From positions 73,144 to 137,143 of the forward strand of contig JAWCDE010000001.1 of the NCBI GenBank assembly GCA_038861395.1: 64,000 nucleotides of DNA, read 5' to 3'. This document shows positions 1 to 64,000 of this stretch, piece by piece. Numbering within the stretch: position 1 is the stretch's first letter; each line of letters opens with the position of its first letter. The DNA comes from Thermoproteota archaeon (GTDB taxonomy: Archaea > Thermoproteota > EX4484-205 > JAAOZP01). The position numbers and the translations under genes are program-made. Below the pieces are notes generated by a model. It was not told the DNA's origin. It ran no database searches and saw only the letters and a list, made by a program, of their open reading frames with translations.

Positions 1-1164
1 TTTAAAAAGGAGTTTAAAATCGTCGTATATTTTCCTCCTAACTCTACAAGCCTTTATGTAGAAATCCTCCTTGTAACCTGCGGAAAGAACGAAAGTGCCC
101 AAGAATATTCTTCTCTTAACTTCTTCACCGAAGCATTCCGTCCTAATCCTAATAAGTTGTTCCTCCCATTTTCCCTTCACAGGCTTCCCCCCGTAGCGGA
201 TCCCGTCGAACCTAGCCAGGTTGCTTGAGCATTCCGCCATAGCTATTATGTAATATGCTGGGAGAGCGTACTTCATAAAGGGCATGGAAACCTCTTCTAC
301 AAGGCAACCAATCTTCTCAAGGATGTTTAAAGCATCATGAGCCTTTTTAGAAACCCTTTTATCAACATTCTCGAAACCCTCTTTTATCACACCTATCTTA
401 AACCCATCAACCTTCTTTGAAATCCCTTCAACATAATTTGGAACAGGCTTGTTGACCGTAGTGGAGTCTCTAAAATCTTTTCCAGATATTACTTGTAGTA
501 GAAGTGCCGTTAACAAAGTATCCTTAGCCATTGGCCCTATCTGGTCGAGGCTGCTTGCATATGCTATCAGACCATAACGTGAAACTCTTCCGTATGTTGG
601 TTTCAAACCCACTATGGAGTTGAAAGCAGCAGGATTCCTTATTGACCCGCCGGTGTCGCTTCCCAGGGAAATGTCAGTGGCTCCGCAGGTGACTGCGACA
701 GCACTGCCCCCACTGCTTCCCCCAGCTACCCTAGAGTGGTCGAAGAAGTTTCTAGTAGGTCCGAAACATGAGGTTTCAGTACTAGACCCCATTGCAAACT
801 CATCCATGTTAGTTTTCCCTATTATAATCGCATCCTCGGCCCTTATCTTCTCTATGACTGTGGCGTCGTAAACCGGGACGTAGTTTTCAAGCATTTTAGA
901 AGAACACGTAGTCCTTAAACCTCTTGTGGAAATATTGTCCTTAACGGCCACTATGAGACCCGCTAGTCTTCCAAGTCTCTCGCCTCCTGCTATTTTTCTC
1001 TTAATCTCCTCAGCCTTCCTTAAAGCGCCTTCTACATCTATCGTTACGAATGCGTTTAGCTCCCTGCTTGCTTCGATCTTTTCGAGAGCTTTATATACTC
1101 TCTCTACAGGGTCAATAGCTTCCTTTTGAATCTCAACTTGATCCAAAACGCTGTTCAACCCCAT
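1..1164 (-). CDS. gatA: Glu-tRNA(Gln)/Asp-tRNA(Asn) amidotransferase subunit A (amidase family), truncated by the window edge
   Basis: Reverse-strand translation from the ATG at 1164 reads MGLNSVLDQVEIQKEAIDP...KTNMDEFAMGSS...GGSSGGSAVAV...GSDTGGSIRNPAAF, the classic amidase-signature Gly/Ser-rich motif. The frame stays open to position 1 and overlaps the gatC stop by 10 nt. It was missed by the ORF track because it runs off the edge. Confidence 0.85.
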   Translation of the reverse strand, partial: MGLNSVLDQVEIQKEAIDPVERVYKALEKIEASRELNAFVTIDVEGALRKAEEIKRKIAGGERLGRLAGLIVAVKDNISTRGLRTTCSSKMLENYVPVYDATVIEKIRAEDAIIIGKTNMDEFAMGSSTETSCFGPTRNFFDHSRVAGGSSGGSAVAVTCGATDISLGSDTGGSIRNPAAFNSIVGLKPTYGRVSRYGLIAYASSLDQIGPMAKDTLLTALLLQVISGKDFRDSTTVNKPVPNYVEGISKKVDGFKIGVIKEGFENVDKRVSKKAHDALNILEKIGCLVEEVSMPFMKYALPAYYIIAMAECSSNLARFDGIRYGGKPVKGKWEEQLIRIRTECFGEEVKRRIFLGTFVLSAGYKEDFYIKACRVRRKIYDDFKLLFK

Positions 1165-1469
1165 AGCTGGCCGGATACAAACCATTTCTCTTCTTTCTCT
1201 CCAGCATTTCTAAAAACATCTTCTTCTCTGAGGGTTTCACCGGGTTCGTCTTCTCTGAGGGTTTCGTTTACGCCTGTCACGTACGTCATAGGTTCAACAT
1301 CCAACTGAAGGCTTCTTATGGTTTCAAAGTATTCAAGTATCTCATTAACATCCCTCAAAAGCCTATCTATTTCCTGCTCGCTCAACGAGATTCTGCAAAG
1401 CCTAGCGTAATGCAGCATTTCTTCTCTAGATATGGTTACTCTCCCGCTCATTTGAACTCCCACCATCAC
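1155..1469 (-). CDS. gatC: Glu-tRNA(Gln) amidotransferase subunit C
   Basis: A 104-aa ORF whose size and sequence (LSEQEIDRLLRDVNEILEYFE) fit GatC. It lies immediately upstream of gatA and overlaps it. Confidence 0.75.
   Translation of the reverse strand: MMVGVQMSGRVTISREEMLHYARLCRISLSEQEIDRLLRDVNEILEYFETIRSLQLDVEPMTYVTGVNETLREDEPGETLREEDVFRNAGEKEEKWFVSGQLWG
1224..1265 (-). repeat. In-frame tandem duplication of about 27 bp inside gatC (ttctctgagggtttc at 1224-1238 and 1251-1265)
   Basis: A direct repeat visible in the sequence. It encodes ETLRE(D/E)... twice in the GatC C-terminal region. Confidence 0.6.
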
Positions 1470-1621
1470 GTGGAATAGCTATTTATTGGTTTCTCTCATT
1501 CGGCCTCCTAATTGCTTCTTTTAACAAAAATAGATTAAAGACGGATTATCAGAATACGTTATTAATTTTTCGGAGGATTTACCATCCTATTATGTACAAA
1601 TGTATGCATGCATTCATTTGT

Positions 1622-1640
1622 TCAGAACTTTTTATATATT
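1622..1640 (+). promoter_or_regulatory. Candidate BRE/TATA box (TTTATATA at 1632-1639) for a leaderless trp operon transcript
   Basis: An A/T-rich TATA-like octamer sits about 25-30 nt upstream of the trpE GTG start at 1664, with a purine-rich stretch upstream of it. Confidence 0.4.
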
Positions 1641-1663
1641 GCTTTATTTTTGCGAAATGACTT

Positions 1664-3073
1664 GTGGCTACTCGAACCATCGTCTCTCTCAGTAATCGGC
1701 CTTCTGGTGGAATTGTTCAAAGACTTGACCTTAAAATCGAGGAAATAAATTATGAAAGCCCACTTGACGTTTTCTCCAAGCTAGTGGACGAATATGATTA
1801 CGTGTATTTGCTGGAATCAGTAACCGGTCCTCAAAAGCTCGCAGAATTCTCCTTCATAGGTTTTGACCCAAGCATGGTAATTAAAGTTAAGAACGGTAGG
1901 GCAGAGATAACGGGCGAGCAGAAGGATGTTACTAAAACCAGTGACCCACTCGAAATCGTAAGGGAAGAGATGAGTGTTAAAGTGCTTCCGCGGAGATATC
2001 CTAGGTTTACCGGAGGTGCTGTTGGCTATGTTTCCTATGATGCTGTAAGATACTGGGAGCGGCTCCCATCTATAGCTGTAGATGATTTGAAGCTTCCGGA
2101 TTTGGAGATGGGCATTTATGATGATGGGATGGTATTTGATCACGTTAGGAGAAAGGCATACTACTTCTATACCATTGAGAATAGGCTGGATATTTTAGAA
2201 AGAAAGCTAGAGTCTAGTAGAAGCTTTAGGAGTTTAAAGTTTAACAAGCCGAAGCCGAATATTTGCAAAGAAGAATATGAGGAAATCGTAACTAAGGCTA
2301 AGGAGTACATTTTCAACGGAGATATTTTTCAAGTAGTATTATCAAAAAGATATAGTTTTAACATCAGTGGAGACCTTATACGCTTCTACAGAGCTCTGCG
2401 TAAAATCAATCCTTCTCCCTACATGTATTTCTTAAAACACGGTAATACTTGGATAATAGGATCAAGCCCAGAAATGCTTGTTAGAGTTGAGGATAGGATT
2501 ATTGAAACATATCCGATAGCGGGTACACGTCAGAAAACTGGGAATCCGAGGAAAGATGATAAGCTGGCGAAAGAACTCTTAGCAGACCCCAAGGAAAAAG
2601 CAGAACACGTAATGCTTGTAGACCTAGCCAGGAACGATTTAGGTAGGGTTGCAGAATACGGTTCGGTGAAAGTGCCCGATTTTATGGTAATACATAGGTA
2701 TAGCCATGTTCAACATATCGTCTCGAGGGTTGTTGGAGTACTTGCATCAGACAAGGATTGCTTCGACGTTCTGAGAACTATGCTGCCCGCTGGAACGGTT
2801 TCCGGAGCCCCTAAAGTCAGGGCGATGGAGATAATCGAGGAGCTTGAGCCAACTAGGAGAGGACCCTACGCTGGTGCAGTGGGATACTTCTCCTACAATG
2901 GTAATGCTGACTTTGCAATAACGATTAGAACCCTCGTAGTAAACAAAAACAGGGGACATATTCAGGTTGGAGCAGGAATCGTTGCGGATTCCGTTCCCGA
3001 GAAGGAATGGTTTGAAACAGAGCATAAGGCAAGAGCCTTACTGAAAGCTCTGAAAGTGGCAGGTGGTGGGTAA
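1664..3073 (+). CDS. trpE: Anthranilate synthase component I
   Basis: A 469-aa protein with a chorismate-binding C-terminal signature ([29 protein letters not shown]). GTG start. First gene of a trpEGDCFBA cluster. Confidence 0.9.
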
Positions 3074-3663
3074 TGAGAGTCCTTTTAATAGACAATTACG
3101 ATTCCTTCGTGTACAATATTGCCCAGTACGTGGGGGAGCTAGGCGCGTCTATAATGGTTTTTAGAAATGATGATATCGACGTTAAGAAGGCGAACAAAAT
3201 TAAGCCAGATAGGATAATAATATCGCCCGGCCCAGGCACCCCGGAGGACAGGAGATACTTCGGCAATTGTATTTCAATAATACGTAAGCTAGGCCCTAAG
3301 ATTCCAATTCTCGGAGTGTGCTTAGGACATCAGGGTATTGCATACACTTTTGGTGCAAGAATTTCTCATGCGAGCAGGCTTATGCACGGAAAGACGAGTA
3401 TGATTAAGCATGATGGTAGAGGGATATTCAGAGGAGTACCAAATCCATTCGAGGCAACACGTTATCATTCTCTAGTAGTAAGTGCCTTTGACATGCCCCC
3501 CTTATTGAAAATAACTGCATATTCTCTTGAAGACTGCGAGGTGATGGGTTTAAGACATGTTGAGTACCCTATTGAAGGAGTACAGTTCCATCCGGAGTCT
3601 ATACTTACTCGGGAGGGGAAGAGGATATTGAAGAATTTTCTTGACGGAGGGGTTAAGCTTTGA
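3073..3663 (+). CDS. trpG: Anthranilate synthase component II (class I glutamine amidotransferase)
   Basis: [16 protein letters not shown]...GVCLGHQ catalytic Cys-His motif. The start overlaps the trpE stop (TAATG). Confidence 0.9.
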   Translation: MRVLLIDNYDSFVYNIAQYVGELGASIMVFRNDDIDVKKANKIKPDRIIISPGPGTPEDRRYFGNCISIIRKLGPKIPILGVCLGHQGIAYTFGARISHASRLMHGKTSMIKHDGRGIFRGVPNPFEATRYHSLVVSAFDMPPLLKITAYSLEDCEVMGLRHVEYPIEGVQFHPESILTREGKRILKNFLDGGVKL

Positions 3664-4724
3664 TAAGGGAATGTATAGCGAAGCTGGTTAGAAGAGAAGA
3701 CCTTCTCCCGGAAGAAGCCGAGGAAGCGATGACTGAAATAATGTCTGGTAAAGCAAGCGATGCTCAAATAGCTTCATTCATAACCGCATTGAGGATGAAG
3801 GGGGAGACTGTCGAAGAAATAACTGCATTCGCATCGGTTATGAGGAGGTTCTGTATCCGTATCAATCCTAGCATCAACGGCAGGCTTGTTGACACTTGTG
3901 GTACGGGAGGAGATTCTATTAAGACTTTTAACGTGAGTACTATAGCAGCCCTCATCGCTGCCGGAGCTGGCGTTTACGTAGCGAAGCATGGGAACCGTTC
4001 TGTAACGAGTAAGTGTGGTAGTGCAGACCTCCTTGAAGCATTGGGTTTCAACCTTAACATGAGTCCTGAAGCAGTTAAGAATTCTATAGAAAGTATTGGA
4101 ATAGGATTCATGTTTGCTCCAGTTTTCCATCCAGCTATGAAGTATGCTGTAGGGCCCAGGAGGGAGATAGGAATAAGAACAGTATTCAACATTTTGGGTC
4201 CCTTGACAAATCCCGCTGGTGCTAATGCTCAGCTTCTGGGAGTTTGCGAGAAGCATCTCCTCAAACCCATCGCAAACGTCCTCAAGAACTTAGGTGTGGA
4301 AAGCGCTATGGTAGTATATGGCTCTGATGGATTGGATGAGATTTCAATAACCGGTAAGACCAATGGTTTTCTCGTGTCTAACGAGAAGATTGTTTCAAAA
4401 TATATTGAGCCAGAAGACTTCGGTTTAAAGAGGACAGATAAAGATCACATACAAATATCTTCTAAGGAAGAAAGTGTAAGGGCCGCTTTAGACATTTTGA
4501 GAAATTGTAGAGGAGACGAGAGACTTGTTTCGAAAAGAAACATGGCTTTGATGAACGCAGCGGTTGCAATCTTCCTGGGCGGGAAGGCTAAGAATCTTTC
4601 TGAGGCATTTGAAATAGCAAGAGAGTCTTTAGAAAGCGGTGCAGCCTATAATAAGCTTAGGGAGCTTATAAAATACAGCGGAGGAAACATGTCAGTATTA
4701 GAGGAGTTTGAAAAGAATGTTTGA
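3660..4724 (+). CDS. trpD: Anthranilate phosphoribosyltransferase
   Basis: DTCGTGGD...KHGNRSVTSKCGSADLLEALG motifs. 4-nt overlap with trpG. Confidence 0.9.
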   Translation: MIRECIAKLVRREDLLPEEAEEAMTEIMSGKASDAQIASFITALRMKGETVEEITAFASVMRRFCIRINPSINGRLVDTCGTGGDSIKTFNVSTIAALIAAGAGVYVAKHGNRSVTSKCGSADLLEALGFNLNMSPEAVKNSIESIGIGFMFAPVFHPAMKYAVGPRREIGIRTVFNILGPLTNPAGANAQLLGVCEKHLLKPIANVLKNLGVESAMVVYGSDGLDEISITGKTNGFLVSNEKIVSKYIEPEDFGLKRTDKDHIQISSKEESVRAALDILRNCRGDERLVSKRNMALMNAAVAIFLGGKAKNLSEAFEIARESLESGAAYNKLRELIKYSGGNMSVLEEFEKNV

Positions 4725-5493
4725 CTTTCTCGAGAAAGTTGCCAGAAGCGTTTCAGAGATCATGGAATCAGGGTATTACAATGTAAGTCCTGTTGAGCAC
4801 AGAAAGCTTAGCTTAAAAAAAGCAATATTATCTTGTAATAAGAATCCGGTTATAGCTGAGTTTAAACCAGCATCTCCATCGAAAGGTTTTTTGAGGAAAA
4901 AAGAGGATGCTACACAAATAGCTCTTTCTGCAGAGAAGGCTGGAGCCACTGGCCTCTCGGTTTTAACAGAACCGATATACTTTCATGGTTCCCTAGACAT
5001 TTTTAAAGAAATCAGGAAGACTGTAAACATCCCTATCTTAATGAAGGATTTCATTATAAGCAATGTCCAAATCGAAGCTGCCTCGCAAATCGGAGCAGAT
5101 GCAGTATTGCTTATTCAAACGTTATTCGACAGGGGTTTTTCTCAAGCAGATTTAGAGGAAATGATTTACCTTGCTCACTCTTACGGCATGGAGGTTCTAC
5201 TGGAGGTTCATACTGAAGACGAGTTTCTCAAAGCCGTGAATTCTGAAGCGGATATGGTTGGGATAAACAATAGGAATCTTTCTAATTTGAAAGTTGACAT
5301 AAACAACACTGTAGCCATACTTAGCAAATATGGAAACTGCGGGAAGATAATCGTAAGCGAAAGTGGCATAGAGTCACCCGATCAAATAAGGCTTTTAAGA
5401 GAATATGGTGTAAACGCTTTTCTGATCGGGACTTCGATAATGCTCTCGGAAAACGTTGAGGAAAAAATCAGAGGCTTCGTTGAGGCTGACTAA
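4708..5493 (+). CDS. trpC: Indole-3-glycerol-phosphate synthase
   Basis: A 261-aa TIM-barrel protein (IAEFKPASPSKG...LIGTS) at the expected position in the operon. Confidence 0.85.
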   Translation: MKRMFDFLEKVARSVSEIMESGYYNVSPVEHRKLSLKKAILSCNKNPVIAEFKPASPSKGFLRKKEDATQIALSAEKAGATGLSVLTEPIYFHGSLDIFKEIRKTVNIPILMKDFIISNVQIEAASQIGADAVLLIQTLFDRGFSQADLEEMIYLAHSYGMEVLLEVHTEDEFLKAVNSEADMVGINNRNLSNLKVDINNTVAILSKYGNCGKIIVSESGIESPDQIRLLREYGVNAFLIGTSIMLSENVEEKIRGFVEAD

Positions 5494-5495
5494 AA

Positions 5496-6137
5496 ATGGT
5501 TAGGGTAAAAATATGTGGAATAACTCGGCTTGAAGACCTTGAATTCACCGTAAATGCTGGAGCAGATTTCGTAGGGTTTGTCGTAAACGTCCCTTCTTCC
5601 CCGAGGAATTTGAAGCAAGATACAGCCTCCCGCTTAATATCTGCAGTTCCAACTAACGTTAAGAGCGTGGTTGTCACAATTCCCAAAAGCTCGGAGGATT
5701 TAAACAATATTATGCAGCTCGGTGCAGACTACATACAGTTACATGGCGAGCCTAGTCTGCTAATCCGTTTAGCCGAGGAAGTCCGTGGAGAAGGGATTAT
5801 AGGAGCGGTAAATGCCAGGCTTCCAAATGCTTTAGAGCTGGCTATTGAGTATTCTAAAGTGTTCGAAATAGTACTCGTAGACAGCCTAATGGATAATGGG
5901 TCAGGAGGCTCTGGTAAAACCCATGACTGGAGGCTAAGTAGGATTGTAAGAGAGAGGCTCCAGCCCAGACCATTAATTTTAGCTGGAGGCCTGACTCCGG
6001 AGAATGTCGCAACGGCTGTAAGCATCGTCAAACCATATGCGGTCGATGTTTCAACAGGCGTTGAATCAAAACCAGGCATTAAAGACCCGGAGAAAGTTTT
6101 AGCATTCATTAAGAGGGCAAAGGAGGCGGAAACATGA
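5496..6137 (+). CDS. trpF: Phosphoribosylanthranilate isomerase
   Basis: The N-terminus [10 protein letters not shown] and its 213-aa length fit TrpF. Confidence 0.85.
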
Positions 6138-7336
6138 GTAAAACAGTTTATGATTATCCTAAGAGAGGGAAATACGGACGCTATGGAGGGAGATTCGTCC
6201 CGGAAACACTCATGCCCGCATTAGAAGAACTTGAGGAAGCATATTTAAAGTTCAAAGACGATCCGGAGTTTAAGAAGAAGCTGAAGTATCATCTTGAGAA
6301 ATTTGCAGGAAGGCCCACCCCACTATACTATGCAGCAAACCTTACTGAGAAATTTGGTGGTCCTAAGATATATTTGAAGAGAGAGGACTTGGCGCATGGC
6401 GGTGCTCATAAGATAAACAATACGATAGGGCAGGCACTTTTAGCCAAGAGCATGGGTAAGACAAGAGTAATTGCCGAAACCGGTGCTGGTCAACATGGTG
6501 TGGCAACAGCAATGGCCTGTGCAGCACTGGGCTTGAAGGCTGAGATCTACATGGGTGCTGAAGACATGAAGAGGCAACGCTTAAACGTTTTCAGAATGAG
6601 GCTCCTAGGTGCAGAGGTACATCCTGTTGAATCGGGCTCGAGGACGCTTAAAGATGCGATAAACGAGGCTCTGAGAGATTGGGTTACTAACGTTCAGACA
6701 ACATATTATTTAATAGGCTCCGTCGTTGGACCACATCCTTACCCTATGATAGTTAGGGACTTCCAGAGCGTTATCGGTTTCGAGACGAGGGAACAGATAC
6801 TCGCCCAGGAAGGGAGGCTTCCAGATGCAATAGTTGCTTGTGTTGGAGGAGGAAGCAATGCGATCGGAATATTCTACCCATTCATTGAGGATGAAGGTGT
6901 AGAACTCTACGGGGTTGAGGCTGCTGGAGAAGGCCTCCAAAGCAGAAGGCATGCGGCGAGCCTCTGCGCTGGCTCCGAAGGAGTTTTCCACGGAATGCTT
7001 TCATATGTTCTCCAAGACGAGAATGGACAGATATTGACTACCCATAGTATTTCAGCGGGTCTAGACTATCCTGGAGTTGGACCAGAGCATAGTTTCCTCA
7101 AGAGCATTGGGAGAGTTAAATACGATGCGGTCACCGATGAAGAGGCTTTAACGGCTTTCCTCGAACTCTCTAGGCTTGAAGGCATAATACCCGCGTTGGA
7201 ACCATGCCACGCCTTAGCCTACGCTAAGAAGTTGGCTGAAAAAATGAGTAAAGACGAGATACTTGTAGTAAACCTATCCGGCAGGGGAGATAAGGATGTA
7301 GAGGTTGTTGCAAACAGGCTGGGTGTTAAAATATGA
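6134..7336 (+). CDS. trpB: Tryptophan synthase beta chain
   Basis: A 400-aa PLP-dependent protein ([19 protein letters not shown]). 4-nt overlap with trpF. Confidence 0.92.
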
Positions 7337-8154
7337 GTATTGCTAACGCGTTCCGAGAGCTGAGGAAGCGTAACGAGGGAGCGTTAATAGCCTATGTAAC
7401 TGGGGGGGATCCTTCTCCGAAGCATACTCCTCAAATAGTTAAAGCGCTTGCGGAGGGTGGTGCAGATATTATTGAGATCGGAATCCCCTTTTCCGATCCG
7501 ATAGCGGATGGTCCTGTAATACAGGCTTCTGATGTCCGTGCTCTTGATGCTGGTACAACTCCTAACACCGTTTTCGAAATAGTTAGAGAGGTGAAGAAGA
7601 CTGTTAACATACCCATCGTAATTCTAACTTATTACAACATTATTTTCAGAAGAGGCGTTGGAAGATTTTTGGAGAGTGCTAGTAGGAGCAATGTAGACGG
7701 CGTGATCGTGGCTGACCTGCCTGTTGAAGAGGCTGAGGAGTATAAGAACCATGCTGAGAAGAACGGTATTGACACGGTTTTCCTTGCAGCTCCTTCAACA
7801 CCCTTAAACAGACTTGAGAAGATACTTAAAATGACCTCGGGCTTCCTGTATCTTGTTTCCGTTTTCGGCGTGACAGGTATGAGGGAGCGTATCGCTCAGC
7901 TCACTATACAAACTATAAGGAAAATACGCCCTTATACAATTAACAGGATTCCTCTGGCAGTCGGATTCGGCATATCTAAGCCGGAGCATGTAGGATCTGT
8001 AATATCTTGTGGAGCCGACGGGGCTATAGTGGGCAGCGCATTCGTAAGGCTTATTGAAGAGAAATATGGGGACTTTAACGGTCTTTTGGAAGAGTTGACT
8101 GCTTACGCCAGAATTATGAAACTTGCTACTAAACTCAGATCACAGTTCGATTAA
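7333..8154 (+). CDS. trpA: Tryptophan synthase alpha chain
   Basis: A 273-aa protein (YVTGGDP...[18 protein letters not shown]). 4-nt overlap with trpB. Confidence 0.9.
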
Positions 8155-8158
8155 GCCC

Positions 8159-8773
8159 TTACCCCGAGCCAGTTTCTTCCAGTTGTTGCTTAAGTGGTTC
8201 AGGTATATCTGGGAAACTAGACTTCATCTTCTGAGATGCTAATACCGATGCTTCTCTTAGGATCTGGTCTGCTTCTCTATCTGTTGAAACATACGGTTCA
8301 TAACCAGATACCTCGCCAGCCTGTATCAGTACACGGTTCATCATATCCTCTATTTGCTTCAGACTCTCCGCAACTTGCGGTGCAACATTCCTTATCTCGC
8401 TCCCAACTCTGTTAACAACATTTACAACGGGACCCAATACTTTAAGAGTATCTTTGAAATCCAGAGTGTCTTCTAATCTTAGTATTATCCTTTCGAGAGC
8501 AAGCTTATTGCTAAGGATTATCTTGCCCATCTTCCTTACTTGAGCAACTTCATTCGCATATACTAGTGCGCGAGGATTATCCCGTTCCACGAGCGCTTTC
8601 TCCACTTCTTTGAAAAGTTGTTCGTCCCTCGTCTTAATCCTGCTGTAAATACGGTCTAGATTCTGCTCCTGAACCTTAAGCATCATGAGAGCCTCTCTCA
8701 GAGTGTCTTGAAAAGCAGGAGTATTCGGTGGCTGGGGAGGAGGCCGGGGTTTCTTCCACGGTAATGGTGACAT
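8159..8773 (-). CDS. ESCRT-III (Snf7/CdvB-paralog) cell-division protein without a winged-helix tail
   Basis: A 204-aa helical protein with a Pro-rich N-terminus and Snf7-like heptad pattern (LREALMMLKVQEQNLDRIYSRIKTRDEQLFKEVEKALVERDNPRALVYANEVAQVRKMGK). It is transcribed divergently from vps4. Confidence 0.6.
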   Translation of the reverse strand: MSPLPWKKPRPPPQPPNTPAFQDTLREALMMLKVQEQNLDRIYSRIKTRDEQLFKEVEKALVERDNPRALVYANEVAQVRKMGKIILSNKLALERIILRLEDTLDFKDTLKVLGPVVNVVNRVGSEIRNVAPQVAESLKQIEDMMNRVLIQAGEVSGYEPYVSTDREADQILREASVLASQKMKSSFPDIPEPLKQQLEETGSG

Positions 8774-8946
8774 CCTTAGTCGTTTAACCTTCTTAACGTG
8801 GCTTAAATATTTTTATTCATGATTTACGGCGGGAAAACATGGATGGAATAAGCTGCGAAGAACATGCTCCAGCGGGTTTGGTTCATAAAACTTTTGAAAA
8901 CGATAAAACTTAATTAGGAAAAGCATTCTATTAAGTCGGAATAGAA

Positions 8947-10101
8947 GTGTCCAGTCCGAGCTGGAGGACTGAGCTTGAAAGAACCGCGATAAGAAAAGCC
9001 CATGAAGCCGTTAGCCTAGATAGTCAAGGAGACTACAAGTCTGCCATAAGGCTCTACAGGGAGACTATTGAAATACTCATGCAGCTGTACACGATATCGG
9101 ATAATGACAGCATGAAGAGAGTGTATCTTGATAGGATAAGAGAGTACCAGAAGAGGGTTGAGAAGCTTGACGGTTTGGCTAAGAAGAAGGAGGAAGTTGT
9201 TTATATTGATAAAACCGAGAAGAAAGAGGAAGACAAGTGGCTCCAGGATGTTGTACTAATAGAGAAACCCTCTGTGAAATGGGATGATATTATTGACTTA
9301 GACGAAGCTAAGAAAAAGCTGTACGTAAACGTGATATTCCCGACGATCAGGCCCGACGTGTACAAGCTACCGTGGTCTACGGGCATTCTTTTCTACGGTC
9401 CACCGGGGTGTGGAAAGACTCTTCTCGCAGCCGCTTTAGCTAATAGTATTAAGGCTACTTTCTACCTGGTTAAAGCATCGTCAATACTTTCCAAATGGCT
9501 TGGTGAGTCTGAAAAGAACATAGCCCGACTCTTTGAGCACGCTAGGAAGAATGCTAGTTCCAGCGAGCCTGCGATAATGTTTATCGACGAGGTTGAGAGC
9601 ATCGTGGGGACGCATATCTACGAAACCGGTGGTGAAGCAAGGGCTAGGCTGCAGTTGCAGCAGGAAATGGATGGTCTCTTAAGCAAGGGCAGGGCTGAAC
9701 ACGTGTATGTTATAGCTGCTACGAATAATCCTTGGCTTCTCCCAGACGCTTTTCTGAGAAGGTTTGAGGAGAGGATATATGTTCCTCCCCCAGATCTGAG
9801 AGCGAGGAAAAGACTGTTCATGTACTTTACTTCTAAGCTCAGCCTTAAACCCCCTATATATTACGATGAGCTCGCCCGCTTGACTGAAGGATATTCTGCT
9901 CACGATATTGAGAACATATGTAAAGACGCTTTTAAAATGACTATTGAAGAATTCTTCGAACAAGGTGATCCGATGAAGGGAAACCCGAGACCCGTAACGA
10001 TGGAAGACCTCGTTAAAGCGATAAGGAACAGGGGAAGTAGCATAAGCAAAGAAAGCCTGGTTAAGATGGAGGAGTGGAGGAAGGAGAAGGGCTCTATCTA
10101 A
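8947..10101 (+). CDS. cdvC: Vps4/CdvC AAA+ ATPase
   Basis: An N-terminal MIT domain (EAVSLDSQGDYKSAIRLYRETIEILMQL) followed by an AAA domain with Walker A GPPGCGKT and the Vps4-type C-terminal region. Confidence 0.85.
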   Translation: MSSPSWRTELERTAIRKAHEAVSLDSQGDYKSAIRLYRETIEILMQLYTISDNDSMKRVYLDRIREYQKRVEKLDGLAKKKEEVVYIDKTEKKEEDKWLQDVVLIEKPSVKWDDIIDLDEAKKKLYVNVIFPTIRPDVYKLPWSTGILFYGPPGCGKTLLAAALANSIKATFYLVKASSILSKWLGESEKNIARLFEHARKNASSSEPAIMFIDEVESIVGTHIYETGGEARARLQLQQEMDGLLSKGRAEHVYVIAATNNPWLLPDAFLRRFEERIYVPPPDLRARKRLFMYFTSKLSLKPPIYYDELARLTEGYSAHDIENICKDAFKMTIEEFFEQGDPMKGNPRPVTMEDLVKAIRNRGSSISKESLVKMEEWRKEKGSI

Positions 10102-10814
10102 ACAGGCTCCTCTTCACGCTTTATTATAACCCTCCTCTCCTTAACAAGCTCGTCTAATAGTTTCTCAACTTCCTCCCTGCTCATCGAAAGGTCTTCCGCG
10201 CATTTTTCGATGCTGAACGCGTTTGAATTCGCTTTAAGATACTCGAAAACCCTTTGCTTCGCCTCCTCCTTCAGAACGATTGCTTGAGGAACCTTGGGGA
10301 AAGTGCTTTCAATCTTCATCAAAGCCAGTTTTTCAGCATCCTTAATCACTTTCTCAGCCTCGTCACCCGTAGTGTCAAGCTTTATCTCGGTTGAGCTCGT
10401 TATTATCGTAGCAGCCTCCTCGAGCTTAGCCCTAACGCCCATAAATTCCTTCTCCAGATTTGGCAATGGCCCCACCTCTTTAACTGCGGACAAAAGCCTG
10501 ATGAGCGAGGGTACCATTCCGTATAATTCCTCAGATTCGATAAGCGTCTCAAGCCTAAGCTTAATAGTCAATACTAGGAGGCTCGAATGGTAGATTATCT
10601 TCGCAACCTTTCTGAGCATGGCTATCTCCTGTGCATACGCTCTAGCCCTTTCATGATCCTTCTTTTCAAGGAAGAAACTAACCTTTTGCAAATACTCGCT
10701 GTCTTTCTGCCTTAGATTCCTAACGATCCTGTCTAAATTGTAAGATACTAGCTCTATGTCTGTCAACGACTCTCTTAGCAGGAACCTCACCCTTTCCACG
10801 TTCTCAATATTCAT
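10098..10814 (-). CDS. cdvB: ESCRT-III CdvB with C-terminal winged-helix domain
   Basis: A 238-aa protein with an Snf7-like helical core and a C-terminal wH-like segment (FEYLKANSNAFSIEKCAEDLSMSREEVEKLLDELVKERRVIIK). It is tail-to-tail with vps4 and overlaps it by 4 nt. Confidence 0.7.
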   Translation of the reverse strand: MNIENVERVRFLLRESLTDIELVSYNLDRIVRNLRQKDSEYLQKVSFFLEKKDHERARAYAQEIAMLRKVAKIIYHSSLLVLTIKLRLETLIESEELYGMVPSLIRLLSAVKEVGPLPNLEKEFMGVRAKLEEAATIITSSTEIKLDTTGDEAEKVIKDAEKLALMKIESTFPKVPQAIVLKEEAKQRVFEYLKANSNAFSIEKCAEDLSMSREEVEKLLDELVKERRVIIKREEEPV

Positions 10815-11527
10815 AGTGCTGCTCTTCCCCTTTCCAACTCCAGTACTCCACTGCCCGTGCCCACGTAAGCCCTACTCACTAGGTCTTTAAAAATACCGTT
10901 CTCCAATACCCCAGGCATGCTTTTAAGGAAACCGTCTAACTGCTCCAAGCTATAATCCTCCGGGAGGGGCACATCTATAATAGCGTTCCCCAAGTCTGTT
11001 ATTACTGGGCCGACTTTTCCGCTTCCAGTCCTAATTCTAACGTTTACGCCGAGAGCTTTCTCAAGCCGCTTCTTAATGAGAATGACAAAGTCAGGAGGCA
11101 CTTCGATGGGAATTAGGGCTCCAGGTTGAATCTTTTCAACAAGCTTCTTCTCGTCAGCTATGAGAATAAGCTCATCAGACACCGAGCTCAGTACTTTCTC
11201 CATGAGGAAGGCTCCTCCTCCACCCTTTATTGCTATCAGCGTCCTCCTCTCTATGAGGTCTGCACTATCTATCGTGACGTCGACATGGTCGATTTGGTTA
11301 AAGCTAAGAATCTTAAGGCCCATCTCTAGAGCTCTGAATTCTATCTGGCGTGAAGAAGGTATGAAGAAAACATTATACATCACATCGGCGGCTTCTTCCA
11401 CGAACAAGGGTAGAAATGAGTCTGCAACAGTGCTCCCTGAGCCGAGGCCAACGATCATTCCTGGCTTAATATGAGTCAGCGCCTTTCTCGATGCTGATTT
11501 TCTAAGGCTGGCAAGGAGGCTATTCAT
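10811..11527 (-). CDS. rpiA: Ribose-5-phosphate isomerase A
   Basis: GLGSGST...IDSADLIE...IKGGGGAFLMEK motifs. 238 aa. Confidence 0.85.
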   Translation of the reverse strand: MNSLLASLRKSASRKALTHIKPGMIVGLGSGSTVADSFLPLFVEEAADVMYNVFFIPSSRQIEFRALEMGLKILSFNQIDHVDVTIDSADLIERRTLIAIKGGGGAFLMEKVLSSVSDELILIADEKKLVEKIQPGALIPIEVPPDFVILIKKRLEKALGVNVRIRTGSGKVGPVITDLGNAIIDVPLPEDYSLEQLDGFLKSMPGVLENGIFKDLVSRAYVGTGSGVLELERGRAAL

Positions 11528-11530
11528 CCT

Positions 11531-11914
11531 TTAAACCAGCCTACTCAAATTGTTTAACATATCTATCGCAGTGCGATAAGCTCTATCCAACTCTTTTTCA
11601 AGCCTTGAGAAGTCTTCGTAAAAGGGTCCTCGAAAAATCGCCCCACCATTATTCGATACGGGAGCTATGGGAATCCCGATGCTTAGGCCATGCTTATTGG
11701 CCAACAGTATGGTTCTCTTAACCATTTCAAGCCTCAGAATCCTTAAGAGGGACTCGAGCCTTTCAAGGCTCTCGCTGGAATTTGATTTAAGAATATTCTT
11801 CTCCACCATACTTATCATATTCCTTATCTCAAGAATTTCGGATACAAGCTTATCCTCCGAGGACTCCTCCTTCACATCCTCGACAAGTGCTTTTTGCATC
11901 ATTCCCCAATGCAT
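11531..11914 (-). CDS. Hypothetical helical protein, co-oriented upstream of rpiA-cdvB
   Basis: A 127-aa ORF with charged, non-repetitive composition and tight spacing to rpiA. I recognise no family. Confidence 0.4.
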   Translation of the reverse strand: MHWGMMQKALVEDVKEESSEDKLVSEILEIRNMISMVEKNILKSNSSESLERLESLLRILRLEMVKRTILLANKHGLSIGIPIAPVSNNGGAIFRGPFYEDFSRLEKELDRAYRTAIDMLNNLSRLV

Positions 11915-12119
11915 CTGCCGACTTATATAGCTTTTTATATGGGTTTCAATACAATCTTCTTTACTAGTTTATTCACAAAAACAGAGGTATCGTTACCAAA
12001 TAAATAAGCATGGTTTTATTAGCATCAAATAAATCGTGCAGAGAGATGAAGCGTGTTGGAAAATCTAACAGGAGTCAAGTTAGAAAAACTTTAAATCGTG
12101 AGGATGTGAAAATTCCACA

Positions 12120-12211
12120 GCCCCAGTAGCTCAGCCTGGTTAGAGCGCCTCCTTGGTAATGCTGAAAAGCGCTGATGGAGGAGGTCGTGGGTTCGAAGCC
12201 CACCTGGGGCT
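12120..12211 (+). tRNA. tRNA-Thr (anticodon GGT) with a ~17-nt intron in the anticodon loop
   Basis: Hand-folded: acceptor GCCCCAG/CTGGGGC, D-arm GCTC-AGCCTGGTTA-GAGC, anticodon stem CCTCC/GGAGG, loop TTGGTAA, intron tgctgaaaagcgctgat, T-arm GTGGG-TTCGAAG-CCCAC, discriminator T. Confidence 0.75.
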
Positions 12212-12261
12212 TGGATTAAGACTTATAATGTGCCTTTGTGTTAGAAAATCGGTGGATCTCT

Positions 12262-13296
12262 ATGAGAAGACCCCTCTTGTACGCTACTGTTGCTACACTG
12301 CTCCTCTTGTCAGCACAGCTCTGCTTTTTGAAAGCACAACAAACAATTACTATTGACGGCGACGTTAGCGATTGGGATGCTCTGGGAATTCAACCAGTGT
12401 ATACTGATCCGGTCGGTGATACTGAGGCATGGTCTAAAGACCCTTCTGTATTAGGAGTGGGTTCGACTGCTGAACCTCCGGATAAGGTTGCTGCTAACGA
12501 CAAGTGTAGAGATCTAAAGGCTCTCTACGTATGGTGTGACGATGAATGGATATATATCAGACTCGATGTTGCGGAGCTCTACGAGGGTTGGAGCATAGTG
12601 AGCACCAAGATTACTGAAGATAATGCGCAAGTCACCTACCCTAACGTGAGCGCTTACCATCTATACTTTGATTTAATACCGGGTGGTCAGAGAGATAGTG
12701 CAGCTGCTTCAGACGTGGATTTTCAAAAAAACGGGTACGAGTGGGAGTTTAACATACAGTTTGACGCAGGCCTCTACGGAGAGAACTACGGTAAGCCATT
12801 TATGCAGTTTCCGGATTGGAGCATAGCTACTATTGAGGACTTCGGCGTTGACTTAGCTAGAAGCGCTTTCGAAATGAGGGTTAGTAAAGCTTTGCTTGAG
12901 GAGAGATTCGGAGAACTTGGGACGGCAAGGGTTTTCGTCGGTTCGATTAAACCAGGTGAGCCGAAGGGTAGCTGGGGCACTTGGGCACATGCCTTCGACC
13001 CCCAGCATCCGGGATGCCCAGGGGAAGCGGCCTGGGGTACCTGCGGCCCGGAAAATGATAGAGGCAGCGACTTCGCCGACGTAATGCCTAACGATTCTCT
13101 CGAGCCTCCTAGCGGCGGATGGTGGGAAGACTGGCTGAGCCATGTTACTACCATGATACCAGTAAACCTGGCTCCAACTGAAAAAGCTGCTCCAACATTG
13201 CCCTGGGCAGGGATTGCAGCAGGAATCATCATCCTAGCAATAATAGTTGTAATAATAGTGGCCTACTACGTGCTTAAGCGTAAGACTAAGACTTAG
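12262..13296 (+). CDS. Secreted/surface protein with N-terminal signal peptide and C-terminal transmembrane anchor
   Basis: The ORF likely starts at MRRPLLYATVATLLLLSAQLCFLKAQQ (signal peptide). It ends with LPWAGIAAGIIILAIIVVIIVAYYVLKRKTKT, a TM helix plus basic tail. Composition between the two is acidic and Trp/Gly-rich. Confidence 0.55.
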   Translation: MRRPLLYATVATLLLLSAQLCFLKAQQTITIDGDVSDWDALGIQPVYTDPVGDTEAWSKDPSVLGVGSTAEPPDKVAANDKCRDLKALYVWCDDEWIYIRLDVAELYEGWSIVSTKITEDNAQVTYPNVSAYHLYFDLIPGGQRDSAAASDVDFQKNGYEWEFNIQFDAGLYGENYGKPFMQFPDWSIATIEDFGVDLARSAFEMRVSKALLEERFGELGTARVFVGSIKPGEPKGSWGTWAHAFDPQHPGCPGEAAWGTCGPENDRGSDFADVMPNDSLEPPSGGWWEDWLSHVTTMIPVNLAPTEKAAPTLPWAGIAAGIIILAIIVVIIVAYYVLKRKTKT

Positions 13297-13326
13297 CCTC
13301 CTAACTCTTTTATTTTTTTCCACAAT
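13297..13326 (+). terminator. Oligo-T tract (ttttatttttttcc) downstream of the surface-protein gene
   Basis: A T-rich run immediately after the stop codon, archaeal intrinsic-terminator-like. Confidence 0.3.
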
Positions 13327-13343
13327 ATTCCTTAGAGAAATCA

Positions 13344-13433
13344 AGCCTCGGGAGGGATTCGAACCCTCGACCTGCAGCTATCTCAGCCTCTTGCTTACGA
13401 GGCTGCCACTCTACCAGGCTGAGTTACCGAGGC
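13344..13433 (-). tRNA. tRNA-Thr (anticodon CGT) with a ~16-nt intron at or near 37/38
   Basis: Reverse complement folds as GCCTCGG-TA-ACTC-AGCCTGGTA-GAGT-G-GCAGC-CTCGTAA-[gcaagaggctgagata]-GCTGC-AGGTC-GAGGG-TTCGAAT-CCCTC-CCGAGGC-T. Confidence 0.72.
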
Positions 13434-13514
13434 TCATCCTAATATCTCTATGGAGAAGCTTAAAATTCTTTCCCTAGCCTTATTTATAGTTTAAAAGTTA
13501 TTTTTTTATTTGAG

Positions 13515-13588
13515 GGCCGCCGCCGAGATTTGAACTCGGACAAGTGGCTCCACAGGCCACCGCGCTGCCTGGTTACGCTACAGCGGCC
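13515..13588 (-). tRNA. tRNA-His (anticodon GTG) with genomically encoded G-1
   Basis: Reverse complement: G(-1)-GCCGCTG...GTGGC-CTGTGGA-GCCAC...CCGAG-TTCAAAT-CTCGG-CGGCGGC-C. The extra 5' G pairs with discriminator C, a hallmark of archaeal tRNA-His. Confidence 0.8.
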
Positions 13589-13694
13589 ACAATCAATCTC
13601 CATTACAACCTTGTTTTAAAACTTTCTTCAAAATGCCTTGAACTCCCCCCGGAGAGGCTAAAGAATTTATATATCCTTTAGAAATAAGAGCCTC

Positions 13695-13782
13695 GGGCCG
13701 GTAGTTCAGTGGTAGAATGTCCGGTTTGCACCCGGAATGAAATGCTCCCGGAGGGTCGTGGGTTCGAGTCCCACCCGGTCCA
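13695..13782 (+). tRNA. tRNA-Ala (anticodon TGC) with a 16-nt intron at canonical 37/38
   Basis: GGGCCGG-TA-GTTC-AGTGGTA-GAAT-G-TCCGG-TTTGCA[cccggaatgaaatgct]C-CCGGA-GGGTC-GTGGG-TTCGAGT-CCCAC-CCGGTCC-A. The intron carries a duplicate of the 3' stem half, which gives bulge-helix-bulge (BHB) potential. Confidence 0.72.
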
Positions 13783-13851
13783 CTCCAATGTTTTATCTCA
13801 AAAATAAAACTAGTTTATTAGACTCTACCAACATTCTAACTGGGTTGGGAA

Positions 13852-14742
13852 GTGAAGACTGACGAGTATCAAAGGTTTCTGCATCCCGGTTTTAAACCAT
13901 TCGACCCTATTAAACTCGCTGAGGAAACCGAGCGAATAGTAACCAGGCTTGGGCCGGAGGGGTTGGAAAGAAAGTATACCGGCTTCTACTCAGTACCTGT
14001 TTACAGGGGTATTGCTACTGGCTATGCTGTTGGCTGCTGTCTCCGCTGCATCTACTGCTGGTCAAACTGGTCGAGGGACTTTCCAGAAAAATTTGGAGAA
14101 TTCTATTCTCCGAAGGAAGCTGCTAGACTACTTTTCAAGGCTGCTGAAGAAGGAGTAACGTACTCTGAGTATTGGAGAAGAGTATTGCCTAAGGTTAGTA
14201 AGCTCCGAGTCTCTGGATGTGAGCCCACAATAGGCATGGAGCATCTTCTTAAGGTTCTTGAACATGTTAAATCTTCAAACTATCCCCTGTTCATCTTGGA
14301 AACGAACGGGATAATTTTGGGTTCGAACATTAACTATGTTAAAAGATTAGTGGAGTTTAAGGATAGGCTTTACGTCAGAGTATCGTTTAAGGCCGCTTCT
14401 CCAGAGGGCTTCACAGTCAGAACAGGTGCTCAAGGAGAATTCTACAAGCTTCCTTTCAAAGCCCTGAAACAGCTTCTGGATGAGGGTATTCATGCTAGGG
14501 CTGCTGCCATGACTGATAAGAGGATAATGTCGCAGGAGGAGAGGAAGATCCTCATCCAGATGCTTGATGAAATAGATCCTCAAGCAAGATATGCTGAGAC
14601 GCTGGAGGAAGAAACCATAGACCCGTATGACAATACTGTAAAGCGCCTCAGGGCCTCGGTGGACAGAGAGTTTGCAGAGAAGCTTGAGAACGAGATAATC
14701 AGTTTTCAGAAAGGCTTTTCAAGGCTTGAAAAAGAAAATTAA
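13852..14742 (+). CDS. Radical SAM domain protein
   Basis: CX3CX2C cluster (GCCLRCIYC) plus the glycine-rich SGCEPTIG segment. 296 aa. GTG start. Confidence 0.6.
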   Translation: MKTDEYQRFLHPGFKPFDPIKLAEETERIVTRLGPEGLERKYTGFYSVPVYRGIATGYAVGCCLRCIYCWSNWSRDFPEKFGEFYSPKEAARLLFKAAEEGVTYSEYWRRVLPKVSKLRVSGCEPTIGMEHLLKVLEHVKSSNYPLFILETNGIILGSNINYVKRLVEFKDRLYVRVSFKAASPEGFTVRTGAQGEFYKLPFKALKQLLDEGIHARAAAMTDKRIMSQEERKILIQMLDEIDPQARYAETLEEETIDPYDNTVKRLRASVDREFAEKLENEIISFQKGFSRLEKEN

Positions 14743-14749
14743 AAAATAA

Positions 14750-16609
14750 TTAGTCTAGTCTAACGCTAGAGATTTCAGAGAGGTCCGTAAGGCTGTTTGC
14801 CTTAACCATCCCGCTGGAGAGAGTGTATAAAACATCGTCGATGTAAAGGCTTCTAATCACTTGGTATTTTGAGTCGAAATAGTAACCGCTCTTATCCAGG
14901 TCTTCAGTGTTCTCAAGGTGCGTTATCCTGCCTCTTAATCCTATGCCTTCTGTAGGAGATATGTTGAAAACATACGCTCCTTGGAAAACATATTCGCCAT
15001 AAGTATAGGGCGGGATATCCCCCGAATACTTCTCTCTGAAAATCCTAGCCTCCAATACGGGTATTACAAGGATGTTTCTCTTCATGTCGAAAAGGAAGGC
15101 ATGGTGATCCCTTAAGACCGGAGAATCCGTTCCTCTGTCACCTATGATCATCTTGCCAACTTCTCTTGGGCTGGTCACGTTTGAAACATCGAACAATGAT
15201 ATTTTCAAACCTTGGTACCATGCGAAATCCCCCTCCTCCGCTTCAACAGTCTCCTTACCCACGCCTATGAGGTAATCATCGTCGTAGGGGTGGAGGTAGT
15301 CAGAGTACCCGGGTATCTTAAGCTTGCCGAGGACCCTTGGCTCAGCAGGATTACTCAGGTCTATTGTGAAAAGCGGGTCAACCTTCTTGAACGTAACGAG
15401 ATAACACCTAGAACCCATGAACCTGGCTGAGTAAATCTGCTCGCCGGGGGCGAGGTCTTCAAGCCTGCCAACTATCTGAAGTGTTTCGGAATCAAGGATG
15501 TAAACATGGTTGGCGCTCGTAGCCTCGCTTAGAAACCTTGCCACGTGCCCCGTGGTAGTTGCTATTCTGAAATAGCCCTCATACTCGTCCATCGAAAACT
15601 GGTTTAAAACCCTGCCTGGAACCTCGCCGCTCGCCTCACACTTTATGTCTAGACCATTAATCCTAATCCTATGTATCTCAGTGGATTCTTTGCCATCCCG
15701 TATCCAGAAATGCTTCGGCATGGCGACGTAAATATTGTCCAAAGAGACGTACATGCAGGACGCGTAACCTGTTAAAACAGACTTATACTCCACTTCCTCT
15801 TCAGAATACAGGTCTACTGCAACTATAGTGGTGTAGCTTTCAGGGACCTCAGTGGCATCGGAATAGAATATTTTATCCGGGGGTATGTCAACAATATTAT
15901 CTCCAACCATTATTTGAGGAGTGGAAACCTTCCAATCTTCGTTAAAAATCCTGATAACGGGACTGGTTGCAACGATGTAAACATGCCTCCCAATCATCCT
16001 CGAACTCAAGTAAGAACCATCTGTGGAAACACGTTTCTTCAAAACAGGATTACTCGTATTTGAAATATCATAAACCTCTAAAACTGTCGCCCATCGATAG
16101 CAAGGATAATCCTCCTCTTCGAAGGCAATAGAATCATATTTTAACACAGCAAGCCTATCATTATTGATAAATAAGCCAATGGGGTTTCCTTTAATCCTAA
16201 TCTCAGAGATCTTCTTCATCTTCTCCGGAGGATAGGCTTCAATTACGAAGATGTTTCCCTCAGAAATCATGTAGATGTATCTGCCATCTGTCTTAACAAT
16301 ATCGGCTTCATCAACGCCAGAGACTTGGATGTTAGTAGTCGAGTATTCAGCTTCAAGCGTACCAATAGCATCCACCCCGGGAGAAAGCCTTGGCAAGAAA
16401 TACGGGCTTTTAACCCAGTAACTCAAACCTCCAAAAAAATCCTTCAAATATCTTTCAATAACCCTGCTTTTGACGAAATTCTCTAGCTCTTCATAAGACG
16501 TAAAGTTTCTTAGTCTATTATTGTTACCGCTTAGGTTTATGACGAAGGTGGCTAAGGAGATAGATATGATCAAAATTAAAGTCATGAAGATCGTAAGTAT
16601 CTTCCTCAT
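14750..16609 (-). CDS. Secreted beta-propeller domain protein (archaeal beta-propeller family)
   Basis: N-terminal TM/signal peptide (ILTIFMTLILIISISLATFV), then the repeated motif typical of that family (SGVDEADIVKTDGRYIYMI...). 619 aa. Confidence 0.55.
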   Translation of the reverse strand: MRKILTIFMTLILIISISLATFVINLSGNNNRLRNFTSYEELENFVKSRVIERYLKDFFGGLSYWVKSPYFLPRLSPGVDAIGTLEAEYSTTNIQVSGVDEADIVKTDGRYIYMISEGNIFVIEAYPPEKMKKISEIRIKGNPIGLFINNDRLAVLKYDSIAFEEEDYPCYRWATVLEVYDISNTSNPVLKKRVSTDGSYLSSRMIGRHVYIVATSPVIRIFNEDWKVSTPQIMVGDNIVDIPPDKIFYSDATEVPESYTTIVAVDLYSEEEVEYKSVLTGYASCMYVSLDNIYVAMPKHFWIRDGKESTEIHRIRINGLDIKCEASGEVPGRVLNQFSMDEYEGYFRIATTTGHVARFLSEATSANHVYILDSETLQIVGRLEDLAPGEQIYSARFMGSRCYLVTFKKVDPLFTIDLSNPAEPRVLGKLKIPGYSDYLHPYDDDYLIGVGKETVEAEEGDFAWYQGLKISLFDVSNVTSPREVGKMIIGDRGTDSPVLRDHHAFLFDMKRNILVIPVLEARIFREKYSGDIPPYTYGEYVFQGAYVFNISPTEGIGLRGRITHLENTEDLDKSGYYFDSKYQVIRSLYIDDVLYTLSSGMVKANSLTDLSEISSVRLD

Positions 16610-17028
16610 TACTTTCTCACCGATTGGAGAATAAAGCGTCTCCTAATTATCCTAGAGTTTAGGACAACTTGTCTATAAATTAGGACAATCGATATAGTGC
16701 TTTTATAGCTAGTTTAAAGCAACCTCAGATTCGAGTTCTTATGCTTAGTACTTAAACTACTCGTAAGTCCCTCTTTTATTTTTCCCTTGATTACCATAAT
16801 AACTATCGTCACTATAATGAATATGGTGGCGAAAATTGTCAACATTATAGTATAGCTCACTAGAATTATGAACGTTGCTTCAGAAACTTTCCTCCATCAC
16901 ACCTTATGCATCAATATCCTTAGAGTAGAACTTTATACCTAGAAACCTCCTTAAACAGAAGACACAAAGAAACTCATATTTCCAGATGAACATTAACCCA
17001 GAGTTTCTAAGTTACAGAGGAATCGAGG

Positions 17029-17367
17029 TTAACGGTAAAATGTTAATCCATATGCTTTCAGCATATCGTAATGTTTAGTGTTTCTTGTCATTAGCTTAAG
17101 CTTTTTCACCACTGCCGTAGCCCCTATTATAAGGTCTCGGTCTTCAACAAGCCTACCAGAAGCCTTCTCCAGAATCTCGTTATCTAACCAAACGACAATG
17201 AAGGATTCCTCAAGGATTTTCCTTACCTCCTTGACGTTCTTCGTCCCTATGATGAACTCATAAATAGTTATTTCAGAGACATGGTGAGAATCCTCGGGGT
17301 ATAGCTCCAGCTCTCCCCTATAGTAATCGATTAGGCAATCAGTATCCACTAGTATTCTCTCGCCCAT
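17029..17367 (-). CDS. vapC: PIN-domain ribonuclease toxin
   Basis: A 112-aa protein with the N-terminal LVDTDCLID acidic PIN motif and a C-terminal IIGATAV segment. Confidence 0.7.
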   Translation of the reverse strand: MGERILVDTDCLIDYYRGELELYPEDSHHVSEITIYEFIIGTKNVKEVRKILEESFIVVWLDNEILEKASGRLVEDRDLIIGATAVVKKLKLMTRNTKHYDMLKAYGLTFYR

Positions 17368-17549
17368 TTTCTAACCCTGGTCTCATCATACTCCATTTCC
17401 AGCAGTTTTTGCATCTTTTTCTTATGTCTGAGCCTCTTCTCGGCCAGGGCTATGTTCGCAAGCTCGTTCAGAAACTCATCCCATGCCTTCTCTCCCTTAA
17501 TGCTCTCTAACCGTTTCTTCGTTTCCTTGCTCACCGGTATGGTGCTCAT
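17349..17549 (-). CDS. vapB: Cognate antitoxin (VapB-like)
   Basis: A 66-aa charged protein directly upstream of vapC, overlapping it by 19 nt. This is the typical toxin-antitoxin operon geometry. Confidence 0.5.
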   Translation of the reverse strand: MSTIPVSKETKKRLESIKGEKAWDEFLNELANIALAEKRLRHKKKMQKLLEMEYDETRVRKWAREY

Positions 17550-18126
17550 AACTAATGAATTATTAATTATATTTTAATAAATTTTTCCTCGGTATGCGGG
17601 TGAAAGCGGAACCGCACGATTTCGATTATTAATATGTTGCTAACGTATGTGTAAAAACTGGTTTCGGCCTATATGGCTCCTCCAAGTACTTGATCTCGAC
17701 GTTTGTCAGCTTCACGCTTAACGCACCCTCAGCTATTTTCCTGTCTTCAGGATTATTCTTAGACAGTAAGGGACTGGTAGCTGAGAAGCTGAAAACATCA
17801 TCGACTTCCACAACGAGGAATTCAAATTCGCCAATGACATTGGGCAGGAGGAAGCCATTGAAACAGACCATGCTTTCGACGGCACCGGCTTCGACATACC
17901 TGAGAGAACTGAGGCCTTCAAAATACTAAACGCGATAACTGCGAAATCCAGGGAGGCTGGGGAGGCCATCGTAGAGTGGCTGAAGCTCACCGTTGAAGAC
18001 GGGAGACTGAAGAAAATCCTGGATTCTGGCTTATTAGGCGAGATAAGCGAGCTGGAGGAGAACAGGCTCAAAGACATAGGGGAGGCATGGAGGCTAAATA
18101 AAAATGCTGGAGACTTCAACAACCTC

Positions 18127-19683
18127 ATGAAAGGAGTTGAAACAGCACTGGAGCTACGTGGAGAAGAACGCGTTGCGAAAATCTTCACACTGCTACACGA
18201 CTTCGTTGAAACCAGGGACAAGGACAAGGTTGCCTTCCTTGAAAAAACACTAGGCTGGATGTCCGAGGTTAGGGAAGCGTTTAAAAAAGGAGATGATAGG
18301 CGCACATGGATAGTTGACAGGGTAGTAGAGCTGGCAGACTCTTCTAAATCCAAGCTGGATGGTGCACAGATGCTACGGGTCTCTACAATACTTGAAAACC
18401 TGCTTGAAACGCGCGGCGGGAGAGACGCCTACAGCATCTTCATCAAATACCTTCATGGCCACCTGCTCGAGTACGCTGGACTAGGTGGAGAAAAGGTTGA
18501 ACCAAGCCTTCTAGAGGAATGCTTAAGCAAGTGGGAAACCGCGTCGAAAACCAAGGATTCACATATTTCGCTACTGAGATCCAGTGTTTCCCAGGGATCC
18601 GTAAGGTATGAGGCGAATACTCCAATGGAGATGAACTACATCAGGGTGGATAAAGGCGGCGAAGAGGCATACATCCCGGTGATAGCGACGAAAATACAAG
18701 ATGAGGAAGGCAAAGAGGCATGCATCGTCCCGGTTCCGAGAGACGCTCAGAAATATCTTAAGGAAATCGGATACCTGCCTAAGGACATTGGCCTAATCCT
18801 GTTCACGGAGACCAAGCCGGAGAACGCTAAGGTCATAATTCCGGTAACCGTCGAAGAAGACGGAAAGATCGCGTTGACAGAATGGCTCAAAAGATTCCTA
18901 CATAAGAACCCTGAGTACAGGGAGAAATACCTTATTGAAACTGAAAGGGGCTATGTGCTGAACTTAAAGCAATTGGAACGCGATTGCATGGTTCTCATAG
19001 TGACAGCTAGGAAAGATGGACAAGTATGTGAAAGGAAAGTCTTATTGAAGTCCTACGAACAGACTCTAGTCAGAACAAGGGTCGAAGAGATAGCAAATCC
19101 TAAAGATACCATTATCTGTGAGTTCAAAATAGAGAGTTGGAAGAAGAGAATACTGAATGTAGAGGAGGCAAAAGATGTTCTCAGAACTCAGTTCTTGATT
19201 AAGGATGAAAAATTAATTAATGATTTAGCAAAGCGCCTTCACGTAGTAATGCATTTGTCTGAGTTAGATTTAGAAAGTACAAACCTTGATGCGGATAGTA
19301 AAGGTAGACTAACGGAGTTCATAGCCTTCCTAACGGCTCCCGATAAGGTTGAGCAATATCAGGTAAGATTTGAAACAAGTTTAGGGGATCTTGTTGCGGA
19401 TTTTGTACTGAAGGTAAAATATATCGTCGAAACTAAGTACAGGTCTGGCGAAATAAAAGAAGAAGATTTAGAAAGTATATTGGAACAACTTGCTAAATAT
19501 AAGGAAGTGATAACTTATGATGAGACAAAGGGGAGGACGCTAATATTATTCTTCTTGGGGCTATCCGATTCGGAGTTTGAAAAATTGAAGGGGGAGATTG
19601 TGAATACGCTTGGAGGATACGAGAGCTGGATGAGGATTGTGAGAAGCATGGAGGAGCTGAAAAGCCTGTTAAAAGGTCTATAG
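18127..19683 (+). CDS. Large hypothetical protein (518 aa from the first ATG; frame open upstream to 17785)
   Basis: Long ORF with non-repetitive composition and no family I recognise. The same frame stays open for 114 codons upstream of the ATG (EAENIIDFHNEEFKFANDIG...) with no ATG/GTG/TTG. Confidence 0.5.
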   Translation: MKGVETALELRGEERVAKIFTLLHDFVETRDKDKVAFLEKTLGWMSEVREAFKKGDDRRTWIVDRVVELADSSKSKLDGAQMLRVSTILENLLETRGGRDAYSIFIKYLHGHLLEYAGLGGEKVEPSLLEECLSKWETASKTKDSHISLLRSSVSQGSVRYEANTPMEMNYIRVDKGGEEAYIPVIATKIQDEEGKEACIVPVPRDAQKYLKEIGYLPKDIGLILFTETKPENAKVIIPVTVEEDGKIALTEWLKRFLHKNPEYREKYLIETERGYVLNLKQLERDCMVLIVTARKDGQVCERKVLLKSYEQTLVRTRVEEIANPKDTIICEFKIESWKKRILNVEEAKDVLRTQFLIKDEKLINDLAKRLHVVMHLSELDLESTNLDADSKGRLTEFIAFLTAPDKVEQYQVRFETSLGDLVADFVLKVKYIVETKYRSGEIKEEDLESILEQLAKYKEVITYDETKGRTLILFFLGLSDSEFEKLKGEIVNTLGGYESWMRIVRSMEELKSLLKGL

Positions 19684-19700
19684 AGATCTGGAAGGTCTTC

Positions 19701-20264
19701 CTATACTGACATGGGGCCCCCATTCGTATATACCTCTACCGGGTTTTTCATTAAGTATTCTAATATGCTGATGATTTCTTCGCTTATCTTTTTCGGCGGT
19801 GCATATTTTTTATCAGTCTTTGCACTCAAGATGTCTTCCTCCTTTGACACTAGGTGTCGCGAGTCGATTCTCATTGATCTCCCGGGCTCATCCATCAGTT
19901 TGAACACGTAGCCTTTATACTTGAAGCCGTAAATACATGAATACTCATCGGTTGTCCCAGCCTCCGAGGGCATGCCGAAACACCACATCAACCTGTATAT
20001 CGCTAATGCTTTACGCTGGTTATAGACCTCCGGCTTAGTCGGGATGAGAACATAGTCATCCTTGCCCTCGCCCCTTGTAGCTATATCACCAAAATCAATA
20101 TTGTCTGTCCATATAAGTAGGACCTGTAAATCCTCCCCCTTCTGCGGCATCTCCTCTTTACCTATCTTTTCAACGACGACTTCCTCGCCATCCAGCTTCA
20201 GCTTCACTAACCCATTTTTACGGTCTCGCTTCAGCAACTCTATCCTATGCTTAGCCTCACTCAT
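19701..20264 (-). CDS. Hypothetical protein
   Basis: A 187-aa ORF convergent with the 518-aa gene. I recognise no motifs. Confidence 0.4.
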   Translation of the reverse strand: MSEAKHRIELLKRDRKNGLVKLKLDGEEVVVEKIGKEEMPQKGEDLQVLLIWTDNIDFGDIATRGEGKDDYVLIPTKPEVYNQRKALAIYRLMWCFGMPSEAGTTDEYSCIYGFKYKGYVFKLMDEPGRSMRIDSRHLVSKEEDILSAKTDKKYAPPKKISEEIISILEYLMKNPVEVYTNGGPMSV

Positions 20265-20462
20265 CCACCTATAAATCCTGAATGGAGATATTTAAGCTAC
20301 TCCGTGTTTCTACTTAAGAGATTCAGGTGATTTGAGAAAAAGGAAAGCCACTACGATTTTACGGATCAATACTTCTAACTGGTATCTTTAAACATCTTCT
20401 AAAACCAGTATGGGATTAAGAAAGAGGAGACGCTTTGGCGTCTAGCTGGCTATCTTCATAAG

Positions 20463-20901
20463 GTGATGTTGCTGACGGAAGAAGAAGGTTTAACGTTGAC
20501 AGATAGCCAGTGGAAGAGAGATTTTGGTGAGTGGATGACCTTCCAAATACTATGGGGCTATGGCTTATTTGAGGATTACCAAGTAGAGGTAGAGGGCACC
20601 GAAGGAAGAATAAAAGCTGATTTTAAAGCAAGCGGAAAGCGTTTGGTTAAAACGAAAAACATGGAGCCTCGCTGGGTGTTGATAATACATGGCTAAAGAC
20701 GCTAGAGAATGAACTCATAAGATACAGAGAAGCGGTTGAGGCGGGAAACGTAGAGAGTGTCGTGCTGTTCCTCTGCAATTCCCTTGGGCAGAAAGAGCTT
20801 GCTCATCTGGAGAGCAAGCTGAATGAGTGGTTCGATGATCTAAGCTGGTTGAAAATATGCAATGGGAAGGAAGAGTTCATAAAGTATCTAATGGGATCCT
20901 A
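20463..20901 (+). pseudogene. Frameshifted small gene (77-aa ORF plus a contiguous 83-codon open frame in the -1 frame)
   Basis: The ORF 20463-20696 ends ...PRWVLIIHG*. A second protein-like frame with no start codon, opening after a TAA stop at 20648-20650 (...NEKHGASLGVDNTWLKTLENELIRYREAVEAGNVESVVLFLCNSLGQKELAHLESKLNEWFDDLSWLKICNGKEEFIKYLMGS*), runs from 20651 (in-frame stop at 20648-50; 83 codons, ~46 overlapping the first ORF) to 20901. Confidence 0.35.
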
Positions 20902-20969
20902 AACCAAACGAATGATAGTTAGAAGCTTACGGTTATCATCAAAATGCAAGCTCGATGAAGAAAGAAGAT

Positions 20970-21311
20970 CTACCCTATTGCACAGAGATAAACATCCCAG
21001 CTTCCTACGTATATTGTACCGTCTGCCCCAATAGCTGGGGAAGAGGAAGAGATAGCGTCCTCAGTCTTATATCTCCACTTAAGCGTTCCATCTGGATTAA
21101 CGGCGTGAAGATACTCCCCACCTCCCACGTATATCGTACCGTCCACTCCGATTGCGGGAGAAGAATAAGCCAAACCATCCGTTGCATACTTCCACTTCAA
21201 CTTTGCCTCCTGCGCGCCAAGATAAGGAGACCTCCCGGTATGCTGGGGATCGTGCTTGAACATCGGCCAAGGATTTTCAGACACTCTTACTCTATGCTTA
21301 ACCCTATTCAT
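20970..21311 (-). pseudogene. Truncated PQQ/BamB-like beta-propeller repeat protein remnant
   Basis: Only 113 aa with two propeller blades (YSSPAIGVDGTIYVGG, SSSPAIGADGTIYVGS). Intact family members carry 6-8 blades, and no continuation appears in any frame downstream. Confidence 0.45.
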
Positions 21312-21721
21312 TCTGCTAAAATATTCCTGAATAAGGTATTTAAATCTCCACGTGAAACGGGAGGAAGCAAAGCTGCTTGACGGAAAAGAGGCCCTGCTTT
21401 TTCAAAACTTGTCAAATTTTTTATTTATTAGTAGAGAAGCACCGTGTAAAACCATATTCTTGCATCAGGATACTTCCTGCGTATTTCCAAGACCTTCAGG
21501 AAAAAGTCGGCGATTTTCTTTATATCTTCTTCGTAATGCTATATCGGGTCTTCGCACTTACATCTATAGAAATAGGTTTGCCTTAAAAACTTACGTTTTA
21601 AAGCCCCTTTTAACCCATTTCTCCCTAAAAATCGAAAAGAGGTGAGACATAACTCTTGAGAAAGGCTTAATAACCCATTTTCGAGAGAAACCTTCGTCAA
21701 AGCTAAAGGTGTCAACCAGAA

Positions 21722-23908
21722 TTGCCCAGATACAAGACCACGGAAGAGGTATTGAAGCTTTCGAAGAACCTAGAGAACATTAGAAATATTTCGATTTGTG
21801 CTCATGTTGATCATGGTAAGACCACATTATCGGATTCTCTTTTGGCTGCTTCAGGATTATTGTCGCCGACGGTGGCAGGTGAAGCACTAGCACTGGACTA
21901 CTTGAAGATTGAGCAGGAGAGACAGTTCACATATAAAGCTGCAAATGTATCGCTATATCATGAGTTAAATGGTAAATCGTATATAATTAATTTAATAGAT
22001 ACACCTGGACATATAGACTTTACGGGTAATGTGACTCGTAGTTTGCGTGCTATTGATGGTGCTGTTATTGTTGTTGATAGTGTTGAGGGTGTTTTGGTTC
22101 AGACTGAGACTGTTACGCGTCAGGCTTTGGAGGAGTATGTTAGGCCTGTACTCTTCATTAATAAGGTTGACCGTTTGATTCGTGAGCTTAAGCTTACTCC
22201 GCAGGAGGTTGAGAAGACTCTTCTGAAGATTATTGCTGATTTCAATAGGCTTATTGAGCTTTATGGTCCTGAGGAGTTTAGGTCTCAGTGGCGTGTTGAT
22301 GCTTTGAAGGGTATGGTTGCTTTCGGTAGTGCTAAGGACAGGTGGGGCTTTACTATTCCAAGGATGCAGAAGGCTGGTTTGAAGTTTAGCGATGTTGTTT
22401 CTGCTTATGAGAATGGTAGGCAGGCTGAGCTTACTAAGGTTCTTCCCTTACACGATGCTGTGCTGGATATGGTTATTAATTTCCTTCCTCCTCCTTCCGT
22501 CGCTCAGGCTTATAGGATTCCTAAGATTTGGAAGGGTGATTTAGACAGTGAGGTTGGGAGGGCGATGTTGAAGTGTGATCCTAATGGCCCGGTTGTGATG
22601 GCTGCTTCCCATATTAGGGTTGATCCTCAGGCTGGTGTTGTTGCTACTGGGAGGCTTTTCTCCGGCACGGTTTACGAGGGGCAGGAGGTTTACCTTATTA
22701 ACTCTAGGGCTAAGGGTAGGGTTCAGCAAGTCTGCCTGTACATGGGTCCTCACAGAGAGGTTGTTGGCGCGATGTCTGCGGGTAATATCCCTGCGTTGCT
22801 GGGCTTGGATTCTGCTAGGGCTGGTGAGACTATTACGACTCTTCAGGATCTTGTTCCTTTTGAGAGTATTAGGTATGTTTCTGAGCCTGTTATGACTATT
22901 TCCGTCGAGCCTAAGAATCCTGCTCAGCTCCCTGAGCTGGTTAACGTGATGCATAGGCTTAGCATTGAGGATCCTAATCTTAAGGTGACTATTAACGAGC
23001 AGACTGGCGAGTATCTTCTCTCAGGCATGGGTCAGCTTCACCTTGAGGTTGCCACCACCTTTATTCAAGAGGCTGGTATTCAGATAACTACTTCGCGCCC
23101 AATAGTTATCTACAGGGAGAGTATTAGGAGAAAGGGCAGCCCTGTGCTGGTTAGGTCTCCTAACGGGCATAACAAGGTGTTGATAGAGGTTGAGCCTCTT
23201 GAGCCGAAGGTTATAGAGCTTATTGCAACAGGCAGGATAACGGAGTTCACTGACAGGAGGGAGGTTGCTAGAATGCTTAGGGAGTGCGGCTGGCCTGCTG
23301 ACGAGGCCCGGGGTGTTCAAGCTATTAGCGAGAGCTTCAGCATACTTGTCGACGCAACCAAGGGTGTTCAGAGGCTTGAGCAGGTTTCCGGCAGTATTAG
23401 GATGGGCTTCATCGAAGCCATGAACGAGGGTATTCTGGCGAGGGAGCCTGTTAGAGGTGTTAAGGTTAAGCTTCTCGACGCAACTATTCACGAGGATCCT
23501 GCTCACCACGGTCCTGCTCAGATTATTCCAGCCGTGAGAAGGGCTACTCATGCTTCTATTCTTCTCGCAGACCCCGTTATACTGGAGCCTATTCTCAGGA
23601 TAGATGTGAGGACGAGCATGGATCAGGTTGGGAACGTCACGAGGGTTCTGAGCCGTATCAGGGGCAAGATCCTGAGCATAGAGCAGAAGGGGTTGATGAC
23701 TTTCATCGTCGGAGAGCTTCCTGCAGCGGAGAGCTTCACCCTGTCTGAGGATTTGAGGAGTGCTACCGGAGGCAGGGTTTTCTGGGATACTAGCTTCGCC
23801 AGGTGGGAGCCTGTTCCAAGCCAGCTTTTCAACACTGTGGTTGCTGAGATAAGGAAGAGGAAGGGGCTTCCCGCGGAGATTCCGAGGGTGGAGGATCTAG
23901 TAGAATAG
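21722..23908 (+). CDS. fusA: Translation elongation factor 2 (aEF-2)
   Basis: A 728-aa protein with the G-domain motif AHVDHGKTTLSD and DTPGHIDF. TTG start. Confidence 0.92.
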   Translation: MPRYKTTEEVLKLSKNLENIRNISICAHVDHGKTTLSDSLLAASGLLSPTVAGEALALDYLKIEQERQFTYKAANVSLYHELNGKSYIINLIDTPGHIDFTGNVTRSLRAIDGAVIVVDSVEGVLVQTETVTRQALEEYVRPVLFINKVDRLIRELKLTPQEVEKTLLKIIADFNRLIELYGPEEFRSQWRVDALKGMVAFGSAKDRWGFTIPRMQKAGLKFSDVVSAYENGRQAELTKVLPLHDAVLDMVINFLPPPSVAQAYRIPKIWKGDLDSEVGRAMLKCDPNGPVVMAASHIRVDPQAGVVATGRLFSGTVYEGQEVYLINSRAKGRVQQVCLYMGPHREVVGAMSAGNIPALLGLDSARAGETITTLQDLVPFESIRYVSEPVMTISVEPKNPAQLPELVNVMHRLSIEDPNLKVTINEQTGEYLLSGMGQLHLEVATTFIQEAGIQITTSRPIVIYRESIRRKGSPVLVRSPNGHNKVLIEVEPLEPKVIELIATGRITEFTDRREVARMLRECGWPADEARGVQAISESFSILVDATKGVQRLEQVSGSIRMGFIEAMNEGILAREPVRGVKVKLLDATIHEDPAHHGPAQIIPAVRRATHASILLADPVILEPILRIDVRTSMDQVGNVTRVLSRIRGKILSIEQKGLMTFIVGELPAAESFTLSEDLRSATGGRVFWDTSFARWEPVPSQLFNTVVAEIRKRKGLPAEIPRVEDLVE

Positions 23909-23912
23909 TGGA

Positions 23913-24242
23913 CTAGGTTCTGCTTTCAACAGGCGCCTTGATAAGGCTCCAATCTATCCTGTTCACAAGGTCTTTAAGAACTTTCTTAAGCTCATCCAAT
24001 GCTTTCTCCCTACCCAGTTGGCTAGCATTCCAAGTAACGAATGGAGGGTAGAAGCTTGCCTCCTTGAACTTGGGCTTTCCCTCCTCTATTTCAAACTTTA
24101 TATAGCCTACTTCTCTCAGGTAACAGTTGTCGTTGGGGCATAGAATGTCTATTTCGTTAAGCTCCTTCTTGAGGTAGAGAAGCTTGAATTCAGAAGCGTT
24201 CTCTATCTTCCTGCCGCAGGGACAGATTAGTGTGGGACTCAT
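23913..24242 (-). CDS. Small hypothetical Cys-rich (Zn-binding?) protein
   Basis: A 109-aa protein with CPCG...CPNDNC cysteine pairs. Confidence 0.4.
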   Translation of the reverse strand: MSPTLICPCGRKIENASEFKLLYLKKELNEIDILCPNDNCYLREVGYIKFEIEEGKPKFKEASFYPPFVTWNASQLGREKALDELKKVLKDLVNRIDWSLIKAPVESRT

Positions 24243-24295
24243 TTTCCCTAAGTCTACTTTAGGTCTGTCTTAAAGTTTTCCTTAATCAAGTTGTA

Positions 24296-24312
24296 GATTA
24301 AAGTTTTTATAC
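24296..24312 (+). promoter_or_regulatory. Candidate TATA box (TTTTTATA) upstream of the thermosome gene
   Basis: TATA-like octamer about 40 nt upstream of the ATG at 24350. A GAGGTGA Shine-Dalgarno-like motif lies 7 nt before the ATG. Confidence 0.4.
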
Positions 24313-24349
24313 CCCTCTCTTCAAAAGAGGTTTCCGAGGTGATATTAAA

Positions 24350-26005
24350 ATGGCTGCTATACCCGCAACGGTGGGAGGAACGCCTGTTCTCATACTCAAA
24401 GAGGGCAGTACGAGGACGAGGGGCAGGGAAGCGCAAAGAAACAATCTGAATGCTGCAATAGCACTGTCTGAAATAGTCCGTTCTTCACTGGGTCCGAGAG
24501 GAATGGATAAGATGCTTGTAGACTCCCTCGGCGACGTTACGATAACCAACGATGGCGCAACTATTCTGAAAGAGATGGAGATCGAGCACCCTGCTGCAAA
24601 AATGATGGTTGAGGTGGCGAAGAGCACCGACGTTGAGGCTGGCGACGGAACTACGTCAGCCGTTGTACTCGCCGGAGAGCTTCTGAAAAAGGCTGAGGAG
24701 CTTCTCGACATGGATGTCCACCCGACCATCATAGTTGACGGTTACAAGAAGGCTACTACCATGGCTCTTTCCTTCCTTAAGGAGATTGCCAAGGAGGTCA
24801 AGCCCACTGACAGGGAGGTTCTTAAACTAATAGCCATGACTGCTTTAACGAGCAAGGTTGTTAGAGACTACGCTGAGCAGCTTGCAGACATAGCGGTGGA
24901 GGCAATTTTAAACGTTGCTAAGGAGGAGAACGGCAAGTACAACGTTAGAATCGACGACGTTAAAGTCGAGAAGAAAGCGGGCGGCTCAGTCATGGAGACC
25001 AAGCTGATTAAAGGCATTGTTTTAGACAAGGAAGTTGTTCATTCAGGTATGCCTAAGAAAGTGGTTAACGCTAAAATAGCTATTCTGAACAGTCCACTCG
25101 AGATAGAGAAGACCGAGTTCGATGCTAAGATAAGCATTGAAAGCCCTGAGCAGATTAAGGCCTTCTTAGATGAGGAGCAGAAGATTCTTAAGGGCATGGT
25201 TGACAAGATTGTTGAAGCCGGTGCTAACGTAGTGCTCTGCCAGAAGGGTATTGACGACATTGCGCAGCACTATCTTGCTAAAGCAGGCATACTCGCAGTC
25301 CGGAGGGTTAAAGAATCTGACATAGAGAAGGCTTCAAAGGCGACTGGAGCAAGAATCGTCACCAGCGTTAACGAGCTGTCCAAGGAAGACCTTGGCTACG
25401 CTGGCTTAGTGGAGGAGAGGAAAGTCGGAGAAGATAAATGGGTATTCATAGAGCAGTGCAAGGATCCGAGGTCTGTAACCATACTCATAAGAGGCGGGAC
25501 GGAGAAAATGGTTGACGAGGCCGATAGGGCCCTGCACGATGCTCTCTGCGTTGTAAAGGATGTTGTCACCTACCCGTACATCGTTGCTGGAGCAGGGGCT
25601 CCGGAGATAGAGGTGGCGATGAGAATTAGGAAGAAGGCTGAGACAATAGCTGGCAAGGAGCAGCTTGCAGTATTAAGGTTTGCAGACGCATTGGAGTCAA
25701 TACCATCGGCGCTTGCAGAAAACGCTGGTATGGATCCGATAGACATAATCGCCGAATTGAGGAAGAATCATGAAGGTGGCAACAGGTGGTATGGAATCGA
25801 TGTGTACGCTAAGAAAACTGCTGACAGCTGGGCTAATAATATCATAGAGCCTCTTCTAGTAAAAGAGCAGATAATAAAATCCGCTAGCGAAGCCGCCAGC
25901 ATGATTCTGAGAATAGACGATGTGATTGCTGCAGGCAAGCTTAAGGAGAAAGAGAAGCCCCCGTCTCCACCCTCTGAGGGAGCAGGCGGAGGAGAACTAG
26001 ACTAA
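24350..26005 (+). CDS. thsA: Thermosome subunit (group II chaperonin)
   Basis: A 551-aa protein with Cpn60/TCP-1 signatures ([24 protein letters not shown]). Confidence 0.92.
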
Positions 26006-26050
26006 GCCTTTAATCCCCAGCTTTTACCTTTCTTTTCTTTTTTCCAATAA
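26006..26050 (+). terminator. T-rich tract after the thermosome stop
   Basis: ccagcttttacctttcttttcttttttcc. Confidence 0.3.
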
Positions 26051-26208
26051 GGCTTTCAAAATTGTTTTAAAAATAATTCTTATCTCACTCTTCATACTTA
26101 AGAAGCATTTCTAAGTTCTTGGCTTTATAGGGGTCAAATAAGTTGATTGAGTAAAAACAATTGGCAGCGTCTTCTGTTCTAATGATTTGATTAATTTAAT
26201 GACATGGA

Positions 26209-26299
26209 TGCGGCGCCCGGGATTTGAACCCGGGATTCCCAGCTTGGGGGGCTGGTTTTAGGGAAGCAAGCCTGTCCTACCAGGCTAGACCAGCGCCGC
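26209..26299 (-). tRNA. Probable tRNA-Gly (anticodon CCC) with a 17-nt non-canonical intron between the D-stem and the anticodon stem
   Basis: Reverse complement: GCGGCGC-TG-GTCT-AGCCTGGTA-GGAC-[aggcttgcttccctaaa]-A-CCAGC-CCCCCAA-GCTGG-GAATC-CCGGG-TTCAAAT-CCCGG-GCGCCGC-A. Arms are near-identical to the intronless tRNA-Gly(TCC) at 43127-43201. The anticodon loop is unusual (C33). Confidence 0.55.
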
Positions 26300-26607
26300 T
26301 TATCTAAGTTAATGTGTAAAATGGTGGATAAAAATTTTACAGCGAATTATGCTTCTTCTCCACTCTCCTATTTCTAGACTCAAAACAAGGCGAATAAAAG
26401 GTTTCCTCCGCGTTTTCACTATATTCAAAAGAGAATTCTTAAAGGGCTTGCGAGTAGGTACAACTGTTTTCCCCAGAAAGCTTAAAAACGCCCCTTTAAA
26501 ACCACTTTAATGTGGTGGAAAGCGATGAATTCTCTGGCCTTTGGGACCATGATTCCCGAGATCTTGAGTTATGAGCTTCCACCACTCTTCTACAGGAGGT
26601 TTGAATA

Positions 26608-27546
26608 TTGAGTCTAGAACCCACTGGTGCTCCACTCAGAGTTTCGGATTTAAGTTTAAAAAGGGGAGATCATTTCCTACTTTCGAACATCAGCTTTGTT
26701 CTAGACCATTCTGAAATACTTGGAGTAGTCTCCAACAGGATCGAGCCCGTTGACCACTTGTTCCGTATCCTGCTTCTCTTAGAGAAGCCGACATCAGGCA
26801 CCATAATATACTTCAATAATCCGGTTATTCAAAGGAAGGATTTGATTAAAAGAATCGGTTTCTACTCCTGTCAGATGGACCTGCTTGGAAACTCCACGGT
26901 ATTGGATAATCTACTTCTCTCAGCCTCAATGCATGGCTTGCACAAGGAAAAATCCCTAGCTAGGGCGAAGGAAATACTCTCATTGTTCGAAGCATCCGAC
27001 TTGGCTCCGGTAAAATGGTTTAGGCTCCCCCTATCATTGAGAAGGAAGTTATGCTTCGCATCGGCCTTCATACATGATCCAGCCGTAGTATTATTGTACG
27101 ATCCTTTTAGAGGAGTTCCTTTTGATGTCGCGGTGTTAATGAGGAATTTCATAAGGACCTCCATAGACTTAGGAAAATCCATGATAATCTTCTCAACGAC
27201 TCCGCTATTGCTCGACGAAGTATGCGACAGAATCATGGTTTTACATAATGGGCAGCAGACCGCTGTGGATCATGTTGAAAGCTTTGTCACAGGCGTTGGA
27301 GGCCCCGGAATACTTTCCTTCCACGTTTCAAAATTTAATATAGAGGCTAATATTGATGCTCTTGAGAAAATGGGCGTAAGCTGGTATGCTACCGGAGAGA
27401 ACGAGGCGGTTATAGAACTGGATAATGCTCCAGAGAAGATACAGGGTCTTCTGGATCTGCTTGTTAAAAAAGGTGCTGTAGTAAACAAGATAATAAGCAG
27501 TAGGCAGCACCTGCTTGAGTCTGCGAACAGGTTTATGGAGGTTTAA
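26608..27546 (+). CDS. ABC-ATPase-like protein with degenerate catalytic motifs
   Basis: The 312-aa protein follows the ABC NBD layout, but Walker A is absent (GVVSNRIEPVDH instead of GxxGxGKS/T), the signature reads LSLRRK instead of LSGGQ, and Walker B reads VLLYDPF instead of hhhhDE. Confidence 0.5.
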   Translation: MSLEPTGAPLRVSDLSLKRGDHFLLSNISFVLDHSEILGVVSNRIEPVDHLFRILLLLEKPTSGTIIYFNNPVIQRKDLIKRIGFYSCQMDLLGNSTVLDNLLLSASMHGLHKEKSLARAKEILSLFEASDLAPVKWFRLPLSLRRKLCFASAFIHDPAVVLLYDPFRGVPFDVAVLMRNFIRTSIDLGKSMIIFSTTPLLLDEVCDRIMVLHNGQQTAVDHVESFVTGVGGPGILSFHVSKFNIEANIDALEKMGVSWYATGENEAVIELDNAPEKIQGLLDLLVKKGAVVNKIISSRQHLLESANRFMEV

Positions 27547-27551
27547 CAAGG

Positions 27552-28265
27552 TTGGTGAACTTATTCCTCCAGGAGTTGAAGCTCTTCTTTACTTCACCGC
27601 TCTTCATAAGCCTAGAGCTTGTTTCAGTCATTGTAATCGCGGTGCTAAAAATCGTCGGAGGTATCTTTAGCAATCTAGCAGTTCCAGACGAATTGTTAGC
27701 AGTCATATGGTTAATGCTCATCCTCTACTCTACATATTTCGAACTCGAAATGTGGCGTGAATGGTTTTTAAACAAAGGTATTAAAATCAAGATTTATACT
27801 AGCTATTCTTCTCAAACTCCTTTTCTGGTACACTCTGTTGTTTCGTTGGTTTTACTGGAGTTTAAGACGCTGGTTTTCATCCTGCCCTATTTACTACTCT
27901 CGTATGTTCAAATGCCCTCCCTACTATTTTTTATGATCGCTACACATGTTAACTGGCTTCTATCTCTTTCCATAGGTAATATTTTTTCAAAGGAGGCGTT
28001 TAGTAAGCTAGCGGATTCAACAGCTTCTTTCCTGTGCGTGTCTATCTTCAATACAATTATTTTCCTCTCATTCAACCAATGTTTTTCATCGCCCGCTTCT
28101 CTTTTCTCTATGGTGCCTTGGCCTGTGCCTTCGCTAGAAAATGATAGAGTAAACAATCTTAATGAGCCGGTTTTCCTAGTTGTATCTATCCTATCTATAG
28201 TGTTCTACGCTATAGCAGTATACGTAAACTATAATGCTGCTAAAAGCATTCGTATGGACGATTAA
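27552..28265 (+). CDS. Polytopic membrane protein (ABC-2-type permease-like)
   Basis: A 237-aa protein with about 6 hydrophobic segments, immediately downstream of the ABC-like gene. AT-rich. Confidence 0.45.
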   Translation: MVNLFLQELKLFFTSPLFISLELVSVIVIAVLKIVGGIFSNLAVPDELLAVIWLMLILYSTYFELEMWREWFLNKGIKIKIYTSYSSQTPFLVHSVVSLVLLEFKTLVFILPYLLLSYVQMPSLLFFMIATHVNWLLSLSIGNIFSKEAFSKLADSTASFLCVSIFNTIIFLSFNQCFSSPASLFSMVPWPVPSLENDRVNNLNEPVFLVVSILSIVFYAIAVYVNYNAAKSIRMDD

Positions 28266-28453
28266 CCGTCTCATAATAAGGGGAAAGATTAATATAGTCC
28301 TCATGCATGAGGGCTCCTGCTTAGGAGGTGCAGCAAGTGTACTCGATGAATAATGCTCCAAGGGGGCGAGATCCCGTCCGCCAACTGCTTACGCCCTAAG
28401 AGCCTCACCTCCTTTAGCGACCATAGCTACAATTCTTCATGGAGGTGTTTTCA

Positions 28454-30127
28454 ATGGTTTCAGGAGCTAGACTAATAGTTGATAAGCTTAGGGAAAATAG
28501 GGTTAAGACGGTATTTGGAATACCTGGGGGAGCAGTTCTTCCACTGTTCGACGAGCTATACAAGGCTGGAGACATAGAGTTTATTCTAACGAGGCATGAG
28601 CAGGGCGCTGCCCACATGGCTGATGGGTATGCTAGGGCAACTGGGAAAGCTGGTGTTGTAATAGTAACATCCGGCCCAGGTGCCACTAACCTAGCCACCG
28701 GCATTGCAAACGCATACTTAGATTCCTCTCCAGTGATAAGTATGGCTGGCCAAGTACCAACATCCTCAATAGGATACGATGCTTTCCAAGAGGCTAATAT
28801 CTTCTCCATGATGATAGGGTTGACTAAGATGAACTTTCTGCCGAGAAACCTGGAGGAATTGAATTCCGCTCTTGAAAACGCTTTCAAAATCGCTCTCTCA
28901 GGAAGGCCTGGCCCAGTTCACATCGATATTCCGAGGGATGTTCAACTAGTGGAGGGTGAGCCGAAGAACAATATCTTCTCGTACTCCTATAATCCTCCAA
29001 TACCCTCTGATGAAGAAATATTTCTAGCATCAAGAATGCTTGCAGATGCGGAAAGGCCTGTTATACTTGCTGGCGGCGGAGTAATAATGTCAGGAGCCTC
29101 CAGCGAACTTGTTGCTTTAGCAGAGTTGCTAAACGCTCCGGTAGTGACTACTCTAATGGGGAAGGGCAGTATTCCAGAGGATCATCCTCTTTCACTGGGT
29201 TGTGTAGGTATGCATGGTAAACTGGGTGCAATAAGAGCTGTTCAAGAAAGCGATGTTCTCATCGCTGTAGGTGCAAGATTTAGCGATAGGACTACAGGTA
29301 AGTTAAGTGGTTTTGCTCCAAGAGCTAAGAAAATACATATTGACATAGATAGGTCTGAAATAGGGAAGCTCCTTAAGCCAGATATCGGTATAGTGGGAGA
29401 TGCAAAGTACGTTTTGAACAAACTTTACTCAAACCTGGTAAAGATGGTTCAAAAGGGTAAGGCTGGGAAATGGGGTGAGAAACTCAAACAGCTTAAAAAA
29501 GAGTCTGAGTTCCTTTATGATTACGATGGTGTGCCAATAAAACCGAGTACTGTTGTTAGAGTTCTAAACGATTACGTTGCTCCTAGTGACTTTGTAACTA
29601 CTGAAGTCGGCCAGTGTCAAATGTATGCCTCTCTACACTTCTTAGCGAAACGCCCAAGGCAATTCATATCCTCTGGAGGACTTGGAACAATGGGCTTCGG
29701 GCTTCCTGCAGCAATAGGTGTTAAGGCTGCTTTCCGCGAGCAAAGAGTTTTCGACATTGCTGGCGATGGCAGCTTCTTCATGACATGTAACCAGCTACCG
29801 GTTTCTGTAGACTACAACCTCCCAATCATAGTGGTTGTTCTCAACAACTACTTCTTGGGGATGGTTAGACAATGGCAGGAATTGTTCTATGGCAGGAGAT
29901 ACATAGCTGTAGATCTTAAGGGTAAGGCTGATATAGCAAAGGTTTCAGAAGGATTTGGCGCTAGAGCATTCAAAGTATCACGGGTCGGCGAGCTTAAAGA
30001 AGCTTTACAAATAGCTGTTAAACAGAATGAGACAACTGTAATAGACGTGATCGTTGAGCGGGAGGACAACGTGTTTCCAATGATTCCGCCTGCAGCAACG
30101 CTTGATCAAGTCATAGCTGGGAGGTGA
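28454..30127 (+). CDS. ilvB: Acetolactate synthase large subunit (ThDP-dependent)
   Basis: N-terminal GARLIVDKL...VFGIPGG, an internal FAD/ThDP-fold region, and GLGTMGFGLPAAIG. The probable start is the ATG at 28454, downstream of the tracked 28439. Confidence 0.9.
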   Translation: MVSGARLIVDKLRENRVKTVFGIPGGAVLPLFDELYKAGDIEFILTRHEQGAAHMADGYARATGKAGVVIVTSGPGATNLATGIANAYLDSSPVISMAGQVPTSSIGYDAFQEANIFSMMIGLTKMNFLPRNLEELNSALENAFKIALSGRPGPVHIDIPRDVQLVEGEPKNNIFSYSYNPPIPSDEEIFLASRMLADAERPVILAGGGVIMSGASSELVALAELLNAPVVTTLMGKGSIPEDHPLSLGCVGMHGKLGAIRAVQESDVLIAVGARFSDRTTGKLSGFAPRAKKIHIDIDRSEIGKLLKPDIGIVGDAKYVLNKLYSNLVKMVQKGKAGKWGEKLKQLKKESEFLYDYDGVPIKPSTVVRVLNDYVAPSDFVTTEVGQCQMYASLHFLAKRPRQFISSGGLGTMGFGLPAAIGVKAAFREQRVFDIAGDGSFFMTCNQLPVSVDYNLPIIVVVLNNYFLGMVRQWQELFYGRRYIAVDLKGKADIAKVSEGFGARAFKVSRVGELKEALQIAVKQNETTVIDVIVEREDNVFPMIPPAATLDQVIAGR

Positions 30128-30131
30128 AAAT

Positions 30132-30629
30132 ATGGCTATAGATGAGAATAAGAGATTCATTGTTCTCAGAGTTCTCAACATACCGGGAGTAATGGAAAGA
30201 ATCTCGTCGATATTTGCAAGAAGAGGAATTAATATAGATACTATCACTGTGGGGGTGATAAACGGGAATTCTTCTCAGATCTCCCTTACATTCAATCTTC
30301 CCGAGGATAAGTTTGAGAATATCGTGAAGGTTTTAGAGAAGAACCCATGTGTGCTTGAGGTTAAAATAGGATCGCTTGAGTCAGACGTTGTAAGAGAAGC
30401 CTTTGTAGCGGTTCTTAGGGATTGTGATACTAACGTTAGCGACTATATCAGGATTAGGTATCGCGCTAGGACAACTTTATTAAGCGAGTCAAGGCTTCTA
30501 GTAGAGTTACTAGCAGACCCTAGGATGGTGAATGAGTTTAAAGAGGAATTCTCAGACCGTATAGAAAGCTTTTCGCGAAGTGGAGTGATGATTCATACAT
30601 TAAACCACTACAGAAAGTTAAAAGCTTAA
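30132..30629 (+). CDS. ilvN: Acetolactate synthase small (regulatory) subunit
   Basis: ACT-domain N-terminus (FIVLRVLNIPGVMERISSIFARRGINIDTITVG). 165 aa. Confidence 0.8.
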   Translation: MAIDENKRFIVLRVLNIPGVMERISSIFARRGINIDTITVGVINGNSSQISLTFNLPEDKFENIVKVLEKNPCVLEVKIGSLESDVVREAFVAVLRDCDTNVSDYIRIRYRARTTLLSESRLLVELLADPRMVNEFKEEFSDRIESFSRSGVMIHTLNHYRKLKA

Positions 30630-30664
30630 AAGAATTAGTAAATTCGTCAACTGCGTGATTTGAA

Positions 30665-31648
30665 ATGGCTAGGATAATAAGGGATGATGATATAACAATA
30701 GAGCTGATAAAAAATAAAACTATTGCTGTAATAGGATATGGCTCACAGGGTGAAGCGCAAGCTAAGAACATTAGGGATAGTGGGATTAGGACGATACTTG
30801 GTTTAAGAAAAGACGGAGCCTCTTGGAAGAGGGCTGTTGAAGACGGTTTCGAAGTCTATGAGATAGGAGAAGCTGTTAGGAAAGGCGATATTGTAATGAT
30901 GCTTCTCCCAGACCCTGCTCAACCCAAGGTTTACGAAGAGCACGTGGCACCAAACATTTCAAAGGGTTCTGCTCTCGTGTTTGCACATGCATTCAACATA
31001 TATTATAGGCAAATAGTTCCTGCAACTTGGCTGGATGTTGTGCTTGTAGCCCCTAAGGCTCCAGGTCCTGCTTTGAGAGATGCTTACGTCCATAATACTG
31101 GAGTACCCGGGTTAATAGCGGTGCATCAAGATTACACAGGTAATGCTTCAAAGATAGTCAGAGAATTAGCTAAGGCAATCGGTTTAAGCAGGGTTGGTTT
31201 AATCGAATCCTCTTTCAAGGAAGAGGTTGAAACAGATCTTTTCGGCGAGCAAGCGGTTTTATGCGGAGGGGTGTCTTCACTTATAAAAAGCGGTTTTGAA
31301 ATACTTGTTGAAGCAGGATATCAACCGGAGGTTGCTTACTTTGAGGTTTTAAACGAGCTTAAACTAATCGTCGACTTAATATGGGCTAAAGGACTATCCG
31401 GAATGTGGCAGGCTGTTAGCGACACCGCTAAGTACGGCGGGTTAACGCGCGGCCCGTACCTTATAGATGAAGATGTTAAGAAGAAGATGAGGAAGCTTCT
31501 TGAAGACATTCAATCCGGAGTCTTTGCTAGAGAATGGGTTCTTGAGAACAATTCTAACCAGGTTGTACTAAAAACTCTAATGGAGAGGGAAAGAAATCAT
31601 CTTATTGAAGTAGTGGGGAGCAGGATAAGGGCGATGATTAGGAAATGA
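30665..31648 (+). CDS. ilvC: Ketol-acid reductoisomerase
   Basis: Rossmann fold (IAVIGYGSQGEAQAKNIRDSG). 327 aa. Confidence 0.9.
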   Translation: MARIIRDDDITIELIKNKTIAVIGYGSQGEAQAKNIRDSGIRTILGLRKDGASWKRAVEDGFEVYEIGEAVRKGDIVMMLLPDPAQPKVYEEHVAPNISKGSALVFAHAFNIYYRQIVPATWLDVVLVAPKAPGPALRDAYVHNTGVPGLIAVHQDYTGNASKIVRELAKAIGLSRVGLIESSFKEEVETDLFGEQAVLCGGVSSLIKSGFEILVEAGYQPEVAYFEVLNELKLIVDLIWAKGLSGMWQAVSDTAKYGGLTRGPYLIDEDVKKKMRKLLEDIQSGVFAREWVLENNSNQVVLKTLMERERNHLIEVVGSRIRAMIRK

Positions 31649-33312
31649 GATCCAGCGTACTCGTGGAGAAACCCAACGAGATGAGGAGTAACGCAATCAA
31701 GAAGGGTGTTGACAGAGCTCCTCACAGAAGCCTCCTGCACGCCGTTGGGCTGGAGAAGGAGGATTTTGAAAAACCGTTCATAGCAGTAGTTAACTCATAT
31801 ACCAATATTGTGCCAGGGCATATTCACTTAAATTCTCTCGCTGAAGAAGTATCGAGGGGAATTAGAGACGAGGGTGGTGTGCCCTTCGTCTTTAATACTA
31901 TTGCCGTCTGCGACGGGTTGGCGATGAACCATGAGGGGATGAAGTACTCGCTCCCAAGCAGGGAGGTAATAGCGGACTCGATAGAAATAATGCTTTCGGC
32001 ACACATGTTTGATGCTGCTGTCTTCATCTCTTCATGCGATAAGATCGTTCCTGGGCATCTTCTTGCGGCCGCAAGGCTGAATCTCCCTTCCATATTCGTC
32101 ACCGGCGGGCCGATGTACCCAGGCGTCTTTAAGGGTAAGAGAATTGACCTCGTGTCTGTCTTTGAAGTATTAGGCGAATATCATGAGGGTAAGGTTACTT
32201 TAGAGGAATTGAGAGAATTCGAAAGGGCTGCTTGCCCTGGAGCTGGAAGCTGTGCGGGGCTTTTCACGGCGAACACTATGGCTTGCCTAGTGGAGGCAAT
32301 GGGCCTGTCTCTTCCAAACATGGCTGCAACACACGCCTTAGACGAAAAGAAGAAGAGGCTTGCCTATGACTCGGGGAGGAGAATAGTCGGGCTCTGGAGG
32401 GAGGGGCTTAAGTTTAAGGATGTGGTTAAAAGGGAGAACCTGATTAACGCTATAATCGTAGACAATGCCTTAGGTGGGTCAACTAATACCGTCCTCCACA
32501 TAAGCGCACTTGCTAAGGAGACTGGTTACGATCTTCCCCTTCAAGTATTCGATGAGACTAGTAGAAGAGTACCGACGTTGGTTCTCATAAGGCCTTCTGG
32601 AGAAAGCTTTATGGTCGACTTCTACAATGCTGGTGGAATCCCATCGCTTCTAAAAATGCTAAGGAAGTACATCTACTTGGATGCGATGACGGTGATGGGG
32701 AAGCCTTTAAGAGAGCTTGTCGAAGCTTTCCCAGAGCCGCAAGGCTCTTTCATACGCCCTCCTGAGAACCCGTATAGAAGCGAAGGTGGTATAGCTATTC
32801 TATGGGGATCTCTAGCTCCTGAAGGCGCTGTCATAAAACTCGCCGGGACACCGATGCAGCTTAGGACGTTCAGAGGTAGGGCTAGAGTATTCGATTCAGA
32901 AGAAGAGGTGGTTAAAGCTCTTGAAAAAGAAGATTTCGAAGAGAATACTGTCGTAGTCGTTAGGTATGAAGGACTGCTAGGCGGACCCGGCATGCGCGAA
33001 ATGCTGATGCCAACTTCGCTCATAGTTGGGAGGGGTCTTGTAGAGAAAGTTGCGTTAGTTACTGACGGCAGGTTCTCGGGGGGTACTAAGGGAATTGCTA
33101 TAGGACATGTTTCCCCAGAAGCGTTCTTAGGCGGACCTATAGCTCTTGTAGAAGACGGTGACGAGATACTCATAGATGTTCCGAGCAGGAGGCTTGATCT
33201 GCTAGTGGATAAGGATGAGCTTCAGGAGAGAAGGAGAAAGTGGACTCCAGTAGTAAAAAAGATTGAAAGCAAGTTTTTAAACAAGCTTAGAGATAACAAG
33301 TTCTTCCTTTAA
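31645..33312 (+). CDS. ilvD: Dihydroxy-acid dehydratase
   Basis: A 555-aa ILVD/EDD-family protein (CDGLAMNHEGM, SSCDKIVPG). 4-nt overlap with ilvC. Confidence 0.9.
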   Translation: MRSSVLVEKPNEMRSNAIKKGVDRAPHRSLLHAVGLEKEDFEKPFIAVVNSYTNIVPGHIHLNSLAEEVSRGIRDEGGVPFVFNTIAVCDGLAMNHEGMKYSLPSREVIADSIEIMLSAHMFDAAVFISSCDKIVPGHLLAAARLNLPSIFVTGGPMYPGVFKGKRIDLVSVFEVLGEYHEGKVTLEELREFERAACPGAGSCAGLFTANTMACLVEAMGLSLPNMAATHALDEKKKRLAYDSGRRIVGLWREGLKFKDVVKRENLINAIIVDNALGGSTNTVLHISALAKETGYDLPLQVFDETSRRVPTLVLIRPSGESFMVDFYNAGGIPSLLKMLRKYIYLDAMTVMGKPLRELVEAFPEPQGSFIRPPENPYRSEGGIAILWGSLAPEGAVIKLAGTPMQLRTFRGRARVFDSEEEVVKALEKEDFEENTVVVVRYEGLLGGPGMREMLMPTSLIVGRGLVEKVALVTDGRFSGGTKGIAIGHVSPEAFLGGPIALVEDGDEILIDVPSRRLDLLVDKDELQERRRKWTPVVKKIESKFLNKLRDNKFFL

Positions 33313-33314
33313 AA

Positions 33315-34331
33315 ATGCGCCACACTCCAAAGAGGGCTCTTTCAATTAGGCTAGACAGGTTTGCAACAATTTATCTTAATGGAAGCGAGACAGTATTAAA
33401 AATGGGATCGCACGACTCCCCAGATTATGTTTTCATTTCTCACGCCCACCTCGATCACATCTGTAAGCAGGAGCCTCAAAACGTAGAGGCAATATGCTCA
33501 GAGGAAACATTCATCTTATCAACACTCAGAGGGTTTGGAATAAAGCGGGCGGAGAGCCCTTTTCTCCTGTTAGATTCAGGACATATATTGGGCTCTAAGT
33601 CAATAGTTTTAGAAGCTGGCTGTGAGGAAATACTCTACACCGGAGACGTAAACAATATTCCTCTTGCAGACATGCCCAGGCAATGCTTTCCTAAGGTACA
33701 CACTCTGATAATAGAGTCTAACTACGGATGTCCAAACCTAGTCTTCCCTCCTCGACACGAGCTAGTTAAAGAAGTTGTTGACTATGTGCGAGAAAACTTG
33801 AAGAAGAGTAGGCCCGTGGTCTTTATGGGCTACCCGTTGGGCAAATCACAGCATGTTCAAATGATTCTAGACCGTTTCCTGCCGGATGTTGAGAAATATG
33901 TTTCTCCGTCAATAGCAAGGTATAATGATGTTTACAGGCTTTTCTCAATGATGATAAATGATAAAAAGATATTGTTCTCCCAGTCTCAATCATTCCCCCA
34001 AGACAGTAACTGGGTGCTTTACTATCCGAGTATTTCCGGTAGGAATGCTTTCCTGCAGGTTATCAAAAAGAAGTACGGTGCGGTTTTAATCTGGTTCTCA
34101 GGCAGGTCGCTTTTAAAAGGTTATGAAGAAATGCTTGCCGTCGACCGAGCTTTTCCATTGAGCGACCATGCGGATTTCAATGGTTTGCTTAAAATAGTTG
34201 AAGAAACCTCTCCTCAGAAGATTTTGACAGTACATGGTTTTTCTAAAGAATTCTCTCAGGAGCTTAGAAACCTCGGATACGAGGCATATGACCTTAATTC
34301 TTTTAGAGGGAGATGCATCAGGCTTTTCTAA
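33315..34331 (+). CDS. Metallo-beta-lactamase fold beta-CASP-family nuclease (short form)
   Basis: HxHxDH (ISHAHLDH), YTGD, ESNYG and LSDHAD motifs. 338 aa. Confidence 0.6.
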   Translation: MRHTPKRALSIRLDRFATIYLNGSETVLKMGSHDSPDYVFISHAHLDHICKQEPQNVEAICSEETFILSTLRGFGIKRAESPFLLLDSGHILGSKSIVLEAGCEEILYTGDVNNIPLADMPRQCFPKVHTLIIESNYGCPNLVFPPRHELVKEVVDYVRENLKKSRPVVFMGYPLGKSQHVQMILDRFLPDVEKYVSPSIARYNDVYRLFSMMINDKKILFSQSQSFPQDSNWVLYYPSISGRNAFLQVIKKKYGAVLIWFSGRSLLKGYEEMLAVDRAFPLSDHADFNGLLKIVEETSPQKILTVHGFSKEFSQELRNLGYEAYDLNSFRGRCIRLF

Positions 34332-35450
34332 TTATTTGCGTAAGAATATTACGAACTCGTCTGCATACCCTATCTTGACTACACGGTCTCTAGTGGCTAC
34401 TCTCCTATTGACCAGCCACATGCACTCGGTTTCGAAACCGATTTCACTAGCTATTTTCGAGAAAATCTTCTCTGATTCCACAACCCCCGTGGGGAATACT
34501 CCTTGAGCGATTACGAAGACCCCTTTCCCACCTTCCTTTAGAACGCGATAAATCTCGGACAAAACTCTCTTAAGGTCTTCGAAATAGGCGCTGGCTATGG
34601 CGGGCATATCTCCGTATTCAGAATCCACACGGTTTTCAACAGAATCTCCTATGTACGATCTCAGCATAGGTTCCGCCTCCTTGAAGAAAAGCTCGTTCTC
34701 AACGCGGTAAACCTTAGTATACTCTATCTTATTTAAATAAGGTGGCGATGTAATCACCGCGTCAAAAATGTTATCATCTATAAACTTTAGGTTTCGGGAA
34801 TCTGTTTTCAACGTGATTATCGTCGGATTAAGTGTTTTAAACTCCTCTAAGTCTTTTATCATCCGCTTAATCCTATTCCTATAGAATTTTCTAAACGGAG
34901 GAATATTCCTCTCCTTAACTATCTTTAAAACTCCCCCGTCCTTAACTATGTAGGATGCTTTGATCGCAGCACTCATCAATCCCAGTTTGAAAAAACCGTT
35001 CACGACCTCATCCTCTATTTCCTCAACGATACTCCTAAAGAATAATACGTCCTCCAAAACATGTCTGGGGAAAGCTTTTCTAACAATACTGCTGAGCCCG
35101 CTTAAGTCTTGTCTCCTAAATTTTTCAGAAAAAATTTTCTTTGAAACTTCCTTCAAAACGCTAACATCGTAATCCGCTGTCTTAACTCTCGACACGAATA
35201 CTGGGAGATCTGCTACGTCTATACCCATAGCGTTTACTCCAAGTTCTTTACAAGTAAGCTGGGTGGTTCCAACTCCGCAAAATGGGTCCAATACCCAAGA
35301 CTCTCTTCCAAGCTTAAGGCTCCTGATAATTAACTCTACGAAATCTCGCGAGAACCCCTCTTTGTAGTAGAACCAGTTATGTATTGGAGTATGCTTATTC
35401 GGTATGAATGTTACGAGTTTCCCTATATCTGTCTTCTTCTCGATTATCAT
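34332..35450 (-). CDS. SAM-dependent N-methyltransferase with an (S)PPY motif (DNA N6-A/N4-C or RNA N2-G class)
   Basis: Motif I DPFCGVGTT near residue 55 and motif IV TSPPY near residue 225. 372 aa. No adjacent restriction-enzyme-like gene. Confidence 0.55.
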   Translation of the reverse strand: MIIEKKTDIGKLVTFIPNKHTPIHNWFYYKEGFSRDFVELIIRSLKLGRESWVLDPFCGVGTTQLTCKELGVNAMGIDVADLPVFVSRVKTADYDVSVLKEVSKKIFSEKFRRQDLSGLSSIVRKAFPRHVLEDVLFFRSIVEEIEDEVVNGFFKLGLMSAAIKASYIVKDGGVLKIVKERNIPPFRKFYRNRIKRMIKDLEEFKTLNPTIITLKTDSRNLKFIDDNIFDAVITSPPYLNKIEYTKVYRVENELFFKEAEPMLRSYIGDSVENRVDSEYGDMPAIASAYFEDLKRVLSEIYRVLKEGGKGVFVIAQGVFPTGVVESEKIFSKIASEIGFETECMWLVNRRVATRDRVVKIGYADEFVIFLRK

Positions 35451-35557
35451 AAAGTTCTTTTCGGTTGTAAAGCATATGGGGCTGATGGTTTTTAAAGTTT
35501 GAATCGTCTATGCGATATATAACCTTATTAGCTGGCTTAAAAATCATTCTGAGAAAG

Positions 35558-37057
35558 ATGTCTGAAGAAGGCATATACCGTAGTCGGTTGGAACCGGCTT
35601 TTCCAGAGGCAACAAGATACGCGTCGAGCATTAAAGAAGATTCATGGATATTTTACGAAGATATAGAGGCTACTCTCGCACACGACTTCATGCTTATGAA
35701 ACAAGGATACATAACGGAGGACCAGTTTAAGAAGATTGCTTCTGCAATTAAAAAACTCTTAGAAAGTAAGGGGCTGACACAGTTCGATACTAGTAAATAT
35801 GAAGATGTGCATGAGTTCATAGAATCATTCGTAATCAAGGAAGTCGGGATTGAAATCGGGGGGTTAATCCACACCGCCCGCTCAAGAAACGATCAGGTTG
35901 TGACTGCGGTGAGGCTTAAGACTAGGAGGGAGGTTTTCAATATCCTGAGAGAAATACTGGATCTTGAGAAAACATTGTTGAAAAAAGCACGTGAAACTAT
36001 TGACGTTTTATTTCCGTTTTACACGCATCTCCAACAAGCGCAAACAGCTCCTTTATCCCATTATTTTCTCGGTTATTTCGACATTTTAATGCGGGATTTT
36101 GACCGCATAGCGGAATCTTTAAAGAGAATTAACCTTAACCCTCTCGGAAGCGTTGCGATAGTCGGGACCTCCTTGAAAGTAAACAGAGAGCTTACAACAA
36201 AGCTCCTTGGTTTCTACGGTCTCTTAGAAAACTCGTTCGACGCAGTATCTTCTAGAGACTTCATACTGGAGGCAGTATCAAATCTCAACATACTGATGCT
36301 GAATTTAAGCAGAATGATGGAGGACTTCATAATCTGGTTGACTTCAGAATTCAGCTTTTTCACCCTCCCAGACGAATTAGCATTCCCCTCTAGTGCGATG
36401 CCAAACAAGAAGAATCCCTGCATACTTGAGCTGGCCCGCGCTAGGTCTGGGAGGGTTTTCTCGAGCCTAGCCCAGCTCTCGATGGTTTGCAAAGCGGCAC
36501 CAAGCGGCTACGTTAGGGACCTGCAGGAGACTAAGCCTCCCCTCATTGAAGCGTTTGAAACAGTAAAAGAGACGCTTAAAATAATTAGAATCGCCATTGA
36601 AAACATGCGAGAAAATCGGGAGAGGATAAGGTCATCTATGGAGCAAAGCATCATTGCTCTAGACGTTGCTGAGAGAATTATTGAAGAGGCTGGAGTTCCG
36701 TTCAGGCTGGCCCATAAGCTGGTTGGAGAGATGGTGAGGAGGAGCCTTAAGGATGGTAGGGGCTTCAAAAACCTTAAGGAAGAAGAGCTAAGGGAGGCTT
36801 CTCTTCAAATATTGGGTAGGGACATAAGCCCCATCCTGTTGAACATCTTGAGGAAAAGTGAGGAGACGCTAGTTTCACTAAGAGCCTCAGCTGGTGCAGG
36901 TTGCCAGAGTAATGATTTAAAAATGATATCTGAAAGGGAGAGAATGATAGAGGATTATTATTCTAAGTTGAACGAGATGATTCAAAGAGACAGGGATGCT
37001 AAAAAATTCCTAGAAGACCAGGTTGCTAGAATTGTAGAGGGCTTTTCTTTTCCATAA
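35558..37057 (+). CDS. argH: Argininosuccinate lyase
   Basis: Fumarate-lyase family signature SSAMPNKKNP. The likely start is MSEEGIYRS (35558), inside the tracked ORF that begins at 35510. Confidence 0.85.
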   Translation: MSEEGIYRSRLEPAFPEATRYASSIKEDSWIFYEDIEATLAHDFMLMKQGYITEDQFKKIASAIKKLLESKGLTQFDTSKYEDVHEFIESFVIKEVGIEIGGLIHTARSRNDQVVTAVRLKTRREVFNILREILDLEKTLLKKARETIDVLFPFYTHLQQAQTAPLSHYFLGYFDILMRDFDRIAESLKRINLNPLGSVAIVGTSLKVNRELTTKLLGFYGLLENSFDAVSSRDFILEAVSNLNILMLNLSRMMEDFIIWLTSEFSFFTLPDELAFPSSAMPNKKNPCILELARARSGRVFSSLAQLSMVCKAAPSGYVRDLQETKPPLIEAFETVKETLKIIRIAIENMRENRERIRSSMEQSIIALDVAERIIEEAGVPFRLAHKLVGEMVRRSLKDGRGFKNLKEEELREASLQILGRDISPILLNILRKSEETLVSLRASAGAGCQSNDLKMISERERMIEDYYSKLNEMIQRDRDAKKFLEDQVARIVEGFSFP

Positions 37058-37198
37058 AACCGGGTGTAAATAGTTGGTTTTTAGTATTTTTAGGAGGCTT
37101 TTAAATCCATAAAATTAATTAACAATCGTCGGTAATACAATCAGCTTGCGTCGAAAATAAAAGAATAAAAGTGACCGTAAGCCTCTTCTTCTTACAAA

Positions 37199-37792
37199 TT
37201 GCTGATTAGGAAGGAGAGGATAATAGGTCTTCAAGTCTATGATAAGAAGGGCAGGTATGTGGGAACAGTTAAGGATATTGGTTTCGTACTGGGTGAAAAC
37301 CTCGTTGGGATAGTTGTCGTAGGAAGAGATAATCGTGAGATGGAGTTCATATGGAGCGAGGTCGAAGCTGCTGAAGACATCGTTATTCTCAAGAAAGAGG
37401 TCACTATCCCTGCTGTTACCCCCCCGCCTAAAAAGCCTGCTGCTGAGTCGCGTGAAGAGGTTAAACCCGTCTTAAAGGAGCAGCCTGTTGTTACTCCTGC
37501 GATGTCTATGGAGAAGCCACAGCCCTCGCGAGTTTCTAGTGAAGCAGAAGTTCAAATAGCTCCCAAGAGTGGAGTTGGAGGAGTTTCTGAACTCCAAGCC
37601 TCATTTAAAGAGGAAATGGATTACGTAGTTTCTGAGCAAGGTGAGACAGCTGGTGCTAGTATGCAGGATTTTGAAGCCAGCAGGATGGAAGAGGAAATAA
37701 CTGCTTCAAACACTAAGACCTGCCCAAAATGTGGAGCCATAAACAACGCGCGTTATAAATTCTGCTTCAGATGCGGTACTAGACTCCCCTAG
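37199..37792 (+). CDS. PRC-barrel domain protein with Pro/Glu-rich linker and C-terminal zinc ribbon
   Basis: N-terminal PRC-barrel-like beta region (IIGLQVYDKKGRYVGTVKDIGFVLGENLVGIVVVG), a low-complexity linker, and a C-terminal CPKCG...KFCFRCG ribbon. Confidence 0.5.
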   Translation: MLIRKERIIGLQVYDKKGRYVGTVKDIGFVLGENLVGIVVVGRDNREMEFIWSEVEAAEDIVILKKEVTIPAVTPPPKKPAAESREEVKPVLKEQPVVTPAMSMEKPQPSRVSSEAEVQIAPKSGVGGVSELQASFKEEMDYVVSEQGETAGASMQDFEASRMEEEITASNTKTCPKCGAINNARYKFCFRCGTRLP

Positions 37793-38637
37793 GTTAATGC
37801 TTCTTTAAGAACTATTCCGCGGCCACGTTCTATTTCGAACCTGTATATTGTTGGGTTGACAGCTGTCCAGCGCATTTTTCTAATGAACATTGTTCTTATA
37901 ATCGAATTTCCGACCCTGGTTAATGAAAGTATTATTACTCCGGATGCTAGAAATTCTTCGACACCATACCTACTCATAGCGTTCTCGCCGGTGGGTATTT
38001 CTGAAGTTATGAGTGTTGTCACACCAAGGCGTTCCTCTATGGAGAAAATCAGGCTCCTAATGTACTCTCTCACCCAGGCTATTTCGTTGGAATATGTTGT
38101 TACCAATGGTGCTATTGGGTCTATTACAAGTCTCTTAGCACCTATCTCCTTCTTTTTCCTATCCAATTCTTCCACTATGTTGTTGACAATAGCATCCATT
38201 TCTCTTCCCCACATTTTTGAAGTAAAGTACCTCCTTACCGGGATGATTGAAAGCTTTCTAGACTCCATGAGAGGTTGCAGATCCCAGCCGAAGTTCCTAA
38301 CATCCCTTATTAGCACCTCCGGCCTTTCATCTATCGTTACGTAAATACCAGGCTCATTGTTCTTGGCACCGTATATCAAATACTGGAGGCTGAAAATGGT
38401 TTTACCTGTGCCTGCTTCCCCTGCGAGCAAGTATGTTTTTCCTGCCTCAAAACCCCCTTCCAATATCTCGTCTATAGCTGGGTTTCCAGTTGAAACCTTC
38501 CTAACATAGGAAATCCCTTTTCGCGGTGTTCCGCAAGAGGGGCAGAACTTGTATTCAATGCTGAGAGGGCGTCCACACACGGGGCATGAGTATCTAGTAA
38601 CTGCTTCTCGACGCTGCAACTGTAGAAGCTTATTCAC
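37789..38637 (-). CDS. KaiC/RadA-like RecA-superfamily ATPase with N-terminal zinc ribbon
   Basis: CPVCG...KFCPSCG ribbon followed by a KaiC-type Walker A (LLAGEAGTGKT). 282 aa. The 3' end overlaps the PRC-barrel gene by 4 nt. Confidence 0.7.
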   Translation of the reverse strand: MNKLLQLQRREAVTRYSCPVCGRPLSIEYKFCPSCGTPRKGISYVRKVSTGNPAIDEILEGGFEAGKTYLLAGEAGTGKTIFSLQYLIYGAKNNEPGIYVTIDERPEVLIRDVRNFGWDLQPLMESRKLSIIPVRRYFTSKMWGREMDAIVNNIVEELDRKKKEIGAKRLVIDPIAPLVTTYSNEIAWVREYIRSLIFSIEERLGVTTLITSEIPTGENAMSRYGVEEFLASGVIILSLTRVGNSIIRTMFIRKMRWTAVNPTIYRFEIERGRGIVLKEALT

Positions 38638-38666
38638 GCCAGGTTTATAAATAGTTATCGGAGGTT

Positions 38667-39167
38667 CTATTTCTGTCCCTTTTCCTTGAAATAGCTTATT
38701 AATCCGCCCGCTTCCAATATTTTCACTATGAAATCAGGTATTTTATAAAAAGAAAAATCCTTTCCGGTATTAAGGTCCCTTAAAACCCCATTTTCCAAAT
38801 TAATCTCAACCTCGTCTCCATCATTGATTTCCTCGATTCTGTTTTTTCCCTCCAGTACTAAGGCAGGCATAGCCAGGTTTATGGCATTCCTGTAGAATAT
38901 TCTTGCGAAAGATTTTGCCACGATTGCTTTAACATTAGAATGTTTTAAAGCTATCACTGCATGTTCTCTCGAGCTCCCCAGGCCAAAGTTCTCTCCTGCA
39001 ACGATTATAACTCCTTCCTTAGCTTTCTCTCTGAACTCCGGGTAATAGTCTTCGAAAACGTGTTCAGCCAGAACTGTAGCATCATGCGTCACCAGGTATC
39101 TCGCAGGTATTATCACATCGGTATCTATGTTGTCGCCGAGCTTCACCACTTTGCCTCGAATGATCAT
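38667..39167 (-). CDS. leuD: 3-isopropylmalate dehydratase small subunit
   Basis: A 166-aa aconitase swivel-domain protein, immediately downstream of leuC. Confidence 0.85.
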   Translation of the reverse strand: MIIRGKVVKLGDNIDTDVIIPARYLVTHDATVLAEHVFEDYYPEFREKAKEGVIIVAGENFGLGSSREHAVIALKHSNVKAIVAKSFARIFYRNAINLAMPALVLEGKNRIEEINDGDEVEINLENGVLRDLNTGKDFSFYKIPDFIVKILEAGGLISYFKEKGQK

Positions 39168-40426
39168 TAGAGATACCTCCTGGGGTCTACTATTTTCCCC
39201 TCTATTGCTGATGCTGCAACGGTTGCTGGAGAAGCTAAGTAAACCCTACTGCTTTTAGCACCCATTCTACCAATGAAATTCCTATTACTACTTGAGACTG
39301 CAACCTCTTCTTCTGCAAGGACTCCTCTAGACATCCCTAAGCATGCGCCGCAAGTTGGGGATGTGACTATTCCTCCTGCCCTCACAATCTCCTCGATTAC
39401 TCCCATTCTCAAAGCTTCACTATACACTTTTACTGAAGCAGGGCTTACTACAAGCCTTACCCAAGGAGCGATTTTCCTTCCCTTCAATATCTTTAAGGCT
39501 ATGAGAAGGTCATCTAGCCTGCCGTTGGTACATGAGCCTAAGAAAGCCTGGTCTATATGTAGACCCTCAACCTCCCTCACGGGCTTAACGTTATCAACAC
39601 TATGTGGAACACTTACCACCGGCTCCAGTTGAGAAGCATCTATCTCTACTTTCTCAAAGTCGGAATCAGGGTCGCTTTTAACATCCATATACTGATCCTC
39701 CTTGTTAAAGCTCTTAGCGTATTCGAAGCTTTTAGAGTCTGTTTGAACAATCCCCGTCTTAGCTCCCATTTCAATAGAAAGATTTGCAAGAGTTAAACGT
39801 TCCGATAAGGATAATTTCTCTACAGTCTTGCCTGAATACTCTACAACCTTGTAAGTAGCCCCATTCGCTCCGATTTTCCCAACGATATGCAAGGCAAGGT
39901 CTTTAGCGAATACTCCCTTTTGAAACTCTCCTCTTACTTCTACGATCACTGTTTCAGGAACTCTAAGCCAAATTTCACCTGTTGCTAAGACCACTGCAGC
40001 GTCTGTTGAACCTACTCCTATCCCTACGGCACCTGTTGCTCCAGCAGTGCAAGTATGGCTGTCAACACCGATTATCAAGAAACCTGGAATGTCAAAACCT
40101 TCTTCGAAGAGCACTTGGTGAGCAATACCTCCCCTTCCTATCTCGTAAAAATTGCTTATACCGTATTTCTTGACGAAAATCCTCATTTTTCTCATCTGGT
40201 TTGAGAGTTCAATCGTGCTTGGGGGGACATCGTGATCGAAAATGACGACAACCCTACTGGGATCCCATACTTTTTCAGATATCTTCTCAAACTCTTCGAC
40301 TGCTAAGGGTCCGGTTACCTCATGGAGCATAAGAAAATCTACCTTCGCTTCAATTATCTCTCCTACTTCAACGCGCTTACCTGCTTTTCTTAAAAGCACT
40401 TTTTGAATTGCTGTTAACCCGCTCAT
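39167..40426 (-). CDS. leuC: 3-isopropylmalate dehydratase large subunit
   Basis: A 419-aa aconitase-family protein with [4Fe-4S] cysteine ligands (SCTNGR, CGACLG). Confidence 0.9.
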   Translation of the reverse strand: MSGLTAIQKVLLRKAGKRVEVGEIIEAKVDFLMLHEVTGPLAVEEFEKISEKVWDPSRVVVIFDHDVPPSTIELSNQMRKMRIFVKKYGISNFYEIGRGGIAHQVLFEEGFDIPGFLIIGVDSHTCTAGATGAVGIGVGSTDAAVVLATGEIWLRVPETVIVEVRGEFQKGVFAKDLALHIVGKIGANGATYKVVEYSGKTVEKLSLSERLTLANLSIEMGAKTGIVQTDSKSFEYAKSFNKEDQYMDVKSDPDSDFEKVEIDASQLEPVVSVPHSVDNVKPVREVEGLHIDQAFLGSCTNGRLDDLLIALKILKGRKIAPWVRLVVSPASVKVYSEALRMGVIEEIVRAGGIVTSPTCGACLGMSRGVLAEEEVAVSSSNRNFIGRMGAKSSRVYLASPATVAASAIEGKIVDPRRYL

Positions 40427-41961
40427 TTAGCACTCGCCTTTCTTATTTGTATCAGCCTGTTTGCACCATTCAGTATTGCGTAGACTCCTGCTAAAACAAT
40501 ATCTTTACTGAAGCCTTTTGCAGTAACACTCCTCCCTCCCTCATCGGAAACTCGGACAGTTACTTCCGCAAAAGCTTCTGTGCCGCCGGTTATCGCCTCC
40601 AGCCTGAAGCTTTCAAGCTTTATCTTTATCAAGTCCCCAAGAAGCTTGCCAACAGCTTTTATAGAAGCATCTATGGGGCCTACTCCAAACTCTGCCCCCC
40701 TCCAAGACTGGTCTCCCCACCTTATTTTTATCGTTGCCGTAGGAGTAATGTTTAGACCAGTGACTACCATAAATTCATCGAGTTCAATACGTTCTTTCTC
40801 ACTGATTCCATAGCCCATCACGCTCTCAGCTATGGAGGCAAGCTCGGCATCAGTAACCTTCTTACCCTGATCACCCATCTCCTTAACTATTTTCACTATT
40901 TTGTTAAGCTCTTCCTCGGTTGGAGTGTATCCCATTTCTTTCAATTGTGCAGAAATACCATGTGTTCCCGCATGCTTCCCTGCTACGATCCTTCTTTTAG
41001 TCCCGACGAATTCAGGGTCTATCGGCTCATAGGTCTCGGGGGAAGAGATTATGCCATGGGTATGTATTCCACTCTCATGCGAGAAAGCATTCTCCCCAAC
41101 TATCGGCTTGTTCACAGGTATTGTTATTCCAGTTATTGATGAGACCATTCGAGAGGTATCGTATATCTCCTTGAAATTTATACCTGTTTCTACGCCATAG
41201 AGCACTTTAAGGGAGACCGCTACTTCCTCGAGGCTCGCATTGCCAGCTCTTTCACCGAGACCATTAACTGTTACATGCGCCTCCGTAGCCCCGCCCTCGA
41301 TTCCTGCAAGAGTGTTTGCAACCGCCAACCCCATGTCGTTATGACAGTGGATCGCTATCGGAATCCTCAATGCTTCTCGTACCCTCCTAACTATTTCTCT
41401 CATGGCGAAGGGTGTTGCCACGCCAACGGTATCCGGTATGTCGACTATGTTTGCCCCCGCTTCCTCAACAGTCTTGTAGAACTCTACGAGGAAGTCTAAG
41501 TTTGTTCTAGTTGCATCTTCTGCGGAGAACTCTATTTTCATCCCGTAAGATTTTGCTAGGTCAATAGCCTCTACAGCTCTCTTAATTGCTTCCTCCCGGC
41601 TTATCTTGAGCTTCTTATTCAAATGTATATCTGAAGTGGCAATGAAAAGATGTATTCTTTGAGCGCCCGTTGAAGCAACCTTCTCTATATCCTGCTTCGA
41701 AGCTCTCGCTAAGGCGGTTATCTCCGCCTTCAACCCCTCCTTCACTATTTTCCTAACAGCCTCTTCTTCTCCAGGCGAAGTTACTGGAAAACCCGCCTCT
41801 ATTACAGGTACTCCAAGAATGTCAAGTTGTCTGGCTATCTTAAGCTTATCCTCAGGGGTAAGCGCTACGCCGGGGGTCTGCTCACCGTCTCTTAAAGTAG
41901 TGTCGAAAAGCACAACTTTCTCAGGTAGTTGGAACTCAGTAAAATATCCTCTCCAAACCAT
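40423..41961 (-). CDS. leuA: 2-isopropylmalate synthase (or citramalate synthase)
   Basis: N-terminal DTTLRDGEQ HMGL-like TIM barrel plus a C-terminal regulatory domain. 512 aa. 4-nt overlap with leuC. Confidence 0.85.
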   Translation of the reverse strand: MVWRGYFTEFQLPEKVVLFDTTLRDGEQTPGVALTPEDKLKIARQLDILGVPVIEAGFPVTSPGEEEAVRKIVKEGLKAEITALARASKQDIEKVASTGAQRIHLFIATSDIHLNKKLKISREEAIKRAVEAIDLAKSYGMKIEFSAEDATRTNLDFLVEFYKTVEEAGANIVDIPDTVGVATPFAMREIVRRVREALRIPIAIHCHNDMGLAVANTLAGIEGGATEAHVTVNGLGERAGNASLEEVAVSLKVLYGVETGINFKEIYDTSRMVSSITGITIPVNKPIVGENAFSHESGIHTHGIISSPETYEPIDPEFVGTKRRIVAGKHAGTHGISAQLKEMGYTPTEEELNKIVKIVKEMGDQGKKVTDAELASIAESVMGYGISEKERIELDEFMVVTGLNITPTATIKIRWGDQSWRGAEFGVGPIDASIKAVGKLLGDLIKIKLESFRLEAITGGTEAFAEVTVRVSDEGGRSVTAKGFSKDIVLAGVYAILNGANRLIQIRKASAK

Positions 41962-42130
41962 CGGACCAGCCTCCCAAAAACCTTATGAAACTATTAATTT
42001 CTCCGACTAGAGGTGTTTCTAAACTCTGTATGCAGGTAGTCTCGCCCCCTTAGGGCAGTATTTTTGCTGTACACGCGCTACACCTCCTCCCCTAACCCTC
42101 GGTTGAGCACTATATTAACCTTTCCATCAT

Positions 42131-42742
42131 CTAATGTTTTAAAAATTCTTCCAAACCATTCCTAACCATTACTATTCCAAAAGCCACTATTATGAGGTTG
42201 AATATTTTTGCAATAAGTTTTGACGGCGTTTTCCCTATGCTGGTCATAATCCTATCGCCGTTTAAAAGTATCACGTATGCTAAAACCGCATTAAGAATGA
42301 TTACAATTATACAGGTAAAAACATTGTAGGGAGGGTTGGATATTATGATGACAGTAGATATGCTTCCCGGTCCTGCCAGAAGCGGAGTTGCCAGTGGGAA
42401 AACAGATATTTCCTCGAATCTCTCGCTCCTGACCTCGCTCTCCTCCCCAACGATTATGTATTTTAGAGAGATTGCTACAAGCACTATTCCCGAGGCTATG
42501 TAGAAATCCGATAATCTTATTCCAAGGAAGCTGAACATAGCTGAGCCGAGCAGGGCGAAAAATATTAGGACACAAGTTGCCGCAACTACAGATTCCCATA
42601 TTATTTTCCTCCTTTTTTCTACGGGTGCAGATTCTAAGAAAGCGTGGAAAACAGGAACATTGCCGACAGAATCCAATATTGCAAATAGCAGAATGAAGGA
42701 TTTTACGAAATGCTCCAGCTCCACCATGAATTCAGGACCCAA
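42131..42742 (-). CDS. MarC-family (UPF0056) integral membrane protein
   Basis: A 203-aa protein with 6 TM segments and the N-terminal motif FAILDSVGNVPVF. Confidence 0.65.
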   Translation of the reverse strand: MGPEFMVELEHFVKSFILLFAILDSVGNVPVFHAFLESAPVEKRRKIIWESVVAATCVLIFFALLGSAMFSFLGIRLSDFYIASGIVLVAISLKYIIVGEESEVRSERFEEISVFPLATPLLAGPGSISTVIIISNPPYNVFTCIIVIILNAVLAYVILLNGDRIMTSIGKTPSKLIAKIFNLIIVAFGIVMVRNGLEEFLKH

Positions 42743-42772
42743 TTCCTGCTTTTAGACGTGCTGTCCGACTTA

Positions 42773-43084
42773 TTATTTCTTTTTATTGAAAATCGGTATT
42801 GTCTTAAGTTTTCCGCATTTCATGCAAATAATTCCCAGTCCCCTTTTCTTCAATATCCTAATCCGACAACCATGGCCCGGTATTAGGAAATTCTTACATT
42901 TACTACACCTAAAATACCTTCTAAGTATTGTTTTTCCCCTTATATTGAACTTCTCAGCTATTCTCCAAGCAAGCTTAATATATGACTCTGCATCGCTAAT
43001 GCTTTCACTCGCCGTATCTAGAGCCATTCCTATCAAAATATCTATTCGCTCGCGCGCTATTGCGATTGCTTTCTTTTTTACCAA
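42773..43084 (-). CDS. rnp4: RNase P protein component 4 (Rpp21/Rpr2)
   Basis: A 103-aa protein with an N-terminal helical region (ARERIDILIGMA...ISDAESYIKLAWRIAEKFNIR) and a C-terminal zinc ribbon (CSKC...CMKCG). Confidence 0.6.
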   Translation of the reverse strand: MVKKKAIAIARERIDILIGMALDTASESISDAESYIKLAWRIAEKFNIRGKTILRRYFRCSKCKNFLIPGHGCRIRILKKRGLGIICMKCGKLKTIPIFNKKK

Positions 43085-43126
43085 CTAAGCCTTATGCAGA
43101 AGAGGTAAATGGGTTATTAGGCTTTA

Positions 43127-43201
43127 TGCGGCGTCCGGGATTTGAACCCGGGATCCCCAGCTTGGAAGGCTGGTGTCCTAACCAGACTAGACGAACGCCG
43201 C
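43127..43201 (-). tRNA. tRNA-Gly (anticodon TCC), intronless
   Basis: Reverse complement: GCGGCGT-TC-GTCT-AGTCTGGTTA-GGAC-A-CCAGC-CTTCCAA-GCTGG-GGATC-CCGGG-TTCAAAT-CCCGG-ACGCCGC-A. Confidence 0.8.
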
Positions 43202-43307
43202 TGCTATTGTTTTAGAAAAAGATGAATAAAAGCTTTATCTTGATAACCATTGAAATCTCAAATCCGAGTTACTTGTTTTTATACACCTTAAACTTTTCAC
43301 TACAGTT

Positions 43308-43913
43308 ATGAGGAAAATCATAGTTGTTACTGGCACACCTGGAACCGGCAAAACATCTCTGTGCAGCTATGTAGTGAGAAAGAATAGAGGATGGGTGCAT
43401 CTTGACTTGGGAGAGTTTGCAATAGATTCGAATGCTGTAGTTGGCTACGACAGTATTATGAAAACTAGAATTGTGGATACAAACGTTCTGAAGAAGGCTT
43501 TACGAAAATATATTTTAAGCAAGCTTGAAGAGGATTTAAACCTCCTAATAGACGGCCATTATGCTGCGGAGGTTTCTCCAGCTGACTACGTGGACTGTTG
43601 TATCGTATTGAGATGCAGACCCGATGTTCTTTGGCATAGACTCAGGAAAATTAGAGGATACAATGAGGAAAAAGCGAGGGAGAATCTTGAATCAGAGCTT
43701 ACGGATTATTGCTACCTAAATGCTAAAAAATACTTGAAAAAAGTAAGGATCATACAGTTAGACACTACTAGGAAAAGCATTAAAAAACTCTATTACAGGT
43801 TTATGAAATGCTATAAGAATGACTTTAAATGTAAGAGTGATGAAGTGGATTGGATTAGCTATTTCTCTAAGCATTCCGAGAAGCTGAATCTCCTTTTTCG
43901 TTTGAATCGATAG
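43308..43913 (+). CDS. fap7: Fap7/adenylate-kinase-6-like NTPase with C-terminal extension
   Basis: P-loop VTGTPGTGKTS, the DGH motif, and LRCRPDVLWHRLRKIRGYNEEKARENLESEL, which matches the archaeal Fap7 lid region. The C-terminal 60 aa are AT-rich and overlap the convergent HerA-like gene by 47 nt. Confidence 0.6.
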   Translation: MRKIIVVTGTPGTGKTSLCSYVVRKNRGWVHLDLGEFAIDSNAVVGYDSIMKTRIVDTNVLKKALRKYILSKLEEDLNLLIDGHYAAEVSPADYVDCCIVLRCRPDVLWHRLRKIRGYNEEKARENLESELTDYCYLNAKKYLKKVRIIQLDTTRKSIKKLYYRFMKCYKNDFKCKSDEVDWISYFSKHSEKLNLLFRLNR

Positions 43914-45663
43914 ATAAAAGGATTGGTTTAGAAATGCCTTCAGCCGTTAAAAAGCCGTATCCCGGGGGAAGCCTCTTAAGAAGGTCATAATCTTCCTGAG
44001 GTAAACCCATTATATCCATTAGGATTCTCGACTCCTCCCCCTCGCATATTCTATGAGAGATTTTCAAACCGGTGGACTTTATTATTTCTGGAGAAATCTG
44101 TGACGGAAATTGTGATATAAGTATTAAACTTTCATTAAACTTCCTCATCTCTAAAAATAATTTTTCAGCTATAGTCGGTGGTGAATCACGCCTCCTGTAA
44201 GGAAGTATATTATGCGCTTCTTCTAATACGATGAAGTGGCGTTTTGCATTCCTATTCTTTAATCTAAATTCGTAAAGTAATGCTAAAATGAAAAGTGAAG
44301 TCAGTTTACGCATATCCACTTCTATGATATCTCCGAGCTCGAAAACAGTAATTCCTTCTAATATATCTTTGATGCTTATTAGCTTATCCCTATTGCAGAA
44401 AATTTCTCTGTTCTGTCCTGTTACTAGAGGCCTTAATCTTCTTAACAATGCAAACTTCGTCTCATTTTCATAGAATGATTTAATACTCCATTTCTCTAAT
44501 GTATCTATAAAGGAAACCAAAGGATCATGTGCTTTAATACCGAGCATGTTCTCTGTTAACGTTTGTAAAAGCACCTCTCTAAACATATATGATTGTGACG
44601 GCGTAAAATTATATATTTGATCAAAAATATCTGTAACTATTGCAACATGCTCAGATACATTGTTAGATTCAATAGGGTTAATTATATCTAGAGTGAAAGA
44701 CCCTAATCCTAAAATTCTTCCATTAAGCTCTTCTGCAAGATGACGGTATTCATTATGCCAGTCTAGAATCATTAAAGAATATCCCAATCTTGCTAATTCT
44801 CTTACTATATGTTTGGCGGTAGTTGTCTTTCCCGATCCTGTTGAACCATATATGGCGACATGCTTCTCAAACATATTGATCTTTAATTTTAACGGAGCAA
44901 TTTTAGAACCACTGAAAATAACCGATCCTAAATCTATTGTTTCTTTTTCCCCCTCATGTTCAATATAAGAATTTGAAGGAAGCAGGGAAGTATAGCCAGG
45001 TATATGCGGTGCGAGCGAATTTGCTAAATCTCTTGCTTTAGACTTTCCTAAGAAAGGTTTATCTATTAAAATACTGTTCAAATACTTAATAAGTTTCTCC
45101 CCCTTCAATCTGACTATTTTCAGTTCTGGAAAAGCAGTATTGTAAATAGATCTAATTTTTTCAATATCTGTTTCAAGCATTTTTATAGCTTCGTTAATGC
45201 CCTCTCGACCTATTTTTCTACTAACTATTAAAAGCTGCGTCAAATGAGCAGAGTCCTCAGAAGCCTCAATGGGAGAAATATGCGTTACGCATGTGAGTGA
45301 AACTCCGGACTTTAAAATACCGCTTATGAAACTCTGAACCTTCCGATAGTAATCGTCGGCTTTAATACTGCTTAATTCAGAGCTTTCTTCAGGAGATATT
45401 GAAACCCCTCCTATTATTAATTCAGAGGAGTCTGTTTTCACAATAAAGTATTTTTCGTCATTAATTGGTAGTATACTTTTAATAGATTTGGAGCGTTTTA
45501 ATAAAAACGCTATTATGATGGTTATTAGGGAGAATACTATAGGCAAAACAGCTGGAAAATAATTGTTGAAAGAAAAAGGCAAAGCGGTTATAATATGTTT
45601 AAACATCAATATGAGTAACACTATCAGAAATATGAAGTATATTGGATCTATTTTTTGATCCAT
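43867..45663 (-). CDS. Membrane-anchored HerA/VirB4-type (DUF87) ATPase, CedB/TrbE-like
   Basis: Two N-terminal TM helices, then a HerA-FtsK-superfamily core: Walker A AIYGSTGSGKTT followed by ILDWHNEY, and Walker B FIVLEEAHNIL. 598 aa. Last gene of the island operon. Confidence 0.7.
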   Translation of the reverse strand: MDQKIDPIYFIFLIVLLILMFKHIITALPFSFNNYFPAVLPIVFSLITIIIAFLLKRSKSIKSILPINDEKYFIVKTDSSELIIGGVSISPEESSELSSIKADDYYRKVQSFISGILKSGVSLTCVTHISPIEASEDSAHLTQLLIVSRKIGREGINEAIKMLETDIEKIRSIYNTAFPELKIVRLKGEKLIKYLNSILIDKPFLGKSKARDLANSLAPHIPGYTSLLPSNSYIEHEGEKETIDLGSVIFSGSKIAPLKLKINMFEKHVAIYGSTGSGKTTTAKHIVRELARLGYSLMILDWHNEYRHLAEELNGRILGLGSFTLDIINPIESNNVSEHVAIVTDIFDQIYNFTPSQSYMFREVLLQTLTENMLGIKAHDPLVSFIDTLEKWSIKSFYENETKFALLRRLRPLVTGQNREIFCNRDKLISIKDILEGITVFELGDIIEVDMRKLTSLFILALLYEFRLKNRNAKRHFIVLEEAHNILPYRRRDSPPTIAEKLFLEMRKFNESLILISQFPSQISPEIIKSTGLKISHRICEGEESRILMDIMGLPQEDYDLLKRLPPGYGFLTAEGISKPILLSIDSNEKGDSASRNA

Positions 45664-45667
45664 TATT

Positions 45668-45856
45668 TTAAGGAAGGAGCCATCCGAATAGGCTATAGCC
45701 TAAGTCGCTTACACCCTTTATTAGAGAGTTGAAGAAATTAGCTATGTTATCCACGATTTGTTTTGAAACCCCAAAGACTGCTCCAAGCATTACTAGTGCG
45801 AGTACAACAAGCAATCCCTCTTCTATTAATTGCGATCCCTTAATTCTCGTTTTCAA
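45668..45856 (-). CDS. Pilin-like small protein with a class III (prepilin-type) signal peptide candidate
   Basis: MKTRIKG|SQLIEEGLLVVLALVMLGAVFG: a basic leader, G at -1, then a hydrophobic helix. 62 aa. Sits between the TadC-like and HerA-like genes. Confidence 0.4.
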   Translation of the reverse strand: MKTRIKGSQLIEEGLLVVLALVMLGAVFGVSKQIVDNIANFFNSLIKGVSDLGYSLFGWLLP

Positions 45857-45920
45857 ATCTACATCACCTCATTTACAGAAGGAGATGAACAAAATATAAG
45901 CTCCAATGGAATTGAGACAT

Positions 45921-46694
45921 TCAAAATAGGAATGCTGTAAGTACTCTGTTAAATATTAGAAAAGAGAGTGCAAAACTAGTTATAGAGTATAATAATGTTT
46001 TCAAAAGCCTCTTATAAGAGAGAGAATAATGTACTAATATCGAAATGCTCAGTAAATACGTAAATAATGAAAATGTTTGCGATGCTTCTAATTGAAGAAT
46101 CGGCTTCGATGAAAGGGAAGAGAACATATTGATTACTGGTCCCGCTGCTGAAAGAAATCCCATTAAAAGAGCACTAACGATTAGCATTATTCTGGCTCTA
46201 AACCTTGCTTCTGAAAAAATGTTTCTCCTCTCATTTTTCAGTATCTCGTTTTCTTTCAGAATGATGATATATGTTTCTAAAACTTTTTTGGCAGAAGATG
46301 CATCCCTAACAAATAGGCTTGAAACGAGTCTCATCAATATTTTAATAGTTTTATCTGAAGATTTGGAATACTTTACTAAAGCTTTTCCTATTGGAAAACC
46401 GTTTATGTTGTCGTGAATAGCCTTTTCGAAAATCTTACGACAATTCGTTTCCTCGTTAATATCCGGAAATGATTTAAAAACTAAATTTTCCAAGTTTCCA
46501 GGATATTCGGATATCTTCTCTACTGCTCTCAAATCCAGTGCTTTTGGAGAATCCACATCATCTCCATTTTTGGTCAATATTAATGTATATACTAGAAGTT
46601 GTAATGAACTTATAGCTGGAATCTCGAGTTTTAAGATAAATGCTAAAATAAGAATTCCTGCTTCAATTAATATATAATAATAAATATTCCTCAA
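45921..46694 (-). CDS. TadC/FlaJ-like type IV pilus platform membrane protein (T2SS-F-like repeat), second half
   Basis: 257 aa: N-terminal TM pair, a soluble helical domain of about 130 aa, then C-terminal TMs. Confidence 0.45.
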   Translation of the reverse strand: MRNIYYYILIEAGILILAFILKLEIPAISSLQLLVYTLILTKNGDDVDSPKALDLRAVEKISEYPGNLENLVFKSFPDINEETNCRKIFEKAIHDNINGFPIGKALVKYSKSSDKTIKILMRLVSSLFVRDASSAKKVLETYIIILKENEILKNERRNIFSEARFRARIMLIVSALLMGFLSAAGPVINMFSSLSSKPILQLEASQTFSLFTYLLSISILVHYSLSYKRLLKTLLYSITSFALSFLIFNRVLTAFLF

Positions 46695-47272
46695 CCTAGT
46701 AATACACTCTTGATCTTTCTAATCTTATTAAAAAATATTCTAAATATCAGGGTATTGGAAATGAAAAAGATTGGCAGTAGTATATAGGAAGTCTGTGGCA
46801 GAAATTCTGAGATCAGTATAATTGGAGTTGGAACAAGGAAGATATAGAAGAAGAAAATAGAAACCAAAGAGTTAAGCTTTAAAGTATATTCTTGGTATTT
46901 CCTTCTTGCCTTTGATTCAAAAATCCTAAAGAGCACTAGAACTTCTTCTGAACTTATCTTCTTCGCATCGATGGAGAATGCTTGATCAATAATAGTTAAT
47001 AGTTCTGGCTCATTTTGTAAAGAATTTTTTATCATTTTTTGCATATCCTTTCCGTTTAAGTTCTTCTTAAGACATTTTCTTAATAAGCTGTAGATATTAC
47101 CGTATTCCTTTTTTGAAACGCTATAAAGTGTCTTATATAGATCATTATAAATTGTTTTAGCAGTAATGATATCCATTGCCAATGGAGTCACTATCTCATA
47201 ATGACTCTCTTCTTTTTTCCTTAATGGTGTTAAAATGTAAAGAAATGTTAAAAGATTCTTAATACTCTTCAT
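46691..47272 (-). CDS. TadB/FlaJ-like platform membrane protein, first half
   Basis: 193 aa with a cytoplasmic helical domain and C-terminal TMs. 4-nt overlap with the downstream half. Confidence 0.4.
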   Translation of the reverse strand: MKSIKNLLTFLYILTPLRKKEESHYEIVTPLAMDIITAKTIYNDLYKTLYSVSKKEYGNIYSLLRKCLKKNLNGKDMQKMIKNSLQNEPELLTIIDQAFSIDAKKISSEEVLVLFRIFESKARRKYQEYTLKLNSLVSIFFFYIFLVPTPIILISEFLPQTSYILLPIFFISNTLIFRIFFNKIRKIKSVLLG

Positions 47273-47277
47273 AGCTT

Positions 47278-49140
47278 CTATTTCCTCCCTAAAGTCTTCG
47301 AATAGGTTTCAAGAACAAGGCCCCTGATAACGGAGTTTTCTGAAAAACCGTGATTAATAATTATTCTTTTAATATCCTCATATATTTCTTGAAGAACATT
47401 TTCTTCAATACAGTTTAAACGTGCTAATTTTCTAAATATCTTTGAAGCGTTTAAATCATCATAATATGGAGAATTTTTCAAAAAATTATTATTAGCGTAA
47501 ACTTTCTTCAAACCAGAGTTCTCATCAACTATCTTTATCTCGCTTATAAACCGTTTAACCGTATTTCTCCATTCTAATCTCTTCATATTTATTATTAAGT
47601 CTAGCTCTGGTATGAGTAATTCTGGGATGCCGTATACTTTTACAAGCCTCTTAATAAACCCATTGCTATCGGAAGCGTGTGCAGTATGCATTATCCTGAG
47701 TCCAGCGGAAACTGCTCGAAACATTGCTTTTACATGCCCCCTGGTTTGGATCTCTCCAAGAATTAGATAAGAAGGGGTTCTGTGAAGTACCTTAATTATT
47801 TCGAGAGTTTTAGTATCCTTAGCCTCCCTGCTTTCCAATGGCTCGACAATGTATACTATCCTGTGTTGATCAGAAACTCTTGGAGGAAGCGTTTCAAGAG
47901 CGTCTTCTATATGCACTATGCGCCACCAAGGGGGCATGAAGTAGCTTAAAAAGTTTAAGAGAGAAGTTTTTCCAGAATTTGGTTCTCCAACTATAGATAT
48001 GTTGGCCCTGTTAAGCGTGGCAAAGATTAAGAAGGCAGCAGATTCTGGAGAAAAATAATGCGTCTCCAGAAGGTACTTGAGAGGAAGAACATTACTCATA
48101 TGCTTTCGTACATCTATAACTCCTTTACCCCAGGTTAGGGGAGGAATATCTACCGAAATTCTTATAGGTATTTTATCAAAAAATATGGAAGTCTTAATTG
48201 AAGGATTAGCATAATCCAGATTAAGGTTAGACTCTCTTTTGATCAGGGTTATGAAGCTTTCAAAATCCTTCTCTTGAAATTTGAGGTTTGTATCTAGTCT
48301 TCCAAAAACGGCGTGGTCTACATATAACTTTTCACCAACATTGTCTAAGAAGAAGTTTTGCACGTTATCATCGATTATTAAAGGAAAGATCTTGGATAAT
48401 CCAATCGAAGAATATAGAGCATGTTTAACAAGAGACTTCTTTACGGATTTCTCGATTTCTCTTAAAGTCAGAATGTTTAAGAATCTTAAACCAGTTTTAA
48501 GCCTATGTCTGTAAATTTGATCTAGTCTTCCACTCCTAAGCATTTCTTCAGAATAAGCATAACGTAAGAGTATCGAAAGCTCTTTATTAATCCAGAAATA
48601 ATCATCTGATAAGAAGGAAACTCTGTAAAGACTATTTCTTTCGTCTATTGAGTAGAGTAAGTGGCCTATTACGTATCTATGATCGTCTGAAAACTTCTTG
48701 TTAAAAACATTTTCCCTATCTTTAATACCGCATTTGGTCAATAACTCGCCGGGTATATTAAGTTCCAGCATCTGGTTTAAGTATTTTAAGTATAAGGTAC
48801 CGTAAGACGGAGTAATGCAGAGCTCTTTCTGAATGTCATCTAGGTTAGTGTAGTTATCACAATTTTTTTCAGCAAGAGCTCTATAACGCTTGTTTTTCTC
48901 TTCCATAACTCTTTGAGAGCATTTCTTTAGAAAATCTAAGCAATCTTTATTGACCTCGTACCATTCATCGTCAAGATAAACTATAATTCTTCTCGGGGAA
49001 AGATGTGTAAGCTTATGTATAATGCTGCAGAAAAGGGAAGAGTCGATTTTCTGAGCGGATAGGTAGAGAATTCTACTCCTAGCATTCCATGACCATGTTC
49101 TTCGTGCAAAAAATACGAGGCTTTCTCTAGTCTCGCTCAT
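47278..49140 (-). CDS. Type II/IV secretion system ATPase (FlaI/TadA/VirB11-GspE family) with a long N-terminal extension
   Basis: C-terminal domain with Walker A IVGEPNSGKTSLLN, the Asp box and LILGEIQTRG (GEIR-type motif), and the His box HTAHASDS. About 330 aa of N-terminal sequence of unknown family. 620 aa. Confidence 0.75.
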   Translation of the reverse strand: MSETRESLVFFARRTWSWNARSRILYLSAQKIDSSLFCSIIHKLTHLSPRRIIVYLDDEWYEVNKDCLDFLKKCSQRVMEEKNKRYRALAEKNCDNYTNLDDIQKELCITPSYGTLYLKYLNQMLELNIPGELLTKCGIKDRENVFNKKFSDDHRYVIGHLLYSIDERNSLYRVSFLSDDYFWINKELSILLRYAYSEEMLRSGRLDQIYRHRLKTGLRFLNILTLREIEKSVKKSLVKHALYSSIGLSKIFPLIIDDNVQNFFLDNVGEKLYVDHAVFGRLDTNLKFQEKDFESFITLIKRESNLNLDYANPSIKTSIFFDKIPIRISVDIPPLTWGKGVIDVRKHMSNVLPLKYLLETHYFSPESAAFLIFATLNRANISIVGEPNSGKTSLLNFLSYFMPPWWRIVHIEDALETLPPRVSDQHRIVYIVEPLESREAKDTKTLEIIKVLHRTPSYLILGEIQTRGHVKAMFRAVSAGLRIMHTAHASDSNGFIKRLVKVYGIPELLIPELDLIINMKRLEWRNTVKRFISEIKIVDENSGLKKVYANNNFLKNSPYYDDLNASKIFRKLARLNCIEENVLQEIYEDIKRIIINHGFSENSVIRGLVLETYSKTLGRK

Positions 49141-49283
49141 CTGTAGACAACCTTTAGGAAATTGCTTAGCTCACGATACTTTTTCTCCAAGCTTAAAACC
49201 CTGTTGTTGAGCTTGCTTAGACTAATCTTCAAATCCTCTATTTCTTGAATTATTGCATTAATTAATAGATCGTCTTTGGACAT
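49137..49283 (-). CDS. 48-aa coiled-coil micro-ORF translationally coupled (ATGA overlap) to the secretion ATPase
   Basis: Translated by hand: MSKDDLLINAIIQEIEDLKISLSKLNNRVLSLEKKYRELSNFLKVVYR*. Its TGA stop overlaps the ATG of the downstream ATPase gene. Not in the ORF track because it is under 60 aa. Confidence 0.35.
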   Translation of the reverse strand: MSKDDLLINAIIQEIEDLKISLSKLNNRVLSLEKKYRELSNFLKVVYR

Positions 49284-49371
49284 CACTTCTATTCTAAACT
49301 TTTAAAAAGAATATTTATCTGCCAATATTGACACTCATTGGAGGTTATAAGCATTCTTACAGAGATTTCTG

Positions 49372-49554
49372 TTGAATAATGAAAGAAAATTTCAAACTGG
49401 GAGGTTTAGAGAGATGAGTAATCTGTTAGAGAAAAGTCTGATAGTGCTTTTTTCAACAATAATCTTTGGAATTAGTATTGCTTACTTGCTTGATCAAGTA
49501 GTTCCTATGCTCAAGCAAATATACGATGTCGTAGTTAAACTGATTACTGGCTAA
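49372..49554 (+). CDS. Small membrane protein (pilin-like candidate)
   Basis: 60 aa with one hydrophobic helix (LIVLFSTIIFGISIAYLL) after a basic leader. First of four co-oriented small genes. Confidence 0.3.
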   Translation: MNNERKFQTGRFREMSNLLEKSLIVLFSTIIFGISIAYLLDQVVPMLKQIYDVVVKLITG

Positions 49555-49559
49555 CTCGG

Positions 49560-49955
49560 GTGAGATCATTGAGCGAAATACTTGAAGAACATTTGAAAGA
49601 TGCTTCATGGCTTTTTACATCACTTCTAATAGGAATTGTTATTTTTAATACTGCTTGTGTTCTGAAAACGGATTTCTTGAAAAATATCTTTGAAAGCATA
49701 TTTTTAGTAATAAAACAATACGCCGTCCTTTCGGAGGAGCATGGATGTACTTTCACTCTGTTAATGCCAAGTCCTCCCTTAATTAATTATTCCATTATGC
49801 TTGACGGCAACAAGTATTACATTATTATTCATGGGATCTGTGTTTTCGAGGGGGAAGAGGAATATTATTACTTTAATAGAGTCATTTTAGAACCTGGAGG
49901 CAAATATTTTGTAAAAGCATCAGGTAGGGAGGTTGTATTTACTAGGCATGAGTGA
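49560..49955 (+). CDS. Small protein with N-terminal TM helix (pilin-like candidate)
   Basis: 131 aa. GTG start. The hydrophobic segment WLFTSLLIGIVIF lies near the N-terminus. Confidence 0.3.
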   Translation: MRSLSEILEEHLKDASWLFTSLLIGIVIFNTACVLKTDFLKNIFESIFLVIKQYAVLSEEHGCTFTLLMPSPPLINYSIMLDGNKYYIIIHGICVFEGEEEYYYFNRVILEPGGKYFVKASGREVVFTRHE

Positions 49956-50072
49956 TAAGCTACTCGAATCACTATTCTCCTCAATCGTAGTCTTGCTGAT
50001 AATAATCGAACTTGGTTTGGCTCTTTTGCTTACCTTACATAATATATCTATTATGATGGGCTTCATTAAAAG

Positions 50073-50468
50073 GTGGTGAAAAATACTATGGATTCTTGGG
50101 AAAGTATGTTAGCAATAATCTTAAGCTTCTTTCTAGTTATACCCGTGGTTGCTGCTTCCCAATATTTGAGGTTGAAATTCAAATCATTATCCGATATCGA
50201 TGAGGATTTGAGAATAGAGGTTAATGCACTTACGATACTTGACCAAGAACATGAGATCAAAAATATGCTCGAGAAATTGATTAAATTTCTAAATTCTGAT
50301 GAAGTAGAATGGGTGAGTATAGAGCTTTCCAGCGAGAAGCATGGGAGGATTACAATAAGGAATGAAAGAGTTTCAATAGAGTCTTGGAAGCAGGTCAAAT
50401 ATGTCAAAGTCTTAAAGATCATGGGCGAAGATGTATTGTATCTTACGATAGGGATTAGAAATGATTAA
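50073..50468 (+). CDS. Small protein with N-terminal signal/TM (pilin-like candidate)
   Basis: 131 aa. MLAIILSFFLVIPVVAAS then a soluble domain. Confidence 0.35.
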   Translation: MVKNTMDSWESMLAIILSFFLVIPVVAASQYLRLKFKSLSDIDEDLRIEVNALTILDQEHEIKNMLEKLIKFLNSDEVEWVSIELSSEKHGRITIRNERVSIESWKQVKYVKVLKIMGEDVLYLTIGIRND

Positions 50469-50964
50469 AACCTGGCTTATTGTAGTGTTTGTTTCAATTC
50501 TCATAATGATTGTTCTACTTGCAGTAAACCTCATGCTCTTAGTAAATGTTGAGCTTTCAGTAAATTTCTTAAAACAAAAAAGGAAAGCGATAATCGCTGA
50601 TTCCTGTATAGATGATTTCTTTAAAAGTATTAGCACAATTCTGGATGATAGCATAAGTAGTTCGAGAGGGAATTTTTCAATTATGAGGGAAACCTTAGAA
50701 AAGAGGATTGAAAAATTAATGGAAAAAGTTTCAAAAACCAAAGGATTTTTAGAAGAATGCGGATTAAAAATCTGCTTTGAAAACTCTATTGTTTTCCTCA
50801 ATAATACTGAAGAATACGTTATCCAAATAGCTGTTAAGGCTTATGCAGAAGACTGCGAAGGATTTTTCTCAATTAGGCGTAGTAGCAATATAGTACGTTT
50901 CCTTCGTCAAGAAATCTGTGAAGAATCGAATATTGCTGAACTTTTTCCAAACAATTCCTCATAA
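50461..50964 (+). CDS. Small protein with N-terminal TM helix (pilin-like candidate)
   Basis: 167 aa. WLIVVFVSILIMIVLLAVNLMLLV. 8-nt overlap with the preceding gene. Confidence 0.35.
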   Translation: MIKTWLIVVFVSILIMIVLLAVNLMLLVNVELSVNFLKQKRKAIIADSCIDDFFKSISTILDDSISSSRGNFSIMRETLEKRIEKLMEKVSKTKGFLEECGLKICFENSIVFLNNTEEYVIQIAVKAYAEDCEGFFSIRRSSNIVRFLRQEICEESNIAELFPNNSS

Positions 50965-51836
50965 GTTTCTCTAACACTGTATTCTGCATATCCTATGTAC
51001 TCTGCTAATTCCCTTTGAGTAACGGGGTTTTTGATGTTTAAGATTGATGCTGCTTCTTTAGATGCTGCGTAAATTATAGAAGCTATGCATATCATCGGGT
51101 TCTTGCTTCTAAAAAAATAATGTTTGGCTCTTAAATCTTTGAGAATTCTTAATGAGATTGTTTTAAGATTATTGATAAAATTGACTTTGTCTTCAGGTTT
51201 AAGCTTTTCCAGACGGCTATTATTCCTCATGATCATAGAGGTGATTTCAATAATTGTCTTATCAGCATCGTTTTTCGTTTCCATAAGGCCTATCTCTCTT
51301 GCTGCAGACATTACTTGAAGAATATCCCTGGTTTTAACTTTAAGACCGATGCTTTGCAAATATATCCTTATCTTCTTGTAATGAGGAGCTATGCTTAAGC
51401 CATGGAACCTTGCTGCAACAACTACAGAATACGTTGCAATAGCTGCTCTATTAGGTCTTTCACGATTTTGTCTGAATACATGAAGCAGGCTTAAACCAAT
51501 CCGATGCGATTCCAGTCTTATTGAGGGACCTAAATGGAATGTATCACACAATTTATCTATTAACCATTTTAATTCGCTTTCGCTTTTATTAGAGGGGGAT
51601 ATGCTCTTTTGGAGGCTGGAGATTTTTCTAAGAGAGTTTTTCTCTATAATAATGCTCCCGTAATGAGGTTCTTTTTGAATAATGTGATTCGGACTTGGAT
51701 GGGCCACATATCTGTTCGAAGCACTAACAACTAGACCGCATCTGCTGCAAACAAGCTCATTATCCGAACTTATAATGGGGGAGTTACAGTTAGGGCATTT
51801 CGTAAAGTCTTGGACTACTTCTTGGCGCATCTTCAA
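50907..51836 (-). CDS. tfb: Transcription factor B (TFIIB) paralog, divergent
   Basis: N-terminal TFIIB zinc ribbon (CPNCNS...CSRCG) followed by two cyclin-like repeats (RPNRAAIATYSVVVAARFHG... and ...NPMICIASIIYAASKEAASILNIKNPVTQRELAEYIGYAEYSVRETYEEL). 309 aa. AT-rich. Confidence 0.72.
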   Translation of the reverse strand: MKMRQEVVQDFTKCPNCNSPIISSDNELVCSRCGLVVSASNRYVAHPSPNHIIQKEPHYGSIIIEKNSLRKISSLQKSISPSNKSESELKWLIDKLCDTFHLGPSIRLESHRIGLSLLHVFRQNRERPNRAAIATYSVVVAARFHGLSIAPHYKKIRIYLQSIGLKVKTRDILQVMSAAREIGLMETKNDADKTIIEITSMIMRNNSRLEKLKPEDKVNFINNLKTISLRILKDLRAKHYFFRSKNPMICIASIIYAASKEAASILNIKNPVTQRELAEYIGYAEYSVRETYEELFGKSSAIFDSSQIS

Positions 51837-51953
51837 AGTAACATAGTCTGTTAATCGATAAAAGCTACTATGAAATAGAGTTATGCTCTAAAGTAAATAA
51901 CATGCTTCAGAAAGTATTAAAAATAGGGAGTGGAGTGTAAAAATGGGTTAAAA

Positions 51954-52373
51954 ATGATGAGGGCAGGATTCACAACAGAAGTCAACCGCTTGATAGGGAA
52001 AAAGGTTGTCGTAGTTACTCAGGGTGGTGAAGAATTCTCTGGGGTTTTAGCATCTTTAGACATAGACACTTTTTCGGTTATTCTGAATGACGTAGAGCTA
52101 AGAGGGGGCGGTGTGTTGCCAAAAATTATACTTAATGGTAGAGATGTAAAAAGAATAGAGCTTAAAAGAGCAATCGTTGACCTGAGGAAGCTGGCGGAGA
52201 GAATAGAAAGGGTATTTCCTAAAATGGTGCAGTATAATGAAGAAGCAGGGGTAATAATAGTGATGAATAGAATAAGGGTTACTGAAGACGGTGTTGTAGA
52301 AGGAAGTGGCCTTGCTGCGGAAAAGGTCAGCGAGATATATAATGAATTTGTTAAAGAGATTTCAGAGTCCTAA
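51954..52373 (+). CDS. Sm-like (LSm) protein with C-terminal extension
   Basis: Sm1/Sm2 pattern (LIGKKVVVVTQGGEEFSGVLASLDIDTFSVILNDVEL) plus about a 70-aa C-terminal domain. An alternative start lies at 51930. Confidence 0.5.
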   Translation: MMRAGFTTEVNRLIGKKVVVVTQGGEEFSGVLASLDIDTFSVILNDVELRGGGVLPKIILNGRDVKRIELKRAIVDLRKLAERIERVFPKMVQYNEEAGVIIVMNRIRVTEDGVVEGSGLAAEKVSEIYNEFVKEISES

Positions 52374-53005
52374 GCTTCCTTCAAATATTTTTTAAGGAAA
52401 TTCTTAATATTACTATACGCGGTTTGAGCAGCTGTTAAATCAGCTTCTTCGCCCTTCGTTTCAACAAGTATGCATGCACTGTTTAAACCATGTAGGCTTG
52501 CGAGGCCTGGAACTAAACCGGCGGCGCCGACAACAGTTCCCCTCAGCGGTAAAAACCCTAATGAAGCCCCAATCATAGAGGCCCGCCAATCAGATGAGGA
52601 GAGATATACTTTTCTTTTATCACCTACGTGTGGGATAGCATATCCACCTACACCAATAACGATCTTAACAAAGTGTTTCTCAGCAGTCTCAACAAGATTT
52701 TCAGCCAACTCGTACTGGTTGATTTGAACAGTAGGTTGCGAAGTTCCTCTAACTATCAGTAGATCTCCTATTTCTCTCAAACGAACTTTGTTAACGCTTA
52801 TTTTAGGCAAGGCTATTAGCCCCTCCTTAGATGCTACTGAAACGTAAAGAAGCGATTCTGGGTAAAATTCTAACACCGGAGTATTTTCAGAAGCCGATTC
52901 AGTTAAGAGTTCTCCAGTTAAGGAGCCTACTAGACCAATACCAGGCAAACATATCATCATACAATCAGCAGTTCCCATTCTGTTATTTAGAACCTTTTTC
53001 AGCAT
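52370..53005 (-). CDS. PAC2-family (proteasome assembly chaperone-like) protein
   Basis: 211 aa. The N-terminal MMICLPGIGLVGSLTGE resembles the PAC2 G-rich motif. Confidence 0.45.
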   Translation of the reverse strand: MLKKVLNNRMGTADCMMICLPGIGLVGSLTGELLTESASENTPVLEFYPESLLYVSVASKEGLIALPKISVNKVRLREIGDLLIVRGTSQPTVQINQYELAENLVETAEKHFVKIVIGVGGYAIPHVGDKRKVYLSSSDWRASMIGASLGFLPLRGTVVGAAGLVPGLASLHGLNSACILVETKGEEADLTAAQTAYSNIKNFLKKYLKEA

Positions 53006-53086
53006 CTCCCAGTAAGATTCTACCCCTCCCTATTAAACCTTAAATAATGGTGTGAGGTGGATGCTTGATAAAAGAGGATTAGAAAA

Positions 53087-54343
53087 ATGCTTATAAAATT
53101 TTTAGGGGGTGTTCGCGAAGTAGGAAGGTCTGCCATATATTTGGCGGATGAAGGGAAGCGTTTTCTCCTAGACGCGGGTGTCATGCTTTCAGGAAGGGAA
53201 GTAAAGTATCCGATGCATATTCCTCCAAGAGAAGTAGATGAAATAATTATTACTCACGCTCACCTAGACCATGTCGGAGCCGCCCCTATTTTCTTCATAG
53301 GCTTAGGGAGAAGGTCCTTTCTAACCACGCTGACCGCCCCCTTGGCGAAGCTCATCCTATTAGACTTCATAAGAGTATCTAAAGGAGTATTGCCCTTTGA
53401 AATACTTGAAGTAGATAAATTCGTTGAGAAGTCTGAAAAACTTAATTACCATCAGGAGGCTTCAAAGAACGGGTTCAAGCTGACATTTCTTCCGGCTGGT
53501 CATGCTCCTGGAGGAGGCCAAGTCATGCTCGAATTTAAGGGGCGGCGGATACTTTACACAGGTGATATTAATACTGTTGAAACCACCTTGCTTAAGGGTG
53601 CTTTTACAGACTATCCTCCTATAGACATAGCAATTGTAGAAAGTACCTATGCTAATAAGAATCATCCGGTGAGGGAGGATATCGAGAAGGAATTCGTCGA
53701 GAAGCTTGAAGAAGTTGTTGAAAGAAAAGGAATAGCGTTGGTACCTGCTTTCGGAATAGGAAGGTCTCAGGAAGTTATAACGATACTCGCTAAATACTCG
53801 TTTCCATATGAAGTTTACTATGACGGTATGGCTAGAACAGTGACACAGATATTGTTCGAATTCCCAGAATGGCTATCTAACCCGAGCCTTTTGGAGAAGG
53901 CAGCTGGCGAAGTGATATGGATAAATACCCAGAGGCAGAGGGAGTCTGCCTTAAAGAATCCAGGGGTAATAGTTACTCCAGCAGGCATGTTGCAAGGCGG
54001 ACCAGTAAACTTCTATTTGAAGAAAGTAGGAGATTCTAAGAAGAATCTAATAGCTTTTGTTAGCTACCAAGTGAATGGGACTCCTGGAAGGCTTCTATTG
54101 GAGAAGGGAGTAATTACAGTTGATGGAAAACTGGTTAGGGTAAAATCTGAGATAAAACACTTCGAATTATCTTCCCACAGTGGTAAGAGCCAGCTCGAAG
54201 CGCTGATTAAAAAGATTAATGCTGACACGACTTTCATCGTCCACGGCGAATCGGAAAACTGTGAAAGGCTTGCAGAATATGCAAGGAGGATTCTGGGGCT
54301 TAAGGCGTTTGCTCCCAAACTCGGAGAAAGCTATACTCTATAG
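53087..54343 (+). CDS. Beta-CASP metallo-beta-lactamase ribonuclease (aCPSF2-like)
   Basis: A 418-aa protein with ITHAHLDHVG, YTGDIN, ESTYAN and the SSHSGKSQL beta-CASP motif C. Confidence 0.7.
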   Translation: MLIKFLGGVREVGRSAIYLADEGKRFLLDAGVMLSGREVKYPMHIPPREVDEIIITHAHLDHVGAAPIFFIGLGRRSFLTTLTAPLAKLILLDFIRVSKGVLPFEILEVDKFVEKSEKLNYHQEASKNGFKLTFLPAGHAPGGGQVMLEFKGRRILYTGDINTVETTLLKGAFTDYPPIDIAIVESTYANKNHPVREDIEKEFVEKLEEVVERKGIALVPAFGIGRSQEVITILAKYSFPYEVYYDGMARTVTQILFEFPEWLSNPSLLEKAAGEVIWINTQRQRESALKNPGVIVTPAGMLQGGPVNFYLKKVGDSKKNLIAFVSYQVNGTPGRLLLEKGVITVDGKLVRVKSEIKHFELSSHSGKSQLEALIKKINADTTFIVHGESENCERLAEYARRILGLKAFAPKLGESYTL

Positions 54344-54469
54344 TTTTTCAAAGATTTGAAACATTGGGTCAAACGCTTTAGCCAGTCTTAACTACACAAT
54401 GGGAAAAGACTAATAGCCTAATAAACAATACGCGTAGAGGTGTTGCTAGGTGTTAAACTAAAAGGGAAA

Positions 54470-54557
54470 TGGGCCGGGCCGGATTTTCGAAGTTCTTCTC
54501 GAACCGGCGACCTCTGCCGTGTGAGGGCAGCGTCCTAACCATCTGAACGACCGGCCC
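54470..54557 (-). tRNA. tRNA-Val (anticodon CAC) with a 14-nt non-canonical intron inside the T-loop
   Basis: Reverse complement: GGGCCGG-TC-GTTC-AGATGGTTA-GGAC-G-CTGCC-CTCACAC-GGCAG-AGGTC-GCCGG-TTCGA[gaagaacttcgaaa]AT-CCGGC-CCGGCCC-A. All other arms are canonical, and only the T-loop is interrupted. Confidence 0.65.
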
Positions 54558-54895
54558 ACTAGCTTGATTACAAGAATACTCTTATATTCTTTTTCCCCTT
54601 TTTAATAGTCTATCCTTTCTTAGCCCTCATCTCAGTCCTCTTGGGCCTTAAATTCTTGCTGTGGCATTTCCTACACTTTTTAGCAGTAATCGCATTCCTT
54701 GCCCCACACTTTCTGCATATCATGAAGCGGAGCCTCCGCCTCTTTATAATTTCTATCAACACAGGGTCGCTTATCTTCATACCGTTTTCCCAGCCAGCTC
54801 CAAGTTTTTTAAAGATTTACCCGCCGCTTATCTTTCTCAGGCAGAGCTTTAAAACGGGAAGATTTAAAAAGCATTCTTCAAGTCAAAGGTAGCGT

Positions 54896-55390
54896 ATGAA
54901 AATACCTTTCTGCGATTTCTGTGCGAAAAGCGGAAGCCTATGTCAGAAGTGTAAGGAACTTCTGGATAGTGGTAAAAACGATGAGTTAGATTTAGTAGTT
55001 TCCCGGGTTCTTCTTGAGGAAACTAGTAGAATACGGGGTTTGGATAGAATAGAATTTAAAAAAGCCCATAAAGAGGATGATTTCCTACTTCTGTTAAGCA
55101 ATAACGAGGGTGTAAGGATTTTAAGGGACAATAGGGATCTTGTTGAAAAAATTATGAAGGAAACAGGTAGTAAAAAGGTGATTGTAGTAGATTATAAGAA
55201 GGATCAAAAGAGGAAGCTTGAGGAATTAGTATATCCTATCAGAATAGCTGGGTTAAGCAAGTTGTGGTTACCTGGAAACATGACGGAGTTCAGAGTCTTG
55301 ATAGAGAGTAAAGAAATAGAGGAGAAGCATTTACAGAAACTTGAGAAGCTGGCTAAAAGAATCGGAATCAACGTGAGGTTTCAGGCTTAA
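54896..55390 (+). CDS. Zn-ribbon plus KH-like putative RNA-binding protein
   Basis: N-terminal CDFC...CQKC ribbon. The C-terminal region resembles NusA-type KH repeats (VIVVDYKKD..., KRIGINVRF). 164 aa. Confidence 0.4.
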   Translation: MKIPFCDFCAKSGSLCQKCKELLDSGKNDELDLVVSRVLLEETSRIRGLDRIEFKKAHKEDDFLLLLSNNEGVRILRDNRDLVEKIMKETGSKKVIVVDYKKDQKRKLEELVYPIRIAGLSKLWLPGNMTEFRVLIESKEIEEKHLQKLEKLAKRIGINVRFQA

Positions 55391-55404
55391 GAGAATGATG
55401 AGAA

Positions 55405-56697
55405 ATGTTGGATGATAGAAAGAGAAGTATTGACGTAAAGCCGGAGGACGAGGGCAAGACCGTTAAGCTCTATGGATGGGCTCTTGACAGAAGGGATCTT
55501 GGAGGGATAAAATTCATAATTCTAGCTGACCGCTGGGGCAAAATACAGATAGCTTGGGCTAGAAACAAGTCTAATCCTGAAGTCGAGCCGGTACTGGATG
55601 AGATAAAGCTCAATGACGTGATAGAAGTCGTTGGGAGAGTTAAGAAGGTGCCTCAAGCACCAAGGGGGCTGGAAATAGACCCTCTTCAAGTAAGAATTCT
55701 CAACTCTTCAGAGCACCCTCTCCCCCTAGACCCTACTGAGAGAATAAAAAGCAACTTAGATACTCGGCTGGATGCTAGGCCCCTTGACGTATTTAGACCA
55801 AAGGTTAGAAGCATGTTTTTGATAAAAAGTGCTTTACTACAGTTTCTAAGAGAGTTTTTTCATGAAAACGATTTCGTTGAAATAATCACCCCTAGAATAA
55901 TAGCTTCTGCAACAGAGGGAGGTGCAGCACTATTCCCACTACCCTATTTTGATAGGATAGCTTATCTTGCTCAGAGCCCTCAGCTTTTTAAGGAACAGAT
56001 GGTCATAGGTTTTGAAAAAGTTTTCGAAATAGGGCCATTTTTCAGAGCAGAACCCTTTAACACAACTAAACACTTAAACGAATTTACCTCTGTAGATATT
56101 GAAGTAGCCTTCGCAAACATGTATGACGTGATGTCTATTTGCGAGAGAATGATAAAATACGTGCATGAGAAAGTAATTGAGAAATGTAGAGATGAATTAG
56201 AGACTTTAGGAGTAAAAGTAACTATTCCCAAGCTCCCTTTGAAAAGATTTAGATATGATGAGATTATTTCTAAGTTGAATAGTAAGGGTATTAAAGTAGA
56301 GTTCGGAGACGATATTGGAAGCGAGGAGTTGAAGAATCTCGAGGAGTTAATGGAAGAGTATTACTTCATAACTCACTGGCCGAGTAAAGTCAAACCTTTC
56401 TACATAAAGATGAATAGTGATGGCACTTCAGAATCGTTCGACTTAAACTATGGCCCATTGGAACTGGGTTCAGGAGGTACAAGGGAGGAGAATAAGGAGA
56501 AGCTTATAAAACAGTTGATCGAAAAAAACCTGAATCCCAGCAATTTCTCCTACCATCTCAAAGCATTCGGATACGGTATGCCTCCTCATGCAGGATGGGG
56601 AGTTGGTCTTGAGAGGCTCTTAATGAGCATCCTGAAAATAGACAATATAAGAGAAGTTGTTCTCTATCCAAGAGATAGGTTCAGACTGGAGCCTTAA
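55405..56697 (+). CDS. aspS: Aspartyl-tRNA synthetase (archaeal/eukaryotic type)
   Basis: An OB-fold N-terminus and class II motifs (FFRAEP; GWGVGLERLLM). 430 aa. Confidence 0.9.
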   Translation: MLDDRKRSIDVKPEDEGKTVKLYGWALDRRDLGGIKFIILADRWGKIQIAWARNKSNPEVEPVLDEIKLNDVIEVVGRVKKVPQAPRGLEIDPLQVRILNSSEHPLPLDPTERIKSNLDTRLDARPLDVFRPKVRSMFLIKSALLQFLREFFHENDFVEIITPRIIASATEGGAALFPLPYFDRIAYLAQSPQLFKEQMVIGFEKVFEIGPFFRAEPFNTTKHLNEFTSVDIEVAFANMYDVMSICERMIKYVHEKVIEKCRDELETLGVKVTIPKLPLKRFRYDEIISKLNSKGIKVEFGDDIGSEELKNLEELMEEYYFITHWPSKVKPFYIKMNSDGTSESFDLNYGPLELGSGGTREENKEKLIKQLIEKNLNPSNFSYHLKAFGYGMPPHAGWGVGLERLLMSILKIDNIREVVLYPRDRFRLEP

Positions 56698-56702
56698 CAG
56701 CC

Positions 56703-57695
56703 CTATTCTAAAGCCTCCTCTTCTACATCTGCTATTCCGTCTTCGGTAATTTTAAAAAGACACTCTCCCTCAGGCCTATCTAAACTAACTATTAAACGCG
56801 CTACCCTGAGACCTTGTTCACCCCTAGCCTTGCGTAAGTAAACCCTTGTATGGCTTCTATGTGCAAGTATGTGCCCCCCTATGGGGTAGGCGCCTAATCC
56901 GAATATTTCATCAGGCTTAGCCATAACCTGGTTTGTAACCACGATGACTAAGTTAAAAGCTTTAGATAAACGTTCAAGCCTATGCAAGTGAGCGTTCAAC
57001 TTTTGCTGTCTCTTAACCAAGCTCTCCCGACCCAAGTATTCACTCCGGAAGTGAGTCGTTAATGAATCGACTATTACCAGCTTTACGTTTTTGCTCTTAA
57101 TTACCTCGTCTAGCCTTTCTACAATAAGTATTTGATGATCTGAATTAAATGCTTCTGCAACAGTTATATTCTCTACAGTTTTCATCGGGTCTAGGCCAAG
57201 ATGCTTAGCCATGGCAACAATACGCTCCGGCCTGAAACTATTCTCAGTATCGATGTAAATAGCATTGCCGTTTAGCCCTCCTTTTTCCACGGGAAGCTGA
57301 ACGTTTACAGCTAATTGATGACTTATCTGAGACTTCCCGGTTCCAAACTCGCCGAAGAACTCGGTTATAGTCATCGTCTCTAAACCCCCACCAAGAAGGG
57401 TGTCGAGCTTTTTACTCCCCGTAGTAAGCTTCTGGATGTGCTCTCTCTGCTTTAATATGTCGAGTGCAGATACGAATTTAACCTCAATACTGCTTCTAGC
57501 TAAAGATATTATTTTGGCAGCAATCTTATCGGAAATTCCTCCTTCAACAAGCTCATTTATAGTGGCTGTTGCCAATGCTTCAACCGTAGTATAACCTAGC
57601 TCCCTAAGCTTAGCAGCGGTGGAGGGCCCCACACCCGGAATATCCTCTATAGATTCGAAAACTTCTACCTTCTCCCCCTCCTCTTTCTTAACCAT
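56703..57695 (-). CDS. radA: DNA repair and recombination protein RadA
   Basis: An N-terminal HhH region (IEDIPGVGPSTAAKL) and Walker A GEFGTGKSQ. 330 aa. Confidence 0.9.
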   Translation of the reverse strand: MVKKEEGEKVEVFESIEDIPGVGPSTAAKLRELGYTTVEALATATINELVEGGISDKIAAKIISLARSSIEVKFVSALDILKQREHIQKLTTGSKKLDTLLGGGLETMTITEFFGEFGTGKSQISHQLAVNVQLPVEKGGLNGNAIYIDTENSFRPERIVAMAKHLGLDPMKTVENITVAEAFNSDHQILIVERLDEVIKSKNVKLVIVDSLTTHFRSEYLGRESLVKRQQKLNAHLHRLERLSKAFNLVIVVTNQVMAKPDEIFGLGAYPIGGHILAHRSHTRVYLRKARGEQGLRVARLIVSLDRPEGECLFKITEDGIADVEEEALE

Positions 57696-57764
57696 CTTCC
57701 TCTTCAGCCTAGACTATTAGAGCTTCTATGTTAAGATGCTTATAAACATAGTCTACTGTAAAAG

Positions 57765-58463
57765 ATGTTAAGCATTTTGCAAGCTTATAACTCTCGGAGA
57801 CTTTGGAACGACATGAGTCTGGAGTATCAGAAGAAGACTATGGAATTTTACAATGCCGTGGCAGAGGAATTCAACAAGACAAGAGTAAAACCCGATCCTT
57901 TTCTAGAGATGCTGGTAATGAGGAATTTTGCCAGGGGTTCCAGATTCATACTGGATAATGGCTGTGGCAATTGTAGAAACCTCAGACTCTTCAGCGAAAA
58001 AACCGTTTTGATAGCAGGAGATATCTCAATAAGTATGTTGAAACAGTGTATGAAGAATAAATCTGGCTTAAACATCCACTACTTACAGTATGTTTTAACG
58101 CACCTACCCTTCAGAAATAACGTTTTCGATGGGATAGTTTGCATAGCTACTGTACACCACTTGAAGAAGAATGACGTTGTTAAAGCAATGATGGAAATGA
58201 AGAATGTTTTAAAAGATAAGGGTTGGCTACTAGTATCCTCATGGTCTACAAAAATGTTGAGAAGTAAAAAATTCTCGAAGAAAGTCGAAAAGATGGATGA
58301 AGACTACTTTCTAATAAAATGGGGGAAGTACAAAAGGTTCTATTTCCTCATGGATGCTAGGATGCTTAGAAGACTATGCGAAGAAGCAGGCTTTAGAAAT
58401 ATTGTGGCTTTAGAACATGGTATGAATAGTTATGTTCTGGCAGAGGGGAAAGCGAATCATTAA
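57765..58463 (+). CDS. Class I SAM-dependent methyltransferase
   Basis: A motif I-like ILDNGCGNC. 232 aa. The true start may be the internal MSLEY at 57813. Confidence 0.5.
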   Translation: MLSILQAYNSRRLWNDMSLEYQKKTMEFYNAVAEEFNKTRVKPDPFLEMLVMRNFARGSRFILDNGCGNCRNLRLFSEKTVLIAGDISISMLKQCMKNKSGLNIHYLQYVLTHLPFRNNVFDGIVCIATVHHLKKNDVVKAMMEMKNVLKDKGWLLVSSWSTKMLRSKKFSKKVEKMDEDYFLIKWGKYKRFYFLMDARMLRRLCEEAGFRNIVALEHGMNSYVLAEGKANH

Positions 58464-58563
58464 AGATTGTTGAGTTTTTGAGTGGAAATCCTACGAGCCT
58501 TTCATGGTTAGATACAATGTTTAGCAAAAAGATTTATTTCCCCCTGAATGATTTTTTCCTTCA

Positions 58564-58638
58564 GCTCCGATGGTGTAGCCCGGTCAAGCATACGAGCCTC
58601 TCGAGCTCGGGGCCCGGGTTCAAATCCCGGTCGGAGCA
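58564..58638 (+). tRNA. tRNA-Glu (anticodon CTC), intronless
   Basis: GCTCCGA-TG-GTGT-AGCCCGGTCAA-GCAT-A-CGAGC-CTCTCGA-GCTCG-GGGC-CCGGG-TTCAAAT-CCCGG-TCGGAGC-A. Confidence 0.85.
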
Positions 58639-58843
58639 TTTTAAACGAAGCTTTTAAGTCAGGTGAGAGAAATATTTTAGAGCGATTGTTTTAATTTCAG
58701 GAAGGGAATAATATGGGTTGATTGTTTCAGGGCCATTCAAATACTTCTGGTCTTTTACTGTAAAAAATTGACAGGATGTAACTTTAACCCTAGTCCCGTT
58801 AAACGGATAAGTTCAAATATATCAGGAGGCCTACGCTGAAAAG

Positions 58844-60022
58844 TTGGAATCCGGAAAGTCAGAGCACGCGTTACTCAGAATATCAATAGTAGGTGGGCTT
58901 GTCTGGGCTTCGTTCGCTCCCTTCAGTCTTTTTCTCGGAGTCTATTTAATATCCCAAGGCTTATCATATGCTTCCATTGGCCTGCTGATGACAACCACCA
59001 GTATACTATCTTCCTTTCTACAACTAGCCTTTGGCTCATTAGCAGATAAGTATCAGAATACGAGGCTTATAATTTCACTCACACTTCTTGCTAGAAGCAT
59101 CGCATGTCTAATACTTGTATTTTCAAGAGACTTGGCAAGCATCCTATTATGGTATATTGTGTCAGGTGTTTTTCTCTCTGGATTTTTACCGATTGCCCAA
59201 TCTATGGTTGCAAAACTTTCTGAGGATGAAAGACTCGGCTTTTCCATGGGGAAATACAGATTATCCGGATCTCTAGGATGGGCTTTTTCCTGCATACTGA
59301 CAGGTCTATTCGCCAGGTATGAAATGTGGAATATATTTCCAATAACACTGATTCTATCCTTTTCCTCTTTTCTTACAAGTTTAGTAATACCGGAAGTCGA
59401 AGGGATTGCAGTAAGTCATCGCGAAATTGGGAGACGTGAAACGCGCAAGCCTGCTAAACTGATTGTTTTCTTCATACTCAGCATATTTCTGTCAAGCTTA
59501 AGTATGAGTGCCGCATCCTCATTTTTAAACATCTTTCTTTTCCAATTGGGAAGCGATCCTTTTTTCATAGGTATTATCATTGCAATAGGCGCGTTCTTAG
59601 AAGTCCCCGCCATGTACTTAGGCGGAATATTATCGGATAAGATTGGCGAAATACTGGTTTTAATGGCGGGGGAAATGGGTTTAGGAGTAATTTATTGGCT
59701 TTATGGAACTGTTAAAAATATTTACACTTATATTATTATCCAAGGGTTTAGGGGAATCTTATATGCGTTCTTTATGGTTTCAGGAATGTCATTAAGCTCA
59801 AACGTGGGGGATGTTGGGAAAAAGGGTTTCTACGCTGGGCTCTATAATCTTTCACTCCAATTCGGAATGGCGTTAGGGCCTTTTCTAGGAGGCTTAGTCT
59901 CAGATGCTTTTGGATTATTAGCGATGTTCGTAACTGTTTCAATACTTTCAGAATTGTCATCAGCCCTACTAATCCCATTTGCTTTTAGTGCTAAGAAGAA
60001 AAATAGGCTTAAAGTTTCTTAA
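58844..60022 (+). CDS. Major facilitator superfamily transporter
   Basis: A 392-aa protein with about 12 TM segments and MFS-like loop motifs. Confidence 0.65.
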   Translation: MESGKSEHALLRISIVGGLVWASFAPFSLFLGVYLISQGLSYASIGLLMTTTSILSSFLQLAFGSLADKYQNTRLIISLTLLARSIACLILVFSRDLASILLWYIVSGVFLSGFLPIAQSMVAKLSEDERLGFSMGKYRLSGSLGWAFSCILTGLFARYEMWNIFPITLILSFSSFLTSLVIPEVEGIAVSHREIGRRETRKPAKLIVFFILSIFLSSLSMSAASSFLNIFLFQLGSDPFFIGIIIAIGAFLEVPAMYLGGILSDKIGEILVLMAGEMGLGVIYWLYGTVKNIYTYIIIQGFRGILYAFFMVSGMSLSSNVGDVGKKGFYAGLYNLSLQFGMALGPFLGGLVSDAFGLLAMFVTVSILSELSSALLIPFAFSAKKKNRLKVS

Positions 60023-61626
60023 TCAGTCTTGCTCTTCTCTTCCTTAGGTTTGAAAGATATTATTACTTCATCGACTCCAATTATGGATGAAGCCAGTTCT
60101 ACGGCAGAAGCAAGCCAGTTTTTAACAACCAAGTAGGGTTCAACCACTTCTTTATCAAGGCTCTCTATCTCCCTTTTTATAGCGTTCACTCCATAAGTCG
60201 CGCCATCGCTCGAAGAATGCTTTTTCTTAAGCATAGTCATTGCTGCTACTGGTTTCATCCCTGTATTAGTTACGAGAGTCCTCACCAATGACTCTATACT
60301 ATTTGCAAAAGCCTCATAAATCAGCCTCTCCTCTCCCTCCATGGTCTCAGCCCTGCTTCGTATCGTCTTCTCTATTTCCATTAGCTCTGCTCCCCCGCCA
60401 ATCACATACCTAGGATCTTTGTAGAGGCTTAAGATGGCCGAAAGTGAGTGTTTCAATTCTCTCTCATACTCTTTCAAAAGATCCTCGTTTACCCCCCTCA
60501 ATAGTATTGAGACAGCCTTGGGTTCTTCACACCCTTCTACGAAGACTATCTTCTCGTTTTCGAATACTTCTTCCTTAACAAGGCTTGCTCTACCAAGCTT
60601 ATCCGCAGTAATATCTTCTGGATCAGACACTATTTTCCCACGGGTTGCTCTCTCCAGCCTCTCCATATCAGATCTCTTTACTCTTCTAACTGCCGTTATA
60701 CCATTCTTGTAAAGGTATTGTTGTGCAAGCTCGTCTATTCCCTTTTGACAGAAAACTACGTTTGCTCCCGATTTAACTATTGCATCAACTTTATCGCGAA
60801 TTATTTTCTCCTCTTCCTCAATGAACCCGCGTAATTCCTCAGTAGTCTTCACTTCTATTTCGGTGGAGATCTCTGTCTTCTTCACTTCAAGAGCATAGTC
60901 TATTAAGGCTATTTTTGCATCTTTAACGGTTTTATTCATGTTTGGATGTACAATCTCCTTGTCGACTATGATCCCGTTTATCAATCTAGAGTTCAATACC
61001 TCGTTCCCCCGTTTCCTGACGATGCTCACCCAATCTACGTCAGCATAATACCCGCCGTTTCTCTTCTCGATTATTTTCTCAGCTGCTTCTAAGGAAATCT
61101 CGCCGAGAATCCTCCTCTCCTCCTGGGATGAGAAGAACGTGATGGCTGTTTCAGCGATTTTTCTCAGAAACTCTCTATCTTGGAGATCAGCTCGTTTAGC
61201 ATCCTTCTCCAATTGTCTGAGAGCTTCTGATAAGGCGCTATGGTATCCTCTGGTTATCGAGATAGGACTTATGCCCTGCCTATACAACTCATAGGCGTTT
61301 CTAACGAGTTCGCACATTAATAATATCAGAGAAGTCGTTCCATCTCCTATTTCTTTCTCCAATGCCTTGGCAGCGTCTACAATCATTTTTCCGATGGGGT
61401 GTTCAATATTCGCTTCGCTAAGGACTGTTACACCGGTCTTTGTAACGGTTATGTCTCCGACTGAGCCTACTAAAAGCTTGTTTAAACCGCGAGGCCCGTA
61501 GGCAGTTCTCAAAATCTCCCCTATAATAAGCGATGCTACAATATTGTTTTCATAGGCCTCTTCCTTACTCCTTCTTATAGTGGTCTCCTTTAATACTATT
61601 GCTGGCCTCACTTGCTCATAGGACAT
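60019..61626 (-). CDS. thsB: Thermosome subunit (second paralog)
   Basis: A 535-aa protein with GPRGLNKLL, GDGTTS and other group II chaperonin signatures. Diverged from the copy at 24350. Confidence 0.92.
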   Translation of the reverse strand: MSYEQVRPAIVLKETTIRRSKEEAYENNIVASLIIGEILRTAYGPRGLNKLLVGSVGDITVTKTGVTVLSEANIEHPIGKMIVDAAKALEKEIGDGTTSLILLMCELVRNAYELYRQGISPISITRGYHSALSEALRQLEKDAKRADLQDREFLRKIAETAITFFSSQEERRILGEISLEAAEKIIEKRNGGYYADVDWVSIVRKRGNEVLNSRLINGIIVDKEIVHPNMNKTVKDAKIALIDYALEVKKTEISTEIEVKTTEELRGFIEEEEKIIRDKVDAIVKSGANVVFCQKGIDELAQQYLYKNGITAVRRVKRSDMERLERATRGKIVSDPEDITADKLGRASLVKEEVFENEKIVFVEGCEEPKAVSILLRGVNEDLLKEYERELKHSLSAILSLYKDPRYVIGGGAELMEIEKTIRSRAETMEGEERLIYEAFANSIESLVRTLVTNTGMKPVAAMTMLKKKHSSSDGATYGVNAIKREIESLDKEVVEPYLVVKNWLASAVELASSIIGVDEVIISFKPKEEKSKTD

Positions 61627-61728
61627 TTCTTACCACCTCCAGGATTCTTCTTTAAAACCACTTTTTAAAAGCTTTTCTCACTTGAAAGAACAACGTTTAT
61701 TAGGGATATGTAAGAATTCACCTTCAGC

Positions 61729-61947
61729 TTGGGAAAAGTATACGACGGGAAGATAAAGGGAATCGCTAAATCACTGCTGTCGAAATACGGAGACCGTTTT
61801 AGTGATGATTATTATGCCAATAAAGAATTTTTGAAAAAGACTGCGATTTTCCGATCCAAGAAGATTTTGAACCGTGTCGCAGGGTATATCACATCAGTTA
61901 AATCTTCGGCCAAACGGCGGGAAGAGGTGGTTGAAGCTGGAGGATAA
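61729..61947 (+). CDS. rps17e: 30S ribosomal protein S17e
   Basis: A 72-aa protein with a TTG start. The GKVYDGKIKGIAKSLLSKYGDRFSDDYYANKEFLKK...ILNRVAGYIT pattern matches S17e. Confidence 0.65.
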   Translation: MGKVYDGKIKGIAKSLLSKYGDRFSDDYYANKEFLKKTAIFRSKKILNRVAGYITSVKSSAKRREEVVEAGG

Positions 61948-61993
61948 TAGGATCCCGATATTCCTCTCTATCTCAGACTACGGTTGGTTGAAA

Positions 61994-62314
61994 AGGATGC
62001 TCAAAGAGGCTGAGGCCTATCTTAACGAGTCTAAGAAAGCACCCTATCCCATGAAACTGGTTTATGCAAGAATGTCTATTGTCTCCAGCAGGATGATTAT
62101 TAACATGCTTTTCCCTCCCATAAGCAAGTACGGCGGTCCCAATATTGATGAAAAGAATCTTAATCCTATTGAATTCAGGATTAGAAGCCTGTATGACAAG
62201 GCTCTTGAAAAGTTTGACAAAATACAGTTATCCGAGGATGAGGCTGTCGAAATAAGTGATTTTCTATATAATCTTTCATCAACAATTTTCGAACAGATTC
62301 TGAGTAAGAATTGA
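61994..62314 (+). CDS. Hypothetical protein (start uncertain)
   Basis: An ORF open from 61874 that overlaps rps17e in another frame. The first ATG past rps17e is at 61994. Confidence 0.3.
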   Translation, partial: RMLKEAEAYLNESKKAPYPMKLVYARMSIVSSRMIINMLFPPISKYGGPNIDEKNLNPIEFRIRSLYDKALEKFDKIQLSEDEAVEISDFLYNLSSTIFEQILSKN

Positions 62315-62404
62315 AATGTCTTAAATTTCATATTTAAATACCGCCTTACACTAGGTTATTTGATGATGTAAACTGACCTGCTCTGAGAGTTGCCTCGATG
62401 AGGA

Positions 62405-63037
62405 TCATGCACCTCTCTGAAAACTATAATGCTCCTGCCTGATTTTTTTCAGATAACTGTCTACAATCATGGGAGGCAGACCTATATCTATTAGCATTTC
62501 TCTAAACTCCTCAATAGTCTTATTCTCCTCCTTAAGACTACGTTTAGCAAGCTTCCTAATTGTTTCACCAATCTCATGTGGGAATATTATCCATTTCTCA
62601 GTTTTCTTAACATAATAATCTGGCTTCAAAATACTCCACGGCTTATAGTAGACGGTTGCAATCTTCACGATTAGAGCCCCTTTCTCCTGAAGATGCTTAC
62701 GAACCGTCTCAAGGCTTCTCCCAGTGTCCGCAACATCATCGACCACAAGAACTCTCCTTCCCGCAACGTCAACATTAACGTCCTGAACTATTCTGGGCTC
62801 ACTCCCAGTCTTCTTAACATCTTCGTAGAAAACAACTCTTATGACTCCTATTTCAACATCTTCGAATTCATCGGAGAATATTCTTAATGGAACTAGCCCT
62901 CCTCGAGAGATGCCGATAATCACCTCCGGTCTATAGCCTGATTTCAAAACTTTATCTACAAGCTCTAGGGTAAGCTGGTAGAAATGCTCCCAACTTACTA
63001 CTTCAAACTCCATGGGTGGTTTAGATTTCATAATCAT
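62405..63037 (-). CDS. Type I phosphoribosyltransferase (purine PRTase-like)
   Basis: PRPP-binding motif VLVVDDVADTGRSL. 210 aa. Confidence 0.7.
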   Translation of the reverse strand: MIMKSKPPMEFEVVSWEHFYQLTLELVDKVLKSGYRPEVIIGISRGGLVPLRIFSDEFEDVEIGVIRVVFYEDVKKTGSEPRIVQDVNVDVAGRRVLVVDDVADTGRSLETVRKHLQEKGALIVKIATVYYKPWSILKPDYYVKKTEKWIIFPHEIGETIRKLAKRSLKEENKTIEEFREMLIDIGLPPMIVDSYLKKIRQEHYSFQRGA

Positions 63038-63046
63038 GAATAATAA

Positions 63047-63619
63047 ATGTTTTTATCCCATTCCCCAACAGCTAAATCATTGAACATTAAAGCGATAGAA
63101 ACATTGAACATATACTTTGCTCTCTTCTCAGTTAGCCCTTTGCCGAAGGACTGGACTGAAATCGCGACGGATATTAAGAGTGGCAATAAGGTTTCCATCC
63201 AGTTTTTTAAACAAGGCTCTCTAGTTACCGAGCTCGTTCCATTCTTAGTCTACAATGTCCACCAGGCTTTTAAATACCATTATAATTCGCTAAAGGGGTT
63301 TGAACAGGAGCTTCTAATAGCCCTCTACGGGAAAAGGAGCTTCCAAGAAGCGTTGTCCAACATTGGAGTATCAGCTTGCGATAAGGCAGTAGTACTCCTT
63401 TTATCAGAAACGGTCGAGGAGCTGGAGAAAGCGATAGAGGTCTTGAAGAAAAAGGTTTCTGAAGCAGGCTCTAATATTGAACCGTTTGAGAACGATGAGG
63501 ATTTATTTGCATCGTTCTGGAGGCTCCTTTTCACAAGGCTAGGCTTTGGAGCAATGGGTATGGACTACCATCAAATACTCGAATTCGTCAAAGAGAGGAT
63601 TGCAATAAGCTACTTATAG
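63047..63619 (+). CDS. cgi121: KEOPS complex subunit Cgi121-like
   Basis: The pattern ELLIALYGKRSFQEALSNIGVS...AVVLLLSE...FTRLGFG parallels the archaeal Cgi121 helical core. The start may be internal. Confidence 0.45.
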   Translation: MFLSHSPTAKSLNIKAIETLNIYFALFSVSPLPKDWTEIATDIKSGNKVSIQFFKQGSLVTELVPFLVYNVHQAFKYHYNSLKGFEQELLIALYGKRSFQEALSNIGVSACDKAVVLLLSETVEELEKAIEVLKKKVSEAGSNIEPFENDEDLFASFWRLLFTRLGFGAMGMDYHQILEFVKERIAISYL

Positions 63620-63680
63620 GCTTATTCTTTAATTGATACAATAAAAGATTAAAATACCTCCTCAAAAAAGATAGAACAGC

Positions 63681-64000
63681 CTTGGAAGCACCATCTCTGG
63701 TGGTAAACGTTCAGGAGGTTACTAAAGATTATGTTTTGAAAAGCGGTGTCGTAAAGGCTTTGAAAGGAATCAACCTCCAAGTTAGGAGGGGGGAGTACAT
63801 TTCCATAATGGGTCCTTCCGGAAGCGGTAAAACAACCCTGTTCAACATGATCGGTGGACTGGATAGGCCTACGAGTGGAAGTGTATTCATAGATGGGATG
63901 GACTTGGCTAAAATGAATGATCGTCAGCTAGCATGGGTTAGAAGTAGGAAAATAGGATACATATTCCAGACTTTTAATCTAATCCCCGTGTTGTCTGCAC
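63681..64000 (+). CDS. ABC transporter ATP-binding protein (LolD/MacB-type), truncated by the window edge
   Basis: Intact Walker A GPSGSGKTT and the Q-loop region. Runs off the 3' edge of the window. Confidence 0.75.

Follow-up and report, generated by a model that had tools for sequence, protein, structure and literature searches.

A TFB-linked pilus-like operon with a CedD-like ATPase in the Brockarchaeota lineage of Thermoproteota

Gene content of the locus

The window analysed here, a 64-kb stretch of Thermoproteota DNA, contains a compact module of 12 genes, for which open-reading frames and profile searches bore out the gene content and operon layout of the original prediction. The features are listed below with their positions in the window.

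43127–43201: tRNA-Gly(TCC)
43308–43913: core adenylate-kinase-like gene, between the tRNA-Gly and the module
43867–45663 (−): CedD-like HerA/VirB4-superfamily ATPase, 598 aa, membrane-anchored (Pfam DUF87, 7e-22)
45668–45856 (−): pilin-like protein, 62 aa, class III-type leader MKTRIKG|SQLIEEGLL...
45894–45907 (−): promoter element ATTGGAGCTTATAT (ATTGG-N3-TATA), ahead of the paired pilin and CedD-like genes
45921–46694 (−): TadC/T2SSF-like platform protein, 257 aa; TM helix, cytoplasmic helical domain, 2–3 TM helices (predicted topology)
46691–47272 (−): tentative TadB-like second platform protein, 193 aa; cytoplasmic helical domain and 2 C-terminal TM helices (predicted topology)
47278–49140 (−): secretion/pilus-assembly ATPase (T2SSE/VirB11/FlaI family), 620 aa (Pfam T2SSE, 6e-12)
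49137–49286 (−): cytoplasmic coiled-coil protein, 48/49 aa, opening the ATPase operon; 4-nt overlap with the start of the ATPase gene
49312–49351: bidirectional promoter core, two back-to-back ATTGG-N3-TATA units
49312–49326 (−): unit ATTGGCAGATAAATA, ATPase operon promoter
49337–49351 (+): unit ATTGGAGGTTATAAG, small-protein operon promoter
49414–49554 (+): helical membrane protein, 46 aa, leaderless pilin-like N-terminus (MSNLLEKSL)
49560–49955 (+): candidate minor pilin, 131 aa; N-terminal ...SEILEEHLKD, TM helix, beta-rich C-domain
49948–50079 (+): membrane protein, 43 aa, leaderless pilin-like N-terminus (MSDKLLES); a longer ORF runs from 49933
50073–50468 (+): candidate minor pilin, 131 aa; N-terminal (M)DSWES.../MQFLEG..., TM helix, mixed alpha/beta C-domain
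50461–50964 (+): N-terminally anchored protein, 167 aa (MIKTWLI...), encoded at the end of the divergent operon
50907–51836 (−): full-length TFB/TFIIB paralog, 309 aa (Zn ribbon, linker, two cyclin folds; TFIIB Zn ribbon, 1.6e-6)

The 598-aa ATPase combines two TM helices at its N-terminal end with an alpha/beta N-domain and an ATPase domain whose Walker A and Walker B motifs read GSTGSGKT and VLEEAH, in agreement with its earlier description as a membrane-anchored HerA/VirB4-like ATPase; the parallel then drawn with CedB, however, gave way to one with CedD. The NCBIfam CedD model NF053655 matched over its full length (5–526 of 527; 2.7e-62, 211 bits), below the equivalog cut-off of 600 bits which Acidianus CedD itself exceeds, whilst the HerA and VirB4 models scored 59 and 39 bits and no match to the CedB model was reported for this protein. 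CedD was the best model for all 14 family members, CedB matching only two of them, and the window's protein shared 31% identity with the bona fide Acidianus CedD over residues 243–585. Its AF2 model (pLDDT 77) most closely resembled Sulfolobus solfataricus HerA (4D2I, 4e-18) and a VirB4 ATPase domain (4AG5, TM 0.72) in Foldseek. Judged by these profile matches, the HerA-like protein resembles CedD specifically. The Ced DNA importer of Sulfolobales has CedD as its second ATPase, and uptake of DNA by S. acidocaldarius and by S. islandicus depends on it (PMC11823120, PMC11868833). In the window the pilin stop codon lies 4 nt from the CedD-like start; of 14 Brockarchaeota-lineage loci, 12 have a gap of −1 to +4 nt and two, by our start calls, one of 20 nt, and in distant lineages the gene tables place the two genes overlapping or ≤23 nt apart. 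With this spacing, translation of the CedD-like gene is coupled to that of the pilin gene.

The 620-aa ATPase matched the NCBIfam FlaI model (1.6e-29), although its 103 bits fall well short of the 550-bit cut-off, and its PDB profile matches were to FlaI (4II7, 7e-25), Archaeoglobus fulgidus GspE2 (2OAP) and CpaF (8RKD), with a precomputed match to PF27713; its N-terminal ~230 residues fall outside the match to solved ATPases, yet are conserved among orthologues. Among loci, the coiled-coil protein encoded ahead of it is 61–98% conserved, and distant lineages have a small ORF at the corresponding place. The two platform proteins look like a split TadB/TadC-like pair. Pfam T2SSF was detected in 3 of 13 orthologues of the 257-aa protein (best 3e-6), with a weak precomputed match in the distant contig L019 and no Pfam match for the window copy. 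For the 193-aa protein, T2SSF appeared in 2 of 13 orthologues at E=0.084 only, the profile search gave no PDB match, and hhalign between the two families returned a probability of 12%.

A pilin role is suggested for the 62-aa protein and its smaller companions by N-terminal motifs and topology; profile searches with these candidates returned no HMM or PDB matches. The 62-aa protein, a candidate major or core (pseudo)pilin, has a Glu at +5 after a canonical class III-type leader, and retains the motif [KR][GA]|[SA][QP]L[IV]EE in all orthologues, distant lineages included. No other module protein is as highly conserved; it has no Pfam or PDB sequence matches. Divergent from the minus-strand operon, as originally noted, lie further candidate pilin genes, five rather than the four first counted. 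All five are predicted to encode an N-terminal hydrophobic helix, and four of the five proteins have a pilin-like x-x-L-L-E at the very N-terminus. The 46-aa gene probably starts at 49414, the Met at which its orthologues begin, with a GGAGGT Shine–Dalgarno (SD)-like sequence upstream, the listed 60-aa ORF from 49372 being too long. The beta-rich 131-aa protein was modelled by single-sequence AF2 as a long N-helix with five strands (pLDDT only 47), a tiny ORF occupies the position of the 43-aa gene in L019, L021 and L024, and the final 58 nt of the 167-aa gene, at its 3′ end, lie within the TFB gene. The module of this window contains no prepilin peptidase gene; sister-lineage modules contain one gene whose sole Pfam match, sub-threshold, is Peptidase_A24.

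The TFB paralog and a shared promoter element

The TFB gene lies, as first described, on the strand opposite the small-protein genes. PDB profiles matched TFIIB at residues 10–155 and 242–299 and archaeal TFBc (1AIS) at 215–301, and amongst orthologues Zn_Ribbon_TF was found in 11 of 12 and the TFIIB (cyclin) repeat in 8 of 12. The conserved CPxC...CxxC motif confirms TTG at 51836 as the start codon and makes the recorded 214-aa gene call on two MAG contigs too short.

An ATTGG-N3-TATA element is common to the three module promoters in Brockarchaeota-lineage loci. Downstream of the copy at 45894–45907 follow an SD-like GAGGTG and a TTG start, whilst the two units between the divergent operons form a palindrome, CCAAT-N10-ATTGG, which stands out in an alignment of 15 sequences as an invariant block amid intergenic sequence that otherwise varies. 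Matches to the exact pattern ATTGGNGNWTAWAW number two in the 64-kb window (0.16 expected) and 37 in 17 loci of 9–22 kb each (two being copies of the window's own locus); of these 37, a single one lies outside the three module promoters. The TFB gene's own promoter (51837–51929) is different and is without the ATTGG element, and none was recognisable in L020 or L021. The element may serve as a BRE reserved for the TFB of the module, and could equally be the operator of another regulator.

Conservation and chromosomal setting

In 13 of 15 species genomes of the Brockarchaeota lineage the full set of 12 genes is found in one and the same order, framed by the same core genes; in the remaining two, short contigs carry only part of the module. 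Module divergence parallels that of the flanking genes. The architecture recurs in the same chromosomal neighbourhood on five more distant archaeal metagenome contigs (L019–L022 and L024), the two ATPases being 30–39% identical. The genome comparisons indicate an old chromosomal module, vertically inherited in the Brockarchaeota lineage (Thermoproteota). Conserved synteny had been expected to mark ordinary pilus genes lacking a HerA-like partner, but here that partner is conserved along with the module.

The A+T-rich stretch reported from ~43.9 kb was confirmed by windowed GC, at 0.343 in the module (43914–51836) against 0.435 in the remainder of the window; 1-kb windows gave 0.29–0.37 across 43.5–52 kb and 0.40–0.47 in the flanks. 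GC3 was 0.27–0.46 in module genes (0.27–0.35 in the seven encoding >150 aa) and 0.33–0.60 in their neighbours. Amongst relatives, the dip is strong only in a low-GC clade and almost absent in a 0.46-GC clade; it is real, but is no evidence of foreign origin. The low GC, the tRNA gene close by and the VirB4/VirB11-superfamily ATPases had suggested a compositionally foreign accessory island, perhaps the backbone of an integrated mobile or conjugative element inserted beside tRNA-Gly. That tRNA is indeed nearby, but the adenylate-kinase-like core gene intervenes, and in most relatives the tRNA side is rearranged, leaving the module in place and not adjacent to those genes; the proximity of the tRNA is incidental. 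Neither an att-like repeat at the module nor a relaxase or replication gene was found, and none of the 10 module proteins scanned matched an integrase family. Together with the conserved order and place, the flank-like divergence and the fading GC dip, this led us to reject the integrated element, which we regard as highly improbable.

The order PAC2-Lsm-[module]-kinase-thermosome-S17e places the module in the Lsm/Rpo8...kinase/thermosome slot common to Sulfolobales cedD/tfb3. The Acidianus hospitalis order is S17e-Urm1-x-CedD-thermosome-170-aa Zn-ribbon TFB...Rpo8-Lsm-TGT-PAC2, the 170-aa protein being, we infer, tfb3. Locus tags place tfb3, thermosome beta and cedD at saci_0665 (PMC5817253), saci_0666 (PMC4569737) and saci_0667 (PMC11823120) in S. 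acidocaldarius, and at SiRe_1717 (PMC7515695), SiRe_1716 (PMC10465181) and SiRe_1715 (PMC11868833) in S. islandicus. A Desulfurococcales MAG reads PAC2-TGT-Lsm-Rpo8-CedD-kinase-thermosome-S17e, with cedD alone in the slot; L023 likewise has a CedD-like gene there without pilus genes, and Rpo8 shares the slot in L023, L025 and L026. As CedD-like genes keep this slot without pilus genes, their adjacency in the module could partly reflect an inherited gene order instead of a functional link. Alignment of the module TFB with Acidianus TFB3 covers the Zn ribbon only, and the module protein is full-length where TFB3 is truncated, therefore its orthology to TFB3 is positional only.

Proposed function and relation to known systems

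We propose, at a probability of roughly 55%, that the module encodes a TFB-controlled pilus and DNA-translocase machine for DNA uptake or exchange. It would combine a type IV pilus-like assembly machine (the FlaI/CpaF-family ATPase, its coiled-coil partner, two platforms, the pilin and five small proteins), a CedD-type, membrane-anchored, hexameric-type DNA translocase, and the full-length TFB paralog. In response to a signal, the TFB paralog would be expressed from an ordinary promoter of its own and would recruit RNA polymerase specifically to the three promoters bearing the unusual element in the BRE position. A pilus or pseudopilus of the 62-aa pilin would then contact DNA or a partner cell, and the CedD-like ATPase, held by its two TM helices beside the platform in a putative physical complex with the pilus, would pump DNA across the membrane, the role that genetic work has established for CedD when Sulfolobus imports DNA (PMC11823120, PMC11868833).

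The locus might instead encode an ordinary type IV pilus for adhesion or at the cell surface, together with a regulator for it, the CedD-like gene being an old syntenic neighbour that moves no DNA, or an extra extrusion/retraction motor, since to our knowledge archaea lack PilT. CedD-like genes occupying the slot without pilus genes fit this reading, as do the frequency of TFIIB homologues near archaeal type IV pilus loci, noted earlier (PMC4858521), and the lack of Ced channel or Ced pilin homologues in the module. We consider it possible though doubtful, as the pilin/CedD-like stop/start coupling and shared promoter are kept across lineages whose ATPases are 33–39% identical, DNA import is the one role that experiments have revealed for the family (PMC11823120, PMC11868833), and conservation of the 62-aa pilin far exceeds what would be expected of an exposed adhesive pilin. 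That hyper-conservation would suit a buried pseudopilus, and most of the small proteins have no cleavable leader, which, with the missing prepilin peptidase, would fit a pilus-derived membrane machine without a pilus, either a secretion/pseudopilus device or a transcription-linked system like Thermoproteales "clade 4D", described as an ATPase, a membrane protein, TFIIB and RPB8 (PMC4858521), Rpo8 being present in the same slot as seen above. The canonical leader and +5 Glu of the 62-aa protein, the sub-threshold Peptidase_A24 gene of sister lineages and the full set of pilin-like genes, unlike clade 4D, make this unlikely. PADLOC HerA and mad8 models also match the ATPase domain (up to 78 bits), and its PDB neighbours include SIR2-HerA and DUF4297-HerA complexes, as for an anti-phage HerA-type defence system; these scores, however, are far below the CedD match, the module lacks a SIR2, DUF4297 or nuclease partner, none of its other proteins matches PADLOC, and the CedD-like protein is membrane-anchored within a pilus operon, so that a defence role has very little to recommend it.

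The parallel originally drawn with Ups, Ced and TFB3 is borne out, CedD being the best curated match of the HerA-like ATPase. Sulfolobales CedD differs in working with T4SS-like CedA, CedA1, CedA2 and CedB, none of which is encoded in the module or window. The original prediction could match the locus to no described system, and our literature search likewise found no published description of a pilus operon, CedD-type ATPase and TFB in this arrangement. The module seems to unite in full what is scattered in Sulfolobus as separate parts: of this complete set, Sulfolobales would have kept tfb3 and cedD, the Desulfurococcales MAG only cedD, whilst Thermoproteales clade 4D may have kept the ATPase, membrane protein, TFIIB and Rpo8.

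Gene content, composition and conservation of the module

The twelve genes of the module (43867-51836) form a tight minus-strand series, a divergent plus-strand series of small-protein genes and, on the minus strand again, a TFB-like gene. The original prediction had this layout right, save that the conserved plus-strand ORFs number five and not four.

Features of the module and its tRNA-Gly flank
43127-43201, tRNA-Gly(TCC), 75 nt
43308-43913, core adenylate-kinase-like gene
43867-45663 (-), CedD-like membrane ATPase, 598 aa
45668-45856 (-), 62-aa pilin
45894-45907, third ATTGG-N3-TATA copy, upstream of the pilin/CedD-like pair
45921-46694 (-), 257-aa platform-like protein
46691-47272 (-), 193-aa half-platform protein
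47278-49140 (-), 620-aa pilus-type ATPase
49137-49286 (-), small coiled-coil protein
49312-49326 (-), ATTGG-N3-TATA promoter unit
49337-49351 (+), ATTGG-N3-TATA promoter unit
49372-50964 (+), divergent small-protein operon
50907-51836 (-), TFB-like gene, 309 aa

The A+T-rich break noticed by eye at ~43.9 kb was borne out by windowed GC, which stands at 34.3% in the module (43914-51836) vs. 43.5% in the remaining window, with 1-kb windows at 0.29-0.37 from 43.5 to 52 kb and at 0.40-0.47 on both sides. The fall is present at every codon position; GC3 is 0.27-0.35 in the seven module genes longer than 150 aa, up to 0.46 in short ORFs and 0.33-0.60 in neighbouring genes. The region had also been proposed to be a foreign island or integrated element beside tRNA-Gly, and on this point our results disagree. 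The core adenylate-kinase-like gene stands between tRNA-Gly(TCC) and the module, and a scan with one genome per species, which yielded 15 genomes labelled Ca. Brockarchaeota, Thermoproteota or Nitrososphaerota, found the whole module at one place, its order and orientation unchanged, in 13 of the 15, the short contigs L010 and L016 ending within it. Its flanks are constant (L40e-betaCASP-PAC2-Lsm on one side, the kinase on the other), and the Rpr2/MarC/LeuA side, which carries the tRNA-Gly, adjoins it in the nearest clade only. Identity to the window declines in parallel with that of the flanking genes, down to 28-65% for module genes and 60-93% for flanking genes in the distant clade, the module genes evolving faster. 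A direct-repeat search of 42.9-52.5 kb returned short chance repeats only, with no att-like repeat and no tRNA-derived att site, and Pfam and NCBIfam searches of ten module proteins matched no integrase, relaxase or replication family. We rejected the island reading because of the conserved synteny, and the lack of an att repeat and an integrase likewise contradicts it. The GC dip amounts to 6-9 points in the low-GC clade and to no more than 1-4 points in the 0.46-GC clade, which agrees with a drift of rapidly evolving genes under mutational bias and not with recent import. Low GC next to a tRNA is here not the mark of a mobile island, and an easy mistake is thereby corrected.

The module is older than the Brockarchaeota lineage. 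Distant metagenomic archaea, one of them labelled Thermoprotei, encode CedD-like proteins 29-37% identical to that of the window within the same architecture: a TFB-like gene and 3-5 divergent ORFs (most of them small, several showing a hydrophobic N-terminal segment when inspected), then a small protein (resembling a coiled coil in the cases inspected), a T2SSE ATPase and two membrane proteins, and finally a 60-82-aa pilin, a DUF87 ATPase and a convergent AAA_18 kinase. These modules are often flanked by Lsm/PAC2/betaCASP and by thermosome and S17e, and their two ATPases co-diverge (33-39% and 30-37%). Orthologues of module proteins (records P0086 and P0016/P0088) carry conflicting taxon labels, namely Brockarchaeota, Thermoproteota, Nitrososphaerota, Thaumarchaeota, Bathyarchaeota and Jordarchaeales, a disagreement that probably lies in inconsistent or mis-binned MAG taxonomy.

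Convergent overlaps occur at both ends of the module, 47 nt between the CedD-like and kinase genes (43867-43913) and 58 nt between the 167-aa gene and the TFB gene (50907-50964); the CedD-like and kinase genes likewise overlap or closely abut in the distant modules L020 and L021 and in a Desulfurococcales MAG. Elsewhere in the window, ARAGORN called two tRNA-like genes of 92-94 nt (12119-12212 and 13343-13434) with no assigned identity and odd anticodon loops, probably intron-containing archaeal tRNAs. A second tRNA-Gly(TCC), of 91 nt and probably intron-bearing, lies at 26209-26299 and has an anticodon identical to that of the 75-nt copy.

Pilus-type components and the CedD-like ATPase

The 620-aa protein is a T2SSE/VirB11/FlaI-family ATPase (Pfam T2SSE, 6e-12) in which Walker A, Walker B and His-box motifs can be read, and its PDB profile search returned FlaI (7e-25), GspE2 of A. 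fulgidus and CpaF. With the FlaI model it scores 103 bits where the cut-off is 550, and it is hence no archaellum FlaI. Pfam and NCBIfam gave neither an archaellin nor a Fla accessory family for the ten module proteins scanned, and on these two results the module does not qualify as an archaellum. In one MAG contig labelled Bathyarchaeota (L016 6993-8808) the ATPase aligns over 397 of 620 residues and then shows a gap, either a disrupted gene or an assembly error. The 257-aa protein has a platform layout (one TM helix, a cytoplasmic helical domain, two further TM helices), with Pfam T2SSF in 3 of 13 orthologues (best 3e-6), and the 193-aa protein a half-platform layout, with T2SSF in 2 of 13 at a marginal E of 0.084; neither window copy has a match. 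We claim no paralogy between these platform families, since hhalign gave a probability of 12%. T2SSF in some platform orthologues was all that Pfam returned for the 62-, 193- and 257-aa families, and profile searches found nothing significant for them in the PDB.

The N-terminus of the 62-aa pilin, MKTRIKG|SQLIEEGLLVVLALVML, shows a basic leader with G/A at -1, then a hydrophobic helix, with Glu at +5/+6. It is similar both to the class III signal peptides of archaea and to the G|xxxxEY motif of bacterial Flp, and the leader motif is kept in every orthologue, distant lineages included. The pilin call rests on this motif, because the protein has no HMM match and no PDB match. It is the most conserved protein of the neighbourhood, with 77-92% identity within the lineage, and is still 58-69% identical where the module ATPases share <40% (35-39%) and the housekeeping Lsm 45-54%. 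Such conservation is unusual for a surface pilin and points to a buried pseudopilus or conduit, or to an invariant partner that the pilin contacts. A pilin-like but leaderless start is seen in four of the divergent small proteins (MSNLLEK, MSDKLLE, MNEILEEHL and MQFLEG, each followed by a TM helix), and from these N-termini they would be pilin-like subunits; a single-sequence structure model of the 131-aa small protein was of low confidence (pLDDT 47).

Pilin homologues and an additional gene in distant archaeal metagenome modules
L019 7798-7980, 62-aa pilin homologue
L022 7036-7227, 62-aa pilin homologue
L024 8780-8980, 62-aa pilin homologue
L019 3768-4349 (-), extra 193-aa multi-TM gene, between the small-protein and ATPase operons
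L024 4767-5348 (-), extra 193-aa multi-TM gene, between the small-protein and ATPase operons

Peptidase_A24 had no match among the ten module ORFs scanned with Pfam, the remaining two ORFs being only 43-46 aa. It is the sole, sub-threshold Pfam match (E 0.017-0.03) of the extra 193-aa membrane protein in the sister-lineage modules L019 and L024, which may be a dedicated prepilin peptidase. This gene is absent from the window's module.

The 598-aa ATPase had been described as HerA/VirB4-like and likened to CedB, and whilst the superfamily was right, the closer likeness is to CedD. The NCBIfam CedD model NF053655 matches the window protein over the whole model length (211 bits, 2.7e-62), with HerA at 59 bits and VirB4 at 39 bits, and NCBIfam reported no CedB match. 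All 14 diverse family members examined match CedD best, the CedB model weakly matching just two of them. As 211 bits is below the equivalog cut-off of 600 bits, the window protein is a CedD homologue outside the curated family. Word-indexed homology searches, with a single sequence or a profile, did not reach Sulfolobales CedD, which was reached by an exhaustive HMMER search of representatives followed by NCBIfam triage: an Acidianus ambivalens/A. hospitalis cluster protein passes the cut-off with 659 bits, and the window protein shares 31% identity with it across the ATPase domain. In the AF2 model of the CedD-like protein (pLDDT 77), two TM helices and an alpha/beta N-domain accompany an ATPase domain whose fold is nearest to S. 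solfataricus HerA and the VirB4 ATPase domain. CedD is essential for DNA import in both S. acidocaldarius and S. islandicus, as reported in 2025 (PMC11823120, PMC11868833).

The pilin and CedD-like genes are closely coupled. Of 14 Brockarchaeota-lineage loci, 12 have -1 to +4 nt between them and two, by our own start calls, 20 nt; in the distant-lineage modules the two genes overlap or lie ≤23 nt apart. The 64-kb window holds no CedD-like paralog. We found no CedA (VirB6-like, 6-7 TM) in the module, whose only polytopic proteins are T2SSF-like, and no CedA1/CedA2 (VirB2-like pilins), the 62-aa pilin profile matching no PDB chain at E ≤ 10, CedA1 and TedC pilus entries included. Anti-phage HerA defence was considered and rejected, as PADLOC gave generic HerA matches only (≤78 bits) and there was no SIR2, DUF4297 or nuclease partner.

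The TFB paralog and the ATTGG promoter element

At 309 aa the TFB paralog is full-length. Of 12 orthologues, 11 show a Zn ribbon and eight TFIIB cyclin repeats, and the PDB matches of the paralog, to TFIIB and archaeal TFBc, span both cyclin folds. The recorded gene call on two MAG contigs with this locus is only 214 aa. The 309-aa, TTG-start reading is right, as every Brockarchaeota-lineage orthologue and two of the three distant ones inspected keep the CPxC...CxxC zinc ribbon that is encoded upstream of the shorter call.

Between the divergent operons the intergenic sequence is variable save for one invariant block, CTTATAA-CCNCCAAY-N8-10-YATTGGNGR-ATAAATA, which consists of two back-to-back ATTGG-N3-TATA box units, one toward each operon. 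In the 64-kb window the exact pattern ATTGGNGNWTAWAW is present at two sites (0.16 expected), the third window site having one mismatch. Across 17 loci of 9-22 kb, of which two are copies of the window's own locus, the pattern has 37 occurrences, at module promoters in all cases but one. Outside the module, the window gave chance-level matches only, such as the one-mismatch AATGGTGGATAAAAA at 26320-26334, next to the 91-nt tRNA-Gly(TCC). The promoter of the TFB gene itself does not carry the element, and the Brockarchaeota motif is not recognisable in the distant lineages L020 and L021.

ATTGG stands in the BRE position, directly upstream of the TATA box, and the simplest reading is that the module's full-length TFB would read a private BRE (ATTGG-N3-TATA). 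An alternative is a separate dimeric regulator that would bind the palindrome.

A slot shared with Sulfolobales and the proposed function of the module

The block PAC2-(TGT)-Lsm-Rpo8 ... kinase-thermosome-S17e is deeply conserved across Thermoproteota (Acidianus hospitalis, the Desulfurococcales MAG and the contig L023, devoid of pilus genes in the slot), with cedD homologues in its gap. Acidianus hospitalis (CP002535.1 732631-754250) has the order S17e-Urm1-x-CedD-thermosome-(170-aa Zn-ribbon TFB) ... Rpo8-Lsm-TGT-PAC2, with Urm1 and a 121-aa unknown protein directly upstream of cedD, whilst the Desulfurococcales MAG has PAC2-TGT-Lsm-Rpo8-CedD-kinase-thermosome-S17e and the contig L023 a truncated DUF87 gene at the corresponding place. 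Published locus tags place tfb3, thermosome beta and cedD side by side in S. acidocaldarius (saci_0665, saci_0666 and saci_0667; PMC5817253, PMC4569737, PMC11823120) and in S. islandicus (SiRe_1717, SiRe_1716 and SiRe_1715; PMC7515695, PMC10465181, PMC11868833). The module lineages have PAC2-Lsm-[TFB...CedD-like]-kinase-thermosome-S17e; in the window the thermosome side has been rearranged away and the kinase and Lsm/PAC2 sides are kept. From these gene orders, the slot between Lsm/Rpo8 and kinase/thermosome differs in content by lineage: Brockarchaeota and several other lineages have the full module there, Sulfolobales tfb3 and cedD, and one Desulfurococcales MAG cedD alone. The Thermoproteales 'clade 4D' operon, with an ATPase, a membrane protein, TFIIB and RPB8 but no pilins (Makarova et al., PMC4858521), could be a further derivative. 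A profile comparison of the module TFB with the 170-aa Acidianus TFB3 aligned the Zn ribbon alone, so we claim no sequence-level orthology, and the correspondence of the two is positional only.

CedD (Saci_0667/SiRe_1715) shares with the module gene its N-terminal TM helices, N-domain and HerA/VirB4-like ATPase, as well as its place beside the thermosome/Lsm/Rpo8 block with a TFB paralog nearby. The module gene, however, belongs to a type IV pilus operon, where it is coupled to the gene of a pilin, whereas Sulfolobales cedD stands alone and its partners are the T4SS-like CedA/A1/A2/B; the Thermoproteales homologue TedD sits in a T4SS-like Ted locus (PMC11823120). With the Ups pilus and TFB3 of Sulfolobales the module shares the logic of pairing a DNA translocase with a T4P operon (small protein, ATPase, platform, pilins) under a TFB paralog, and in both systems the TFB paralog and cedD homologue are chromosomally linked. 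Ups genes have, to our knowledge, been reported in Sulfolobales only, far from cedD and tfb3. TFB3 is truncated, keeping its Zn ribbon but missing the B-finger and with an abbreviated core domain, and acts as a co-activator, unlike the 309-aa module TFB with its Zn ribbon and both cyclin folds. The promoters differ too, the Sulfolobales UV-promoter motif being A(N)TTTC (PMC5817253) and that of the module ATTGG-N3-TATA.

Among bacterial systems, Tad/Flp shares the putative two-gene platform, a short all-helical pilin (~55 aa mature) with G|xxxxE at the cleavage site and an ATPase that matches CpaF structures. The module ATPase is nevertheless nearer to archaeal FlaI/GspE2, CpaF scoring lower than FlaI, Pfam Flp_Fap does not match the 62-aa pilin even at E ≤ 10, and the module has no outer-membrane parts but a CedD-like ATPase and a TFB attached. 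We reject membership in Tad/Flp, as there is no Flp_Fap match and the ATPase scores higher with FlaI than with CpaF; the likeness is one of architecture and motif. The archaeal T4P loci surveyed by Makarova, Koonin & Albers in 2016 (among them Thermoproteales clade 4D and Desulfurococcales clade 4A) share with the module a TACK-type ATPase, a one- or two-gene TadC (putative in the module), untraceable extra small components, put forward as minor pilins, a TFIIB homologue within the locus and, in related slots, Rpo8 (RPB8) in the same neighbourhood. The survey mentions no HerA/CedD-type ATPase in T4P loci (PMC4858521), and the module has pilin-like genes where clade 4D has none. Bacterial competence (Com pilus and ComEC/ComFA) is an analogy of design only, a T4P-type filament with a separate membrane-associated ATP-driven translocase and a dedicated transcription factor; there is no translocase or channel homology, and the module has no ComEC-like channel.

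We favour a reading in which a type IV (pseudo)pilus and a CedD-type DNA translocase, working together under the control of the TFB paralog, would take up or exchange DNA. The anatomy, gene coupling, conservation and family assignments of the module are established; a role in DNA transfer, a physical link of pilus and translocase and TFB-BRE specificity are what we infer. The main rival is an ordinary pilus locus that happens to stand beside an old, syntenic CedD gene. In favour of such a neighbourhood, other lineages have CedD in the slot in the absence of pilus genes, and the module lacks the Ced channel and pilin proteins; against it, the stop/start coupling of the pilin and CedD-like genes and their shared promoter have been conserved for long. 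A bolder form of the translocase reading is possible, if on balance doubtful. The module would be the ancestral, still complete form of a single archaeal DNA-uptake/exchange apparatus, in which the (pseudo)pilus and the CedD-type translocase make one physical machine and the full-length TFB reads its private BRE as a bacterial alternative sigma factor reads promoters. The Sulfolobales tfb3-thermosome-cedD cluster, the lone Desulfurococcales cedD and the pilin-less Thermoproteales operon of ATPase, TFIIB and Rpo8 would then be decayed remnants, and CedD originally a T4P partner, not a T4SS-like one.

Archaeal T4P, CedD and TFIIB homologues near T4P loci are already known. Our literature search yielded no account of a T4P operon joined to a CedD-type ATPase or of its cross-lineage conservation, nor of the slot shared by tfb3 and cedD or the ATTGG promoter element. 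Cell-to-cell DNA movement in archaea is, as far as we know, understood in detail for Sulfolobales only. In these archaea Ups (pilus), Ced (importer) and TFB3 (regulator) are encoded at scattered chromosomal positions, and it took genetics to establish how they relate; here one conserved module unites all three functions, with coupled pilin and translocase genes and a private promoter element. One hypothesis that we offer is that the platform of a type IV pilus may serve as a docking site for CedD-type ATPases. The possible natural TFB/BRE specificity pair would be a rare handle on promoter choice by archaeal TFB paralogs, and the module, of interest for archaeal DNA exchange, pili and transcription, would explain the evolution of both the puzzling tfb3-thermosome-cedD linkage of Sulfolobales and the pilin-less 'clade 4D' systems.

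Follow-up and report, generated by a model that had tools for sequence, protein, structure and literature searches.

The stretch of DNA analyzed here (64,000 nucleotides, called the window below) belongs to a Brockarchaeota MAG, and not to a crenarchaeote in the strict sense, as an earlier reading made from the letters alone (the sequence-only reading) had placed it. A run of six minus-strand genes extends from position 49286 to position 43867, with spacings of −4, +5, −4, +64, and +4 nt (ORF coordinates). From upstream to downstream, these genes are as follows:

49137..49286, minus strand: small coiled-coil protein, first gene of the predicted operon (49 aa from GTG, 48 aa from an ATG at 49283)
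47278..49140, minus strand: ATPase for pilus assembly, 620 aa, archaeal FlaI/GspE2/TadA type (Pfam T2SSE)
46691..47272, minus strand: first half of the predicted platform, TadB-like, 193 aa (predicted cytoplasmic helical domain and two C-terminal TM helices)
45921..46694, minus strand: second half of the predicted platform, TadC/T2SSF-like, 257 aa (three predicted TM helices)
45668..45856, minus strand: predicted Flp-like type IV prepilin, 62 aa, TTG start (cleavage motif and hydrophobic helix)
43867..45663, minus strand: CedD-type membrane-anchored HerA/FtsK-superfamily ATPase, 598 aa (NCBIfam CedD, Pfam DUF87/HerA)

Conservation and setting of the locus

The tight packing of these genes, already described in the sequence-only reading, was confirmed, and their order is kept in relatives. 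The stop codon of the small coiled-coil ORF overlaps the start of the ATPase gene as ATGA, and the TadB-like and TadC-like genes overlap by 4 nt. The order of the whole cluster (TFB, pilin-like genes, ATPase, platform, pilin, and CedD-like gene) is found across Brockarchaeota, Nitrososphaeria, Bathyarchaeia, and Geothermarchaeota, in uncultivated archaea from hot springs and soil, and relatives with only about 30% identity repeat both the gene order and the tight spacing. Of the 63 species-representative loci whose upstream DNA is long enough, 62 have the pilus ATPase gene on the strand of the CedD-like gene and no more than 3 kb upstream of it. In 69 of 74 loci, the pilin gene directly precedes the CedD-like gene, at a median distance of −1 nt, and in 51 of 52 loci a TFB paralogue is encoded at most 9 kb upstream of the CedD-like gene. 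These counts, from lineages that are about 30% identical, argue that the coupling of the pilus genes to the CedD-like gene is under selection, and the gene arrangement itself is far beyond chance.

The conservation of the cluster also supports the predicted co-transcription of the six genes. The 64-nt gap before the pilin gene contains the element TTATATTT, which could be an internal promoter of that gene. The cluster is flanked by housekeeping genes, which are the same in relatives at 30% identity, and the locus is therefore not an island. It is chromosomal, conserved, and vertically inherited, with the six-gene operon as its main arm. Pfam and NCBIfam models retrieved no DNA-binding, nuclease, or recombination genes in the locus.

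Predicted components of a type IV pilus

The small coiled-coil protein has no family match in Pfam or NCBIfam, and 25 loci of Brockarchaeota-type clades have a homologue at this position. The 620-aa ATPase scored 103 bits with the FlaI model and 43 bits with the VirB11 model (NCBIfam-type models; the cut-off of the VirB11 model is 250 bits). In Foldseek, it matched FlaI and afGspE at 1e-24 and CpaF at 1e-21, versus 1e-13 for VirB11 (query TM-score of 0.23 to 0.37). The protein had been described as a VirB11/FlaI-type ATPase; the FlaI part of that assignment stands, whereas a VirB11 identity was rejected, as FlaI, afGspE, and CpaF matched far better. The structural comparison also reduced the N-terminal domain of unknown fold, put at about 330 aa in the sequence-only reading, to a clade-specific extension of about 125 aa without known fold. 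The models and predicted fold thus identify the 620-aa protein as a hexameric archaeal pilus-assembly ATPase of the FlaI, afGspE, and CpaF kind.

An ATPase of the FlaI/GspE2/TadA type together with a TadB/TadC platform is the standard motor that extracts prepilins from the membrane and polymerizes them. The predicted platform of the window is encoded by two genes. None of the 23 members of the 193-aa family matched Pfam, and its alignment with the TadC-like 257-aa family by hhalign gave a probability of 88.6% and an E value of 2.6e-6 over 56 columns. Pfam T2SSF (PF00482) was retrieved in 3 of 25 members of the 257-aa family (best E value of 3e-6), with the window member unmatched and the orthologue from locus L005 carrying a weak precomputed T2SSF match. 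PDB profile searches with the platform proteins were negative. Several thaumarchaeal loci show a single ORF of 403 to 486 aa that spans both platform genes, which may be either a fusion or the product of a start called too far upstream.

The TTG start of the prepilin gene is preceded, 7 nt upstream, by the SD-like sequence GAGGTGAT. Cleavage is predicted to remove MKTRIKG and to yield a mature protein of about 55 aa with SQLIEE at its N terminus. Among 77 distinct orthologues, all have glycine or alanine at position −1 and a pair of glutamates at +5/+6, 65 have lysine or arginine at −2, and the median mature length is 56 aa. The resulting motif is of the class III/Flp type, [KR][GA]↓xQLIEE (the arrow marks the cleavage site), and is followed by one hydrophobic helix. 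Compared with the Flp motif G↓XXXXEY, it keeps the glutamate at +5, while a second glutamate replaces the tyrosine at +6. Pfam Flp_Fap (PF04964) was found in 2 of 29 members, with a best E value of 0.0034, below the gathering score; a PDB profile search and a tblastn search against plasmids returned no match. By its cleavage motif and helix, the 62-aa protein is a predicted Flp-like type IV prepilin, and no other protein of the cluster evolves as slowly.

Upstream of the six genes lies a divergent arm that ends at a TFB gene, as follows:

49287..49413, no strand: divergent intergenic region (TATA-like TTTTTAAAA some 25 nt ahead of the first gene on the minus strand)
49414..49554, plus strand: pilin-like protein, 46 aa, also 46 aa in the public record (MSNLLEK, then one hydrophobic helix)
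49560..49955, plus strand: pilin-like protein, about 128 to 131 aa (N terminus M..EILEEHLKD, then one TM helix; no family match)
49933..50079, plus strand: small membrane protein, 43 to 48 aa, 43 aa in the public record (one hydrophobic helix)
50073..50468, plus strand: pilin-like protein, about 126 to 131 aa (N-terminal TM helix; no family match)
50461..50964, plus strand: pilin-like protein, 167 aa (N-terminal TM helix, MIKTWLI...; no family match above threshold)
50907..51836, minus strand: divergent full-length TFB/TFIIB paralogue, 309 aa (Zn ribbon and cyclin repeats; Zn_Ribbon_TF at 1.6e-6)

The intergenic region is presumed to be the promoter region of both arms. The 46-aa protein, whose start was set at MS[NS]LLEK by alignment of orthologues, has an N terminus that resembles the 62-aa pilin at its mature end and lacks a leader. 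The first of the two proteins of about 130 aa (49560..49955) is kept in 21 loci, and the small membrane protein has a counterpart in locus L003. The five small divergently encoded proteins, whose N termini are pilin-like, are candidate minor pilins. No prepilin peptidase was found in the cluster of the window. The divergent arm of nine relatives (L005/6, L024, L025, L028, L031, L033, L034, and L070) encodes a prepilin-peptidase-like membrane protein of about 190 aa and of the GxGD type, with an invariant D23, a G-x-[AG]-D83 motif, and a PFIP motif, which matches Peptidase_A24 only at an E value of 0.03.

The Ups pili of Sulfolobales (UpsX-E-F-A-B) and other archaeal type IV pili of Makarova clade 4 share with this locus a FlaI-like ATPase, a predicted TadC-like platform, and pilins with class III signals. 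The locus differs from them in its platform, which is split in two, in its Flp-like pilin of about 55 aa with glutamate at +5 and +6 (versus about 130 to 150 aa), in the extra N-domain of its ATPase, and in having the pilus genes in one operon with a CedD-type ATPase. Ups pili act with Ced in DNA exchange and are members of the TFB3 regulon (PMC11868833, PMC4858521). With the bacterial Tad/Flp pili (TadA/CpaF, TadB, TadC, Flp, TadV, and TadE/F), the locus shares a small G↓xxxxE prepilin, two predicted platform genes, a CpaF-like ATPase, several pseudopilin-like genes and, in some of its relatives, a short putative peptidase of the GxGD type that lacks a methyltransferase domain. In contrast to these systems, its ATPase is nearer to archaeal FlaI and GspE2, it has no secretin or outer-membrane parts, and it adds a CedD-type ATPase and a TFB paralogue that have no Tad counterpart.

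The CedD-like ATPase and its neighborhood

The 598-aa ATPase matched NCBIfam CedD (NF053655) over its full length, with residues 14 to 586 aligned to model positions 5 to 526/527 at an E value of 2.7e-62. The score of 211 bits falls short of the 600 bits required of an equivalog. HerA models gave 34 to 59 bits (cut-offs of 800 to 970), TIGR00929 VirB4_CagE gave 39 bits (cut-off of 643), and TraC and TraG gave 31 and 29 bits; against the PDB, HerA was matched at 6e-14 and VirB4 at 2e-3. CedD was the top match for all 11 members of the family, down to 3.5e-71. Retrieval is reciprocal, as the family profile finds proteins above the CedD equivalog cut-off, with one of which the window protein shares 31% identity over 351 aa (E value of 5e-39). 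TM helices are predicted at residues 10 to 28 and 37 to 55, followed by an N-domain and a P-loop ATPase domain with Pfam DUF87 at residues 244 to 458; Walker A (GSTGSGKT) and Walker B (EE) are invariant in the family. The protein is a remote relative of CedD or a member of a sister family, and not an equivalog. The earlier description as a membrane-bound HerA/VirB4-type ATPase holds for the HerA superfamily and the membrane anchor and fails for VirB4. A housekeeping HerA partnered with NurA, the contrary case that had been named for this gene, is not what was found. A repair HerA was rejected on the scores (211 versus 59 bits), the two TM helices, and the neighborhood, as no NurA, Mre11, or Rad50 genes occur among the neighbors in the window or in the relatives.

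The CedD/TedD proteins of Ced and Ted DNA import (Saci_0667 and SiRe_1715) have the same architecture of TM helices, N-domain, and HerA/FtsK-type ATPase, with 31% identity to the window protein in the ATPase domain. The window protein is about 70 aa longer, and its gene is the last of a pilus operon, whereas cedD stands alone in Sulfolobales and TedD is encoded among T4SS-like ted genes. CedD, which reportedly was described as a DNA-import ATPase of Sulfolobales in 2025, works in Sulfolobus with CedA, CedA1, and CedB, which are T4SS-like parts. No counterparts of these three proteins were found in the locus. In Sulfolobales, CedD is required for DNA import (PMC11868833, PMC11823120) and is UV induced and TFB3 dependent (PMC11868833, PMC11823120, PMC6101591, PMC6101594). 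Because of this requirement, a role of the 598-aa ATPase in DNA transfer is plausible by analogy. We infer DNA import as its function by carrying it over from a relative of 31% identity, at a score of 211 bits against the 600-bit cut-off.

The occurrence of two ATPases in one operon had been taken as the minimal logic of type IV secretion or conjugation. An apparatus of this kind, built on VirB11 and VirB4 and exporting the DNA of a mobile element, would share with the locus the two ATPase superfamilies, a small membrane "pilin," and a plausible transfer of DNA, and it would fit the weak VirB4, TraC, and TraG matches and a GC content that is 8 points lower over the locus. The GC deviation, however, tracks the bias of each genome: AT-rich genomes show a negative value over the locus and GC-rich genomes a positive one. 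Compared with T4SSs (VirB4, VirB11, VirB2, VirB6, and VirD4), the locus has no family-level match to T4SS-specific families. Its parts are instead of the pilus type, with an ATPase of the FlaI/GspE2/CpaF type, a pilin signal of Flp/class III and not VirB2 form, and a predicted platform that is T2SSF-like and not VirB6/CedA-like. No VirB6/CedA-like channel, relaxase, VirD4 coupling protein, integrase, or border repeats were found in the locus, and no close relative was retrieved from the archaeal plasmids and viruses searched. Since the locus is also chromosomal and not mobile, with housekeeping flanks common to distant relatives, a conjugative apparatus is highly improbable.

Of the 23 members in the family of the TFB paralogue, 16 matched the TFIIB repeat and 13 the Zn ribbon. 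The family profile matched TFIIB in the PDB at 2.3e-23, with both halves covered. The window protein gave only 24 bits with the general TFB model, and it resembles TFB3 in the Zn ribbon only; it is a candidate for a dedicated transcription factor of the cluster. In locus L093, which has no pilus genes, the CedD-like gene comes directly after the TFB paralogue, and an Rpo8 (RpbG) gene adjoins the pair. Subclade 4D of Makarova 2016 (Thermoproteales), which comprises an ATPase, a 4-5 TM protein, and a TFIIB homologue next to RPB8 (PMC4858521), is likened to the locus by description, in having a secretion ATPase, a diverged TadC-like membrane protein, and a TFIIB/TFB paralogue, with L093 adding the Rpo8 link. 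Unlike the window locus, 4D loci are described without pilins, and no HerA-type ATPase is reported there.

In Sulfolobales, tfb3 (saci_0665/SiRe_1717), thermosome beta (saci_0666/SiRe_1716), and cedD (saci_0667/SiRe_1715) are adjacent in this order (PMC5817253, PMC7515695, PMC4569737, PMC10465181). The authentic CedD locus L091 has the order S17e, Urm1, CedD, thermosome, and Zn-ribbon TF, as in Sulfolobales, and in 23 of 75 loci the CedD-like gene is followed, 0.3 to 4.8 kb downstream, by a thermosome gene. The genes of CedD and of the window ATPase are both found near TFB paralogue, thermosome, S17e, and RLI genes. The adjacency of the three genes in Sulfolobales suggests that this group and the locus of the window share ancestry, and the TFB-CedD pairing most probably predates the pilus module.

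A possible apparatus for DNA transfer

The locus joins a small type IV (Flp-like) pilus machine and a CedD relative in one conserved archaeal unit. It may encode a single pilus-assisted DNA-transfer apparatus, a reading that we give a probability of about one half. The pilus or a short pseudopilus would contact or capture DNA, or open the envelope, and the CedD-like hexamer, forming a TM-anchored ring, would then pump the DNA through the membrane, most likely in the inward direction that CedD has in Sulfolobus. The TFB paralogue would activate the locus in the way that TFB3 activates ups, ced, and cedD. We infer that such a locus would be a single-operon counterpart of the Ups-plus-Ced DNA exchange, closer to the logic of competence than to conjugation. 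Bacterial competence systems (ComG pseudopilus with ComEC/ComFA) likewise combine a type IV filament with an ATP-driven membrane DNA translocase, which is an analogy only, as the translocase of the window is of the HerA/FtsK clade and not ComFA (DEAD-box type), and the locus has no ComEC-like channel. Flp pili support DNA uptake, as in the Flp-dependent transformation of Micrococcus luteus (reviewed in PMC6370729).

All parts of the locus other than the CedD-like protein are standard type IV pilus parts. They would also suit an ordinary adhesion, aggregation, or biofilm pilus that moves no DNA, with the CedD-like protein as a second pilus motor, either a VirB4-like pilin dislocase or a substitute for PilT in retraction. 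In T4SSs, VirB4-type proteins from this superfamily take part in building the pilus and work on pilins and not on DNA. Archaea are without the PilT family (PMC4858521), no DNA-handling gene is present in the locus, and the CedD-like gene comes straight after the pilin gene. On the other hand, CedD, the closest characterized relative, is needed for DNA import and not for aggregation (PMC11823120, PMC11868833). L093 and Sulfolobales keep the CedD(-like) gene and its TFB neighbor without pilus genes, which argues for a function independent of this pilus, and a pilin that evolves more slowly than the rest of its cluster is unusual for an exposed adhesin. We consider a purely pilus-directed role of the second ATPase rather unlikely.

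The short, highly conserved pilin and the several minor-pilin-like proteins also recall pseudopilus systems, such as the T2SS or the bindosome assembly of Sulfolobus, and Bas-type systems fall in the same ATPase clade (PMC4858521). The second ATPase would then export protein, for secretion or assembly at the surface. This is improbable, given that the conserved genes of the locus include no candidate for a secreted substrate, no binding protein, and no S-layer gene, that the nearest ATPases of the HerA/FtsK clade are linked to DNA, and that the linkage of TFB3 and cedD points to a regulon of DNA damage and DNA exchange (PMC6101594).

The reading as a DNA-transfer apparatus can be extended, tentatively and with a good deal less confidence. 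The Flp-type (pseudo)pilus and the CedD-type translocase may form one physical apparatus for DNA uptake or exchange under a dedicated TFB, and the locus may represent the ancestral single-locus state of the dispersed TFB3 regulon (ups, cedD) of Sulfolobales. If this is true, the primary partner of CedD would be a type IV pilus and not the T4SS-like CedA/CedB, and natural competence or an exchange of chromosomal DNA would be expected in many uncultivated TACK archaea, among them Brockarchaeota, Bathyarchaeia, Geothermarchaeota, and the Nitrososphaerales of soil.

Operon composition and the CedD-like ATPase

The locus comprises the parts of a Tad/Flp-like type IV pilus motor together with a CedD-type membrane ATPase and a dedicated TFB paralogue, and these parts are kept together by selection. 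The six minus-strand open reading frames (ORFs) are spaced, from the small ORF to the CedD-like gene, by −4, +5, −4, +64, and +4 nt, and the ATGA overlap at 49140, at the small ORF/ATPase junction, was read in the sequence, so that the tight gene packing with two ATPases noted in the sequence-only reading is borne out. The TTG start of the 62-aa gene has a GAGGTGAT site 7 nt upstream and agrees with the orthologues. The conserved unit exceeds the interval flagged at the outset, as five small plus-strand genes (49414-50964) that diverge from the operon and the TFB paralogue gene beyond them also belong to it.

Features of the locus and of the thermosome/S17e block
49286-49137, minus: small ORF, 48 or 49 aa (ORF coordinates)
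49140-47278, minus: pilus ATPase gene, 620 aa
47272-46691, minus: TadB-like platform gene, 193 aa
46694-45921, minus: TadC-like platform gene, 257 aa
45856-45668, minus: Flp-like pilin gene, 62 aa, TTG start
45663-43867, minus: CedD-like gene, 598 aa
51836-50907, minus: TFB paralogue gene, 309 aa, with TFIIB Zn ribbon
60019-61626, minus: thermosome gene
61729-61947, plus: S17e gene

Exactly identical proteins in public records come from MAGs, and records of near-identical relatives bear the label Candidatus Brockarchaeota. This makes the host a member of the TACK archaea and not, as had been assumed, a crenarchaeote in the strict sense.

The 598-aa protein matches DUF87/HerA in Pfam and is predicted to have two N-terminal transmembrane (TM) helices. 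Its best family is the NCBIfam model “DNA-translocating ATPase CedD” (E value of 2.7e-62 over the whole length), which is also the best match for 11 of 11 diverse members of the protein family. The CedD score of 211 bits, against an equivalog cutoff of 600, compares with ≤59 bits for repair HerA models and ≤43 bits for VirB4 models. On the combined evidence, the protein is neither a VirB4 nor the housekeeping HerA that the sequence-only reading had itself raised as an objection. When a profile of the family was run against 1.84 billion representatives, it pulled out, after its own members, proteins of 510 to 550 aa, of which 4 of the 10 tested pass the CedD cutoff; the window protein is 31% identical to one of these over 351 aa (E value of 5e-39). 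CedD of Sulfolobales (Saci_0667/SiRe_1715) is UV induced and TFB3 dependent, and it is essential for DNA import and dispensable for aggregation (PMC11868833, PMC11823120, PMC6101591, PMC6101594). The architecture of TM region, N-domain, and ATPase is shared by both proteins, and by its sequence the 598-aa protein is a remote member of the CedD family.

An AAA_18 (adenylate-kinase/Fap7-like) gene at 43308-43913 on the plus strand converges on the CedD-like gene with a 47-nt 3′ overlap. Convergent overlaps of about 10 to 110 nt occur in most of 88 loci, including lineages at 30% identity.

Pilus motor, pilins, and TFB paralogue

The 620-aa protein matches T2SSE in Pfam, as well as archaeal GspE (2oap; 1e-21), FlaI (4ii7; 1e-19), CpaF (6e-15), and VirB11 (3e-3). 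Its AlphaFold2 model (pLDDT of 85.6) aligns with FlaI and afGspE over 483 to 496 columns, nearly their full length, with an E value of about 1e-24, followed by CpaF (1e-21) and VirB11 (1e-13). Most of the 330-aa N-terminal domain, previously described as being of unknown fold, thus corresponds to the normal FlaI/GspE N-terminal domain. An N-terminal extension of the pilus ATPase is found only in Brockarchaeota-type clades, and the orthologues in Nitrososphaeria have 470 to 530 aa. The suggestion of a minimal type IV secretion or conjugative apparatus is not supported, as the two ATPases match FlaI/GspE and CedD far better than VirB11 and VirB4. A plus-strand ORF at 63682-64000, which runs off the window end and matches the pilus ATPase profile weakly (E value of 4e-5), was rejected as an ABC-transporter ATPase fragment. 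Among more distant ATPases with a precomputed PF27713 (UCP018868) mark, the locus L089 is truncated and L090 is a different FlaH/FlaI-like locus; the surroundings of these genes were uninformative.

The 193-aa and 257-aa proteins look like a split TadB/TadC-type platform, as was guessed from the sequence. T2SSF was found in 3 of 25 members of the 257-aa family (best E value, 3e-6) and gave no match in the 193-aa family; profile-to-profile comparison of the two families joins them in a cytoplasmic helical domain (88.6% probability; E value of 2.6e-6). In several thaumarchaeal loci, ORF calling gives one 403- to 486-aa ORF spanning both platform genes; either the two are fused there or the start was called too far upstream. 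PDB profile searches with the TadC-like, TadB-like, and pilin families gave chance matches only, such as designed helical bundles.

The 62-aa pilin has 77 distinct orthologues with the motif [KR][GA]/[SAV]Q[LI][IVL]EE, where the slash separates positions −1 and +1, followed by a hydrophobic helix. Position −1 is G or A and positions +5/+6 are EE in all 77, position −2 is K or R in 65, and the mature pilin has about 56 aa. At the sequence level, this motif is a class III or Flp-type prepilin signature (G/xxxxE). Because Pfam Flp_Fap matches only 2 of 29 family members, at sub-threshold scores, the protein is termed Flp-like and not a proven Flp member. A tblastn search for plasmid relatives of two pilin sequences, aimed at annotated Flp genes, gave no match. 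No protein of the locus evolves more slowly than the pilin: between the window and L005, a related locus in another genome, it is 67% identical, compared with 32 to 37% for the CedD-like protein, 21% for the TFB, and 15% for the TadC-like protein. An exposed major pilin would not usually evolve this slowly, and such conservation would fit a buried or pseudopilus role.

Each of the divergent small proteins has one N-terminal hydrophobic helix. Those encoded at 49414-50468 have an acidic residue at position 5 or 6, directly after the initiator Met. N termini of the arm include MSNLLEK, M.EILEE, and MQFLEG, with thaumarchaeal counterparts of the form M..[IL]D[IV], and small proteins with acidic N termini are also encoded in the reverse arm of four related loci (L027, L038, L040, and L046). 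These termini resemble in sequence mature type IV pilin ends without a leader peptide. A prepilin peptidase counterpart was found neither in the cluster nor in the rest of the window. In nine relatives, the divergent arm encodes a GxGD-type candidate, a polytopic membrane protein of ∼190 aa (L005, 3768-4355, minus; L024, 5443-6015, minus; also L006, L025, L028, L031, L033, L034, and L070). It has the invariant Asp, the G-x-[AG]-D, and the PFIP motif of the GxGD prepilin peptidase signature, and Pfam Peptidase_A24 matches it with an E value of only 0.03.

Of 23 members of the TFB paralogue family, 16 have TFIIB cyclin repeats, and the family matches TFIIB structures at 2.3e-23. With a score of only 24 bits against the general TFB model, the 309-aa protein is a divergent paralogue. 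A single copy of ANTTTC, the motif of promoters that depend on TFB3 (PMC5817253), lies close to the divergent intergenic region and is too short to count as evidence by itself.

Conservation, genomic setting, and the link to Sulfolobales

A scan of one genome per species retrieved 80 loci, for which ORFs were called and iterated profiles were built per cluster protein. The conserved order is TFB, 1 to 2 kb of reverse-oriented small genes, pilus ATPase, platform, pilin, CedD-like gene, and convergent AAA_18 kinase, and it is present in Brockarchaeota, many Nitrososphaerales and Nitrososphaeria MAGs, Bathyarchaeia, and Geothermarchaeota. Where the sequence reaches far enough, the pilus ATPase is found at most 3 kb upstream of the CedD-like gene (62 of 63 loci); the pilin occurs in 69 of 74 loci and the TFB in 51 of 52. 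The sole locus with enough upstream sequence and no pilus ATPase within 3 kb is L051 (Bathyarchaeota HyVt-197), which has the pilin and the CedD-like gene.

Relatives at 31 to 37% identity have the same housekeeping genes in the flanks (Lsm, PAC2, aCPSF-like beta-CASP nuclease, thermosome, and S17e). The GC content is 0.33 to 0.35 at 44000-52000 versus 0.42 to 0.46 in the flanks. Among 63 related loci, the cluster-minus-flank difference ranges from −0.08, reached in AT-rich genomes, to +0.055, reached in GC-rich ones; because the deviation follows each genome's own bias, it points to fast-evolving genes under mutational bias and not to transfer. A genomic island, considered because of the low GC content and a tRNA-Gly at 43127-43201, was rejected on this ground and on the conserved synteny of cluster and flanks. 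A housekeeping kinase gene sets this tRNA apart from the locus, and archaeal plasmid and virus collections contained no close relative of the locus. Elsewhere in the window, a tRNA at 54470-54557 (minus) was called by Rfam and missed by ARAGORN, while a 91-nt tRNA-Gly(TCC) at 26209-26299 (minus) was called by ARAGORN and is absent from the Rfam listing. Several window tRNAs of 88 to 94 nt probably contain introns.

The region at 58844-63619 encodes an MFS transporter, thermosome, S17e, a 146-aa protein, a phosphoribosyltransferase, and a 190-aa protein. In the related loci L003 and L004, this block follows the CedD-like gene directly on its downstream side, as do thermosome and S17e in L005 to L008, whereas in the window it is separated from that gene by about 8 kb and is found on the TFB side. 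This difference in gene order suggests that the region was rearranged locally in the lineage of the window.

According to published locus tags, tfb3, thermosome beta, and cedD are consecutive genes (saci_0665, saci_0666, and saci_0667; SiRe_1717, SiRe_1716, and SiRe_1715) (PMC5817253, PMC7515695, PMC4569737, PMC10465181, PMC11868833). One contig with an authentic CedD agrees with this, with the order S17e, Urm1, 122-aa gene, CedD, thermosome, and 172-aa Zn-ribbon transcription factor, and a thermosome gene lies 0.3 to 4.8 kb downstream of the CedD-like gene in 23 of 75 loci. In L093, a locus of an intermediate lineage, positions 5019-8797 hold Rpo8 (RpbG), a full-length TFB paralogue directly before the CedD-like gene, and a convergent AAA_18 gene, with no pilus genes. 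On these observations, the pair of TFB paralogue and CedD appears to be an old core, between whose members the pilus module lies in the lineages studied here; the linkage of tfb3 with cedD in Sulfolobales would then be ancient. Since tests found the TFB paralogue to resemble the TFB3-like protein in the Zn ribbon and not beyond it, their orthology is proposed from position. Of the pilus-type loci described with a TFIIB gene, the closest is subclade 4D of Makarova, for which a HerA-type ATPase is not reported (PMC4858521). The Rpo8-TFB pair of L093 is reminiscent of its RPB8-TFIIB association.

Proposed function and significance

In the proposed mechanism, the pilus ATPase and the split platform would polymerize the Flp-like pilin, with the small divergent proteins acting as putative minor pilins. 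Held in the membrane through 12 TM helices, the hexamer of the CedD-like protein would move DNA across it, and the TFB paralogue would control expression of the locus. Such an arrangement has a closer likeness to the Ups-plus-Ced partnership and to the logic of bacterial competence than to conjugation. In the main rival explanation, the second ATPase would work for the pilus itself, in extracting pilin or in retraction. The remoteness of the CedD relationship, as judged by sequence, is a weak point of the DNA-transfer proposal, as are the lack of CedA/CedB-type and DNA-handling genes in the locus and that of a prepilin peptidase in the window; against a pilus-bound role, both L093 and Sulfolobales keep CedD or CedD-like genes that are not accompanied by pilus genes, and Sulfolobus cedD mutants aggregate normally.

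Each component of the locus is of a known kind. The literature searched did not describe the combination of a CedD-type ATPase, a Flp-like pilus operon, and a TFB paralogue; what appears new is a CedD-type ATPase placed last in a TFB-headed, Flp-like pilus operon across several TACK classes. Archaeal DNA exchange is understood only in Sulfolobales (Ups and Ced), with structural insight from a few relatives (Ted). The cooperation of the pilus part with the DNA-pumping part and the actual role of CedD are questions of the field (PMC11868833, PMC11823120) on which the locus is a natural experiment, with a CedD-type ATPase hard-wired into a type IV pilus operon beside a TFB paralogue in at least four large, mostly uncultivated lineages. 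If pilus dynamics proves to be the function, the CedD-like protein would be a candidate for the second pilus motor that is apparently missing in archaea, which are without PilT. The DNA-transfer proposal predicts that the CedD-like ring physically contacts the TadB/C-like platform, that expression depends on the TFB paralogue, and that lineages important in soil and hot-spring ecology can take up DNA.

Follow-up and report, generated by a model that had tools for sequence, protein, structure and literature searches.

Canonical TFB and TFIIB use their B-reader and B-linker for promoter opening and start-site selection. The C-terminal HTH of TFB reads the BRE, an element located directly 5' of the archaeal TATA box that sets the direction of transcription. 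TFB3 of the Sulfolobales is a truncated paralogue composed of a zinc ribbon and a coiled coil, devoid of the cyclin core and of the BRE-reading HTH; it acts in trans with TFB1 and its gene does not lie beside its targets. TFB3 activates the UV-induced ups pili and the ced DNA-import genes (PMC6101594, PMC6101591, PMC11823120), and controls in this way a type IV pilus and HerA-superfamily import ATPases (CedB/CedD). An in silico precedent for TFIIB homologues beside archaeal type IV pilus (T4P) loci dates from 2016, when those assigned to arCOG01981 were predicted to be regulators (Makarova, Koonin & Albers 2016, PMC4858521). In thaumarchaeal ICEs a TFIIB homologue is found with FlaI-like and VirD4-like ATPases, TadC-like membrane proteins and pilins; these TFIIBs are carried by integrated elements, usually beside ParB and together with VirB4 (Krupovic et al. 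2019, PMC6563490).

The TFB-like protein described here is encoded in a window of 64,000 nt (JAWCDE010000001.1, positions 73,144 to 137,143, forward strand), to which all coordinates refer (Table 1). Like the TFIIBs of T4P loci, it has a zinc finger and two cyclin domains and is found beside a T4P-like locus. It differs from the 2016 set in that its family is undetected by the Pfam TFIIB repeat and in that a box in the BRE position could be identified; the passages of that study on these loci are census-level, without analysis of promoter elements or of reader, linker and HTH, and do not mention a HerA/CedD-like ATPase (PMC4858521). The presumed targets of the TFB-like protein are similar to those of TFB3 and both proteins are without a canonical B-reader. 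Unlike TFB3, it has kept the two cyclin folds together with an HTH, in altered form, and its gene lies beside the presumed targets. Its gene company recalls that of the ICE TFIIBs (PMC6563490); unlike theirs, its locus is inherited vertically and keeps its synteny among Brockarchaeota. A previous sequence-only reading of this DNA compared the protein with TFB3 and with TFBs encoded by elements; the comparison is apt, and its general idea is already published (PMC4858521, PMC6563490). No description of the cognate box or of the altered helix was found in the literature searched.

A divergent TFB homologue

The ORF list gives 309 aa to the TFB-like protein if a TTG is taken as the start codon. 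In the family alignment its orthologues open at an in-frame ATG found 2 codons past this TTG (MRQE...), which makes the ATG at 51830 the probable true start of a protein of 307 aa. The gene has a GC content of 0.368 (GC3 0.335), and its 3' end shares 58 nt with the final gene in a convergent set coding for four small proteins. The neighbouring pilus/ATPase module has a GC content of 0.344 versus 0.435 in the remaining window. The sequence-only reading had presented the gene as AT-rich, convergent with a pilin-like set and next to a secretion operon; the composition, the overlap and the adjoining ATPase operon bear this out.

Pfam Zn_Ribbon_TF (PF08271) matches residues 13-38 slightly under its cutoff (28.0 bits, cutoff 29, E = 1.6e-6). 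The segment aligns with the canonical ribbon and its Cys14/17/30/33 are nearly invariant across the family. The Pfam TFIIB repeat PF00382 gives no match at E < 0.01, a partial match to the NCBIfam TFIIB model covers residues 220-296, and PDB sequence and profile searches yield only marginal TFIIB or zinc-ribbon matches (E = 0.004-0.5). This left modelling and hhalign to establish the fold. In the AlphaFold2 model (mean pLDDT 70), residues about 81-181 form one helical bundle and residues about 190-296 another, and the best 31 Foldseek matches of the model in the PDB are all TFIIB, TFB or Brf. The best archaeal structural match is the core of P. woesei TFB (PDB 1D3U/1AIS), which has the same domain order and fold (1d3u_B, target-normalised TM 0.64, rmsd 4.8 Å, 219 columns). 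Alignment of the family to canonical TFBs by hhalign extends over 261 columns, from ribbon to HTH, with 98.8% probability and E = 6e-17. Sequence and model comparisons show a true but extremely divergent TFB homologue, in agreement with the earlier description of a TFB paralogue with a zinc ribbon and two cyclin folds.

Identity to canonical TFB is about 20%. The 16 canonical TFBs compared share an invariant B-reader motif, G-P-E-W-R, and an invariant B-linker motif, H-D-x-G-L-x-T; none of 27 family members has either, and in the family about 30 fewer residues separate ribbon and core, with a gap of 25 columns in the alignment. Residues 39-80, which take the place of these elements, have pLDDT below 50 in the model and display near-invariant positions specific to the family (Y43, Y59-G60-S61, S73, Q76). 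The linker had been called unusual, and checking the residues of B-reader and B-linker (EWR and HDxGL missing) shows that it is. The term full-length, also applied to the protein, holds for the ribbon, the two cyclin folds and the HTH; it fits only in part, since the reader/linker segment has been shortened and has lost its conserved motifs. The HTH itself has a recognition helix AEYSVRETY (Y-A-E-Y-S-V-R-E-T-Y), invariant in the family as is the G282-E293 block, where canonical TFBs have TEVT[IV]RNRY. The signature AEY[ST][IV]R[ED] of this helix is present in about 75 distant representatives.

Table 1. Coordinates of the TFB-like gene, its domains, the neighbouring module and the promoters in the 64,000-nt window
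Feature	Position	Strand	Basis
TFB-like gene	50907..51836	-	ORF list, family alignment, hhalign, AF2 + Foldseek
TFIIB-type zinc ribbon, residues 13-38, CxxC...CxxC	51723..51800	-	Pfam PF08271 + alignment
Short, non-canonical linker replacing B-reader/B-linker, residues 39-80	51597..51722	-	pLDDT, alignment
First cyclin-fold repeat, residues about 81-181	51294..51596	-	AF2, Foldseek, hhalign
Second cyclin-fold repeat, residues about 190-296, HTH at end	50949..51269	-	AF2, Foldseek, hhalign
HTH with altered recognition helix TQRELAEYIGYAEYSVRETYEELF	50949-51020	-	hhalign, family alignment
Probable TATA of TFB-like gene, GCTTTTATCG, ~30 nt 5' of ATG	51855..51864	-	read from alignment
Four small proteins with hydrophobic N-termini (46, 131, 131, 167 aa)	49414..50964	+	ORFs, synteny
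Promoter of pilin-like operon, TTGGAG/GTTATAAG, BRE-position box + TATA	49338..49351	+	alignment
Promoter of 49-aa ORF/ATPase operon, TTGGCA/GATAAATA, placed for leaderless transcript	49312..49325	-	alignment
Conserved 49-aa coiled-coil ORF, overlaps ATPase start	49137..49286	-	conserved in relatives
FlaI/TadA-like type IV filament ATPase, 620 aa	47278..49140	-	Pfam T2SSE, NCBIfam FlaI
Two membrane proteins, 193 + 257 aa	45921..47272	-	conserved position
Internal promoter 5' of 62-aa prepilin-like gene, TTGGAG/CTTATATT	45893..45906	-	alignment
62-aa Flp-like prepilin, MKTRIKG/SQLIEEGLL...	45668..45856	-	identity, motif
Membrane-anchored HerA/FtsK-superfamily ATPase, distant CedD/VirD4-like	43867..45663	-	Pfam, NCBIfam
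AAA_18 kinase-like gene, convergent with and overlapping HerA-like gene	43308..43913	+	synteny

The predicted pilus/ATPase module and its conservation

The filament ATPase matches Pfam T2SSE (E = 6e-12) and, under the cutoff, NCBIfam FlaI (103 bits). A Tad/Flp-type filament system would be expected to have, besides a T2SSE-family ATPase, a T2SSF-family platform and a prepilin with a class III signal and Glu+5. The 193-aa and 257-aa membrane proteins are probably a split platform like TadB/TadC of bacterial Tad. A T2SSF match was obtained for the orthologue of locus L025 only and is weak (Pfam, 20.6 bits, cutoff 25.2); Pfam gave nothing reliable for the two membrane proteins of the window and the 49-aa ORF. 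The 62-aa prepilin is the best-conserved protein of the module, with 76-84% identity, and the motif [KR]xx[GA]/xQL[IV]EE can be read in the sequences of 23 loci. The short Flp-like prepilin with G or A followed by xQLxEE and the TadA/FlaI-like ATPase recall Tad/Flp pili. The sequences of the four-gene operon products show xxL[LI]E motifs at the N-terminus, and these proteins are probable minor or pilin-like subunits. The module has no prepilin peptidase; one is listed for a Brockarchaeota MAG in a published table.

The HerA-like ATPase has Pfam matches to DUF87, TraG P-loop and TrwB_AAD_bind. Its full-length score to CedD (NF053655), 211 bits, is far under the equivalog cutoff of 600, indicating a distant homologue and not an equivalog. 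The module shares this CedD/VirD4-like membrane ATPase with Ced/Ted, but no homologues of CedA, CedB or VirB4 were seen in it. An operon that pairs a CedD-like ATPase with the ATPase of a type IV filament differs from the published Ced, Ted and Ups layouts.

Linkage of the TFB-like gene to this module is strict and ancient. The gene adjoins those of the T2SSE ATPase, platform and prepilin in every locus with sufficient flank, and an identical arrangement is found in 14 GTDB species (Brockarchaeota-type) and in metagenome contigs. The locus is flanked by genes for RadA, AspRS, L40e, an aCPSF-like protein, PAC2 and LSm on one side and by AAA_18 on the other, flanks that are constant even in relatives whose TFB-like protein is 53-62% identical. 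In genome pairs where this protein has 53-71% identity, RadA, AspRS and LSm are 81-93% identical (RadA 88-93%); the TFB-like protein evolves at a rate like that of the module. The remote homologue P0029 has the same cassette between different flanks, and AAA_18 accompanies the cassette in remote relatives. In the wider clade defined by the AEY helix, the T2SSE ATPase is found 2.0-3.4 kb downstream in 28 of the 35 assessable loci.

Promoters of the module

A divergent region had been proposed at 49141-49371. Divergent promoters do lie there, in a narrower interval (about 49287-49413) because the conserved 49-aa ORF fills 49137-49286. All three promoters of the module have TTGG(Y)G in the BRE position beside the TATA box. 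The element is absent from the ordinary promoters of the window, which are A/purine-rich at the BRE position, and the alignment shows no TTGG box at the promoter of the TFB-like gene itself. In the divergent region of 18 loci, TATA_L-C-NCCAAY...RTTGGYG-N-ATAAATA is kept while its surroundings diverge, with a spacer of 10 to 12 bp between the two TTGG boxes. As CCAAT-N-ATTGG, the inner pair of boxes makes up an inverted repeat. Both point outward, each to its own operon, which fits the rule that the BRE sets transcription direction. The third box is found about 40 nt 5' of the prepilin gene.

TTGG occupies positions -6..-3 of 57 out of 3070 TATA-like octamers; about 46 of these are the three module promoters, and about 10 would be expected by chance. 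Scanning the window by itself for the 14-nt pattern, one mismatch allowed, reveals no enrichment (4 matches versus 2.8 expected), and support for the box comes from its positional conservation across related, non-independent genomes. The equivalent promoters of the remote cassette L025 read GTTGGCG/TATTTAAG and GTTGGCT/CTTAAATA. GC-rich relatives have a degenerate version of the box, GT[TG]G[GCT][CT]G as read by eye. Recognition helix and box core are both near-constant across loci, hence there is no covariation to read. The sequence TTGCTG/TTTAAAAA that recurs 5' of AAA_18 in one subclade is missing from the window and was not counted in the regulon.

Candidate role and competing explanations

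Since the linkage to the module is constant and the same box is found at three promoters, the TFB-like protein could well be the module's own initiation factor, and we regard the chances as even that it is an alternative, module-dedicated TFB with a cognate BRE box. The idea of a dedicated factor, put forward from the sequence alone, fits this linkage, the module-like rate and the common box. Such a factor would bind TBP-bent promoter DNA via its two cyclin folds, while the rewritten HTH (AEYSVRETY for TEVTVRNRY) would read the non-canonical element TTGG(Y)G 5' of TATA and the intact zinc ribbon would recruit RNA polymerase. It would switch on, in the fashion of a sigma factor, a Tad/Flp-like filament system with a CedD/VirD4-like membrane ATPase. 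We infer that the box is read by the TFB-like protein itself rather than by another factor, and that the effect on the module is activation; the module would function in adhesion and/or DNA exchange. Loss of B-reader and B-linker casts doubt on the ability of the protein to drive initiation alone.

That it could be the sole or principal, housekeeping TFB of the genome is barely credible. In the 64-kb window and the fetched loci of relatives (flanks of about 20 kb), tblastn with canonical TFBs reveals no further TFB, and the 120 matches listed for canonical P0158 are Bathyarchaeota-type proteins only, with no canonical TFB of the Brockarchaeota-type lineage among them. The NCBIfam TFIIB model NF001658, however, gives the TFB-like protein 24.3 bits for a cutoff of 384, and the canonical P0158 and P0119 score 340 and 229 bits; the family representative P0021 has no match to this model. 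The reader/linker motifs invariant in canonical sequences are missing, the protein changes far faster than RadA, AspRS and LSm, and its family is a single 50%-identity cluster within one lineage. In addition, for MAG JZZ.4 (Brockarchaeota), which carries the TFB-like locus L013, a published operon table lists a second gene of the TFIIB family (COG1405), located on a different contig. Judged by sequence, the protein differs clearly from a housekeeping TFB, as had been proposed. The constancy of the locus also bears on the very unlikely case of a TFB belonging to a recently integrated mobile element and serving this element, not the host. Thaumarchaeal ICEs carry TFB-like proteins (PMC6563490), the related P0030 has a virus- or MGE-like context, a tRNA-Gly gene is found 100 nt from the module edge and the window has an 8-kb low-GC stretch that had been viewed as an island. 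The GC dip is nevertheless much weaker in relatives, a search near the low-GC stretch and the tRNA-Gly gene turned up no convincing direct repeats of att type, and a Pfam scan of eleven module ORFs gave no match to integrase, ParB or VirB4 families. Since the same chromosomal flanks enclose the locus in the 14 Brockarchaeota-type species, where RadA is 88-93% identical, the low-GC stretch does not appear to be an island of recent acquisition. Ancient capture of an element-derived cassette is possible.

Two further explanations give the protein another activity. An unlikely one is a negative or auxiliary factor that would hold TBP/TATA while the promoter stays closed without B-reader and B-linker, blocking the housekeeping TFB as a repressor or decoy or acting only with it in trans. 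A protein that keeps its ribbon, its HTH and the two cyclin folds around a segment shortened by about 30 aa, with low model confidence at residues 39-80 and the reader/linker motifs missing, would suit this role, for which TFB3, an incomplete TFB paralogue that controls ups/ced, is a precedent (PMC6101594, PMC6101591). Yet the linker is not decayed, its near-invariant Y43, Y59, G60, S61, S73 and Q76 suggesting a retained function, and an activating initiation factor would require just this, a dedicated and conserved box next to a good TATA that is spaced appropriately for leaderless transcripts. Pyrococcus furiosus TFB2, moreover, is without the conserved B-finger and still supports transcription. 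Somewhat less probable again is that CCAAT-N-ATTGG is the operator of another dimeric regulator, the TFB-like protein having a role other than promoter selection, for example by helping a DNA-transfer machine to bind DNA or to assemble. The inverted repeat of the inner boxes and the VirD4/CedD-like neighbouring ATPase point in this direction, as do the ParB adjacent to the thaumarchaeal ICE TFIIB homologue (PMC6563490) and the non-standard transcription-related roles speculated for a T4P-linked TFIIB variant (PMC4858521). A spacer that varies from 10 to 12 bp, with halves that nearly abut in GC-rich relatives, is however unusual for a rigid dimer site and fits two independent BRE+TATA units. 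The box at the prepilin TATA is solitary, with no partner half-site, and Pfam reveals no other protein with a recognisable DNA-binding domain in the cassette.

The reading as a module-dedicated TFB can be extended, more tentatively and with the balance somewhat against it, to the whole TFB clade with the AEY helix and a truncated reader/linker, which would form with a G/T-rich BRE (TTGGYG / GT[TG]GNYG) a cognate pair, comparable to a sigma factor and its promoter, for a portable cassette. This cassette is found in at least 388 loci from soil, peat, sediment and hot-spring metagenomes. Promoter selectivity among archaeal TFB paralogues is a long-standing question and, to our knowledge, clear TFB/BRE cognate pairs are scarce. 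Here a candidate factor, a rewritten helix and a conserved box at three promoters are all contained in 8 kb, and the pairing is therefore directly testable though the organisms are uncultured. Pilus-mediated DNA exchange has so far been studied in Sulfolobales and Thermoproteales. The widespread cassette, which unites a type IV filament machine and a CedD/VirD4-like ATPase, may carry this process to Brockarchaeota and many soil and peat archaea. If the proposal is correct, it would represent a widespread, self-regulated archaeal module for DNA exchange or adhesion outside the Sulfolobales.

Fold and departures from canonical TFBs

The TFB-like gene occupies the minus-strand ORF already delimited by the sequence-only reading (see table). 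Its start is likelier to be the in-frame ATG two codons downstream of the TTG, at position 51830 (307 aa), because orthologues begin at this codon (MRQE...). Family models score the product poorly: Pfam recognizes nothing beyond the TFIIB zinc ribbon (28 bits, cutoff 29), the TFIIB cyclin repeat being unmatched, the NCBIfam TFIIB model reaches 24 bits (cutoff 384) over residues 220-296 only, and PDB sequence searches give marginal matches. TFB homology is nonetheless secure. Profile-profile comparison of the 27-member family with 16 canonical TFBs yields 98.8% probability (E = 6e-17) across 261 columns that begin with the ribbon and end with the C-terminal helix-turn-helix (HTH). The AlphaFold2 model (mean pLDDT 70) has a ribbon and two helical bundles, and each of its best 31 Foldseek matches in the PDB is a TFIIB, TFB or Brf structure, among them the Pyrococcus woesei TFB core (target-normalised TM 0.64, rmsd 4.8 A). 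The ribbon and two cyclin folds proposed earlier are thereby confirmed.

The unusual linker is also real. Residues 39-80 connect ribbon and core; canonical TFBs have about 30 residues more here, and the segment is modelled with low confidence. The EWR (B-reader) and HDxGL (B-linker) motifs, invariant in the 16 canonical TFBs, are missing. The segment keeps nearly invariant residues of the family's own, indicating that it was remodelled rather than decayed. The recognition helix of the C-terminal HTH reads Y-A-E-Y-S-V-R-E-T-Y, invariant in the family, in place of T-E-V-T-[IV]-R-N-R-Y. In an exhaustive profile search of 1.84 billion representatives, the whole family falls into a single 50%-identity cluster, followed by about 165 other divergent TFB-like proteins at E = 1e-27 and weaker. 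The helix variant AEY[ST][IV]R[ED] (AEY helix) is present in about 75 of the 149 outgroup matches listed; only a handful of the 149 are canonical TFBs.

The amino acid sequence identities point to fast evolution of the TFB-like protein: it shares 53-62% with four relatives in which RadA shares 88-93%, AspRS 81-82% and LSm 81-84%, and 71% with a closer fifth (L007). Proteins of the adjacent module show similar values (29-62%). The AT-richness noted earlier holds, with a GC3 of 0.335 for the gene and a GC content of 0.344 for the module versus 0.435 in the remainder of the window.

Coordinates of features in the window and in relatives' loci
Feature	Sequence	Position	Strand	Remarks
TFB-like ORF	window	50907..51836	-	309 aa from TTG
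3' overlap of TFB-like and convergent 167-aa genes	window	50907-50964		58 nt
Similar 3' overlap	L001	10906-10960		example of overlap kept in relatives
49-aa ORF	window	49137-49286	-	predicted coiled-coil; stop overlaps ATPase start (ATGA)
Divergent intergenic region	window	~49287-49413		
AAA_18 gene	window	43308-43913	+	nucleotide-kinase-like; cassette end
AAA_18 gene	L025	16148-16732		remote cassette
beta-CASP/metallo-beta-lactamase gene	window	53087-54343	+	418 aa; without aCPSF1 N-terminal KH domains
Thermosome and MFS genes	window	57765-61626		beyond RadA/methyltransferase
tRNA-Gly(TCC)	window	43127-43201	-	~100 nt from the AAA_18 edge of the module
tRNA-Gly(TCC)	window	26209-26299	-	91 nt; may contain an intron
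tRNA-like gene (ARAGORN)	window	12119-12212	+	odd anticodon loop
tRNA-like gene (ARAGORN)	window	13343-13434	-	odd anticodon loop
TTGG+TATA-like match	window	51124-51137	+	antisense in TFB-like gene
TTGG+TATA-like match	window	54641-54654	+	inside L40e
TTGG+TATA-like match	window	60119-60132	-	3' part of thermosome gene
P0030 gene	L027 (GCA_030157145.1, JASDBE010003788.1)	8001-8921		distant AEY-helix TFB-like protein
TFB-like gene, HerA-like fragment, AAA_18	L038	10001-12484		

The putative filament and ATPase module and its surroundings

The minus strand of the module carries, in order, the 49-aa ORF, a FlaI/TadA-like ATPase (Pfam T2SSE match), two membrane proteins, a 62-aa protein and a membrane-anchored HerA/FtsK-superfamily ATPase. 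The 49-aa ORF has no family match and is kept as an ORF of 43-51 aa in all Brockarchaeota relatives. For the first membrane protein, one orthologue shows weak similarity to T2SSF. The 62-aa protein is the best conserved of the module (76-84%). Its N-terminus is prepilin-like, reading [KR]xx[GA]/[SVA]QL[IV]EE[AG][LI]L in 23 loci, some of them remote; Glu stands at +5, and the mature part is short and Flp-like. With the NCBIfam CedD model the HerA-like ATPase aligns along its whole length, and its 211 bits fall far short of the 600 required of an equivalog. The plus strand encodes four small proteins whose N-termini are hydrophobic; their genes converge on the TFB-like gene, which the last of them overlaps. 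The orthologue of the 167-aa protein is labelled COG1378 (TrmB-like regulator) in a published operon table (PMC8065059), a label that Pfam does not support in the window. A Tad/Flp-like type IV filament system to which a CedD/VirD4-like ATPase has been added is the best description of the module, and we infer a function in adhesion, DNA exchange or both.

In most cases the AAA_18 gene is convergent with the HerA-like gene and overlaps it (window, L025 and many of L028-L096). It is probably a cassette component, since it accompanies the cassette even where every other flank differs.

The order RadA, AspRS, 164-aa protein, L40e, aCPSF-like, PAC2, LSm, TFB-like gene, small ORFs, ATPase operon and AAA_18 is common to JGI contigs, NCBI MAGs and 14 GTDB species representatives, named Brockarchaeota or generically labelled. 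The 418-aa beta-CASP gene is conserved and syntenic in all relatives; its product matches only positions 177-628 of the aCPSF1 model and scores 207 bits with the type VII CRISPR Cas14 model, far below the cutoff of 800. The thermosome gene of L007 lies, as in the window, beyond RadA and the methyltransferase. L004 and L006 have thermosome and MFS genes on the opposite side, after AAA_18, suggesting that a segment was inverted or rearranged, with one break at the module edge. No repeat of the 3' end of the tRNA-Gly gene next to AAA_18 was found across the module. The two tRNA-like genes with 2- or 4-base "anticodons" are probably intron-containing archaeal tRNAs misread by a bacterial-mode scan.

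Linkage extends to remote relatives. The gene for the closest outgroup protein, P0027, has the familiar neighbours, an LSm gene on one side and convergent small ORFs on the other. P0029, with about 23% identity to the window protein, is encoded with the same cassette, AAA_18 included, on a contig of 333 kb where the flanking genes are all different. Scanning JGI metagenomes for the AEY helix turned up 388 relatives. Among 80 loci kept, 45 of which are too short to judge, a T2SSE ATPase is found 2.0-3.4 kb downstream on the same strand in 28, mostly followed by the HerA-like ATPase and the convergent AAA_18 gene; seven, mostly the most distant matches, lack it within at least 4 kb of downstream flank. 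In L038 a HerA-like fragment and AAA_18 come immediately after the TFB-like gene, with no T2SSE ATPase; this may be a degraded or rearranged cassette.

A box beside TATA at the module promoters

The divergent promoter region, previously placed at 49141-49371, is shorter because the 49-aa ORF takes up 49137-49286. Alignment of 18 loci shows poor conservation save for one core, which in the orientation of those loci is CTTATAA-[CT]-C-N-CCAA-[CT] ... [AG]-TTGG-[CT]-G-N-ATAAATA. Both divergent promoters read RTTGGYG-N-WTAWAWR from the operon side, with TTGGYG directly before TATA, each box upstream of its own TATA relative to the gene faced, and 10 to 12 bp between the boxes. A BRE sits against the TATA box, where the TFB HTH reads it, and gives the complex its orientation; the TTGGYG box has this position and polarity. 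For the ATPase operon, the distance from TATA to start is compatible with a leaderless transcript. Of 17 relatives, 15 have a third copy about 40 nt upstream of the prepilin gene, TTGG[TC]G followed by CTTA[AT]AT[TC], whose window counterpart is TTGGAG followed by CTTATATT. The remote cassette L025 has GTTGGCG followed by TATTTAAG before the ATPase operon and GTTGGCT followed by CTTAAATA before the prepilin gene. By eye, GC-rich relatives show two opposed TATA boxes, each after GT[TG]G[GCT][CT]G.

In the window and 16 Brockarchaeota loci, TTGG occupies -6 to -3 at 57 of 3070 TATA-like octamers (about 10 expected by chance), about 46 of them being exactly the three module promoters. Since the genomes are related, what counts in favour of the box is its conservation, not independent occurrences, and the window alone gives no statistical enrichment of the pattern. 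Ordinary window promoters (LSm, L40e, thermosome and others) are A/purine-rich at the BRE position. Three further matches in coding regions recur in the closest relatives only and look like chance or coding constraint.

Roles considered for the TFB-like protein

The window protein is almost certainly not the housekeeping TFB, considering its model scores, missing motifs and evolutionary rate, and the earlier distinction stands. No second TFB is present in the window or relatives' flanks, and the search for the lineage's canonical TFB returned Bathyarchaeota-type proteins only, among the matches listed. The Brockarchaeota operon table has a second COG1405 (TFIIB-family) gene of about 311 aa in MAG JZZ.4, also the source of locus L013, at the start of a different contig with unrelated neighbours (PMC8065059); this table entry is suggestive of a separate TFB. 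That the protein is a recent mobile element's factor is very improbable. The contig of P0030 (17 kb, mostly small unknown ORFs, plus genes for a DNA methyltransferase and an ATP-dependent DNA ligase) resembles viral or other mobile-element DNA, so that the AEY clade seems to have element-borne members too. The module itself shares its synteny among relatives, has no flanking att-like repeats and, among its ORFs scanned with Pfam, no integrase or ParB match, and its GC dip is much weaker in relatives. It is not a recently acquired "island"; in this lineage it is chromosomal, inherited vertically and evolving fast.

The reading best supported, with about an even chance of being right, is a module-specific initiation factor. 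The cyclin core would bind TBP and DNA, the rewritten HTH would read TTGGYG and the zinc ribbon would recruit RNAP, resulting in sigma-like selection of the three module promoters. The dedicated factor proposed from sequence gains from the observed fold, linkage, rate and box geometry; we infer that the protein reads the box and activates. The missing B-reader and B-linker give a modest chance to a decoy, repressor or trans-acting helper. The two inner boxes together form an inverted repeat, at which an unrelated dimeric regulator could bind while the TFB-like protein does something else; we hold this to be unlikely.

The general idea of a TFB homologue linked to such a module is not new. TFIIB homologues were found in all thaumarchaeal integrative-conjugative elements, where they co-occur with FlaI-, TadC-, VirB4- and VirD4-like genes (Krupovic et al. 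2019, PMC6563490), and Sulfolobales TFB3 activates ups and ced genes (PMC6101594, PMC6101591). Unlike the former, the window gene is not borne by such an element; its product is not of TFB3 type because the core is retained, and it does not match canonical TFBs in motifs, recognition helix or model score. We did not find, in the literature searched, a distinct AEY-helix clade with shortened reader/linker, a cognate G/T-rich box at all promoters of a module, or a cassette pairing a type IV filament ATPase with a CedD-like ATPase. Tentatively, a widespread sigma-like TFB/BRE pair may control a portable filament/DNA-translocase cassette.
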